Shown here: positions 1 to 64,000 of the stretch, in pieces
Position numbering within the stretch: position 1 is the stretch's first letter
Layout of the letters: each line of letters begins with the position of its first letter
Source of the DNA: Hormiphora californensis
Taxonomy: Eukaryota; Animalia; Ctenophora
Reading direction: 5' to 3'
Assembly (NCBI GenBank): GCA_020137815.1
Contig: CM035352.1
Coordinates: 1,984,001 to 2,048,000, forward strand
DNA: 64,000 nt
Program-made: the position numbers and the translations under genes
The notes under the pieces: generated by a model
The model's input: the letters and a program-made list of their open reading frames with translations, nothing else
Databases searched by the model: none
What the model was told of the DNA's origin: nothing

Positions 1-269
1 CAAAATCAGATGAACTGTGTGGTAAATTCACTGTTGGTGGTAGAGGTTGAGGTAGCTTTGCTGTTGCAGGTCCCGTCACATTTCCACCGTGTGCGTCACT
101 CACACTTCCGTTCATTGTTTAGTAGCTATTTGGGAATTTGGGAAGTCAGAAGTATTGTTGCGACATATAATATACATATTTCAAGTCTGCAGACTATTAT
201 AAAACTATAATTATAAAACACAATGATAGACATTTTAAAAACGGTACATAACAATAAAAATAGATATCG

Positions 270-1196
270 TCACCTACTCTCCTTATTAAAAAGCTCAGTT
301 TTAGAGGGAAACAAATGGCTAACTTCCACTAGCAACTTTAAATCTCCAAGGCCAAAACTATCAGGTGTCCTCTCTAAGCTCAAGCCGATACCCTCAAACT
401 CTCGGACAAAGTCTCTTTCGTTCTCAGGAGTTAGAACACCTCTCCTTGCCAGGACCTGCCACAACTCCTTTTCTCCGTAATAAGTTATACAGCTGATAAT
501 GTCTTCTAGCCGCTCCAGAGAGATATCCAACACAGGGAGAACACGGGGTCTGAGCTTGACAACTTGGGCATTAGAAGAGGCATTGGTTGTGAAGCAATGA
601 GAAGGAATGACTGGTCCTAGTTCAGTGTGAAAGTAGTTGCTAACCACGACATCAAATGGTTTTCCAGGTATGCTAGTATTTCCACACATCCGGTTGGCAC
701 GTTGCTCGGCAAAATATCCGCTGATCAACACAGGCTGGTATGAGAACAGTTGCGTGGTGTTAGTATAGTCACGAATCAACTGGTCCAGATAGAAAAAGTT
801 TTGGTAGAAGTTAGCGAAACCCAGGGTCACAATTAGACGTTCATCCGGTGTTTTTCCGGCATACTCGGCGTGAAAGTCCATGAAATGTGGGTTGCCATGT
901 TTGATAGAAAACTGTGGATGCAGCTGCTTAATTTTAATCAGGTGGCTGATGCATTCGCGGTTAAACTCAACAGCCAACAACTTTTTGACATTTCGCTTTA
1001 GCAACTCGACTGATAATTGGCCAAATCCAGCGCCTAGTTCACAAACATTATCAGCTGGGTTAGGATCAATAAAGTTAACAATACTCTCTGCTGCTCCGTT
1101 ATCAGTTAGAAACGATGAGATACCGACACTGGATTCACGTGTGACAAGGGAAGCTCTTACTATGTCACTTTTCCGGGGAAAACGGGGAAACTTCAT
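270..1196 (-). CDS. rRNA adenine dimethyltransferase family (KsgA/Dim1), most like mitochondrial transcription factor B (TFB1M/TFB2M-like); intronless
   Basis: SAM-binding motif NVCELGAGFGQLSVELL...LLAVE and C-terminal VVKLRPR. First true ATG is at 1196 (MKFPRFPRK, basic and presequence-like); the ORF track starts at an upstream GTG. Confidence 0.75.
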   Translation of the reverse strand: MKFPRFPRKSDIVRASLVTRESSVGISSFLTDNGAAESIVNFIDPNPADNVCELGAGFGQLSVELLKRNVKKLLAVEFNRECISHLIKIKQLHPQFSIKHGNPHFMDFHAEYAGKTPDERLIVTLGFANFYQNFFYLDQLIRDYTNTTQLFSYQPVLISGYFAEQRANRMCGNTSIPGKPFDVVVSNYFHTELGPVIPSHCFTTNASSNAQVVKLRPRVLPVLDISLERLEDIISCITYYGEKELWQVLARRGVLTPENERDFVREFEGIGLSLERTPDSFGLGDLKLLVEVSHLFPSKTELFNKESR

Positions 1197-1392
1197 ACCA
1201 CTAACTGCTATGGAGTGAATTGAATCATGTAGAAACAAGTCTTTTGTTTGGCAAAAAAAACAAAAAATAGCTGGAATTAATAAACGTGGATACGAGTTTC
1301 TTGGCTGTCGAAACGGGTTAAAAAGTTTAAGTTTATGCACAACTTATCACCAAGTCACACAAACTCAAAGCTGCCCGCAGCCCGTTAGGGTC

Positions 1393-1540
1393 AGGTTAGG
1401 GCTATTTTTGGGGTTAATGGTTTGTAATATCGATTATTTCACCCCTTCCTTATTTCGTTATTCTTAACCTTGAAAAACCGTGAGTGGCGACACTTTAAAC
1501 GCCCAGATTTTCTCAAAACGCCCAGATTTTCTCAAAAACG
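1393..1540. repeat. Dispersed repeat (GGTTAGGGCTATTTTTGGG... family), internally shorter than the copy at 21004-21380
   Basis: Near-identical to 21004-21042 plus 21263-21380. Confidence 0.75.
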
Positions 1541-2410
1541 TTCTTGTGGAAACAGTGGTAACCAAATTTGTCCTAAAAGGCCTTGCAGCTAAAGATAATA
1601 TATCAGCTAAACTACTACAAATTGAAGCGGAACAAAATCATGTGTTCTTCTGGCAGATTGCTGCTACCAAAAGATATTTGGTTTGGAAGTCGACTCAACT
1701 AGACGGTGTCCAGATCCAGGATTCTAACAGAGATTCAATCAGAACTATTAACTTGGGAAGTTTAGAGCCGGACACTTTCCTGTACTCAAAAGAGGAAATG
1801 AGACAGTACACATGTAGTTTATGGGACCGGTCACTCAAATCATCGATTAACCATTTGACTCGAGATGACCCTTTCAGCATACTTCCTATTCACTCTCAAG
1901 AAGAACTCGCCAACCTTATCAACTCAGAGGCCATTTTGGATTTCCCCATAGTTCCAAGAAACATGTCCCGACAGAACTCATCTCAGGTCTTAGACTTTGT
2001 ACATGGCAGATCCTTACGTTTTCAAGACTTCAGCTTCAGTTACCTGAGATACGAGCGATCACTTACAGTTCCCAATTGTCTTGAATGTGGCCAACTCCCA
2101 GATTCAACATTCCACAAGTTGTTTGAATGTTCTGCGATAAAAGATGTGGAAGGGCCCCGTGAGGAACTAAGGGTGATATCTTCTTATGAAATGAACTTCC
2201 ATCTTCCACTAATTTTCTCCAAAGACAAGCAGGTAAAATCGAACTTTAGAAAGCTAGTAAGAGCTGTAATAGAATAATCTTTATTTGGGGATCAACTGCT
2301 TGTGTAATGGGTTTATATTCTAATCAATTGTAAATGTATAACTGACCAACACGAGACGTACACACTGTGTACGAATCGCACTCCATGGAGTGAATTTTTA
2401 ACTAACTTAT
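1541..2410 (+). mobile_element. 3' fragment of a non-LTR retrotransposon (LINE ORF2 C-terminus plus 3' UTR)
   Basis: CLECGQLPDSTFHKLFEC matches the C-terminal CxxC...H...C zinc knuckle of LINE ORF2. The 5' end is truncated against the preceding repeat. Confidence 0.6.
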
Positions 2411-3516
2411 TTAATCAATTTACAATATATTTTAATCACAATCCATATAATAATTTCCAAAATGTTAGTCCGATAATTGTTTTCTCCCTACTCCTCCTAC
2501 AGTTTTTGAGCTAGACCCCTGAAAATTTGTACACTGGTACTTTGGACCAAGGCGGGTGTAAGTACGGGCTCAGATTTTTGATCCGATCTTTACAACAGTG
2601 ACGTCACGGGGTGACGTCATTGCGCCAAAAATACTTACATTTTTTCAAACGCTTCTAAGACCCTGAAAACGGCTCTAAATCAAAAAACTAACGCAATAGT
2701 GGGGAAAGAGAATCGTTTGAACTTCATTTTACATGATAGCGATTTCCCGTAACTCAATGTTTAAGGGTCGTAAATCGCGTCGGGAAAGTTAAAAATGCCA
2801 AAAATACGATATTTTTCACCGTAGCCACCCAAAATCTTATCCAATCGATATGAAACTTGGTCGTTATGTGAACTTTAATGTCCTTTGGCCAGGGGTTCCC
2901 GGAAAACGGATTGGCAAGATGAGAACTGACCGGAGTTCTTATGGAGGCCCGAAAACGTGTTCCGACGCGCACCCTGCGGCGCGAAATTTAGTGTGCGACG
3001 CGCACCGAGTTTAAAAATTTCAGTCAAGCCGCTCAAAAAATTGAAAAAAAAATTTGTCTGCGAGAGTTCCCTAACCTTTTTATTTGACTTACGGCATGTC
3101 TGTCATCAAAATTAAGTGTGCGACGCGCACCCAGTTTTGGATTTACAGTCCACCCGCTGAAAAAGCTGAAAAAATTTTTGTGGACAAAAGTTCCCAAACC
3201 TATTTTATTTGACTTACGGCATGTCTGTGATCGAAAATAAGTATATTTGAGACTACCAAGTTGGATGATAGTGGAGTAAAAACCCTAGTAAAGGTCACGC
3301 GCCCATTTCTGGTGAAAATGGGCCCATTTACGTCCATTAATGGGCCCATTAACAACAAAATGGGCCCATTTTCGCTGAATGCGCCCATAAATGGGCCCAT
3401 TTTCGCTGACATTTAGAACGCGCAAATGTAAAGCCGCGCATTTTGGCCAACTTGTCGTCCAAAGCTGAGCCTGAAAGTCGCGTTGGATACACGGCAACGG
3501 TTACCACAATGCGAGG

Positions 3517-4502
3517 AACCTTCTGTGAAACATATCACCTTCCCTTTCTAGCCCTATCGCCAATTGCTACCCCATTTCCCGTGCTGTAAACCTTCTGTAA
3601 AACATCTCACCTTCCCTTTCTAGCCCTCTCGCCAATTGCTACCCGGTACCCCCTTTCCCGTACTGTAAACCTTCTGTGAAACATCTCACCTTCCCTTTCT
3701 AGCCTTTTCGCCAATTGCTACCCCCTTTCCCGTGCTGTAAACCTTTTATAAAACATCTCACCTCCCCTTTCTAGCCTTTTCGCCAATTGCTACCCCATTT
3801 CCCGTGCTGTAAACCTTCTGTGAAACATCTCACCTTCCCTTTCCAGCCCTATCGCCAATTGCTACCCCCTTTCCCGTGCTGTAAACCTTCTATGAAACAT
3901 CTCACCTTCCCTTTCTAGCCTTTTCGCCAATTGCTACCCCCTTTCCCGTGCTGTAAACCTTTTATAAAACATCTCACCTCCCCTTTCTAGCCTTTTCGCC
4001 AATTGCTACCCCATTTCCCGTGCTGTAAACCTTCTGTGAAACATCTCACCTTCCCTTTCCAGCCCTATCGCCAATTGCTACCCCCCTTTCCCGTACTGTA
4101 AACCTTCTGTGAAACATCTCACCTTCCTTTTCTAGCACTATCGCCAATTGCTACCCCATTTCCCGTGCTGTAAACCTTCTGTAAAACATCTCACCTTCCC
4201 TTTCTAGCCCTCTCGCCAATTGCTACCCGGTACCCCCTTTCCCGTACTGTAAACCTTCTGTGAAACATCTCACCTTCCCTTTCCAGCCCTATCGCCAATT
4301 GCTACCCCCTTTCCCGTGCTGTAAACCTTCTGTGAAACATCTCACCTTCCCTTTCCAGCCCTATCGCCAATTGCTACCCCCTTTCCCGTGCTGTAAACCT
4401 TCTATGAAACATCTCACCTTCCCTTTCTAGCCTTTTCGCCAATTGCTACCCCCTTTCCCGTGCTGTAAACCTTTTATAAAACATCTCACCTCCCCTTTCT
4501 AG
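3517..4502. repeat. 72-bp tandem minisatellite, about 13-14 copies
   Basis: Unit AAACCTTCTGTGAAACATCTCACCTTCCCTTTCCAGCCCTATCGCCAATTGCTACCCCCTTTCCCGTGCTGT; starts recur at 3811 and 3883. Confidence 0.95.
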
Positions 4503-5309
4503 GGTTCCACACTTACATACCAACAACCTCCATACCAACATCCCCCATACCACATAGGTATGGAGGGTGTTGGTATGGAAGCGTTTTGTGAGGTTCAGTG
4601 ACCTCCATACCAACTCATAGATTATATTTAGAGAGTTGGTATGGAGGGTATTAAAGTCTCTATAACGCTTCCATACCAACTCGATGCAGCCATACAAACT
4701 TGTGAAAATCCTTGATATCTGGGTGTATGGCACTGTCAATTAGAGCTGGCCCGATGTACGATTCAATTACACGATTCATATATCACGATACGGAATTCAA
4801 GTGGCTTAGCTTTGGGTGGGGTGTGCCTTTCACGTACTGTGTGTGTTTAGTTAAATGCAATACAAACGTAAGATATCACTGTGGTCTGTGTCTTACCCTC
4901 AACCAACAGCCAACAATTCCTATAACAGTGGCCTAGGAATGTGGCTCCGATGTAGCTCTTACCGATACAGCTGGTGCACTGTGCAAATAACCTTTTATGC
5001 CAGGTTTTTCTATCGGCGGTTCAGCCTAGTGGAAGACGTGTTGTAATACGTATTGCATCTTGTCACTACCTCTATCACAAGAGAAGTTGGTAGTACCAAC
5101 ACCCTCATGCCACACTCAACCCAACCCTTTAGGGTCTAAACCCCAAACCCCTCCGAAACCTCCATCTAAACCACCTAAACCCATCCTAAACATCACCCAT
5201 CAAATCTGAACAGAAGTAAATCACCAAGATATAGTATGTACATAACTACATAGTGAGGAAGTTTTGTTTTCTCCTTCCGGCTGGACAAATGAGTAGACGT
5301 AGATTTTAT

Positions 5310-5362
5310 TGTAGAATAACGCTATCAATTTCGGCGCACAGCACCATCTTCAGGCTATAATA
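5310..5362 (-). ncRNA. Candidate minimal type-I hammerhead ribozyme
   Basis: Minus strand reads TTATAGC-CTGAAGA-T-GGTGC-TGT-GCGCC-GAAA-TTGAT-A-GCGTT: catalytic cores and stem II present, stem I weak; followed by AATAAA. Confidence 0.45.
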
Positions 5363-5501
5363 TACGGAATACACATGTTAGAAAAACTGTACACATACCA
5401 ATCGTAAAATAAAAATTACTGGAAAATTCTAAAGCTAAGCTAATTTAGTGAAATAGTAAAAAGTTGAAAACTAGCGGATGAATTATAAAACAAAGTAAGT
5501 T

Positions 5502-6849
5502 ACCTGACCCTAACGTTCGGCGCTTTGAGTTTGTGTGACTTGGTGATAATGTGTCATAAACTTAAACTTTTTAACCCGTTTCGACAGCCAAGAAACCGTA
5601 TCCACGTTTATTATTCCAGCTATTTTTTTTTTTTGCCAAACAAAAGACTTGTTTCTACATGTTCAATTCACTCCATAGCAGTTAGTGTATGAAGTTTCCC
5701 CGTTTTCCCCGGAAAAGTGACATAGTAAGAGCTTCCCTTGTCACACGTAATCCAGGTCGGTATCTCATCGTTTCTAACTGATAAGGGAGCAGCAGAGAGT
5801 AGTTAACTTTATTGATCCTAACCCAGCTGATAAGTTTTGTGAACTAGGCGCTGGATTTGCCAATTATCAGTCGAGTTGCTAAAGCGAATGTCAAAAGTTG
5901 TTGGCTGTTGAGTTTAACCGCGAATGCATCAGCCACCTGATTAAAATTAAGCAGCTGCATCCACAGTTTTCTATCAAACATGGCAACCCACATTTCATGG
6001 ACTTTCACGCCAGTATGCCGGAAAACACCGGATGAACGTCTAATTGTGACCCTGGGTTTCGCTAACTTCTCCAAAACTTTTTCTATCTGGACCAGTTGAT
6101 TCGTGACTATACTAACACCACGCAACTGTTCTCATACCAGCCTGTGTGTATCAGCGGATATTTTGCCGAGCAACGTGCCAACCGGATGTGTGAAAATACA
6201 GCATACCTGGAAAACCATTTGATGTCGTGGTTAGCAACTACTTCCACACCGAATTAGGACCAGTCATTCCTGCTCATTGCTTCACAACCAATGCCTCTTC
6301 TAATGCCCAAGTTGTAAAGCTCAGACCCCGTGTTCTCCCTGTTTTGGATATCTCTCTGGAGCGCTAGAAGACATTATCAGCTGTATAACTTATTACGGGA
6401 GAAAGGAGTTGTGGCAGGTCCTGGAAGGAGAGGTGTTCTAACTCCTGAGAACGAAAAGGACTTTGTCGGAGTTTGAGGGTATCGCTTGAGCTTAGAGAGG
6501 ACACCTGATAGTTTTGGCCTGGAGATTAAAGTTGCTAGTGGAAGTTAGCATTTGTTTCCCTCTAAACTGAGCTTTTTAATAAGGAGAGTAGGTGACGATA
6601 TCTTTTTTATTGTTATGTACCGTTTTTAAATGTCTATCATTGTGTTTTATAATTATAGTTTTATAATAGTCTGCAGACTTGAAAATTGTATATTATATGT
6701 CGCAACAATACTTCTGACTTCCCAATTCCCAAATAGCTACTAAACATGAACGGAAGTGTGAGTGACACACGGTGGAAATGTGACGGGACCTGCAACAGCA
6801 AGCACCTCAACCTCCACCAACATTGAATTTACCACACAGTTCATCTGAT
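5502..6849 (+). pseudogene. Inverted, frameshifted duplicate of 5-1396, including the TFB-like gene (pseudogene or assembly duplicate)
   Basis: Reverse complement of 5-1396, differing mostly by scattered 1-bp deletions. Confidence 0.85.
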
Positions 6850-6859
6850 GAAGGATTGG

Positions 6860-7435
6860 AGTGGCTGACCTTCACTCTACTTCTGCACAGAGTAACAAAG
6901 CTAAGAAGAAAGAAAAACACACGGCTAGAACCAGAGTATATAGTGAATAGTTTGATAAATCTGAAGCAGTTGAGCGATGTAAAATGCTCGGTATCTGACT
7001 GTTAAAAGTGACTGTCGGTTTGAAACTCACAGTAACAAGGAGGCCGTTGAAAATGCACTTTATAATGAATGATTTGACGGTCCAATGTATGGTGAAAGGC
7101 ATATTCGCAGATGCCCTAGTACAGATGAAGTCTCTTCTTGAGGAGGGGGAGTCTCCGAGTTCCGTGTTTCCCTGGCAACAGAAGGTAGTGAGTGGAGATA
7201 TCGGGGGAGAGTTATCACATCTGATTATCCTGTAAAACTCAGTACCGCTGGCACCACAGCACCGATCTAACATTCGTTAGTTACTGTTATTTGTGTTATA
7301 CGAAGTGCTAGCCCCACTTGAGCCAACAAACTATTATTGCTTGCTCATCTATAGTACATGATAACTGATAAGCACACTCACGTGCCAACTCATTTACATA
7401 CCTCATCTTTTGTTTTCTTGGCCATTCTCTTCTCT

Positions 7436-7467
<32 letters not shown>

Positions 7468-7506
7468 CCTCTCGTCCTCTCTCGCCTCTCTCTTCCCTCC
7501 TCTCTC

Positions 7507-7537
<31 letters not shown>

Positions 7538-7592
7538 TCTCTCTTCTATCCTCTCTTTTCTTCTCTCCCCTCATCTCTCTTCCTCTCTCTTC

Positions 7593-7623
<31 letters not shown>

Positions 7624-8060
7624 TTTCTCTCTCTCTCTATCTTCTCTCTCTATCTCTCTCTCTCTCTCTCTTTCTCGTTCTCTCTTCTCATTTCACGCTC
7701 TCACTTCTGCACTACTCTTACGCGTTTATCTTCCATCTACCTCTACCTCTACTCTCTGCCTTGTTTGTTGACGTGTTGGCTTATTGTGTACTGTGCGTCA
7801 TTAGTAGCTACATCACAGTAGCAGCTAACAAATGGACCGGGAGGACAAAAATACACAATGATCTGTTCACCAGTGTACAGTCCTTCCATGGTATTACTCC
7901 TTATCATCCTACTAACATCACTCTCTTGTCTCACGACGTCTTACACATTTCAGACAATGCATTGTGTTGTAGGATGCTTATTGTATTGGGGGAACGAGTT
8001 ATTCGAATTAAATTCTTCTGTTGTGGCAATGCCACAGCCCCATAAGCCACCATGTTTTCA
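6860..8060 (-). CDS. Possible two-exon Cys-containing membrane protein (frameshifted)
   Basis: Signal-like MKTWWLMGL near 8060, coding-like segments either side of a GA-rich intron, and hydrophobic YTLVLAVCFSFFLALLLC near 6900. Confidence 0.25.
7420..7760. repeat. (CT)n/(GA)n low-complexity tract
   Basis: Directly visible. Confidence 0.95.
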
Positions 8061-8237
8061 TAGAATGTTTTGACCTTCTAGGTCAAAACATTTTATATAA
8101 CGCGATTTTTTGTTTTTGGCCTTTTTCTGCATCAAATGTTTGTTGTTCTTTGAACTCCAGTTTACCCCTATATTTATCTAAATGACGCCCATTCCTTCTG
8201 CAAATTTTATACAGCTGACAATCGATTCACTATTAGG

Positions 8238-10265
8238 ATGTCCGACCCACCACCAGAAGTGAACGCCGGAGAAGGGCAACACCCTCCTCCGGCTCAAGGT
8301 GCTCCTTCTCAGGGTGCTTATCCCCAACCAGTATACTACCTGCGGTTATACATATCTACTTCACCTCAGTGCCTACCCACCCAGGGTTCCTACCACCCAG
8401 GGGCTACCCACCTCAGGGTGCCTCCCCTCAGGCCACCCACCTCAGGGTGCCTACCCACCTCAGGGGGCCCACCCACCTCAGGGTGCCTACCCACCTCAGG
8501 GGTCCTACCCACATCCTGGTCTTCAACAAATGGAAATCGTCCAGCAGCCGGGTCCTCAATCTTCGGAAAAAACGGATGCGATAAGGATGATTTACGGTAT
8601 CATGCTTTTACTATGGATCTTCAAACTGGTATTGATTCATTTGTATGAAAAATACGGGATTGAATTATGGAGTGGTATTTTATTACAGAGACTGGATTGT
8701 ATACTTCGTCGGATTCTTCGTTGCAGTTTTTGGCATCATTCTGGTTAGTCTACAATTTACTCTATCGTCCGAAACAAATTTCGTTATCACTAACCTCTCT
8801 ACCACATCATGCATGGATATATGATACACCAACAAGATTGATCCCCAGATTGATTGTATTATGTTCTAACATAATGCTGAATTTCCCTGCCCTATGAAGC
8901 TGAGAAGAAAGGAAATCATGGGTACATTAGCTGTAGCAGCAAAGGGGACACAAAATCCCGATGATTTATATATACAAACAGTATAATAGAACAAATCCTT
9001 GTGTTTTAGTAACACTAAATTGCGCGCCACGCACAGCCACATTGCGCACTCCAACATTTCCTGAAGACGTGTCAATGACGTGTTTGATGAAGTAGCAGCT
9101 CATCACTGTGTGCGTGGCTATACCGTTGCCCCGCATACCCGGACAAAAAAAGTCCTTACAGTTTCTGTAGTATTTACAAGTTTTCGAATTTTAAACCCTG
9201 CTATGCGTTTTTGCAAAGCAAAAAGAGATCCCGGGCGGGAAAAATGGCAGGAAAAAAACGTAAATTATAACAAAAATAATTGAAATTAGTAGGCCGGGAA
9301 GATTTTCCTATTAATTGAGGTACTTTTGACAGCATCATAATCACTTTTGAACACGACATTGTATTCTGCAACATGTCTGTATCCCATGAATGACAAGTTG
9401 GCAAAGCTAACTCGAATAATAGGGCAACCTTTCCGTCCTACTAATTTCAATTATTCTTGATATATTTATATAATCATTACATACATAACGCAAATGATTA
9501 TTAGATTTTCAGATTTTTCTTGGAAAATACAAAAAGATTGAACGAAAGAACGTTGTTGTTAACACTATCTTATTGGTGATTATATCACTCATATGGCTCT
9601 TACTACTAATCTGTGGGTGAGCGATTTGCTCAACCAGTGCCCACTGCTTTTGTTATGGTGCTGATTTGTATGGTCTTGTTCACACTTCAAAGCAAATGGA
9701 AGATAACAGAGATCGGAATTTGTCCTGGAGTTATTCCTCTGGTTCTTTTGGTGATTGTGACTAGCGTACTGAGTCATTCATATGCATGATGATATGGGAC
9801 TACAATCACTCAAGCCAAGTCGGTTACACCTATAAAATAACATTCAGTCAATTTATAAATGTAAGTAATAAACCAGGGGCCTGACGAACGTGTTGATTGG
9901 TTTGGTGATGAAATCCCCTATAATTTTTTGCAGGCTTCGTTAGCCGCGATGCGCACGGCTAGTGTAGGGGTGACTGTGTCACTAATTGATTGTTGAATTG
10001 CTCCATCAGGCAGTAAATGGGCTCTTTTAGAACAGTCTTTTAAACAAAAACTTTTCAGAACCTGGTGAAAGGACGGAATATTACGCCGAAAATTCTTTTT
10101 CTCTTCACTGTTATTTGGCTGTGGATTGGTTCTCGGCGATTGTTCAGTGTTTACAATGTGAAGGAAGGGCGAGACTACGTGTTTGCCCTTGTAATAATGT
10201 ATGCTGAACCGGGTATCCAACTATTGGAGATGTGTTGTCCACAGCCACCAACCTCATCTAATTGA
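8238..10265 (+). CDS. TMBIM/Lifeguard (Bax inhibitor-1 superfamily, GRINA-like) membrane protein; multi-exon, with indels
   Basis: N-terminal PPQGAYPP repeats, then AIRMIYGIML, VLFTLQSKWKIT (about 9670-9710) and terminal DYVFALVIMY. These resemble the LFG motifs FIRKVY / LFTFQTKxDFT / EEYIFAAL. Confidence 0.6.
9273..9456. repeat. Inverted-repeat (MITE-like) segment in an intron
   Basis: AATAATTGAAATTAGTAGG...CCCTATT paired with AATAGGG...CCTACTAATTTCAATTATT. Confidence 0.55.
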
Positions 10266-10937
10266 CTTCCGACCAATTAACAGGGGATATTTCTGTGTAA
10301 CCATATTTAATGTACATAATATTAGTTATTTGTAGAAACTGGAATGGAATCAACTTAAACTGATTCGATACATTATATACAAAGTAAATAATGACTCTTT
10401 TACCTTTTTTTAGTGTTGAGTTCTCTTTTAAAGTATATTGTGTAAACTTTAATGCATATTATAATGTCTTTATCTAGCAGTTGAATACTAACGAATATTG
10501 TGTATTATATAATGTCTTTATCTAACAGTTGAATACTAACGAATATTGTTGATTTTTCTACCAAGGCTGGTTGGGGTAAAAAACTATGTACTATAATCCC
10601 GGAGCATAACTCGGTGAAATTATAAAGTGGCGGTTCAGATATCTTGCTTGATTAATTCGCATGACAAATTCCTCTCCAGTATAAACGCCCCCCCCCCCCC
10701 GATTGACCCAGGGCTAAGTCTTAGCGCATTGTGCGTCTTTGACACTCAGCCGAAAATAGAGCACCACTGTTAGTACGCCCATTCTCCACACTCATTCTCC
10801 ACAAAGCGTGCCCATTTCCACTGCTACGTTTGGTTTTGTACTAGTAAAATAAGGTCAAAATAAGCAAAGTTATAATTCTTTCTAGCCTAGCTTATAAATT
10901 TCTTTTTCATGTTATTGATGATTTTCTGAATCCTAGA

Positions 10938-12253
10938 ATGAATATTCCTGACGTACTTAGTATTCTACGAGGGCTCCAACGGGCTTCCCAGTTACAGCAA
11001 CAACAACTTGACCACCTTATCATACTAGCAGAGCAGCGTTACTTAGCATCCGACCCTCAGCAACACTCCTTAGCAACGCAACACTCCTTAGCAACGCAAC
11101 AATCCCTAGCAACGCAACAATCCTAGCAACGCAACAATCCCTTGCAACGCAACAATCCCTTGCAACGCAACAATCCCTTGCAACGCACTCTGAGCAACAA
11201 TCCCTCGCAACACACTCTGAGCAGCACTGCACTATTGGGGAGGTAGTAAAAGCTGGAACCAAACGGAAGATCTCAGTTACTGACGCCCAGTCATACCCTG
11301 ATGAAGGGCCAAGAGAGAAGAGGGAACACTTGGATAAAATTCTAGAGAAACCTGATTTTCGAACAATTTGGGATGGCATCACAGTCCAGCTGGAACTGGG
11401 GGAAGGGCTGGCAAATCTCAAGAACGGTGATAAAATGTCAGAGATTCTGAGAGAGGCGTGTAAAAAAGCCAAGTTAGCTGTTGCTATGCAGTACAATAAT
11501 CTCCAGTCGGGATATCTGAAAGTTATTACCAAAAACAATGCTAAGATTGATAGAATTCAGTATACCGTTTCTTCCTCAGCGGAAAGTGCCATCTATTTCG
11601 AAGCACACGATCTCAACCGGTTTAGAGATTCCATGAAAGACTTCCAGAAAGCTCTGTCTGACCACAAGGCGCACTTCAAATGCCATCCTCGGGCATCTCT
11701 CCTCTCCGAATCTGTCTTCTCCTGCCTGACCAACCCCGAGTACCGTGTTAAGCGACAACGGCTTCCCTTCGCCATTTGCTGTATGCCCAAACCCGGACTT
11801 TTGTCATTTTTTGTAACAGATTGGGCGTATCAGGATCCTGCCATGCCCAATTCGTCCATATTGCTCCATTACGCCACCCTACAAGTAGACAAGTTTATAC
11901 CGGCTGCAGAGCTAGCTAGTGATCAATGGGCAGCGATGGAGAGTCAACTATTGGGCGCTGCGTGTCCTGCCCAATGTGGTCTGGGCAGTGTCAGTATGTT
12001 CTTCCACGTTAACCGTGGTAACATCATCTGTGGGAAAGTGATGGCTGCCAAGAACTCACCCTTGGAGGGACAATTGAAATTACGGTTGTACCCCCATTAC
12101 ACCAATAGGAGAGGGGGTACCGGGGTTTTCCTGAGTTTTAATGATCATGGAAGTCTGTACGAGAAGGCACTCGATGGACTGAGTGGTGTAGTGGATTTCG
12201 TTGAGAATGATTTTGATGTTGTGAAGAATGATTTTGATGTCAATTCACTCTAA
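10938..12253 (+). CDS. Intronless hypothetical protein of about 438 aa with QQSLAT repeats; one apparent 1-bp frameshift
   Basis: ORFs 10938-11126 and 11330-12253 join if one C is restored in an 18-bp repeat unit near 11122 (CAACAATCCTAGC vs CAACAATCCCTAGC). Confidence 0.55.
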
Positions 12254-12387
12254 CATATCACATAATGTTATTCATATATTATCGCGTTTTAGCTCCGTGT
12301 TATATCTGAATGATTCCTCTTCTACCATGTATCTGTCTGTACTCTGTCTGTACTGTGTAACCTTGTCAGTAAGTACACAATTCAACC

Positions 12388-15300
12388 ATTATCACCCCCT
12401 GTCCGGAGTACTGCTTTTTTTTCTTCTGTGTGTGTGTCGCAACAACTGAATCGTGCGCGTCAGGGCATGTTTCAAGTTCCACTTGTCATAGCGTAGCCCC
12501 TAATGTAGATTAACGAATAATTATTCCACACTAGGTTCAAGCCGCAGACAATTCCTATACCGTAGATCAACCCGACTTGATTGATAACACAGGCTAGGCT
12601 ATGGCTCTTTTGTAAAAGTCGTCATGATCTTTAAACCCACGAATCTTCAACCTCGGAGCTTCTTCTTCGCCGGCTTCACTGAGAGTAATCTCCCGAAATT
12701 CAAAAAAAGGCGAATATGCCCTCAGACAATTGTCTGCTGAAGAAGCTGGTGTAATTTTTTTTTCAAGATCCGACGTAAGACGTAGCCAGTTAGCTGTAAC
12801 ATTTGAATCATGCTCATAATTCGTGTGGTGCGTCACAGTGCTGACACATTGATGTTTAAGAGTACTAGCTTTTTTTCCGGAGTACTGCTTTTTCTCTCTC
12901 CTGCCAAGAGGCGCGTCGGGCTGTGGGTGGGGACTGTGATGTGTTGTTTTTTTTGGGGAGTGTTTATCAAGCAGTGTGTGTGTGGTATTCTGATTTCTGT
13001 CGCTTACACGACTTGTGTACCGGATATTATAAGAGTAGACTGGTTATTATACATGACACTAATGTTCAGCCCGCACAATTCCTAATACCGTAGATCAAAC
13101 CCGTACTTGATTGGATAAACACAGGCTGGCTATGGGCTTCTTTTGTAAAGTCTCATGATTCTGTAACCACAGAATCTGTCAACCTAGGCAGCTTCTCTCT
13201 CCGGCTCACTGAAGAGTAATATCCCGAAATTCAAAAAAATGCGAGATATGCCCTCTAGACAATTGTCTGCTGAAGAACTGTGTAATTTTTTTCAAGATCC
13301 GACGTAAGACGTAGCCAGTTAGCTGTAAACATTTGAAATCATGCTCATAATTCGTGTGGTGCGTCACAGTGCTGACACATTGATGTTTAGAGAGTACTTC
13401 TTGCGTTTTTTCCGGAGTACTGCTTTTTCTCTTCTCTGCCAAGAGGGCGCGTAGGGGGCTGTGTGTGGGGACTGTGAATGTGTTGGAGTGTGGTGTATCA
13501 GCAGGTGTGGTGTGTGGTATTCTGGTTTCTGTCGCTTACACGACTTAGTGTACCGGATATTATAAGAGTAGACTGTTATTATACATGACACATAATGGTT
13601 CATATTCCCCTCAGCTGTCCCTACCGGCGACCCACACCCCCATCTGCTCCATCTCTCAGCTAACGTACCCCCATCTACTCCAACCACCCAGGCACCCCTA
13701 TCCTATCCACCCATCTCCTACTCCTTCTCCCTCTCTAATTATCTCCTCATATCTAGGAGGATATCTATGATCTAGCTGATAGGTCCCCATTATCTTAGAT
13801 GGTTTTATTTGTTTTATTTACGATAGTCCTCTCCCCTCTCTCTTTTCCTAGCTACCCTCACCTGCATCTCTCATATCATACCCCTCATCTACTCCACTCT
13901 CGACTACCCTAGTCCCTCACCCCCGATCTCTCAGTCTACCCTACCCCTCATTTACCTCGATCTCTCAGCTACCCTACCTAACCCTACCCCCCTCATCTAC
14001 TCGAACTCTCAGCTACACCTTCCCTCCCCCTCTACATGTACTATCTCTCAGCTACCTCTTCCCCCCCTCATCTACTCGATCTCTAGCTACCCATCTCCCG
14101 TATCTACTCTATCCCCTCGCTACCTTCCCCCTCCCCATCTACCTAAATCTCTCACTACCTTACCCCTCATCTCAGCAGTCAGCTCCTTACCCCATCTACT
14201 TCAACTCTCAGATACCCTACCCCTCATATATATGTACATCTCTCAATATCCTACCTCCTCCTCTATTCCATCCTCAGCTTATCCACCCCTCAGCTACATA
14301 TCCCTCAGTACCCCCATACCCCTTCCACCTGCTAGATACTGTAGATCTTATTAGATGCTTCCCCCAGATACCCCCAGACCAGGTTGTACGGTACCTGAAA
14401 GGTTCTAGGAGCATCTAATGAGGTCTGGTGTTATCCTGGGGGAAGCATCTAATAAGATCTACAGTTATCTAGCAGGATGGGGTATTGGGGTACCTGAGGG
14501 ATATGGTAGCTGAGGGGTAGGGTAGCTGAGAGATCGAGTAGATGAAGGCTAGCGTAGCTGAGAGATGGCGTAGATGAGGGGTAGGGTAGCTGAGAGATCG
14601 AGTAGATGAGGGATATGATATCTGAGAGATGAAGTAGATGAGGGGTAGGGTAGCTGAGAGATGGAGTAGATGAGGGGCAGGGTAGCTGAGAGATTGTAGT
14701 AATATGGGAAGGGGAAGTGTAAGCTGAGAGATCGAGTAGATGAGGGGTAGGTAGCTTGAGAGATCGAGTAATGAGGGTATGGTATCTGAGAGATGGGTAG
14801 GGACTAGGGTATCTGAGAGATGAGTAGATGAGGGTATGATTATCTGATAGATGCATTAGATGAGGGGTAGGCCTAGGATAGCTGAGAGATGGAGAGATGG
14901 GGACGATGAGGGTTAGGATAGCTGTGTGCCTTGTAGTTTGAGTAGATTAGGGTGGTTGAGCTGCAGAGATGGAGCAGATGAGGGGTGGGTCGCCGGTAGG
15001 ACAGCTGGGGAATATAACCAATTATTGTGTCATGTATAATAACGTCTACTCTTAAATATCCGGTACACTAACTCGTCGTGTAATCGACCCTGAAACTCAA
15101 ATACCACACACACACTGCCTTTAACACCACTACTCTCCAACCATTCACGTCCCCACACACAGCCCCCCTACAGCGCCCTCTTGGCAGAGAGAGAAAAAAA
15201 CAGTACTCCTCGGAAAAATCAGTACTCTCTAAACATCAATGTGTCCACACTGTGACGCAGCCCACGAATTAATGAGCTATTTTCAAGCTTTACAGCTAAC

Positions 15301-15745
15301 TGGCTACGTCTTACGGTACGGATCGGTTTGAAAAAATTACAGCAACAAAAACAAAATTCAACACTTTCTCATCGACAAGTGTCCTAGAGGGCATATCTCG
15401 CCTTTTTTTTTTTGATTGATTTCGGATTTACTCTTTCAGTGAAGCCGGAAGAAGCTGCCTAGGTTAACAATTCTGTGGTTTACCAGAATCAGAGCGACTT
15501 TTACAAAAGAGCCATAGCCTAGCTGTGTTTTATCCATCAAGTCCGGTTTGTTGATCTACGGTATAAGAATTGCTGGGCTTTGAACCTAGTGTGAAAATTA
15601 TTCGTTAAATCATAATTAGGGGCTTACGCTAGACACGGAACTTGAAACACGCACGACAAACTTGAAAACGCGCACGATTCCAGTGTTGCGACACACAGCA
15701 GAAATAAAAAAAAAGCATTTACTCTGCCTGACAGGGGGTGATTAT
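12388..15745. repeat. Noisy foldback of about 3.3 kb, containing a ~530-bp tandem duplication and a ~32-bp minisatellite
   Basis: 12540-13065 is repeated at 13066-13590. The left arm is the reverse complement of 14420-15745, with the centre near 14400. Unit TAGCTGAGAGATGGAGTAGATGAGGGGTAGGG; a cleaner relative is at 24335-24690. Confidence 0.85.
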
Positions 15746-16448
15746 GTCCCCTTGGAACCCCTGTGTGTGTGACTCATTTCCCTCCCCATGGTCTGTTCAG
15801 ACCTCAGCTGCACGTTACTTCTAATTAATTTGTAGATTTATGTCGTCCCTTAGTTTTTCTCATGTAAAATATGTATCGATATTTCAATAGTGTTGCTCTG
15901 ACGTTGCGTTTTTGCATCAATAATGTCGTATTTCGTCTCAGCTCACACAGACCCCCCCCTAGGAAGGTACTAGTCACGCATTTTCACCTCTATCCTCCCC
16001 TATTCACTACAGCACATAACACAGGTTCAATGCATGTGACTGTACACCGTTGTTTTAAGCTTGTTACATATCTGGCAGATGGAAATGCCAAAGAAAGATT
16101 AGAACCTGAGATATGCAGAGAAGTGTGTGTGAACATGTGGTTTAGAGAGTGGGACGAAAAAGATGTACAAGCTGTGATTAGGTAGTAGAAGACATAACTC
16201 TCTGAGTTTTTTCCCTTGTTCCCGCCTCAAGACACATGTAACCTTGCGGATGATATTGTTAGAGGGCCACTTTCTTGTACAATTCTGTTTAGCGTCCACT
16301 CTCACTTACACTAATACAACGTACAGTTGTTACAAATTGTTGTAATTGCTTGCCCCATACTCTAAGAATTGAGTTGGAACAAAACAATTGCGAAGAAGTC
16401 TATTTGTAGTTCGGTGTATCCATTTAAACTGTACAACTAATTGTAGGT

Positions 16449-17352
16449 ATGGTGGGTGTGCGGCGGACACGAGGTCAGCGGTCCAATCTAGAGGAACAGC
16501 AACTCCGGAAACTAATGTACTCCGTGACGAACAATGACTTTAAACAGTTGACAGCCGGGGTCACATGGGGATACCGAACCTGAATCCGAATGTGCTGGAT
16601 TACTCACGGCAGGAAAACTGCCCTCCACGCGGGCTTGTGTCATAGGTCTCGATGAGTAGTGGTCAGTCACCTGTGGAGCGGGGGAAGAACGTTACAAACG
16701 AGATAAACCGGGCCGGACCGCGCTCACTCCGGCAGCCGTGGATAAGGGGAATAAGAAGATTTTAGAGACTGCTGTTGGGGGCCGGGGGGATCCACAAGCA
16801 GGGGCACATCACACCGACGTTATTGTTTTATGTCTGCAGCAACTTCTCGGAGCTTTGGCATTTGTTGAGCTGTTACTGAAAGAGGGTGCAGACATCAACA
16901 CGGTCGACCAGCAGGATCAAACCATGTTAATTCATTGTGTCCAGCACGGCTATGAAGACCTAACTGCCACGCTCATAGCCCTGGGTAGTGATGTGAAGTG
17001 TAAGAGTGTGGCCGGGGAGGGGTTGCTGTTTACCGCCGCCAACCAGGATCACTTCAAACTAATTCCAATTTTAGTTAACGCGGGTGTTCACCCCTAAACG
17101 AACCAGACGTGGAGGGTAACACCCCCGTGCACTGTTTGCAGTAAAAACAGGAAATTCCAGATGTTGAAACACCTCGCGGATCACGGCTCTGAGTTGATGG
17201 TCCAGAACGCTGTGGGGGATACACCCTTTCATCTGGCTGTGAGAGGAACATCCCAGTCAGGAGGTGATCAAGTACAAGTTTCTGAGGCTCGAGGTTTGTT
17301 CCACCCGATATCTCCACGCAGAGGGGTCACCCCACACACTGAAAAAACATAG
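16449..17352 (+). CDS. Ankyrin-repeat protein (many indels; next to the gap)
   Basis: VELLLKEGADINTVDQQDQTMLIHCVQHG, GEGLLFTAA, EGNTPVH and GDTPFHLAV ankyrin motifs spread across frames. Confidence 0.75.
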
Positions 17353-17495
17353 CCCCGGCTACAAACTAAGAGATACACAGCTACGAGCAGCGCTGAAACG
17401 TCACGAGTCAAACCAGTGAGAATTTACAATACTGGATGGTAAGGTGGGAAATAGTTCTGAGTTCTGGAGGATGACTTTGTATGCTTGGGTTAAAG

Positions 17496-17595
17496 NNNNN
17501 NNNNNNNNNNNNNNNNNNNNNNNNNNNNNNNNNNNNNNNNNNNNNNNNNNNNNNNNNNNNNNNNNNNNNNNNNNNNNNNNNNNNNNNNNNNNNNN
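17496..17595. other. Assembly gap (100 N)
   Basis: Run of N. Confidence 1.
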
Positions 17596-17732
17596 TTCAT
17601 TAGATATGTGATTGGAGCAAGATAAGTAGTATCTTCGCTCCGTAGGTGAGTGAAGTGCATGTTGCATCACTGAGGAACAGGTTGCACATAGATGGCTTTT
17701 TACAGTCCGGGCCCTGAGCTTTACCCACTTAC

Positions 17733-18654
17733 ACAATACAGGATACTATGGGACGTACCTTGCATGTAGATAAGAACTGATCCGGTGATACTATCTGACT
17801 AGCGTCGAATTTGTGCGTCTTAATCAGAATGTACGCACGGTAACCTGGATGAGTAGTGTGGGTGCCAAGATCAGTCTTACCCATTTTCCTCCGTATGACG
17901 ATCTGCTCCCACAGGTTGTTACATTTGCTCTGGAGGGTTTGGGTCATGTTGGTTATCTGGGTTAGGTATGTGACAGGTCGGTTTTGCAACCAACACCTGG
18001 CTACCAGCGTAGTTTCGGGTCGGCTGGACTAGCTGGTACACCCCAACTGAGCTGGCCAGGTGTAGTTTGGTTAGCTCATGTTGTATATCCCTGGGGGTGA
18101 CCACAAACTCTCCCCCCTTGTCAGACACTGAGATGTGTAGTTCAGACTTCTTGGCTCTCAGAGATCTGAGGCCAGCGGCCTGCTGGTTAGATAGGTTGAA
18201 CGTTCCGCAGGTTGACAGGAGTCGTGTGGCCAGCTGTTGCAAGGTTGCGTAGATCGTCCTCTATTTGGCAATTGGAGACGGGGGGTGGTTTAAGATGACG
18301 CTTTCCAATTGGAGCCCCCTCACTCCGCCATGACTGAATCTGTGTGCATACTGTGGGCCTCTCCTCTGTGGCAACTTTCCATCTAAGTCTATACGCGGTC
18401 GCTGCGATCTCATGGTTAACCTGCTGATGGAGCTCTCATCTACTCGAGTGGATAGAGAGAAATTAGGACCTAGGTCTAATAGCGACTTCTCATATCCGAA
18501 AGTCTTCCAGATCGGGGGTGGTACGATTTCCATCAGGACACTAGGTTCCACTGGATCGGTACATCGGCAGGGTGCTCAGTGTAATAGACAGGGGTGGCGG
18601 GAGGTGCACTTTGCAAGTGGAGCTGGTGGGCATACTTAGCACGAAGTTTATCCT
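17733..18654 (-). mobile_element. Inverted 5' portion of the Penelope-like element
   Basis: 17733-18452 is the reverse complement of 18655-19383. The remaining ~200 bp encodes further upstream ORF sequence (EKSLLDLGPNFSLS). Confidence 0.85.
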
Positions 18655-20816
18655 TCCACTCGAGTAGATGAGAAGCTCCATCAGCAGGTTAACCATGAGA
18701 TCGCAGCGACCGCGTATAGACTTAGATGGAAAGTTGCCACAGAGGAGAGGCCACAGTATGCACACAGATTCAGTCATGGCGGAGGAGGTGAGGGGGCTCC
18801 AATTGGAAAGCGTCATCTTAAACCACCCCCCGTCTCCAATTGCCAAATAGAGGACGATCTACGCAACTTGGAACAGCTGGCCACACGACTCCTGTCAACC
18901 TGCCGGGTACCGTTCAACCTATCTAACCAGCAGGCCGCTGGCCTCAGATCTCTGAGAGCCAAGAAGTCTGAACTACACATCTCAGTGTCTGACAAGGGGG
19001 GAGAGTTTGTGGTCACCCCAGGGATATACAACATGAGCTAACCAAACTACACCTGGACAGCTCAGTTGGGTGTACCAGCTAGTCCAGCCGACCCGAAACT
19101 ACGCTGGTAGCCAGGTGTTGGTTGCAAAACCGACACCTGTCACATACCTAACCCAGATAACCAACATGACCCAAACCCTCAGAGCAAATGTAACAACCTG
19201 TGGGAGCAGATCGTCATACGGAGGAAAATGGGTAAGGACATGATCTTGGCACTCCACACTACTCAATCCAGGTTACCGTGCATGTACATTCTGATTAAGA
19301 CGCACAAATTCGACGCTAGGCAGATAGTATCACCGGATCAGTTCTTATCTACATGCAAGGTACGTCCCATAGTATCCTGTATTGGCTCACCCACCGCTAA
19401 ACTAGCCTGGTTAATAACCTCCATCCTGAGTCCATTGCTTGATGAGGTCTCTCACACCTGAAAAACATCCATACCCATCTACAATGGTCAGAGATCTGTC
19501 ACCAGAGGGTCTCCGTGGTAAGAAGTTTTGCAGTGGAGATATCAGTGCCCTCTACACCAACCTGAACATACAGGCATGTATATCGTCCTTGGTATCTTTT
19601 GCCGAGGAACACTTGGACGTCTTGAACTAAGGGGTCTAGAGTTGGTAGATGTCCATGAGTGTCTAGATCTGGTACTGGAGAGTTCATTCTTTAAGTATGG
19701 TGGGCGCCTCTACAAACAACTCCGGGGGCTATTCATGGGATGTGCCCCTAGTCCCATAGCAGCAGTGGTGAGAGTTTTTATGTTCGAGAGAGCCACCCTC
19801 TACACCGACGTATCGTACTTGCCTATTCTATATGGGCGGTACATTGATGATGCTGTACCGTATGTTATACGAGAGAGGAGGCAGTGTGTTTCTTTGATAA
19901 GATAGGTGAGCAGGATCCGGACCATCTTATCAAATGGGAGGTTGACTTTCCAGAGGGTGATGACTTTGTACCTTTCTTGGGTACTAACATCCGGGTCACC
20001 GAATCTGGGGAGGTGCAGACGCGTTTCTACCGCAAGGAGGCTCGCAAGAATATCACACTGCACGCGAACAGTCACCACCCTATTTCCACTAAAATCCAAA
20101 CTGTCCGTAATTTCTACGCCACAGCGAGGCTAAGTGCATCAGATCGGAACAAGAGGAGGCATCCCTGAGAATAGTGGACAACCTGCTGATTGCTAATGGG
20201 TACCAGAACCCTCGTCAGTTCGCACAACAACAGAGCTGTCGTTTGTACCAGGGTCAGAAGCAGCAGGTGGAGGACTGTGTTATTTTGAAACTGCCTTACA
20301 TCTCTGAATCATTTTCATTACGATCCAGAAGTTTATCTCTAGCCGCTCTTTCCTATCAAAACAGTATTTACTCCAGGTACCAAGCTACGAAACATCTTCT
20401 GTAGCTCACGGCCCCTTGACAATGGAGCAGCTTACTGTGGGGGGAGATCATGTAAAATATGTCCACGGCTAGAGGGGGAGAGGAACTGCCAGGTGACTGC
20501 TCCAGTATACCGGATTACCTGTAACATCTGTAAAGAGATCTACATCGGGGAAACGGGGAGAACAGCAAAAGCCGCTTTGGAGAACATCTCGGTATGCCAC
20601 CTCCCCTACGTTGAAATCTTACTCGGAGATGGCACTCGCAGTGCACTATAAACAGTTTCATAATAAGACAGTACTGATTTGATTTTTGAGATTATTACAA
20701 CAGAGTCACGTATCTTATATAGAAAGATTATAGAAGCATATTATATTAACAGAGAGAAGCCTACTATTAATTTAAAAGAAGAGTTGACTGATCTATCTAG
20801 ATTCCTTATTTCTTAA
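18655..20816 (+). mobile_element. Penelope-like retroelement (RT + GIY-YIG endonuclease), frameshifted
   Basis: SDKGGEFVV, VRPIVS, SGDISALYTN, KQLRGLFMG, YGRYIDD, PFLG, HANSHHP, then VYRITCNICKEIYIGETGR...RKIIEAYYINREKPTIN. Confidence 0.92.
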
Positions 20817-21095
20817 TATTATCCGTTTTTAGTTTTTAGTATTTTCTAACGGCCATATTGGTCATTGAGTATTTTAGCTAGATATCTTTTTGAGCAGTCG
20901 CGTGATTCCTATCTTATTTCACTATCTGATCTTATTTCTTTACTATTTAAACCCCGTCTATTTCCTAGTCTTTACTTTTGTTTTAATTTTTCCAGTCCGC
21001 GGTGGTTAGGGCTATTTTTGGGGTCCGGTTAATGGTTTGTAAAGTCGGATTTTTTGAAACTGTCGCACCCCTGAAATAACAAAATGTGTCATATC

Positions 21096-21200
21096 TCCGA
21101 TTCCTGATAAGATAGAGACTTGAAATTTGGAGGTTCGGAAGAACTTAGCAAGATCTTCGTAACCTCCAAATTTCAAGTCTCTATCTCATCAGGAACCGGA
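21096..21200. repeat. Palindromic hairpin within a dispersed repeat
   Basis: TTCCTGATAAGATAGAGACTTGAAATTTGGAGGTT paired with AACCTCCAAATTTCAAGTCTCTATCTCATCAGGAA; related pieces near 43580 and 44315. Confidence 0.7.
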
Positions 21201-21821
21201 CTTATGGTCATTTAAAGAAATTTGAAAACTCTAAAAAACGACAGTTATTTAAAATCAGACTATAATATCGATTATTTCACCCCTTCCTTATTTCGTTATT
21301 CCTAACCTTGAAAAACCGTGAGTGGCGACACTATTAAACGCCCATATTTTCTCAAAAACGCCCAGATTTTCTTAAAAACGGCAAACGCCCGGATTTTCTG
21401 GATTTTTTATTTTCGCAACAGCTTTATATTTTTTAATAGTGGAGAGCACAGCTCCAGACCGCGCAATTCCAAGCCGCGCATTTTGTTCTTGTTTGCGCGC
21501 GCTCAGCCACTTGTTCGTCCGTACTCGAGCCAAACCAGAAATTTTTCATTTCCACTTCGGTGGATTCTGAGATGTTTGATCCGGACGCTCTGTGCGATTT
21601 CGATGATCTTTCTTTGTATTTTATTTTATTTGTAGCGTTCTTGATTCCAAAGTTATAAATTCATCTTTCCCTGTAATTTAGCTACCTTTTTGATGTTTTT
21701 CGTTGAGAGAAATTTTTGAAAAAAGCTTGAGCAGCCTTGGCCCTTGAGCCTTGACCAAATGCCTGGATGAACAACTTGTCACTGTTTACTATGTTTTTGC
21801 TAGTTGTGTTGCACACCTTCT

Positions 21822-22142
21822 TTAAGGTGTAAGAGCTCTCACACGCACCGCCGAACTATTCAAAAAGTCCTTCATGGCCATTATGAGCCAATCAATCAGG
21901 GAAACTTTAGATTTGTACCTCTTGTTCCCCGATCTATCAGTCGGTCGGGCTCCCAGGGATGGCGCGGCCTGCTTTTTAACGTTAGTGTCGTCGAGAAAAG
22001 TAGGGCTATAGGCATCGATCAGTCTCTTTACCTCAGCGTTAGCAGTGTCGTCATCACGCAGCTCCTTGAGTATACGTTTCTGCTTCTCCACTTGATCACA
22101 ATCGTCAACCATTTTGGCTCAAATTAATTTGTTTAAAGTAGT
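21822..22142 (-). other. Spliced-leader-headed ORF (probable retroposed trans-spliced mRNA)
   Basis: Minus strand reads ACTACTTTAAACAAATTAATTTGAG-CCAAA-ATG, then the 96-aa ORF MVDDCDQVEKQ... The 25-mer matches the 3' half of the ctenophore SL as I recall it. Confidence 0.6.
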
Positions 22143-22628
22143 AGCGGAGAGCGCAGCTTCAGACCGCACAATTACAAGCCACGCATTTTGTTCTTGTTTG
22201 TGTGCGCTGTGTCATATATATAAACTGTGATCATACTATGAACTATCAATTGGAAAGTTTTTGCTATCCCTGGCCTTTTGCTTGTCAATTGTCATCATGA
22301 TAAAAATAGGGCATGAAGGAAAGCCTTTCTGTTAAAAAGTATTACGAAATGCATATATATGTACTGTAATTATCACTTCTTTCATTTAGTATGAAATCGA
22401 TTTGGAACAATTGTGGTAAAACTGTGCTTGAGAAGTCAGTCAACAAGAGATGCTGAGGTAAATTAACTTGAATAAAATTGCCATTTTCCCTCCTGTGATA
22501 TCCTCTGACCTCTCCCACGTTTTTGTGCACACACTACGTTCAGTTTGGGATGGATGATGGAAACTTATTCTCTCCCTCCCCCTTCCCAATGTGGGGAGCC
22601 GGTGATTAGCTAAATCGAGCGTGCTCAA

Positions 22629-23206
<578 letters not shown>

Positions 23207-23307
23207 TGTTTTTGTGTGTGTTTAGTGTTTACTCATCATTTCCCGGTGCTTCAAGCCCCCTACTGACATTTTTTGTATTTTATTCAAATCTAGTTGTTTA
23301 CTTTCAG

Positions 23308-25030
23308 AGCTTCCAGTGAGATATACACTCTCAAAAAGTGTGGCAAGTGTACTGGATGCATACAACAAACCGACTGTGGAATTTGTTCTAACTGCAAGGT
23401 ATAACTTCCGAGCTATAAAACTCTAAACCAATAACACATCTGCACCGAATTGTTTAACTATTTTAGCTACGAACATGGGCATCAAGACTTTCCTGACGTA
23501 ATATAAATACTCTCCCAGGACAAACCTAGGTTTGGAGGCCCCCATGTTATTCGAAAGAAGTGCAGAGAGAAGCAGTGCATCTATAACGGCACCCTGCGGC
23601 ATCAGCAAGACGTATGTTCAAATTTATGTATTGCATATAATATTTAGATTAATTTCCCTATCTCTCATATATATCATCTCTTTCCCAATTTTATCATCCA
23701 AACGCCCCCATGCAGGTCTTGGTTTCCGATGCTACCGACAGTACCTTGTCCACAAACAAAGTTTTAAATAAACGGTATGTAATCTTACTATACTCATTAC
23801 TCTGGTAGAGAATCGGCTGATTAATTATTAGTTGCATCGTTGAGCGAAGCATATATTGTATTATATATACAACAGGGTGTCCCATATATTCTCTGGGTCG
23901 GTTGGCGAGCTGTCACGTAAAAACGGTGATAGTTGATAGTGAAAACAAACTACGGGAGTGTGCTGGATTAATTCCTTCCTAACTGATTGCTTTCAAAAGT
24001 TCATTTTTCATGAATGAACGTTGTTGCCGTTCATTCATGAATTCTGAAATATTGTTTATCTTGAGAAAGTAACTTTTCTTTGGCTCGCAATTATCTTTCC
24101 AATGAGCACCATAAAAGTCAAATTGAAGCACCAGGTCACATGACAGTTGAAAATATGAACATGCATGATTTTGGCTCTTTCTGCGACTCAATTTGAATTG
24201 AACTAATCATCCTTTTTAAGGTGATATGAGATCTTTTAACATTGCTGCACGATACCAATCGCAGAAACCCAAATCACATGCTTGAAGTTGAGAAAATCTC
24301 TTAATTATTGGTCAACGAAGGTGTCAGATATTTTAGTTCTTACAGTTATCTAGCAGGATGGTGTATTGGGGTACCTGAGGGATATGGTAGCTGAGGGGTG
24401 GGATAGCTGATAGATGAAGTAGATAAGGGGTAGTGTATCTGAGAGACGAAGTAGATGAGGGGTAGGGTAGCTGAGAGATGGAGTCGATGAGGGGCAGGGT
24501 AGCAAAGAGATGGAGTAGATGAGGGGTAAGGTAGCTGAGAGATGGAGTAAATGGGAGGTAGGGACTAGGGTAGCTGGGAGATGGATTAGATGAGAGGTAG
24601 GGTAGCTGGGAGATGGATGGGGAAAGCATTATATTGTGTCATTTATAATAACAGTCTACTCTTGTAATATCCGGTACAGTAAAACGTGTTAATATATACT
24701 ATATAGAATATCTCATACATGTAAGTTGTTTAAACCTACATAATTTTTTCAGACTATCTGATGGATCTGTAAAACATTGTGGATTCTGTGACGGATGCCG
24801 ATCGAGCGACTGTGGACAATGTATAAACTGCAAGGTATAAAAATAACTTCCAAAGTCTAAAACTAATATATTATTATATATGATTTGATATGATATGTTT
24901 GCTCTTTCTTCTCTCCAATTTATCCCATACTTTCTACTGACTTGAAATATATGTTATCTTTTAGGATAAACCTAAGTTCGGAGGTCCTAATGTCCGGAAA
25001 AAGAAATGCAGGAAAACACGTCTTGCACCC
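23308..25030 (+). CDS. Exons encoding two zf-CXXC zinc fingers, inside the Academ element
   Basis: GT-AG exons 23308-23398, 23519-23611, 23716-23774, 24753-24834 and 24965 onward splice in frame to CGKCTGCIQQTDCGICSNCK|DKPRFGGPHVIRKKCREKQC and CGFCDGCRSSDCGQCINCK|DKPKFGGPNVRKKKC. Confidence 0.85.
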
Positions 25031-25278
25031 AACCCCAGCTTTATTCCTCCTCTCTCTCTCTCTCTCTCTCTCCTCTCTCCTCTCCTCTCTCTCTCTCTCT
25101 ATCTTTAAATCTCTCTTCGTCTCATCTCATCTCTCTCCCTCTCTCTTCGCTCTCTCACCTCTCCTCCTCCTCTCTCTCCTCTCACTTCCCTCTCATCCCC
25201 CTCTAACTCTGGGAGTTTCTCTCATCTTAGGTCTCGTCTCTCTATCTCTCTCTTCTCTTGTCTCTCTCTCTCTCTCTA

Positions 25279-25336
<58 letters not shown>

Positions 25337-25716
25337 TCTCTCTCTCTCTCTCTCTCTCAGTCTTCGTCAATATTTCCAGATCTCCGAGTCAGTGCCCCCG
25401 TCACCAGAACACCAAAATGCAGGAGACCTTCACATACATGGTGCACAGCAAAAATCAGAGGTACGATTCGAATATGATTCTCGATTATTATGCATGTGGG
25501 TAGAACTTCCTCACTAATTGAGGGCGCTCTATAGTATTATGTGTGTTATCCCTTATTAATTTTGTGATTATTGTTGTCAACAGGCACCCACCGATTCGGG
25601 GTTTTCTCCATCAAACTGAATCGAAAATAATTTTCATTTTACTGCACTTACTTGATTTGTTTGGTTATTGAATCCATGGCTCCCATCCACCCGAAGCCAC
25701 CTGGTAAAGTTATTTA

Positions 25717-25978
25717 GCGGCGATTCAAAAAGGACGTCCATGATTTTTGGTCAATTTTTACCCCCCCCCCCCCCTCCGTCCCCCCTGTCCAGTCCTTTCC
25801 GAATCTGCCAGACGCTCTCCCTCCCCCCTGTCCGACTTTCGTCCACCTTTATCTAGTAAAATCAGTAAAAATTTTCTTCAAAACCTGGGACAGTCCGAAT
25901 TGCGCCAACCCCCTTGTCCAGAGATGTCCGAAATAGGCTACCTCCCCCTACCCCTGGACGTCCTTTTCGAATCGCCCC
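25717..25978. mobile_element. PIF/Harbinger-like MITE
   Basis: TIR GGCGATTCAAAAAGGACGTCCA / TGGACGTCCTTTTCGAATCGCC, with TTA on both sides. Confidence 0.65.
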
Positions 25979-26259
25979 TTAGTAATTAGTATACACGGCT
26001 TATTTTATTTATCAAGTACGGCTCATTTTGGATTGTTAGATTGTGTCATACATTCAGTTTTGACGATCAAGTTATGATCAGTTTTTGTTTTAAAATACAA
26101 TAATAGATCATAAATATGTCCACATTATTCCGATTGAGTTTCTGAGGAGAGAAAGCAAAGGAGAAGAAGAAGACAAAAGACAGAAGAGAGAATATAAAGA
26201 GATGAAAATAAAAGTAAAGTTCCCCCCGGGCCCCAGATCAAAGGATCCCCATGTGGGAT

Positions 26260-26809
26260 TCTGAGACCGAGAGAGAGAGAGAGAGAGACTCAGGAGAGAG
26301 GAGAAGAGAGAATAAGAGAGACAGAGAATGAAGAGGCACCAGAGAGAATGCAGACGAAGATGAAGAGGGAGTGATTGGACAAGTCCAACGATATGTGGGA
26401 GTGGTGAGAGAGGGAAGAGAGAGAGAGAGAGGAGAACAGACCAAACAGGGGAGAGACAGAGGAGGAATAAAAGAGAGACAGGAGACAGGATGCAAAACGA
26501 GGCAGATGCACGACAAGAATGGAGAAATAGAGAAAGAAGAGAGTAGACAAACATTAACCTTCAGAGAGAGAGAGAAGAGAGAGAGAGGAGAAGGGCCTCA
26601 GAAGTCAAATACAAACAGGATCCGGGCTCGGGGTTTAACCCTGCTCAGAGGGATTACGGCCCCATGCGGAAGTTGGTACGTTGTAGTGCGACCGCGAGAG
26701 AGAGAGAGAGAAGAGGAGAGAGGAGAGGAGAGAGAGAGGGGAGAGAGTATGAGAGAGAGAGAGAGATGAGAGAGAGAGACGAGAGGAGAGAGATGTGAGA
26801 GAGAGAGAG

Positions 26810-26887
<78 letters not shown>

Positions 26888-26899
26888 AGAGGACGAGAG

Positions 26900-26935
<36 letters not shown>

Positions 26936-26970
26936 GAGAGATAGAGAGAAAGGGAGAGATAGAGAGACGG
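26260..26970. repeat. (GA)n-rich tracts
   Basis: Directly visible. Confidence 0.9.
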
Positions 26971-27622
26971 ATTGACATACAGTCAGACCCCGATTTATCG
27001 TGATGCTCGGGAGAAAGGGTTTTGCCCGGTAAATTGGGGTCCGACTGCAGTACAGGCTGGCAGTGAAAATATACACTGATAGCGGTGGAAATCATTTAGT
27101 TATTGCTGTTGCAGAGTTTTGTTATACTTAGCTTAGTGAGAGATTGAGATAGAGAGGGCGTCGTTCTTATTATCGTGACCTAATATTCCGGCTTATTAAT
27201 TATAGCTTTACTATCCAGCCAACTAGATATTGATTTAGTAATACTGCTTATAAGGGACGATGCCCTAATCGCAATCCGAGAGATGTCTTTTTCTTTGTTT
27301 CATTGTAAAAAATTCCTCTACTTCATTTTCCAATCTCTAGTGAAGTGTAATTTTTTCCCTTTCTCTCTCCCTCTCTATATGTAAATAAAAAGTTCTCTCT
27401 TCCTTTCTTCCCCTTCAGCCCCTTATTCACAACTTTTATTAGAGGCTCTAGAGGTAGATCTGTTTCCCCCACTCGGGACTGACTATTTGCTTGCTGTTCA
27501 ACGAAAATAGACATCCGGTTGAATGTCCTCAAGATTCATCCGGGTGTACAAAGTCTAAAATGTCGGTATCTATGCATATATATTTGCTTTTAAATCAATT
27601 ATAAGGACAAAGAAATGTCTGA

Positions 27623-30600
27623 ATGATACCCACTGTGTATCCATCGCCTTTTTTATTGCACCGTGCCCCGCCTCATCGACAGTGTTGTCAAGGAGAAGAA
27701 ATGCAAATAACAAAATCCCGGAAGTTCTACCCACCTGTTGGTTGCTATTTGCTAATAAATGATTCTATACACTATTTAGTCCTTATTGTCTATTCCCGTT
27801 GGCAGGAACAGAAAAGAAAACGCATTCGACCGTTAGCTGCTGGTTCCAGTACCCCTCAACCTCATTTCTCGGCTGCAAATGAAGCCATTATAGATCTCCA
27901 ATCACTTCAACAGTGGATGAATCGTCAGAAAACGGCAGTCATTTCTTTCAAAGATATTCAGAAAGTTTGGATGTCAAAGACCATTACTGTTAGTGATGCT
28001 CTCCTACAAGACCATGAGGGCCAATTTGTCATCTCTTATTGTCCTAGAAACCGGAAAAGTATAACATATGTATGCCTCATGTCTCGGCTGCATGAAGCCT
28101 TTTCTCGCAGATTTGACGATATCGTGACACGCCTTCGTCACGATATGTCGCAATTTGAAGCCGGTTCTAGTGGTTCGTTTAATGATTTCTCCTTACCACC
28201 TCGCTCCTTGGTTGAGTTTCTTCAAAAGCTCATCTACAACAATACTGATGTGTCAAGCAAGATTACGGAGAACATCGCATCCTTAATACAGTACCATTTT
28301 GTAGATCGGATAAGGAACGCAGAGAGTTCCAGAAGACACTGCCGAGAAAAAGAGTCCAAACCATTACTGCTCAACTCTCTAAAGCTCTACGTTGCGACTC
28401 AAAGCAAATCAGTCATGGAAATGATGTCAAAAGAGGGTCTCTGCTTGCCTTTTAAGCGTGTCCGCGAAGAAGTAATGTCTATAGCACAAGGAGTAGAGGA
28501 TAAGCTTAAAGATATCGGCAATCTTATGCCATCAGCATTCCAGGAAGGGAAACGTCTTGTAGATTACATGCATCAATTTGGAAAGGATAACCTTGATGAA
28601 AATCGGCAGGACACCTTTGCAAAAGGGCATTTCCATGGCATGGTGCTGGCACTGATCGTTTCCACGTTTTCAACAGATGACCAAGGCGATAAAGAGGACT
28701 CTTTTGAAGTTCCCTATTCTCAAACTAAACGTTTTCAAAAGAAATTCACCTTCCCTACACCAACACCACACTATGTTAAGAAGAATTACCTAGTCCCTGT
28801 GTCAACTGTGTCAACTGATGACTCTGAAATGTTCGAAAACGCAGCAAAGGACGCTATACAGAATGAAGAAGAGTGGCTTAAAAACCCTTGCATTGGTTGG
28901 GCGGAGTATCATTCTTCCGCTGAAAGAGATTCTGATCCGGCCACCTCAAACATCTTTGCATTTCCACTCCTGGACAACTCAGTAGATGAGGCGGGGCACG
29001 GGGCCATAAAAATGGCAATGGAAATCCTGAGGAAAGCGCTCTCAAAGATTAGCTCAGACCAAAAGGTTGTTGTTGACCATTGCGACCAACCTATCTACGC
29101 CAAGACCATGGAGCTGATATGGACGTTGCCAGTGAAGGATTATTTACCAATAGTCGGCGGCCTCCACACTGAAAAGTGTACACTGACAGCGGAATCGGAA
29201 CTACTCAAAGGCTCTGGGCTATTCGAAGTCATGAACCAGGTTAAAATGAGTCTTTCGGGAGCAGGGAATGTCCTTAGTAATGTGACACGAATAACATCGG
29301 CATCGTATCTGTTAAAAGTGATCCTTGTAATCTTAACAAAGATGAAACTGGATTCGGGTAACAAAGCCCATCCTTACTGGGATTTAGTTCTCGACCTTGG
29401 GAAAGTCTACCTCGCCTTCATGGCATCTATCCGAACAGGTTGTTTTGAGTCATACGTTGGTTCGTTGAGGAAAGTCCTACCATTTTTGTTTATATTAAAC
29501 AGAACACACTATAGCCGATGGTTATCAGTTCATATTGAACATTTATCTCGGTTGAGTTCAGAGTTCCCTGAAGTTCACTCTTGGTTTGTACGTGGGGGTT
29601 TTGTGTTCAACAAGTCAGGGAGAGAAGCGTCGAGCATGTCAGGTGATCAGGCCTATGAACAGCTTAACAGAGAACTTAAGTCATGGGCTGGCGCCCTTGG
29701 GACGCCTGGCAGCCGGATTTGGCAGCTTTCTGGACCGATTCTTCAAAGATTGCTACTTGATGACCCCAAAAGTACAGTTGCCCGTCCACATCATTCTTCT
29801 ACAAAAGCTCATTACGAAAGGTTTATTGGTGATGTCCGGGTACTAGAGGAGGGAATCGGGAGAAACTTGTTTTCGTCTGAATCAATTTGCAGAGTAAATG
29901 ATAATTATAACTTGGACGAAGATGGAACGATAGCAGCAAGACTCCGTGATATTGTTGGTGTTGGTCAGAAGCTCTATGATGTGTTTGTGTTCGACCGATT
30001 AACCACAGGAAGGGTACCGCTGTCAGCCACAATTTCTCATCAACCACCGATACTGCCAACATCTGAAGTTGTACAAACTCCCGCACAGATAAAAAAGGCA
30101 CAAAATGACAAGGCTAAATATATCATCAAGCTGAAGGAGGCGTGCCAGGACAAACCGAAACAGGCCAGGAATGTTTTGGAGTTGAACCTCAAGGGAATTC
30201 CGGTTTGTTTTCAAGAGAAGGTGGAGGATGATGTAAACCTGGGAACAAAGTCGTGTCTACTCACAAAACTGAAGGAGAAAGGGGCAGTAGAACGAGGAAT
30301 TGTCAGACCAGAATGCCTCATGGCTGACATGTCATTTATAGCCAACTCTGTCATACCTCGGTTTGGTGGAGGTACTGAGGCCACATACAATACCTTCTTC
30401 CAGGCTTGCTATGACGCGGTAATCAAGTGTGCGAATGGATATACGCCTTATGTGAAGCACATCCACATCGTGATGGACCGGTATGATGAAGTCAATCAGC
30501 TGAAGCAGCCCACGGTGAATAAACGGGAGATGCTGGCAATCCGTAGTCGGGTTTTAACAAGTTTCAACTCGCATGACACAATTGAGCCGGACTTTGCCCA

Positions 30601-31088
30601 GTTGTTCAAGAAGAGGGAAAACAAACACCTCATTTACACTGGTATGGTTTCCTTTCTGAAGATAATAATTAGTCAGCCGTGCAAGTACAATATTGTGATT
30701 ACTGATGGGACAAATATATTCTCCAATCACCAAAGCCCACTGGTTAATGAGCTATCCTCCACCACTTGCGACCATTTTGAATCTGACACCCGATTGTTCG
30801 CACATGCTGCTGCAGCTCTAAGAACTAAAACTCATTCAAGAATCTCCATCCGATGCAACGACACCGATCTAGCAGTTCTTGCTCCTTATTTCGACTGGAA
30901 GTATAGGGAACAGGGAAGGATCTACATCCATCTGGGAACAGCAGGCCAAGAAACCTTTCTATCAGCTAGAAAACTGAACAACTATCTTGGACGTGATGGA
31001 GCGGCAGCATTGCTATTTTTACACTCGGTAAATCAAATCTGATCACAGACAGAGAGAGAGAGACACAGAGAGAGAGAGAGAGATAGAC

Positions 31089-31119
<31 letters not shown>

Positions 31120-31790
31120 CAGAGACAGAGACATGTGCAAAACGAGGCATGCAGACAAGAAGAGTAAAGACAGACCAGAGATCAAACTTGGCTATGAACA
31201 ATTTCTCACAAACCATTAACCCTTTCTAGGTGTCAGGCAATGACTACTCCCCGGCCTTCTTCCAAAAAGCGAAAACTACATGGTGGAAAGCAATGCGTGG
31301 TGACCCGTTGGTGGAGCAATCCTTTGCATCTGTTGTCCGGTCGCCTTCTGAGCTCAGTAAAGAATGGCGCTTTTTCCAGACCATTGTTCTCAGGATATAT
31401 GGGATGGAAACATGCAAAGATCTGACTGAGGCCCGGATGAGAGTGCTAAACAGCGTGGTGAAAACGGACCTCAGAGTAATGCCACCTAACAGCGATGCCT
31501 TGTTCCAACACTTCAAAAGGGCAACATATATTGCTGGGCATCTGTGGGCCAAGGCTGACAATTTGGTTTTAGACTTGCCGTCTAACCTAACTTTTGGCTG
31601 GCACGAAGAAGGCTTCCGTTGGGCAACCAAACATCAGTCCCAACACTGGCAAGAAATACTGTTCAAAACTTGCACCAAGACATGCGGCAAAAAGGATTGT
31701 ACATCTTGCAAGTGTGAAGAATGCTGGAGACAATGTGGTTGTTCTACAAACACTTGTATTAACCGGGAAACTTTTCCCGGTAAATACTAA
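27623..31790 (+). CDS. Academ transposase: DDE domain + XPG/FEN1-like nuclease + C-terminal Cys-rich finger; intron 31028-31229
   Basis: GKDNLD...FHG, DHCDQPIY, GGLH, THYSRW, DQAYEQLN; XPG-like HFESDTR, NDTD, LHS|VSGND, PPNSDALFQH; terminal CTKTCGKKDCTSCKCEECWRQCGC. The true 5' end probably comes from upstream exons (acceptor near 27805). Confidence 0.85.
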
Positions 31791-31934
31791 ACAGATAACA
31801 GTTTGATTGAGTAGAGTATACTGTATGGAATCATCAGAGTACTACCATAGTGCTTCCCGAGTGTTGTCTGAGTATTACCGTATAGTACGATAGTGTGAGC
31901 AAATTGGAACGAAAGTTTGACCAAAATAACTTAT

Positions 31935-32760
31935 AACTTATTATCTAACTTATTTTTACAATTAATTTGTAAGTAGCTTATCTCACTAGCCACTGCTCTT
32001 TTTATTTTTGTTTCATATCACCAAATTAATTTATTAACAGCTTTGTAAGTAACTTCCCTAACTGGTCTATGCTCTCATACTTGTTATTTTCTCAGCACCA
32101 TGAACTAACTAACTTACTAACATATTTTTAGAATTAATCTTATCTTTCGTAGGCCCAAATCAAATACATACTTATAGTTGTATATCAAACCTTATCCAGA
32201 GTGTGACCGAAGTGTTACCATAGTGGGTAGAATTGATGATAAATTATGTTTCTATCATTGATACTATCTTTCTATTGTCTTCTTATTTTTATCGTTCATT
32301 TTATATGTTCATAACATCACGTTAAATAACTTATTATCTAACTTATTTTTACAATTAATTTGTAATTAGCTTATCTCACTAGCCACTGCTCTTTTTATTT
32401 TTTTTCATATCACCAAATTAATTTATTAACAGCTTTGTAAGTAACTTCCCTAACTGGTCTATGCTCTCATACTTGTTATTTTCTCAGCACCATGAACTAA
32501 CTAACTTACTAACATATTTTTAGAATTAATCTTATCTTTCGTAGGCCCAAATCAAATACATACTTATAGTTGTATATCAAACCTTATCCAGAGTGTGACC
32601 GAAGTGTTACCATAGTGGGTAGAATTGATGATAAATTATGTTTCTATCATTGATACTATCTTTCTATTGTCTCCTTATTTTTATCGTTCATTTTATATAA
32701 TGTTCATAACATCACGTTAAATAACTTATTATCTAACTTATTTTCACGTAATTTGTAATT
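31935..32760. repeat. 392-bp direct tandem duplication
   Basis: GTGTGACCGAAGTGTTACC occurs at 32201 and 32593. Confidence 0.9.
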
Positions 32761-35700
32761 AATTTTTCTGACTGGCGGCCAGTGGTGTGGACTGTGGTCT
32801 CTTTTATCTTTCCGCACCATATAAATAGCAGCTCTGTTTTACAAATAAGTATAACATGCATAACCATTGAAATCTTTTGCAGGCCACTGATCATTAATAA
32901 TTGTATGTATGTGACAAATAATACTTTTTACAGTCGTTTACTTAGCTACTCACCTACTATTTAAAATCACTTAATAATTTTATCAATGTTCAGTTACAAT
33001 GGCCTATAATTATAATTAGTACATATAGACTCATTTCAATCATTCGCCAGTGTGTGAGCGAGAGAGATATTTTTGGCGAGTAAACCTAAGGAAGTTGGAT
33101 GTAATCTTAAGTTTTAATTAAGTTATTATTAAAAAGTTTTCTGTACCTGGACATATAATGACATAAGAACTTGTTTTCATAATTAATCCGTATCCGTCTG
33201 GTGAATATCCTTCATTCCCTCCCTATTATTGTCCCTAAATCCCAACCGCATTGCGATAAATCTGACTAATTTATACCATTATATAACTAGCTCTATACGA
33301 TAGATGTAGATGACGATGTGCTGTTAAAATTCCCATCATTCTTTGGTGAGTTTTTAGGTTCATTTCTTCGATGGGTTACTAATATTTTTTTGCATTTTTC
33401 TGCCCTTCCATTATACATAAATTGGGTAGAAATTCGGTCTAGCTTGGTAATCTGGTGACTTTCCCGAAATTTGGTTCGATTCGATTCGGTTAAGTGGGTT
33501 AAATGAATGTACATGACGTGTTAGATTGCGGTAGAAATCACTCACATCAGCCACACTCATAGAACCAAGTTGGTACGACAAGTAATTGATTCAACCGACC
33601 ATAGTAGAGAAAACCCCGGTTTGGTTCCTGCCCGTTTTGTACATGAAATATATTTAAATCCTCCTCCTCAGGCGAATCAACGGTTAAACACTGCACCTCA
33701 GATAATGTCGAATGGAACCTGAATGAGAGATGGATACCCCTACAATTCGAAACATTAGGAGATTTGGACAATGATCTATTCAAACAGGTTTTTTGCTGCC
33801 CTCTTTTTACAGCATTTGCACCCTATTCTCATACATCTGACAGATGTTCCATTCAGGTTTCATAATCTGACTCGTGTTTAGAATTTAACACTCATTCATG
33901 TTAGATACCTATACATCATAATCGACTGACTTCTTAGCTGTTTACAAGGCAACTGTAATGGGACTACAATTTAAAATGCAATGTGTGTGCTCATAAGCAA
34001 TACTGAACGGAATACGTCTACTTGCCATTACCCACCCCAGTAGTTTTGATAAATTGATCGACTTTATAACTGCTGTTCATAGGACAGGGACACCATTCTC
34101 TACATAACCATGATGGGACTCCTATAATTATGTTTAATTGACTACAAGTACGACAATCTCCAACCCTCTAAAACTCTCACATGTGAGTTTATAACCCTCT
34201 AACACTGCCCCCCCCCCCTTACCAACCCTCTAACACCCCTTCCTGATTCCTCTCAGGAACGAGATCTTGAAGAGGAACAGCCCGGCCCAGCACTCAGCAG
34301 TCAAGAGACCCCCCCCCCCCCCCCCCCTGGAAGCTATGACCCAGACTGACAAGAGATCACATCTCGACCTGAAACTGATGATGTGGAGGATTACTGTGAT
34401 AAGGTTTGTGTCCAGCTCTTAACCCCAGTTAGGTTGATTTTCTCAATCCCCTAACTGCTTATTTACACTCTCGTGTACTCGTATAGCCCATGTTACATCT
34501 TATCACTCAACTCCTGCTACCCAAACCGCAGTTTCTATGTTTTATCCCACCCCAACACCCCTAACTCACCCCCTAATCAACCAGGCCCTAACACACCATC
34601 TCCTCCTCTCCAGGACCACTCAGAGTTGGAATCCGAGTTGAATGTAACAAACTGCACCACATGTACTTTAAATGACGGCGGCTGTGGGTGCTGTTGTGAT
34701 GTGTGCTGCATACACTGCATACATCATCTACTGACTGCAGTACTGATCCAGCTCCATTTTGGCTGTTTACATGGAATGGGAATAGAATTGGAAATACAGT
34801 GAATGGACTCATAAACAATACCGAACATATCTATTATTGTCCCTGAAATTAGAAGGAGAATACAAAGCGGAATTTTCATTATGGAGTGTTTTGACTATTG
34901 AGCTGACCTAATAATGCCATACTTTTACTGATATTTTCTGTTTTATTGCGGCTCAGTGCCACTACCCACTGCGGTAGTTTTGATAAATTGGTCTACTTTC
35001 TAACTGTTGTTCATAGGGACACCATTGTATGATATACCTTCCCCACGGCCAACTCTATATTGTATTACCATGTTGGGACTACCAAGTCCCATATTTCCGT
35101 TTAACTTACTATCTCAATGGTGTCCTGCAAGTTTCCAAGGCGACCGGCCACTTTTGGTGACAAAATCCATTTTCAGTCACACTCACAAACAGTCCGAACG
35201 AACTAACATGTACCGCGCGAAAAAAGCGCTCAGCGCGCGGGTGAGAGTGCCACTGTCAGTTCAATCCGCGATGTCGCCCGACGTCGGCGCGCACAACGAT
35301 GGACTTAGGCTCCCCACTATAAATATAAATTTAAAATAAGGCCATCCCGCGCGGCAGAGTTGATACAAATTTAATTCGCGCGTTACATTTATTATTGTTT
35401 ACGATGGGCCGCTAAAAATAGAAAATTCATCTGCTTTTAAATTTTGGCCAAATTTGGTTCCTTTTTGTTTTTGAAAAGCGCTGCCTTATCCCGCGCTGCG
35501 CGTGGCGCAGAACTATCGGGGGCCAGCAACGTTTGCCAATTTTTGTTTTTACTTTTTCTTCGCACTTGAATCAAGGTGCTGCCTTATCCCGCGCTGCAGG
35601 CGCCAGTAGCGTTTGCCAATCTTCGCACATGTTTTTAAACACGACTGTTTTCCTCTGCCAGTGTCAAGTTCTTTTGAAAAGCGCTGCCTTATCCCGCGGG

Positions 35701-35793
35701 GGCCAGCGGCGTTTGCCAACAAGCTTTGGCCCCTAACTGTGATAGGAGGGCCTAAAATTTCAATAACTCCTCTTAGTGCAGACCTTCTGTGAC

Positions 35794-36076
35794 GGTAAGC
35801 GGTAAATACTCAAATGGTTCTTTACATTTTTTGGACGTTTTTGACCATAACTCATTTCTTGACCAATTTGCAAAATATTTGGCTCATTAGAAAGAGGAAC
35901 TTGTCAAGTTCCTCTTTCCAATGAGCCAAATATTTTCAAGTTCAACTTGAGATCATTCAAATCAGCCAAAAAATAAAATCTGTGCAAAATTTGTGGCGTC
36001 ATGGTGCACAATACGCGTTTTTGCCACAACGCCACGCAATAAAAGATGAAGAACCGTGTGAGTATTACCGCTTACC
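35794..36076. mobile_element. 283-bp MITE with a 9-bp TSD (Merlin- or MuDR-like)
   Basis: TTCTGTGAC|GGTAAGCGGTAAATACTCA...TGAGTATTACCGCTTACC|TTCTGTGAC; internal palindrome at about 35872-35936. Confidence 0.8.
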
Positions 36077-36879
36077 TTCTGTGACGGTAGAGCAAGCTAA
36101 GGTAATCAGTGATTACTGATTAGTGATTACTGATTAGTGATTACTGAGAGTGTTGGTTGCCTGGGGGTAACCTTTGTAAGGGACTCATGTTCCTACATTG
36201 TTTCTCTCTCAGCGTGACTGAGAGTTAGTTAGGGCAGAGGTATTTGATGATTTTATGATGGTTAAGAATTAGTTTGGAGGAAATGAATAGTTATTGATTC
36301 TTTGAGGATAGCTTATATTATATATTTGTTATGGAATGATATTCGTCGTAGAGAATTTGAGCCAATATTTTATACGAGTAGGAATATAGAGATTGCTGAG
36401 CGTGCATCACGTCATCATGTGATCTGAGGCAGATGGGACTAGAGAGAGGGGCCATACCTATCATAGCTTGGTGGACTAAACTACATTCGCTAGACGAGGG
36501 TCGGACCCGGGACCTAGTGCATGAGAGGCGAGTGTTATACTATAGTCAGCGACTATTAGTCACTACTCCACCCTTCCATCTGCTCATTCATGCTCATTAT
36601 TCGTTCGGGACAATGTATTCTATATAGACAGGCGAATAGTCCGCAATATAGCTGCACATGACTCACGTATATGTCCCCGCAATATTAATTATGTATGTTG
36701 CGGGGGACAACGTAGCCACAGATATCTGTGTCAAGGCTTGTGATGCTTTTGGACCCTGCTGATTGTATAGTATCCTACCCTCACATAACGCCTCTTTTTT
36801 ATAATACACTTTTCTGTTTTGTTTAGCACAACATCATGCCTGTATTTTCTAAAACCCCTTTTTCGTTTAGCACAACATC

Positions 36880-42898
<6,019 letters not shown>

Positions 42899-43357
42899 AT
42901 GACGGAAATTAACTTTGCAATGATATGACTCTTTGTATTATTGATTGGGATTTGATTGGGAGAGTTACCGAGACAAGAACAGTTTTTAGACCCTACGCGT
43001 GAACAAATTGAGCCAAAGAAACACACCATGTTCAGTGACCTGTCATTGCTCCTCAACTAGTCATGCTAAAACTCTGTCTGGCTGTGGCACTCTGGCGGTG
43101 CCGACTCGATCTAAGCTTACTGTCAAACTTCAAAGCTGTCAGAGCATTGGCCTGACCCTATTCTCATTTCTTTCAAATAAGGTTCAGAGCTGAGTGCACG
43201 AGAACTGTGGTCAGTCGAGAGCATTAGCCTGAATTGTTGAGTAAGGGGACAAGGGGTCAACAACGCCAGTGGCAGTGACTGTCAGAGAATCAAACCGGGG
43301 TCTGGCGCCGGCGGTGCCAGACAGTTAGAACTGTGATTCTATATGAATACTCTAAAC

Positions 43358-43388
43358 AGTTTCAAACTTTTCAACAAATTAATTTGAG
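43358..43388 (+). other. Relic spliced-leader copy with a 12-nt internal deletion
   Basis: AGTTTCAAACTTTTCAAC-AAATTAATTTGAG. It shares ACAAATTAATTTGAG with the copy at 22118-22142 and is not followed by GT. Confidence 0.55.
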
Positions 43389-44459
43389 TTTGCCGTCATA
43401 ATCGATCTGATAACTGGGTTAGCATCTATTCTCTAATCTTTTAGATCGACCTGTTGAGCCAATTTTAACTTTACTTACGAGTGATATCTGTGAAGAGTTT
43501 GTTGTTGATTTGTCGTAGAAGGAATGACACTAGTTGCCCATCTGCATCGGGTCTGAACTCGACATTGCATAATCTTCCTGACCTCCAAATTTGAAGTCTC
43601 TATCTATCAGAGGTGGAGCTAGGGTCTGTGATGCATAGAAAAGGGCGGACAGTTTAAAAAAATTCAACTTCACAGTTTCACAGTAAAAAATATTTACACA
43701 CTTTTATAAAATCAAAATGATATGGCGAAGAATGGCGCGCTTAGAAAGTTTTGCGCGTTCATATCCGCGCGCGAAGGCAACTTTTTATAAAAAAACTTTG
43801 TGAAATCGCGACCGGCGCGGTTGGGCGTTGGAATGCGCTGCAGCCCCTTGGAATGCGCTGCAGCCCCCTCATGCGCGCACCCCCGCAACGAGGGGACTGA
43901 AGGGAATGCCGCGCGCGCGTTTGGCCTGAGCTCAGGACGGGCCCGGCTGGGTCGAAGATAACTTTGCGAGCGAAAAAACGGCGGTGCTTATAACTTTGGC
44001 CCCTGAAGTCCGTTTGACTTGATTCTTTCACTAGCTGTTAGATCCTGTCTGGCGCCGCGACCCATCTGAGCGCAAATCAAATTGGGGTCTGGCGCCGCCA
44101 GACAGGTTAGATCTGACAATTATCTACCTTGCTGTTTTTGAGAGAAGTAAATTGGATTTCAGGAGGCTGAGCAATAACCGTTCAAAGATGGGTTGTTTTC
44201 AAAAAGTGACGTCACAGATCCCTGCAGGGACACTTTGTTTCAAATTTGAATTAAAATCTCGAATTTTTTTATTTTACCGCACTCGATTTTGTGGAGTTTG
44301 GTTCATATCTCCTGTTCCTGATAAGATAGAGACCTGAAACTGGTTGCATTTTAAAGCTGTTATCTTCCTCTTTCCAACGCTACCAAAACGATTTCTGTAC
44401 CTTATCTGGAACCGGAGATATGATTGTTTATGTATTCCCCCCCAGCGCGGTATTCCCTC

Positions 44460-44563
44460 CAGGCCCCTTATATTATATTATAAGGGGCCTGCAACGTATG
44501 CCAATGCAGCCCCCTCATGCAGGCCCCTTATATTATATTATAAGGGGCCTGCAACGTATGCCA
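44460..44563. repeat. 60-bp tandem pair, each unit containing a palindrome
   Basis: CAGGCCCCTTATATTATATTATAAGGGGCCTG occurs twice. Confidence 0.85.
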
Positions 44564-45015
44564 AGGCGGCGTTAAAATCTGGGTGTTACTGTTTCGTGAG
44601 TGCTGACAAACGGTTTTTTAGGGCTAGGGCTAACCGCTAAAGTAGGGTTATGGTTGGGGTTAGGACTTGACGTTTCCTACCAGATAAACTTTAAATTAGC
44701 CAAAACGGTTGAGTGGTTACTGGTTCGGCGGTTAGAGCTTATAGACAAACAAATGACCCAAATTAAACTGCATCAAAGGCATCTCACCTCATCACCAACG
44801 GCGCCATGGTAACAATCACCCATCAAAATGCTGTAAGTTTGTCAGTCCGTACTGTTTGTTGTTTATAAAACGAACTATATAAAATTAGATACATTTAGAG
44901 GACCCTGGTTCAAAATAATTACTTATCAAGTCTCACTATCAGAACTTATTTCACAAACTTTCCGCTCACTAATTTACTCGCTCAACCAACAGTCAATATC
45001 AAATATAAATTGTTT

Positions 45016-48000
45016 CTATACATTGTCTCGAAATTGTTCATAAATCCTCCTGTCCAGTTCCCTCACATACCATTCTGTACTGTCGTCACCAGGATCACCA
45101 CTGTCTGAAAATTGTATAGAATTAATAATACACAATTAAAATACTTTCTTGAGCATACATTTTTTATAATTATTGTCTAAATTGACACCAGGAGGGTTTA
45201 TAATTTCTTTATTTCATCTGATTTACCATTTTTAGAGTCCTTGAAAAGGCGAGTTATGAGAATCCGAAGTGCTTTGTACAGGGAATAAATTGCATTTAGA
45301 GGCGCTAGGGGAACTACAAAGTGGTTCTCACTCTCCTTTATCAGCTGTAACATTGTTGGTTAGCCTTTCTTTATATAACCATGCAGTTATATGTAACAAG
45401 ATCTTGTGAAATCTTTAATTAGGATACAACTCTTTATCTAACCCGATGTATATTTTGTACCTTATAACATTGTATCTGCCAGAGTTGCTGACTTTCATCA
45501 TAATCTGTTTCATAGGTTTTACTGAAGATTGAGATAAGCAGATTGGTGAGGAGTACCACTGTTGTCAGGGAATATACGCCAAGAAGAATCCGGGCGGTGT
45601 ATCTGAAAAATTTGTGAAATTCATAATCACTGCTGTGCCACTGAACTAGTTACTGTGTGTGAATCACTGTGTCGCACTATGCAGCTCACTGAGTAGGGGT
45701 TTTATTTTAGAAAGTTTGACTTTCATCCTAAAAAATTTGACTTTTATCCTCAAAAATATAGTTTGAATTCTCAATAGTATAGTTTTAATCCTAAAAAGTA
45801 TAGTTTTAATCCTAAAAAGTAAAGTTTTAATCCTAAAAAGTATAGTTTGAATCCTAAAACGTATAGTTTGAATCCTAAAACGTATAGTTTGAATCCTGAA
45901 ACGTATTGTTTGAATCGTACTTGAATGCAATGCATTGTTTGCTACAAGTGTAGTCGGAGCAGTCAATTTTGTCTTCCTCTGAGTTTAGCGCTGATTCGTA
46001 CTGACAAACTCCTTGTTCCACCTATAGATTGAATTCGGTTGTCATCTCACAGTTTCGGATACAATATGAGTAGTGTTTTTTAGTACTAAGTAGATTGACA
46101 ACTCAAAATATTATATCTTTGACAGTCTGTTTGTTGTTACTCACCCCAGCTTCAAAGTTGTCCAGATCGAGTTCTCCAAACATGTTGATATAGGGCCGTT
46201 TGATGACCTCCAGTGCTCCTGGGATACTGCTCCTTTTCGGCATTGGATGCACCAGGAACTCTGAATATGTGTGTGTCAGACAGATTATACCGTTGCTATG
46301 TAACCACTATACGTTGCTATGTAACCACTATACGTTGCTATGTAACCACTATACGTTGCTTGGTAACCACTATACGTTGCTATGTCACCACTATACGTTG
46401 CTATGTAACCACTATACGTTGCTATGTAATCACTATACGTTGCTATGTAACCACTATACGTTGCTATGTAATCAATATACGTTGCTATGTCACCACTATA
46501 CGTTGCTATTACCTGAGATGATACCATATCCGAACATTGCCAGTATCAGGAAAGAAACGAAGAACATCAAATTACCTACCTGCAGAAAAGAAAGTGATTG
46601 ACTTGTTTCCAATCATATCAATTATCGGAGCAAAGGAATTCGTCACTTTTTGATTAGGGAAGACGAAAAAACAAGACCAATATATTATAACCTTACCATT
46701 TTCTTGATGGTTATGATTTTAGGCCCGATTACTTCAAACATTTGAAGAAACAGTGTAAACCGGATGAAGAAACATATGTAGGACAGTGACACTGCAAGAA
46801 ATTATCACTGTGTTAGAAATTAGATATTATATGCACCGTCATCTTGTGTTGAGTTGAACAAAAATTCAAACTCTTGTGATACCCCAAACCAACCGCGATC
46901 TGCGTGCATCATCAAATGTGTATGGCAGATTGTATGGGAGATGATGCTCACATATTATGATGTTAATTCTATTTATTTTACCTAAAGCTTTCCCGGCTAA
47001 AAACACTCCCTCCTCGGTGCCGTAGAAGAGTGCAAGGGGAGTGTAGAGTAGGAAAGTAGTAGATGAAACTAAATCCAGTTTGTTGTATGATGATGACACA
47101 TACACTTTCAGTCTTGTCCAGAATGTTTTACATGACACCTAGAGATGATGGATTGTGTACTCCCCCCCCCCCTCTACACAATGTGCCGGGGTGGAGGGGT
47201 GTTTCGAAACTTTGTGTGATGATTGTAGCAGGTAGTAGATTGTACAAGGATGAGAATTATTGGAATGTATCTCATACCTGTTCTATATCCAGCTCCCCCA
47301 ATAAAAAGGAAATGCACATGATGGCACACACGCCAATAAGGATCGTTAACCGTTCCTTATCTGCTTCCCACGACACCCTGTCTGGTCCATCTATATCTTC
47401 TATGTAAGCTGATCTTATCCGGGTGTTATCCAGGACCACCAGCGTCATCAGCAGCAGGAATACCAAATACGTTATCTGATATATGGGAATACCAAATACG
47501 TTATCTGATACATGGGAATACCAAATACGTTATCTGATACATGGGAAGTTATCAGCAACCGACCGAAACAAGTAAACAACCAATCAGAACTCGTTATTTA
47601 GGTCACGTGACTGGTTATCAGCCAATCAGGGACCAGTATTGCCTGATTCGGTCGGTTCCTGGAAGTTATGGAATGCAGTGCTAAATACGGTAAACTGGTC
47701 GGTCTATAATAATTGTCGCTGTAGAACTAACCAATCTCAATTAGAAAGTGTTCTCCTTCCGGCTGGACAAAAAGACAACATATTAACTGTGAGGCTAATA
47801 TACAATCGACCGATCCTTGGCCTTATCCCCATCACAACTATAAAGTTTATAGTATAAACCAGTATTAGCTAGCTCATTTCAGCTACACTTACCATTAAAA
47901 CGAAGCATTTCGTTCGACAGGATGTCCAGAATGCCTTCCACTTTTCGCAGTATCCCTTCTTTTCCGTGGTAGTTGAAAGAAACACATCCAGCTCCTTTTT

Positions 48001-51000
48001 GACGCTGTTTTTCGTCACCTATAACGAGATGATATTGTTTTGTTCAAACTCTTTTGAGACTTGCCTAGCTAGACTGTGTTTCGTGCGCCCCGCCCGCGAA
48101 ATACAGTCTAGGATATTTGTATACCGTCCTATTCCGTGTACTGCACTGTGGGGACTCACGTGCGCGTGATGAGTGCTGAAATGAGTAAACTGCGCTCTCC
48201 CTCGTACTTTAATTACTGTCTCTCACTTTGATTGAGAGAGATAGCTGATCAGTGATCACATAGACGAGCTGATCACGTGACCAAGAGTGTACAAAAACAC
48301 ATAACCCTTCTTTACAAATGTAAAGGAGGGTTAGAACATAACAATTTGAGACAGGGTCGAGCCAGACAGCAGAGTTGATACATACTTGATAATTGTTATG
48401 TTCTAACCCTCCCTTTACATTTGTAAAGGGGCTCGCGAAAGGCAGTCTAGCTTGGCAACTTGATAACATGTATGTCAAGATGGAAATATCACAAAATTCT
48501 GTGACCAGCCCCAGAATCACTTCCAAATTAAAAATGTGGCTATCAATTATTTTGTAGCTCTTACAAACTTGATCATCCTCGGAGTAAGAAGACCGAGAGT
48601 CAGAATTCCAAAGATAATCTGCCAATAACTCGTGTGTATGTCAATCGCACCATTCCATTTGTTTTTGATGCAGTTGTATACATTGCTCTTCATAGATAAC
48701 AAGCTGTAGCACTTCGTACCGTTGACCATTGTCATTATCGACTGAAAGATAATCAACTTTTCGTGGATAAAATATTTTACGTCAAACTTGAAACTTGCTA
48801 CTTCATTTTTATTTGATAAGGTTTACATCGACGATCTAGTTTTAGACTTTGAAGTAAAAATCATACGTTCCAGGAAAAGTTTTTGTGCTGTAGGAATATC
48901 ATGGGTCCAATGTCGTAATCAGTCTCCTTGTCCACCCAAACTGCAATCTCTAATAGCTCATTGCTGATATCACTATAGAAACGTATTACGAATTACGAGT
49001 GGCATAACGATATGATGATGAGTCATCATATCAATCATTGTTTAAATGTTCTAACCCTCCTAGCCTTTAAATTTGTATTTCGTGGGCGGGGGGCGCGAAA
49101 CACAGTCTAGCTAGTCAAATCAATCATTGGTTCATGTGTATCGAGAGAGGGTTGGTTACTATGTTACTACCTGATTTGGTTGCTATGTCACTACCTGATA
49201 ATTTCATCCACTTCATTGCAATCAACTTTGCCTCCAGAACCCCTCTCTCTTATCTTGACTAAAGCTCCTAGTGCTAAGTAGCACTTTAGTAATCTATTGG
49301 GGCTGTGCTGCCTGATCACTTTAACCAGATCCCAGTCATAATTGAAGCAGTTGAATATGTAGACTGCGTCCTCTAGAGACATGGCATAGTCACATGTACC
49401 GTGTCCCAGCATCTCGTTAAGTTCGTCGCTCAGTTTACTTTTGAGTGCTGGGATGTATGATACCTAAAATGCATAAAAATCTCAAAAACAGTCGAAAATT
49501 GGCACATTTTAATGGCAGATCTGTGATTGATAAACCCTACCAAAAACCTACCAAGTCGTTTTTTTGTTTCTCATTCATGGCCATCCATTTCCTCATTCTA
49601 CCACATAGTTTCTCTGTAAATGGAGTCTGGGCTCGCGAGATAATGTAGTCAATTCGCTCGAGGTCACCAGGAAGATAAGGGTGGAGAACCAGGCTTTCAT
49701 CGAATCCGCTTTTAAGGCAGAAATCTGAAGCATTTTTTTGTAACTAGTAAAAAAAGCATGTACCTCAGATCAGATTCATACTTCAGATCTCTTGAAATGT
49801 TTTTACCTAAAAGATCATAATGCCGGTAGAAGTGTATAAGGGATCCCAGTTTCTGCTGAACACCGGCCCCTTTCGTGGCAGCGATCACGTCCTCGCAACT
49901 GTCCTTTCCAGAGTGCTTTAGACCAAGCTGGAGGTTCAGGTGAAACTTGAGGTATTCAGGCCTCCTGCAAGGATTGGTTGAATACATGACTCACCCGGTT
50001 AGGCGTCCCAAACCCCAACCTATATTACCCGTGCGCTAATTAGCTTTGAGAATCAAAATAGGCAGTGTTTTAAACCGCTTTGTACTAACCTAAAAAGCTT
50101 CTGCTCCTGTATATCAGTGATTCCTAGTTTTCGATTTTCCGTCAGGTGATCCCTCAAAAGTTCCTTTAACTCTAGAACTGTAATTGCTGGATCTTTCACC
50201 ACCTTGAAGTGAGCCTGAAAATTGAACGAGTAATATCAATATGTATACGGTCTGGTGCTGCACCAGACTAGTGGTGCAGACCAGTATGGTCTACTCTACT
50301 TCGTGTTAAAATTTCACCGGGTACGCCACGTGGTAGGTAAGAGCACAGCTGAATTTTAGTTGTTTGATACAAAACCTTGTCAATAATGAGGGTTTCATCG
50401 TCTGTCATCACAACTGTCGGGACCTCTGCATCCATCACCTCCTGAGGGATACCCTCACCAGATTTAACGAGGACAAAGTTGACAATGGGACACACGTGCA
50501 ATGTGATCCCCTCTATCTGAGCTCTGTGTCCATCTGAAGAGAGAGAGGTAGAATTACTCAAGTTCAGCGGAGATTCAAACATTCCATCGTGCGTCGTGTA
50601 AATGTTCATTTTACTTGCACGGAGTGTTGATCTAAACTCCAGGAAGTTAATCATTGTTGGTCTTACCATTGTCAAAATGTTTAGCGAGGGACTGGGTAAA
50701 GGAGATAAAACTTGGAATATCGGGAGGCACCTCAGGAAAAAGAACTGCCCGGGATTGTTGAATAAGAGACATGACTTTGAAATCTAGCTTTGGTGATCCC
50801 TTGTGAAGAGTCTGTAAAAAACATCATTTTGGTTACAATGATCCAGACAATATTTAGGAGTCTCAATATAATTAGATAAAAAGTCATTTCGTTACAAGAT
50901 ATTACGTGTGTGTAGTACTGTGTACTGTGTGTGTGATTTTCACCTTTTTTGTGGTAGGAGTCAACTCTTCCTTCTGCACATCGCTGAGGCTTTCCCAGGG

Positions 51001-52921
51001 TTTCACCACGACAATGTTTGACGCCACTGCACGGCTAGTTTTCTTCTTTCTCCGGCTCTTCAGATGAATCAAATGCTCGTCCACATAGTCAGGGTTGAGA
51101 AATGTCCAGGCGTTTACCTCATCGCAGAGCTCTAGCAAAGCCTTGGTCCGTCCGTGGGACTTTGGGTGGACGTCCCCTCCTAGTAGAATAATGTGTGATA
51201 AAACTCGCGATGAATCGAACATCTTCTATCACTAGCGCACCCATTGGGTGCGCCTCAAGTAAGGGCTTTTTGATAACCCACCCCTTTCATCGTCAATAAC
51301 ATGGTTGCCATGGCAACTGAATTGGTAACTCTGGGGACTGGCATGTTAAAAGTCATTCGAAAATAATAAAAAACTTCCACTGGAAGTTCCAAAAGTGTGG
51401 AACAGCTTTACAGCTTTGTGCACAAAGAGTATTTTATGAAGGAGCAGACTGTCGCTTAGATACCGCCTAACGAACGACTTCGACTTCGACGTGCAATTAG
51501 TAAACCAATTAGTAAACCAATTAGTAAACCAAGCTAGTCTCGAGACTCTCAAACCATGGTAAGTAAACACAAACTCTAAATGACTAGCGCACCCATTGGG
51601 TGCGCCTCAAGTAAGGGCTTTTTGATAACCCACCCGGCTTCGCCGGGTGGTTCTTTTTGCCCCTTTCAACGTCTATAAAACGGTTTCCATGGCAACTGAA
51701 TTGGTAACTATGGGGACTGGCATGCTTAAAGTCATTTGAAAATATTAACAAACTTCCACTGGAAGTTCCAAAAGTGTGCATGACAGCTTTACAGCTTTGG
51801 GCACATAAAGTGTTTTATGAAGGAGCACTGTCGCTTAGATACCGCTGAACGAACGGCCACCACTTCGACGTTCATCTCCAAATTATAATAGAGACTAGCG
51901 CACCCATTGGGTGCGCCTCAAGTAAGGGCTTTTTGATAACCCACCCGGCTTCGCCGGGTGGTTCTTTTCACCCCTTTCAACGTCAATAACACGGTTGCCA
52001 TGGCAACTGAATTGGTAACTATGGAGACTGGCATGTTAAAAGTCATTCGAAAATATTAACAAACTTCCACTGGAAGTTCCAAAAATGTAAATATCAGCTT
52101 CACAGCTTTGGCCACATAAAATGTTTTATGAAGGAGCACTGTCGCGTAGAAACGCACTGAACGAACGACCATCACGCGACACCTCCAAATTATAATAGAG
52201 ATTGTGTATCGATCCAGTTTTTCAAGAATAAAATCGAATCATATCAAGTATCAATCGTTCTGATATATTGGAGATATTATCGTACTTGATCGTACCGAAT
52301 ATGTTGAAAATAAAGTTTGGTTTTCCAAGTTTCCACTTCTCACTAAGTAACTTTATCACCGGCTCTTCGAATCCTTGCTTCGTTGCAAATCGCACGTACT
52401 TTGGCCTGATATTGTGAAAACGTTGTAAATATCGAAACGTATCCCGGTCCCCGCTAGGTCTAAGGACTAAGATTATGCCTACATAAATAGCTGGTTTAAA
52501 TGATTTTTTTGGTCCTTTGAGACAATGAGACTAGCAAACCTTGAATTGGATGTAACGGCCCATTTTCGTTCAATGATTCCATAACAGGTACATGGTTGTA
52601 ACGCCTCTCCCATTGATAGGTTGTTAGTTATGAAGTTGTCCGGTATATCATTATCTCTAATGTCTGGTTTTCCTCTTTCCGCCATCTCCATGTTGACCTG
52701 GTAGGACACAGATAATGTAGAATGTAGATCTGAATACTTGTTATGCTCTAACCTTCCCTTTACATTTGTTTCACGGGCGGGGCAACTGAATACCAAAACT
52801 CTTGGTTTCCTCAAACTATGAGTGCCAAAACTCGTCCGATTTGGTTTTCTCCAACCCCCTTACTAACCTCTACTGCTGCAGGTGCTTGATCCGAGGACTG
52901 GACTGGAACATATCCAGACAT
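45016..52921 (-). CDS. TRPM-like cation channel (multi-exon)
   Basis: N-terminal KYVRFA...LLSEKWKLGKPNFIFNIF|GGD, then KNKWNG, KAFWTS, YNKLDL, FEVIGPKIITIKKM, pore RPYINMFGELDL, S6 LLTNLLISIF and TRP-box-like QQLWQIQCY. Confidence 0.85.
45715..45915. repeat. 21-bp intronic minisatellite
   Basis: Unit TTTTAATCCTAAAAAGTATAG and variants. Confidence 0.85.
46287..46510. repeat. 21-bp intronic minisatellite
   Basis: Unit CGTTGCTATGTAACCACTATA, about 10 copies. Confidence 0.9.
47553..47661. mobile_element. Second copy of the 109-bp hAT-like MITE
   Basis: Same sequence as 42130-42238, with an 8-bp TSD, GAAGTTAT. Confidence 0.85.
48311..48428. repeat. Short dispersed repeat family (TGTTCTAACCCTCCTTTACATTTG), here as an inverted pair
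   Basis: Other copies near 38797, 39491, 49047, 52741 and 63648. Confidence 0.8.
51232..52201 (-). mobile_element. Three tandem non-autonomous Helitron-like units in a TRPM intron
   Basis: Minus strand starts A|TCTCTATTATAA. Each unit ends with the hairpin GCGCACCCAATGGGTGCG plus CTAG; the final end is CTAG|T. There is a perfect CTAG|TC head-to-tail junction at 51895/51894. Confidence 0.75.
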
Positions 52922-53102
52922 TGTTTTTAAGTAGACTCAACAAGACAGCGGGCCAACAAAACAAACTATACAAATGTCGACTTGAAACAAAGTGAGATCA
53001 TTAAAATTCATGAATTTGCAGAACACCTTTCAAGGATAGCTAACACCAAGTACAGAAAGGCTGCAGGAGGAAGGGTAGCGGTCAATGGAAATGTATACAT
53101 GA

Positions 53103-54442
53103 CACGGCGTGCCTGGTGAAATTTTAACACGACCTAGCATGCAACGGGAAACCACCACTTGTACGTGGTAGCTGAGGGTCTACAGAATGGCGCTACGGTG
53201 CGGGAAAAAAAAGTCCATGCCCTAAAATCGTTTTTTTTACTTTTATTTGATTTGGGTCAAAATTGGCTATATTAAACGTGGTCCCGAAAAATCCATAATG
53301 ACTTAGCACACGAAATATGTCACCCCTACCTATTTTTGCACGTAGAATCGATTGCCGTTGAAGTCGAATCTCTAAAATGACTGTAAAATGGTCAAAAGTT
53401 GATTTTTTACCATTTTTTGGAGGTTTTTGGCCCCTAAACCATTGAAAACGTTGAGATAGGAATTTGAAACTAGTGCAATCGTTAAAATGGTCATTTTTCT
53501 ACCAAGAACCAAGTTTTCGTGTATATCCGATTTATGGTTAGATTTGGGCAAATTGTTGAAATCTGCCAACTAGGAGAACCGTAACTTGATTTTCTTGTTT
53601 TTTGGATTTTGGCATTTTTGACAAACTTCTGATTGAAATGGTCAATCGGGACCATGCTTAAGTTGTTTATGGGACAATTTTCGACTAAAATCCAAGATTT
53701 CATACCAATCCAATAACAGATCGTTGATTTATAGAAAATTTAAGTAGGCAAAACGGTCAAAATAAGCAAGAAAAGTTGTCATTTTGACCGTTTTGCCTAC
53801 TTAAATTTTCTATAAATCAACGATCTGTTATTGGATTGGTATGAAATCTTGGATTTTAGTCGAAAATTGTCCCATAAACAACTTAAGCATGGTCCCGATT
53901 GACCATTTCAATCAGAAGTTTGTCAAAAATGCCAAAATCCAAAAAACAAGAAAATCAAGTTACGGTTCTCCTAGTTGGCAGATTTCAACAATTTGCCCAA
54001 ATCTAACCATAAATCGGATATACACGAAAACTTGGTTCTTGGTAGAAAAATGACCATTTTAACGATTGGCACTAGTTTCAAATTCCTATCTCAACGTTTT
54101 CAATGGTTTAGGGGCCAAAAACCTCCAAAAAATGGTAAAAAATCAACTTTTGACCATTTTACAGTCATTTTAGAGATTCGACTTCAACGGCAATCGATTC
54201 TACGTGCAAAAATAGGTAGGGGTGACATATTTCGTGTGCTAAGTCATTATGGATTTTTCGGGACCACGTTTAATATAGCCAATTTTGACCCAAATCAAAT
54301 AAAAGTAAAAAAAACGATTTTAGGGCATGGACTTTTTTTTCCCGCACCGTAGCGCCATTCTGTAGACCCTCAGCTACCACGTACAAGTGGTGGTTTCCCG
54401 TTGCATGCTAGGTCGTGTTAAAATTTCACCAGGCACGCCGTG
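53103..54442. mobile_element. Near-perfect foldback element (arms about 660 bp, loop about 17 bp)
   Basis: ATGA|CACGGCGTG...CACGCCGTG|ATGA; loop at about 53764-53780. Confidence 0.8.
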
Positions 54443-55446
54443 ATGATACATGACGGGTACATGACCTGTCATCAAGCTAGCTGGTGTACATACTGCTTGT
54501 TGTTGTGCATTACAGAAGCTTTTTGACAGGCGAACTATGGAGAGCTGATATACAAGTGGAGCAGGAAAACTAAACAAGAGGTAGTAGAGCGTATTCACGA
54601 ACAGGATGCTTAAACAGGGTAGGGGAAAAGCAATTAAAATGTCATCACACTCTCGACATGCACCTCTCACCTGGACAGTAATGTTAAATACACATACTAG
54701 AGAGACAGAGAGAGAGGCCGTGTAGTAAGAAAAGTGGGGAACAAGATCAGAGAGGGGAGAGAGAGAGAGCGGTTATGAGCTGCATGAGAGGATTCAGGAT
54801 TTGCGTGTATGTTTGTTTGTGGAAGCTATCCAATACCAACACTGGTTGAGAGTGAAGGAGAAGAGAGAGGTGTATAGGTATGATAATATTATACCTAATA
54901 ATATGACAGATGTAGAATTATATGGGGAGCATCAGGAAAGATAGAGTCCCAGCTGTGGTATGCTTGTTTATGAAATGTAGAATATAAGGAGCATTAAATC
55001 AGGTTCCTAAGACGTCGTATACAAACATAATACACAATATGAGGAGCATCAGGAAAGATGGAGTCCCCTCCTCTGCTGTTACCTCATGGAGTTTTCAGAC
55101 AAGGTAGGAAGTAGTATCAGATAACAAGCCAGTCAAAGAACGGAGTGTGTAGGATGTGACATTATTGTGTTACACATGAGAAATGGACACCGACAAGAAA
55201 TGATATATACGATAACAAATGTCTGAAAGGTTTTGAGAAAATAGTGGGTACAATTGCTTTCATGGACATCGCAATAATCCTTCCTCTCTCCCTCCCCTTA
55301 CTCGACAACTTCCTCCCGCCTCTCAAGATCATGTTGACTGAGGGAGCTGCAAAGGAATCAAGTGTTGTATCATGTATGTCAGATTCATAAAATAGACGTC
55401 ATCATCACAGTCCTAATGAATAGCCATGTTTGACTGTGATAAAGTT

Positions 55447-56796
55447 GGGGGGGGTTCAACCCTAAAAATTTCCATTGATACCCACTTTTTTGGCAAATGG
55501 AAATTTTATTTTGGAAATTTTTAGAAATTTTTGGAAATTTTTAGAATTTTTTGGAAATTTTTAGAAATTTTTAGAAATTTTTAGAAATTTATGGACAATG
55601 GAAATTTTTGGAAGTTTTTAGTAAATGGAAATTTTTAGAAATTTTTAGAAGTTTTTAGAAATTTTTAGAAATTTTTAGAAGTTTTTAGAAACTTTTAGAA
55701 GTTTATATAAGTTCGTCGGTAACCCAATTCCAAGGTAATGACAGATAATAATACAAATGTGGAAAATCTATAATGGTGCAGCACCAAACAGCACGAATAC
55801 CCGGTTTTACCATCATCAACGGCTCGGCATCCGAGCTGAGGTACCTACCCTATACAGTGGAGCACAGAAGTCATTCTCAACAAAATACTTCCACTCCTTT
55901 ACTGTGAGGGCCGCTCGGTTATGGAACACATTACCGAAAGAGGTTAATACAGCAGTTGGCTGGACCACTTCCCTGACAATCCACCTGTGAAGGGTTATTC
56001 TACCCGGAACAACAATTCTATCATGGACTGGGTTTTGGAGGTTCGAGCAAAAGGGGGATGCTGAAAGACTGACACCGTTTACGATTCTGTAATGAAGTTT
56101 ATTTATCAAGTTATCAAGTTATCAAGGTAATCTATGCATGTTTTCGACAGTAAGTTAGTACTTATTCTCGCTATATCCCTTATCGAGTTTAAAAAAGAGT
56201 TTAAGTTTCTATATTGTATGCTAAGAAACCTGATCTACTACGGTATTAAGCATTAGTCATGGTAAAAGGACCCGTCCGAAGGAATATTTAAAAGTAAGTT
56301 ACCAAATAGCACCTTATATAAGTACATAAGGTATCTTGTGCTATTTGGTAACTTACTTTTAAATCAGTTTTCGAGACGTCCGCGTCCTTAGTTGTCCAAT
56401 GAAGCTATGATTTCTGAAGAAATTGTACGGATTGCCCAAAAATATATGATATCGATGTCTTATCTATCATTCAATAACTTATTGATGCTCAGTTGTCACA
56501 AGAGGTAAGGAAAAGGAACCAGTTCTTCGACAACTGTGTTTATATATTTTCAAGTTTTTGTTAATTTTTCTTTTCTTGGTCAATGGAAATTTTTGGAAAT
56601 TTTTAGAAATTTTTAGAAATTTTTGGAAATTAATGGAAATTTTTGGAAATTTTTAGAAATTTTTGGAAATTTTTAGTACTAAAAACTTCTAAAAATTTCT
56701 AAAAACTTCTAAAAATTTCTAAAAATTTCTAAAAATTTCCATCGATACCCGGATTTTGGCAAATGGAAATGGAAATTTTTAGGTTGAACCCCCCCC
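55447..56796. mobile_element. TIR element with 11-bp subterminal tandem repeats and a 7-bp TSD
   Basis: TAAAGTT|GGGGGGGGTTCAACC...GGTTGAACCCCCCCC|TAAAGTT; GAAATTTTTAG arrays. Confidence 0.75.
55735..56125 (+). mobile_element. LINE (CR1/L2-like) 3' end nested in the TIR element
   Basis: MWKIYNG...HSFTVRAARLWNTLPKEV followed by a (TTATCAAG)n tail. Confidence 0.7.
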
Positions 56797-57747
56797 TAAA
56801 GTTACACAATGTACAAAAGTGGAAACAGCAGGAGACATTTACTTTTAGTCTTAAATCATTTACTTAGAAAAGTATACAGCACAAATCTGGAAAACTTTGC
56901 CAGGCAAAGATAGCTGCACTATAATGTATCTCCAGAACTGAGAAGGGTATCACTTCTAACTACAACTACCGTGTTGGCAAACGCTGCTGCCCCCCCCCCC
57001 CCTGGATAAGGCAGCGCTTTTCAAACTACTGTGCTGCTCGTGTGCTCGACAAATTCTCACCGATTGCACCAGCTCCCTACACCAGTTAAAAGAAGAAGAA
57101 GTCATACAATGCATTCTCAACACACACACACCGGCAATAATTATTGCCCATCCTGCAATTCACCAATAATCAAAGCCATTAGTCAATACTTCCTAGTTGA
57201 AGGCAGCAACACTAATAACGCTGAAAAATGAACTTCCTATATATATTAGACGAATATCATAAGATTTTTAGTATTTACCCTGCCTTTCTAGTACCTACCC
57301 CGGCTATCTCAAACTTCCAATCTAGTGTAGGTAGGTATGTATGCAGTACACTTTGGGACGTTTTGTTTGGGACATATTGTGAGCATGTTGTAGCCTATCC
57401 AATGATCTGTTTTGTGACTTGTTTAGTTTGTACGCCATTACACGCTGAATCCGAGCCTACAAAATCAGTCATTTTACACAAAATAATATCACTTTTTGCT
57501 ATTGTACCTACTGGTCACAATCCGAGTACACGAATGTTTAGTCATTTTCAAAAATGCCTCTAATTTCCGTAGATTTAACTTGTTTACTTTTGAGTTTTAA
57601 CCCCACATTCAAATTTTGCTACCACCATATATAAAGTGACTAAAACATGGTCAGAAATTATATTACATTGTCACTCCATCATATCATCCAATTTTAACTC
57701 ATGTTTAATTCCAAGAGACTACGGTGTTCCCAACACGATATATCTCT

Positions 57748-58526
57748 CTAGACAGCCTCACTCATTTCCATGCACTCCTGTATGAACACATCCATCTTCT
57801 TCTGCAGTTCACTGTGCTTGTTGTCCTTATGTTTCTTCTCCTGCTCCAGGTTGTGTAGTTCATTCTTGTTGCTGTCTATCACCCTCATGTTGTTCTCCAA
57901 CTCCAACTGAAACACATGTCGCGTCATGTTATATCATGTGAAACACACATGTGTAATTCTCAGACCGAGCAACATATAGTAGGGTGGGATATGGGTAGTA
58001 TGGGTCTGGAACACGTGTAATTCTTTGTTAAACCCTTCAACAAGTTGTTAAATTTTTTACTTTCTAACTGGGAGTATCGTGAAGGAAGGCCATTAAGAGA
58101 TTAAAACCGTTAAATCGTTCACTACATACCTCAAGAGTATTTATCAGTTTCTGATCCTCTTCATTTTCTGCAGTTACAGCCTCCAGCTCTTCATCCTTCT
58201 CATCGCACAAAGCTATCAGTCTTTCCTTCTCGCTCTGTTCCTGAAACATCGCTGGTTTTAGTTGTCTAGTTTTATAGTTGCTGGTTTTAACTACTGTTTC
58301 AGTTACGGATGTCTAACTATGTTACTGCTGCGCTGACAAGCACAAATGTGGCTCCGTCAGTTCCCGAAAACTTTATTCTTATCATAATTATATATGGATA
58401 TTTTCAACTGACCTCTTCCAGTTTCAGTTTCATCTCCTCGATCGATTTTTCTACACTGTCGATCCTCTCTTTCGCTTCTCGGGTCTGTTCCATCAACTTC
58501 TTGGTCATATTCTTTACCCGCTCCAT
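57748..58526 (-). CDS. Short coiled-coil protein, tropomyosin-like (3 exons, about 127 aa)
   Basis: Exons 58526-58413, 58240-58130 and 57906-57748 are all GT-AG and in frame: MERVKNMTKKLMEQTREAKER...ELENNMRVI...EMSEAV*. Confidence 0.6.
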
Positions 58527-58789
58527 TTTGACTGGTGAACAGCTACAAAAACTCGCTTCTCAAAACATTCAATATTAGATTTTTCAAAAGAAAAACAATT
58601 GTTTTCAAAAATCAATCAACAAATCAAACATTAGTGTAGGTGTGGAACACAAACAGTATAATGTAGTATAATAATTTTATCGCTGATAACAAAGCGAGCG
58701 TCACAGCCTGAAAGAAAGATGGGAGGAAGGAAGAGGCTATATATTGGAATGTGTCATCACTAGCAAGGGTGTAGTGACGAGGAGAATCC

Positions 58790-58802
58790 CGAGAAAGAGA
58801 GA

Positions 58803-58867
<65 letters not shown>

Positions 58868-59101
58868 AAGAGAAGGAGAAAGAGAGTAGAGAGAGAGAGA
58901 GAGAGAAGAGGAGAGGAGAGAGAGAGAGAGAGAGAGAAGAGATAGAAACGGATAGAGAAGCGAGAAGAGAGAGAGATAGAGAGAACCCGTCAGAGAGAGA
59001 GGAAAGAGACGGGAGAGTAATGGAAAGAAGAAAAGAAGAGAGAGAGGAAGAGAGCGAATAGTGATTTCGAGCCGCTAAGTACAGGACAATCGATAATCTC
59101 A

Positions 59102-59196
<95 letters not shown>

Positions 59197-59210
59197 ACTC
59201 TCTCACTCTC
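58790..59210. repeat. (GA)n tract followed by (TC)n tract
   Basis: Directly visible. Confidence 0.9.
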
Positions 59211-62200
59211 TCCCTTCACTTTCCTGCGCTGTAGTGGTTTAATTAGCATAGGAATTACGGGAATTAACGCGGTCCAGCCCGAATTATACACAAGCTTTTG
59301 AAGTTTCCAATAAGTTTGTAACGTGTCCAGCGGGGAAACTGCACCCACGACGCAGACGATAACACGTAAATGATAAGTTAAAAACACTTTCTTGCTGAAA
59401 ACAGAAACTGTAAGGCCAATGCTCTGACCACTGAAACACCTCTTTAGCAGATCAGGTCGAATAGTTGAGGGGACGGTAAAGTAACTGGGTACACACTTTG
59501 AATCGATACACTCTTTCCCTGTGCTCGTCAGTCCGAGGCAACCTGTTCGTTCCAACTGAGAAGATAAGAGCTGTGAAATTTAACACGCATCAACCTGCAT
59601 CAGATGTGCACTTGTACCATCGTTTAAAGTTTCACTGTTGACTGTTCTTTTATGATTATGTTTTACTTTTTACATTCCCTAAAACTAAAACTTAGTAGAT
59701 TGTTCCTAGGAAAATTATTTTGCAAAGAAAGTTATAAATGTAGACCTGCTAGAGCCTAGACCTTATTTCACCGTGTCGACCCATTTCGGTGGACTGACTT
59801 TGGTTTCTTACCGTTTCTCGAGGTACAAAAGGATTCTCGCTGAGATAAGCACCAAATTCCTGTTTCGCTAAGTGGAGCATATTCCAGGCCGTATTTGCAT
59901 TTTGTACCACCTCAAAATTCAAAAGCAGCTTCTTTCCCCCTGTCTCACACCCGGTAAAAGTACCCACACAGAACTCTGAGCACTTCATAGTCTGAACTAC
60001 CTCCTCGAGATACTGGATCCACCCTAGAGACATGATTGTCGCTATCCGACCCGTACAGTCCGCAGTTTCATATAGCTTCACCGTGAGTGTGTCGCTCCAG
60101 CGATACAGTTTAGGCAGGCTGCGGGGAGAACAGAAGGTGGCTGTTTCATCCCATTTCCCATCAGTACATGTCAGGGTGGCTGGACGGACATGTGTAACTA
60201 TCCTGTAGGTTCCGTTACACGTAGCATTACACGTGGCATTGAATCCTGTCCAGTAGTCGGGTGGGGTGCAGTGTAATGCACCGTTCGCCAGAGTGGACAA
60301 CTTGGTACAGTAGTCTGAAAACGAAATCACACTAAATTTTAACCAGGCAATCATTTCCAGTTATGATATTTACTCACTACTCAGTCAGGTAGGCTACTGA
60401 TATAAAGGAACGAGGCGAAATAAAGTGAGTCGCTCGCATGACCTACTCAATACAGTAGTTTTGGTGTCAGATGTCATTTTAGAGGTTTGTCCGTTTGTGT
60501 AGGTGACCAGAGTTGAGTAGGTGCCACTGTCTGTCGTTTTAGCCGGTGATGTCGCACTCAACTCGTACCTTGTCTAAATGATACTGGTTTTGATATCCAC
60601 GGCATTGTCTACAGAGTACCACAGCACTTAGGCAGAGCGCTTGTTAGAGCCCATGAACACACGTGGAGGTGAAATTTTCAACATACATGTGTGTTATTAG
60701 AAGATAGAGTCTTCTGGTGAAACCCAGTAGTGACATCCACGCCGTTCAGTTGTATTGCAACACTTTCTGGGCTGATGTCTGGAGAATTTTCTACTGTGAT
60801 GGTGAAATTAAAATCCTCTCCGACGCCAACGGGGGATGTTGGAAGATCCACACTGGAAATACCTGCAAATAGGTTGTCATTCTACAAGAATGCACATCTA
60901 CATGAATACACGGTTCGGAGATGGCAGTTTTTTGTGGGATAACAAATAGGCTATCCGCGGTTTTATAACAGTCATTACTCATTTATGAGTCCCTTTCAAT
61001 CGCGGTTCTCTAATAACCTTCTTTGGCAGGGGTTACTACTACTACTAGTAGTGGCAGGGGTTAGTCTTACCAAGGAAGGTGATTTTATGAGTATAGCTGA
61101 TACTTCCGAAGGTTTGGTACTCTGCAGTGCACGTATAAGATCCACTTAATGTTGGCTTTACCATGGTAACAAGAAGCCCTTCCTTTACGTATTCGTCTCC
61201 CTCTATAGCTTTTCTGTGTGGCGATAGTATAGTTCGTTTTAGTAACCTCATACCAATGAGCAAGTTTAGTTTTCTCCTTCCGGCTGAACAAAATGAGTAA
61301 ATTTCCTCATTGATATGCGGCTAATAAACAATCAACCGATCCATATTCTCCATACCTTATACCTCATACCCCGTTTTCAGTTTTGAGTTTTACCCCCCCC
61401 CCCCCCCCCCCCCGTTTACAAGCATGTGCTACTAGTAGTGTACTAAGATCGGGATTCGGGGCACCAGTCAGACTCGAGATTCATTACCCGTTAGATGATG
61501 TCCATGTGATGACAGGATGAACTGGTTGCCGTTGAAAGTCACACTTTAAACTTTCATCCCCTCTTACAATAGTCCTCTCCAACTTTGATGTGTCCATCAG
61601 TTTCTCTGAAAGGAAATAATAATTGAACCTCGATATAACGGTCTTCGGTGACAAGCATGATGTATTGAGAATTGGCTTAATCAAGAAGGATTGGCTTGTA
61701 GGTTATTTTATGTCCAAGAAAATAGAAATATTGTTTTTTTCAATTAGCTCGACCATATTACCTATCACGACGATATCAGCGTTGGCAGTTATCAGTTTAT
61801 CCCCGGCTGTGATATGGACAGACATTTCCACTGTCTTTGAAATGTTTTCCAGCGTTGTCTTGCTCTCATACTTATTCACTCCACCGTTCACCATTTTGAT
61901 GGTTGAGTTGTTCACCCCGGTGGATGGTGACCATTGCACAGTTTGGACATTAGTTGAGGTTAGGATGGTGGCTGTAAGTGTGATGGTATTCCCTTGGGTA
62001 AGGATAGCTCTGGTAGGACTGATAGTGAGAGAGGAATGGGTGTCAACAGGTACACTCTTTGAGGTGAGGACTGTTGAGTCAGGGTAGCTGGCAGTACACT
62101 TGTAATCTCCTGCCGTTGAATTCAGGGTGACATTCTTTAGTTCCAACTCTGATTTCACCTGTCGGATCAAAAGGCTGTATAAAAGTTAAAAGACCGATCG

Positions 62201-64000
62201 CTTTACTGAAAGACATGTACATTAGAAAAGTACTACATATATATTCGAATTTATGTAACAAACATTACCTTTAAAGTTTTGGAGAACTTCTCGCTTTTCA
62301 CAGTTTCTGTTTCATCTTTTATCCACTTGACCACCACATCAGCTGTGTTATCTGTGTTGCTGGTGGCCATGCACGTTAACGTTATATCTGTTCCCTCTTG
62401 GGCCATCCTGGGAACAGGCTGAGTTTCCATCCAAATTACAATGACAGCAAACTGGGAATCAATGGTTGTCTCATCTCCCTTATCATCTGCAGCTATCATC
62501 CTGCAGGTGACTTGTCTGTCTGTCTCCAAGTCTGTCTGAGTGAGAGAGTTGCCTGTTCCTACTGTTGTGCTGCCTTCAAGCCATGTCAGGGAAGGTAATG
62601 GAGTGTAGTCAGAGGCACTCTTAGCAGCTGTACACCGCAGGGTGACGTTCTTTCCTCGCTCTACAAAGTGTGTCCCTCCCCCAGTTAAACCTGCAATGTT
62701 AGATAATACATCAACAAGGAAGTCATGTCATACTGCAAGACTGTAATGTCTGTTCGGAGAGGGTCTAGTCTTTTGAAAAACAGCAAGTGAGTTCACTAGA
62801 TATAGTAGAGAGACAAGCAAGTACTGTCAGAGCATTGGCCTGACCCTATTCAAGTAGATTGTAACACCTACTGTAGGTAAGAACATTGAGTTTTGCGGTG
62901 GTGGAGTATGAGTCCTCAGGCTGGACAACCGAGCAGGTCAAAATGGTAGAAGCGGGCAGACCCGCCAGAACGGATGTTCCTAGGACAAGATATGATGACT
63001 GAACACCGTTTGATACCGTTCCTGAAGAGGTAATCGTAGTCCCAACTGGGGCATTCGGCCATGTTATTGTTACTGGGTCGGTGATGTCTGTCACATTACA
63101 TGTCACTGTGACGTCATTGCTCGGCAGCACCCATCTATCAGTAGTTTCCAGCTCTGAAAATGTTGTGGGGGATGACACACAATCAGATTGAGTTTTTTGG
63201 AAGGAAAAGGTTAAAAATACACATGAAAATGAATTTACACGTCCTGGTTGAGTTAAATCGTGTGTTTTTACCGGGTTAGGACTCCCGAAGCACTTACCAA
63301 AAACGTCAAGTGAAACCTGTAGAGTTTGAGTTATTTCCCCAGAGGTTGCGCTACCAGCATAACTGTGATCACTTGTTACATTGCTCAGTTTCAGATACAC
63401 TTCCTGTGATCCACCACTAAAGATGCCAAGTTCGGTAGTACTGGCAGCTTGTCCATCCCAGGTGGCTGAATCGAGTGCCTGGCTGAGACCAGCTACAGTG
63501 CATGTTAGAGTTGGGGAGGATCCCTTTAGTGCTGCCGTGTCAGAACATGTCGTTGCTGTGCAGGATTTAAATGTTATATCTTTTAGCATGGATTTTAGGA
63601 ATATCTTGGTATCTTACTTGGTATCATATTGTATCGATATCTAGCTTGTTATGTTCTAACCCTCCTTTACATTCGCGTGGGGGCGAATAAGGCAATATCC
63701 AGCATGGATATAATTTGATTGGCTTGAGTATCAGTGTGGTGGCTTACTTGAGTTGCTTGACACATAAATTCTAAAATTCTTTTATCAACAATTCAATGGC
63801 TTACTGATTGAAAATGTCGTCAAGATCATCGTCTTATCAAGTGCACCATCCCCACTTCCGATTCTGCAAGTAACTTGGCTTGTGTCACCCAGTGATTTCA
63901 GTTTGGAGGCTGATAAAGTGAGAGTCGATGTTTGTTCCGTTCCACTGACAGCTTCATCTTTAAATGCGGTATCTGCTGAGCTTGTCAGACCTGCTCCCTC
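59200..64000 (-). CDS. Large extracellular protein with multiple Ig-like domains and a CCP/sushi-like module (5' end outside the window)
   Basis: Repeated TLTC...W...GDYKC/GSYTC Ig patterns across GT-AG exons, and LANGALHC...ATCN...LTCTDGKWD. Confidence 0.75.

What the first reader, a model, noticed from the sequence alone, without database searches (positions are those of the whole stretch)
23308..31790. Academ transposon carrying two zf-CXXC CpG-reader domains upstream of (possibly fused to) its transposase
Seen: five GT-AG exons inside the element splice in frame to two CXXC fingers, on the same strand as and upstream of the DDE-XPG ORF. Further small exon-like blocks (25360-25460, 26620-26676, 27513-27565, 27606-27740) lie across the gap, and both element ends are CpG-dense. 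Known: zf-CXXC domains of CFP1/MLL/KDM2/DNMT1 read unmethylated CpG; AcademX is described as transposase + XPG + Cys finger, and I know of no CXXC-bearing Academ. Here the usual KQ/RQ specificity pair is RK and KK, so recognition may be altered. Inference: a methylation-sensing transposon that could bind its own unmethylated ends or target unmethylated chromatin.
Basis: partly seen in the sequence, partly recalled or inferred. Interest (0 to 1): 0.85.

Follow-up and report, generated by a model that had tools for sequence, protein, structure and literature searches.

The report
Academ-type transposase with twin CXXC fingers
Two zinc fingers of the kind that animals use to read unmethylated CpG DNA sit just upstream of an intact Academ-like jumping-gene enzyme and are likely its front end, which would make this a transposon predicted to steer by DNA methylation, but the join, the element's ends and the binding are untested.

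Summary
The zf-CXXC exons are real. Four GT-AG introns splice five exons in frame into a tandem finger pair: 8 of 8 cysteines in finger 1, 7 of 8 readable in finger 2, KFGG-type linkers, and Lys where CFP1 has Gln. They lie 2.8 kb upstream of an uninterrupted 1260-codon Academ-like frame under purifying selection. Two phase-0 linker exons could join them in frame, but no transcript or contig bridges them. Two other samples hold several diverged versions of both parts, which fits a small transposon family; the probable source sample holds one. This copy has lost most of the exon just before the transposase. Academ/XPG identity rests on recalled motifs; a FEN1 profile found nothing. Best reading: an AcademX-type transposase with a captured, duplicated CXXC module (0.45). 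Rivals: separate neighbouring gene (0.3), domesticated fusion (0.2). No CXXC-Academ appeared in the papers searched or in the scan's notes, which do list Academ with PHD, CW or other CxxC fingers on other DNA.

The parts
23308..23398 (+). Exon 1 of the CXXC series: first six Cys of finger 1. No Met in frame, so an upstream exon is needed; it was not identified.
   Evidence: (zf-CXXC 28 bits)
23519..23611 (+). Exon 2: RFGG linker, RK dipeptide (RQ in CFP1), Cys 7 and 8 of finger 1
23716..23774 (+). Exon 3: spacer between the fingers
   Evidence: covered by X5 and X6 contigs, 2 of 2 shown changes synonymous
23840..24630 (.). High-copy repeats nested in intron 3; one X5 contig passes from exon 3 to exon 4 without aligning to them
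   Evidence: depth table, joint 23779 to 24807, letters between not known
24753..24834 (+). Exon 4: first six Cys of finger 2; tandem duplicate of exon 1 with the same intron position
24965..25011 (+). Exon 5, supported part: KFGG linker, KK dipeptide, Cys 7 of finger 2. Its 3' end, Cys 8 and donor are unresolved.
25380..25460 (+). Candidate linker exon (81 nt, phase 0-0; alternative acceptor at 25361), inferred from splice signals only
26619..26675 (+). Candidate linker exon (57 nt, phase 0-0), inferred from splice signals only
27497..27627 (.). Repeat fragment (not an exon of this gene)
   Evidence: separate contigs, depth 1165 in X6 against about 30-60 beside it
27640..27707 (-). Inverted fragment of a sibling transposase, 85% identical to 28955-29022
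27706..27736 (+). Probable 3' remnant of an exon whose 5' part is present in X5 and X6 contigs but replaced in this copy; donor at 27737 inferred
   Evidence: tables 7 and 8; (missing part not found in the window)
27806..31027 (+). Main exon: Academ-like DDE core (candidate D 28586, D 29084, D/E 29645-29659) and XPG/FEN-like acidic motifs (30323-30870)
   Evidence: (DUF6589 E 7e-5, below cut-off); family assignment from recalled motifs
31028..31229 (+). GT-AG intron; an X6 contig runs from one exon into the next without it
   Evidence: loose end at 31030
31230..31790 (+). Last exon: GND motif, PP motif, C-terminal Cys cluster, stop

Best explanation
Two tandem zf-CXXC fingers lie on spliced exons upstream of an intact 1260-codon Academ-like transposase frame and are likely the N-terminus of that one protein, in a likely low-copy AcademX-type transposon family, where they would tether the enzyme to unmethylated CpG-rich DNA. 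Shown: the exons, their duplication, the Gln-to-Lys change in both fingers, the open frame, its purifying selection, and several diverged versions of both parts in two other samples. Inferred: (1) one host type-1 CXXC exon pair was captured and then duplicated inside the element; (2) splicing through two phase-0 linker exons, plus the exon that this copy has largely lost, gives one protein of roughly 1450-1600 residues; (3) the fingers still clamp linker DNA and still exclude methylated cytosine, because part of that readout uses backbone contacts of a rigid loop (PMC3685328), while Lys for Gln may loosen or shift guanine readout; (4) the likely use is choosing insertion sites in unmethylated, open chromatin, the mirror image of CopiaMBD, rather than binding the element's own ends. 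This copy is probably immobile: no ends were found and one exon is disrupted, although skipping that exon would keep the frame.
For: In-frame GT-AG exon chain and Pfam/PDB matches. Fingers 1 and 2 share an intron position and intron-edge sequence. No stop codon appears in the supported CXXC frame. The linker exons are phase 0-0 and the main exon starts in phase 0. X5 and X6 contigs share sequence before 27706 that, read by hand table 7, is open in the transposase frame, so the gene extends 5' of the main exon. Of 31 shown substitutions in the main exon, 21 are synonymous against an expected fraction of 0.22-0.28 (40 of 498 rows were shown and 9 outside the exon were dropped). X5 holds transposase versions at 95.2-98.6% and 81.5-86.7%, X6 at 87.9-97.5%. 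The same runs hold two or more contigs over exon 1, at about 87-90% and at 99%. None of the 10 shown changes in the CXXC exons touches a Cys or alters the RK pair (40 of 157 rows shown). A sibling's fragment sits in the window itself. Precedent for reader domains on transposons: PMC6673714 and 10.1101/2021.11.30.470311 (passages).
Against: No read, contig or protein record joins the CXXC exons to the transposase. No inverted ends or target duplication. X2, which may be the source of the window, shows one transposase contig and no sibling at 80% or better. The exon before the main exon is disrupted here. The extra CXXC contigs could be internal finger duplicates or host CXXC genes rather than sibling elements. 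The KQ/RQ motif of type-1 fingers is not met. An archaeal FEN1 profile did not detect the C-terminal half. The main exon has its own Met 38 codons in and could start alone. Host methylation is unknown; the window's CpG ratio of 0.66 is only a hint.
Confidence: 0.45

Rival explanations
1. The CXXC exons are a separate gene: either a host CXXC gene next to or around which an Academ element landed, or unfused cargo inside the element. The transposase then has its own 5' exons and the adjacency says nothing about targeting.
For: No bridge between the two parts. The end of exon 5 is unreadable and could hold a stop. 2.8 kb of microsatellite and repeat debris lies between them. No element ends enclose the fingers.
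Against: Same strand, compatible phases. No host domain (PHD, SET, JmjC, methylase) was seen in the ORFs scanned nearby. Both parts show several versions in the same two runs and one in X2. Tandem near-duplicate fingers with Lys for Gln match none of the solved host fingers returned.
Confidence: 0.3
2. A domesticated fusion: a single-locus host gene built from a CXXC pair and an Academ transposase, kept by selection as a chromatin or DNA-repair factor that the fingers would bring to CpG-rich promoters.
For: One copy in X2, no ends, many host-like introns, strong synonymous bias, and a 94-98% version in a run with another species label.
Against: Additional versions at 82-90% in X5 and X6; an inverted sibling fragment in the window; loss of most of one exon in this copy; all candidate catalytic acids kept.
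Confidence: 0.2
3. The fingers are fused but have lost CpG reading and act as a general DNA-backbone clamp or a protein-interaction module, like the type-2 fingers of MBD1.
For: Gln replaced by Lys in both fingers. Type-2 fingers that lack KQ/RQ do not bind DNA (PMC3685328, passages).
Against: Linker length and KFGG are kept, whereas type-2 fingers lose all linker similarity. The basic residue of the pair is kept, and the change is shared by both fingers and by the X5 version.
Confidence: 0.15

Closest known systems
AcademX lineage of Academ DNA transposons (Kapitonov and Jurka 2010; Kojima 2020; neither paper held; 3-4 bp target duplications and a nuclease as stated in PMC10045372, passage)
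   Same: One large protein with DDE-like motifs, then XPG/FEN-like acidic motifs, then a C-terminal Cys cluster (motif assignment recalled; positions). Weak DUF6589 hit. Atlas neighbours are 940-1350 aa eukaryotic proteins at 0.90-0.92.
   Different: Two zf-CXXC fingers upstream; at least nine introns if fused; no inverted ends or target duplication found; no full-length relative found by sequence search.
CopiaMBD retrotransposons of a centipede and spiders (de Mendoza et al. 2019, PMC6673714, passages)
   Same: A host-derived reader of CpG methylation state next to the integrating enzyme, proposed to bias insertion sites.
   Different: Retrotransposon, MBD reads methylated CpG, fusion and binding shown. 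Here a DNA transposase, a reader family for unmethylated CpG, fusion and binding untested.
Type-1 zf-CXXC domains of CFP1, MLL1/2, KDM2B and MBD1 CXXC3 (Long et al. 2013, PMC3685328, passages; PDB 3qmb, 2kkf, 5w9q)
   Same: Eight-Cys spacing and a KFGG-type linker; best PDB matches.
   Different: RK and KK instead of RQ/KQ; two near-duplicate fingers in tandem; no host effector domain seen nearby.
[quoted passage not shown]
   Same: Transposons recruiting chromatin readers or modifiers.
   Different: Neither main text contains the word CXXC.

Membership tests
AcademX | DDE transposase of the Academ type | tested here: inconclusive
   Candidate DN, DQP and DQ.YEQ motifs present (resemblance recalled). 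Pfam gives only DUF6589 at 22 bits against a cut-off of 27. Atlas hits unnamed. The profile search of representatives never ran.
AcademX | XPG/FEN-type nuclease after the transposase | tested here: inconclusive
   Six acidic residues lie in the same order and a similar context as the six invariant acids of 64 archaeal FEN1 proteins (by eye), but HMMER (-2.6 bits, below shuffles) and hhalign (probability 0.2%) found no match. No Pfam, NCBIfam, PHROG or PDB hit.
AcademX | C-terminal Cys-rich finger | tested here: met
   Nine Cys in the last 40 residues; that this defines AcademX is recalled.
AcademX | Terminal inverted repeats | tested here: not met
   None found in 15000-23310 against 31790-45000. 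Short, decayed or more distant ends could be missed.
AcademX | 3-4 bp target-site duplication | not testable with these tools
   Needs defined ends or an empty site.
AcademX | Dispersed copies | tested here: inconclusive
   One contig in X2; several versions in X5 and X6, loci unknown. No whole genome is held.
type-1 zf-CXXC | Eight Cys in two clusters | tested here: met
   Finger 1: 8 of 8. Finger 2: 7 of 8 readable, the window being unsupported after 25011.
type-1 zf-CXXC | KFGG linker | tested here: met
   RFGG in finger 1 (KFGG in the X5 version) and KFGG in finger 2.
type-1 zf-CXXC | KQ or RQ recognition dipeptide | tested here: not met
   RK and KK.
type-1 zf-CXXC | Binds unmethylated and not methylated CpG | not testable with these tools
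   Needs EMSA, ITC or DAP-seq.

The most novel reading that the evidence does not exclude
A cut-and-paste transposase family has captured and duplicated a host unmethylated-CpG reader, retuned its recognition loop (Gln to Lys), and uses it to aim insertions at unmethylated promoters and open chromatin: the mirror image of CopiaMBD and a natural methylation-guided integrase.
Probability: 0.27. Interest if true: 0.85.

Novelty: new variant of a known kind. Interest (0 to 1): 0.6.

Why it matters
DNA methylation silences transposons, and a few elements are known to carry methylation writers, erasers or a methyl-CpG reader. A transposase carrying a reader of unmethylated CpG was not found in the searches made here. 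If the fusion holds, it gives a direct test of whether DNA transposons choose targets by methylation state, a first chromatin-targeting handle on the biochemically little-studied Academ family, and a natural Lys variant of the CXXC recognition loop. If it is domesticated instead, it would be an Academ-derived host chromatin gene.

Tried and rejected
No whole genome is held, so copy number and flanks could not be read. No RNA holder was listed; X11, a guessed RNA run, laid nothing on the CXXC stretch, and X10 laid one short contig on the transposase stretch; neither is evidence on expression. Homologue searches: none for the transposase at 592-1887 aa, none for exon 4 with its upstream frame, one 51-aa fragment among shorter proteins. 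No relative in metagenome or viral contigs or phage records. Exact look-up found neither of two window proteins. The profile search of representatives was never served, so the N-termini of distant Academ relatives were not surveyed for CXXC. Two single-sequence AlphaFold models were unusable (pLDDT 36 and 38) and no fold search was run on them. The motif-spacing pattern was written after seeing the sequence and matched 0 of 64 FEN1 proteins, so its 0 of 5000 shuffles is discarded. The donor matrix had mis-set host donors and was used only to list candidates; no convincing first exon came out. Rfam and ARAGORN found nothing. Rejected: CpG-dense element ends; 27513-27565 and most of 27606-27740 as exons; depth ratios as copy numbers. 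Kojima 2020, Iyer 2014 and Yuan and Wessler 2011 were not held; Repbase and Dfam were not available; the supplement of PMC12062965 could not be read and that of 10.1101/2021.11.30.470311 was not seen, and either could list a CXXC-transposase fusion. My impression that the host is ctenophore-like comes from no call; PMC12221973 and PMC12460157 were read (passages) on that hunch and are not used as evidence.

Full report
Observation. The region is spliced animal-type DNA rich in microsatellites; no call identified the host. Five exons from 23308 splice in one frame through four GT-AG introns. Exon 1 passes the Pfam zf-CXXC cut-off alone; exons 4 and 5 hit the family below cut-off, and exon 2 gives no Pfam hit. 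The best solved matches are MLL1/2, CFP1 and MBD1 fingers. The six-Cys half-finger pattern occurs twice in the window and in none of 100 shuffles. Exons 1-2 and 4-5 share an intron position and intron-edge sequence, so the pair arose by tandem duplication. Finger 1 has all eight Cys; finger 2 has seven readable. Contigs of X2, X5 and X6 all stop matching at 25011, X2 after 476 identical bases, so the following bases, the eighth Cys and the donor of exon 5 are unresolved, probably through assembly error next to a CT microsatellite (inference).

The recognition loop. The CFP1 RQ aligns with RK in finger 1, and finger 2 has KK. Long et al. (PMC3685328, passages) state that type-1 fingers have KFGG and KQ/RQ, that the dipeptide makes side-chain and backbone contacts with CpG, and that methylation clashes with a rigid loop; type-2 fingers lose both the dipeptide and the linker similarity. 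These fingers keep the linker and lose the Gln, so they fail one type-1 test without looking like type 2. The X5 version keeps RK in the rows shown, so the change is not private decay of this copy.

The transposase. 27806-31027 and 31230-31790 give 1260 codons without an internal stop. An X6 contig runs across the junction without the intron; read by hand, its ten codons differ from the window at five synonymous and no non-synonymous sites. DN, DQP, GGLH, HYSRW, DQAYEQ, then D, D, ESD, DTD, GND, PP and a Cys cluster appear in the order that I recall for AcademX. Tool support is thin: DUF6589 below cut-off, Atlas feature neighbours at 0.90-0.92 among unnamed eukaryotic clusters, no PDB, NCBIfam or PHROG match. 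A profile from 64 archaeal FEN1 proteins, kept from 120 loci, did not detect the C-terminal half, although six acids line up by eye with the six invariant FEN1 acids. I therefore call it Academ-like, membership not proven.

Selection and copies. In X2, which may be the source of the window, one contig covers 27380-31035 with no difference and no sibling reaches 80%. X5 (same species label, another sample) holds a main version at 95.2-98.6% and a minor one at 81.5-86.7%; X6 (another species label) holds pieces at 87.9-97.5% (eight pieces per run, from a cut table). Of the 31 shown substitutions inside the main exon, 21 are synonymous, against 22-28% expected (40 of 498 rows shown, 9 outside the exon dropped). 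Over the CXXC exons X2 again shows one version, while X5 and X6 show two or more contigs over exon 1, and X6 has one low-depth joint that skips intron 1 with unknown letters between. The parallel pattern fits fingers that travel with the transposase, but internal finger duplicates or host CXXC genes could give it too, and depths are not copy numbers.

The gap. 25380-25460 and 26619-26675 have good splice signals and are both phase 0-0, and the main exon starts in phase 0, so a fused frame is possible if exon 5 ends in phase 0. X5 and X6 contigs share different sequence before 27706, which is absent from the window and, read by hand, is open in the transposase frame. So the gene extends 5' of the main exon, and this copy has lost most of that exon; skipping it would keep the frame. 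Intron 3 holds high-copy repeats that one X5 contig does not align to.

Ends. No inverted repeat links the flanks. CpG ratios at the finding's ends are ordinary; the CpG-rich patch at 35150-35750 lies upstream of a serine palmitoyltransferase 2 gene starting at 36880 and is more simply its promoter (inference). The idea that the fingers bind the element's own CpG-rich ends has no support here.

Mechanism. Most likely (0.45) the fingers are the N-terminus of the transposase of a low-copy AcademX-type family and would tether it to unmethylated CpG-rich linker DNA, biasing insertion to open chromatin. Capture, fusion, binding and targeting are all inferred. Rivals are a separate gene (0.3) and a domesticated fusion (0.2); a fused but CpG-blind module (0.15) overlaps with the fused readings.

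Literature. Ten searches listed no paper whose title or abstract opening describes a zf-CXXC on Academ or another transposase; I saw listings of at most 20 papers each, not all hits. Passages were read in PMC10799480, PMC10294476, PMC5751038, PMC10045372, PMC3685328, PMC6673714, PMC11244446, PMC12460157, PMC12730594, PMC12221973 and 10.1101/2021.11.30.470311. CopiaMBD is the closest analogue; Chromo and PHD fusions are common. The defining Academ paper and Repbase were not available, so the architecture may be catalogued there. The scan's notes list Academ proteins with PHD, CW and other CxxC fingers in other genomes but none with zf-CXXC; these notes were not checked.

Verdict. A real and unusual arrangement, best treated as a new variant of a known kind, with the decisive link unproven. 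Interest 0.6.

Noticed in passing
window 25012-25050: Contigs of three runs, including the probable source, stop matching at 25011; the window sequence next to the CT microsatellite is probably mis-assembled.
   Followed up: partly
window 5-1396 / 5502-6849; 17734-18462 / 18647-19384; 53091-54451; 14064-14747: Long inverted duplications and palindromes at 77-99% identity, possibly assembly fold-backs; the first holds an intronless rRNA adenine dimethylase ORF at 270-1343 on the minus strand.
   Followed up: no
window 18600-20780: Broken reverse-transcriptase and GIY-YIG-like frames resembling a Penelope-like element (recalled motifs; no Pfam hit for two fragments).
   Followed up: partly
window 11012-12253: 413-codon open frame with a short N-terminal repeat and no Pfam match.
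   Followed up: no
window 1425-2277 and 21263-21380: A 118-nt stretch at 96% identity is shared; the first copy leads into a 267-codon frame with a weak zf-RVT hit.
   Followed up: no
window 21830-22112 minus strand: 94-codon Met-started frame without Pfam match, between two 70-nt direct repeats at 21434 and 22139, inside a CpG-rich patch.
   Followed up: no
window 26978-27052: Small fold-back element with roughly 20-nt inverted ends.
   Followed up: no
window 31933-32761: 393-nt tandem duplication at 98% in the AT-rich stretch after the stop codon.
   Followed up: no
window 36880-39980: Spliced serine palmitoyltransferase 2 gene with a CpG-rich patch 1.2 kb upstream.
   Followed up: partly
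window 59749-63613 minus strand: Exons with immunoglobulin and sushi domains.
   Followed up: no
run X6 on window 23396-23517 and 31030: Contigs of a run guessed to be DNA lack two introns of this gene, suggesting an intron-poor sibling, a retrocopy, or RNA in the run.
   Followed up: partly
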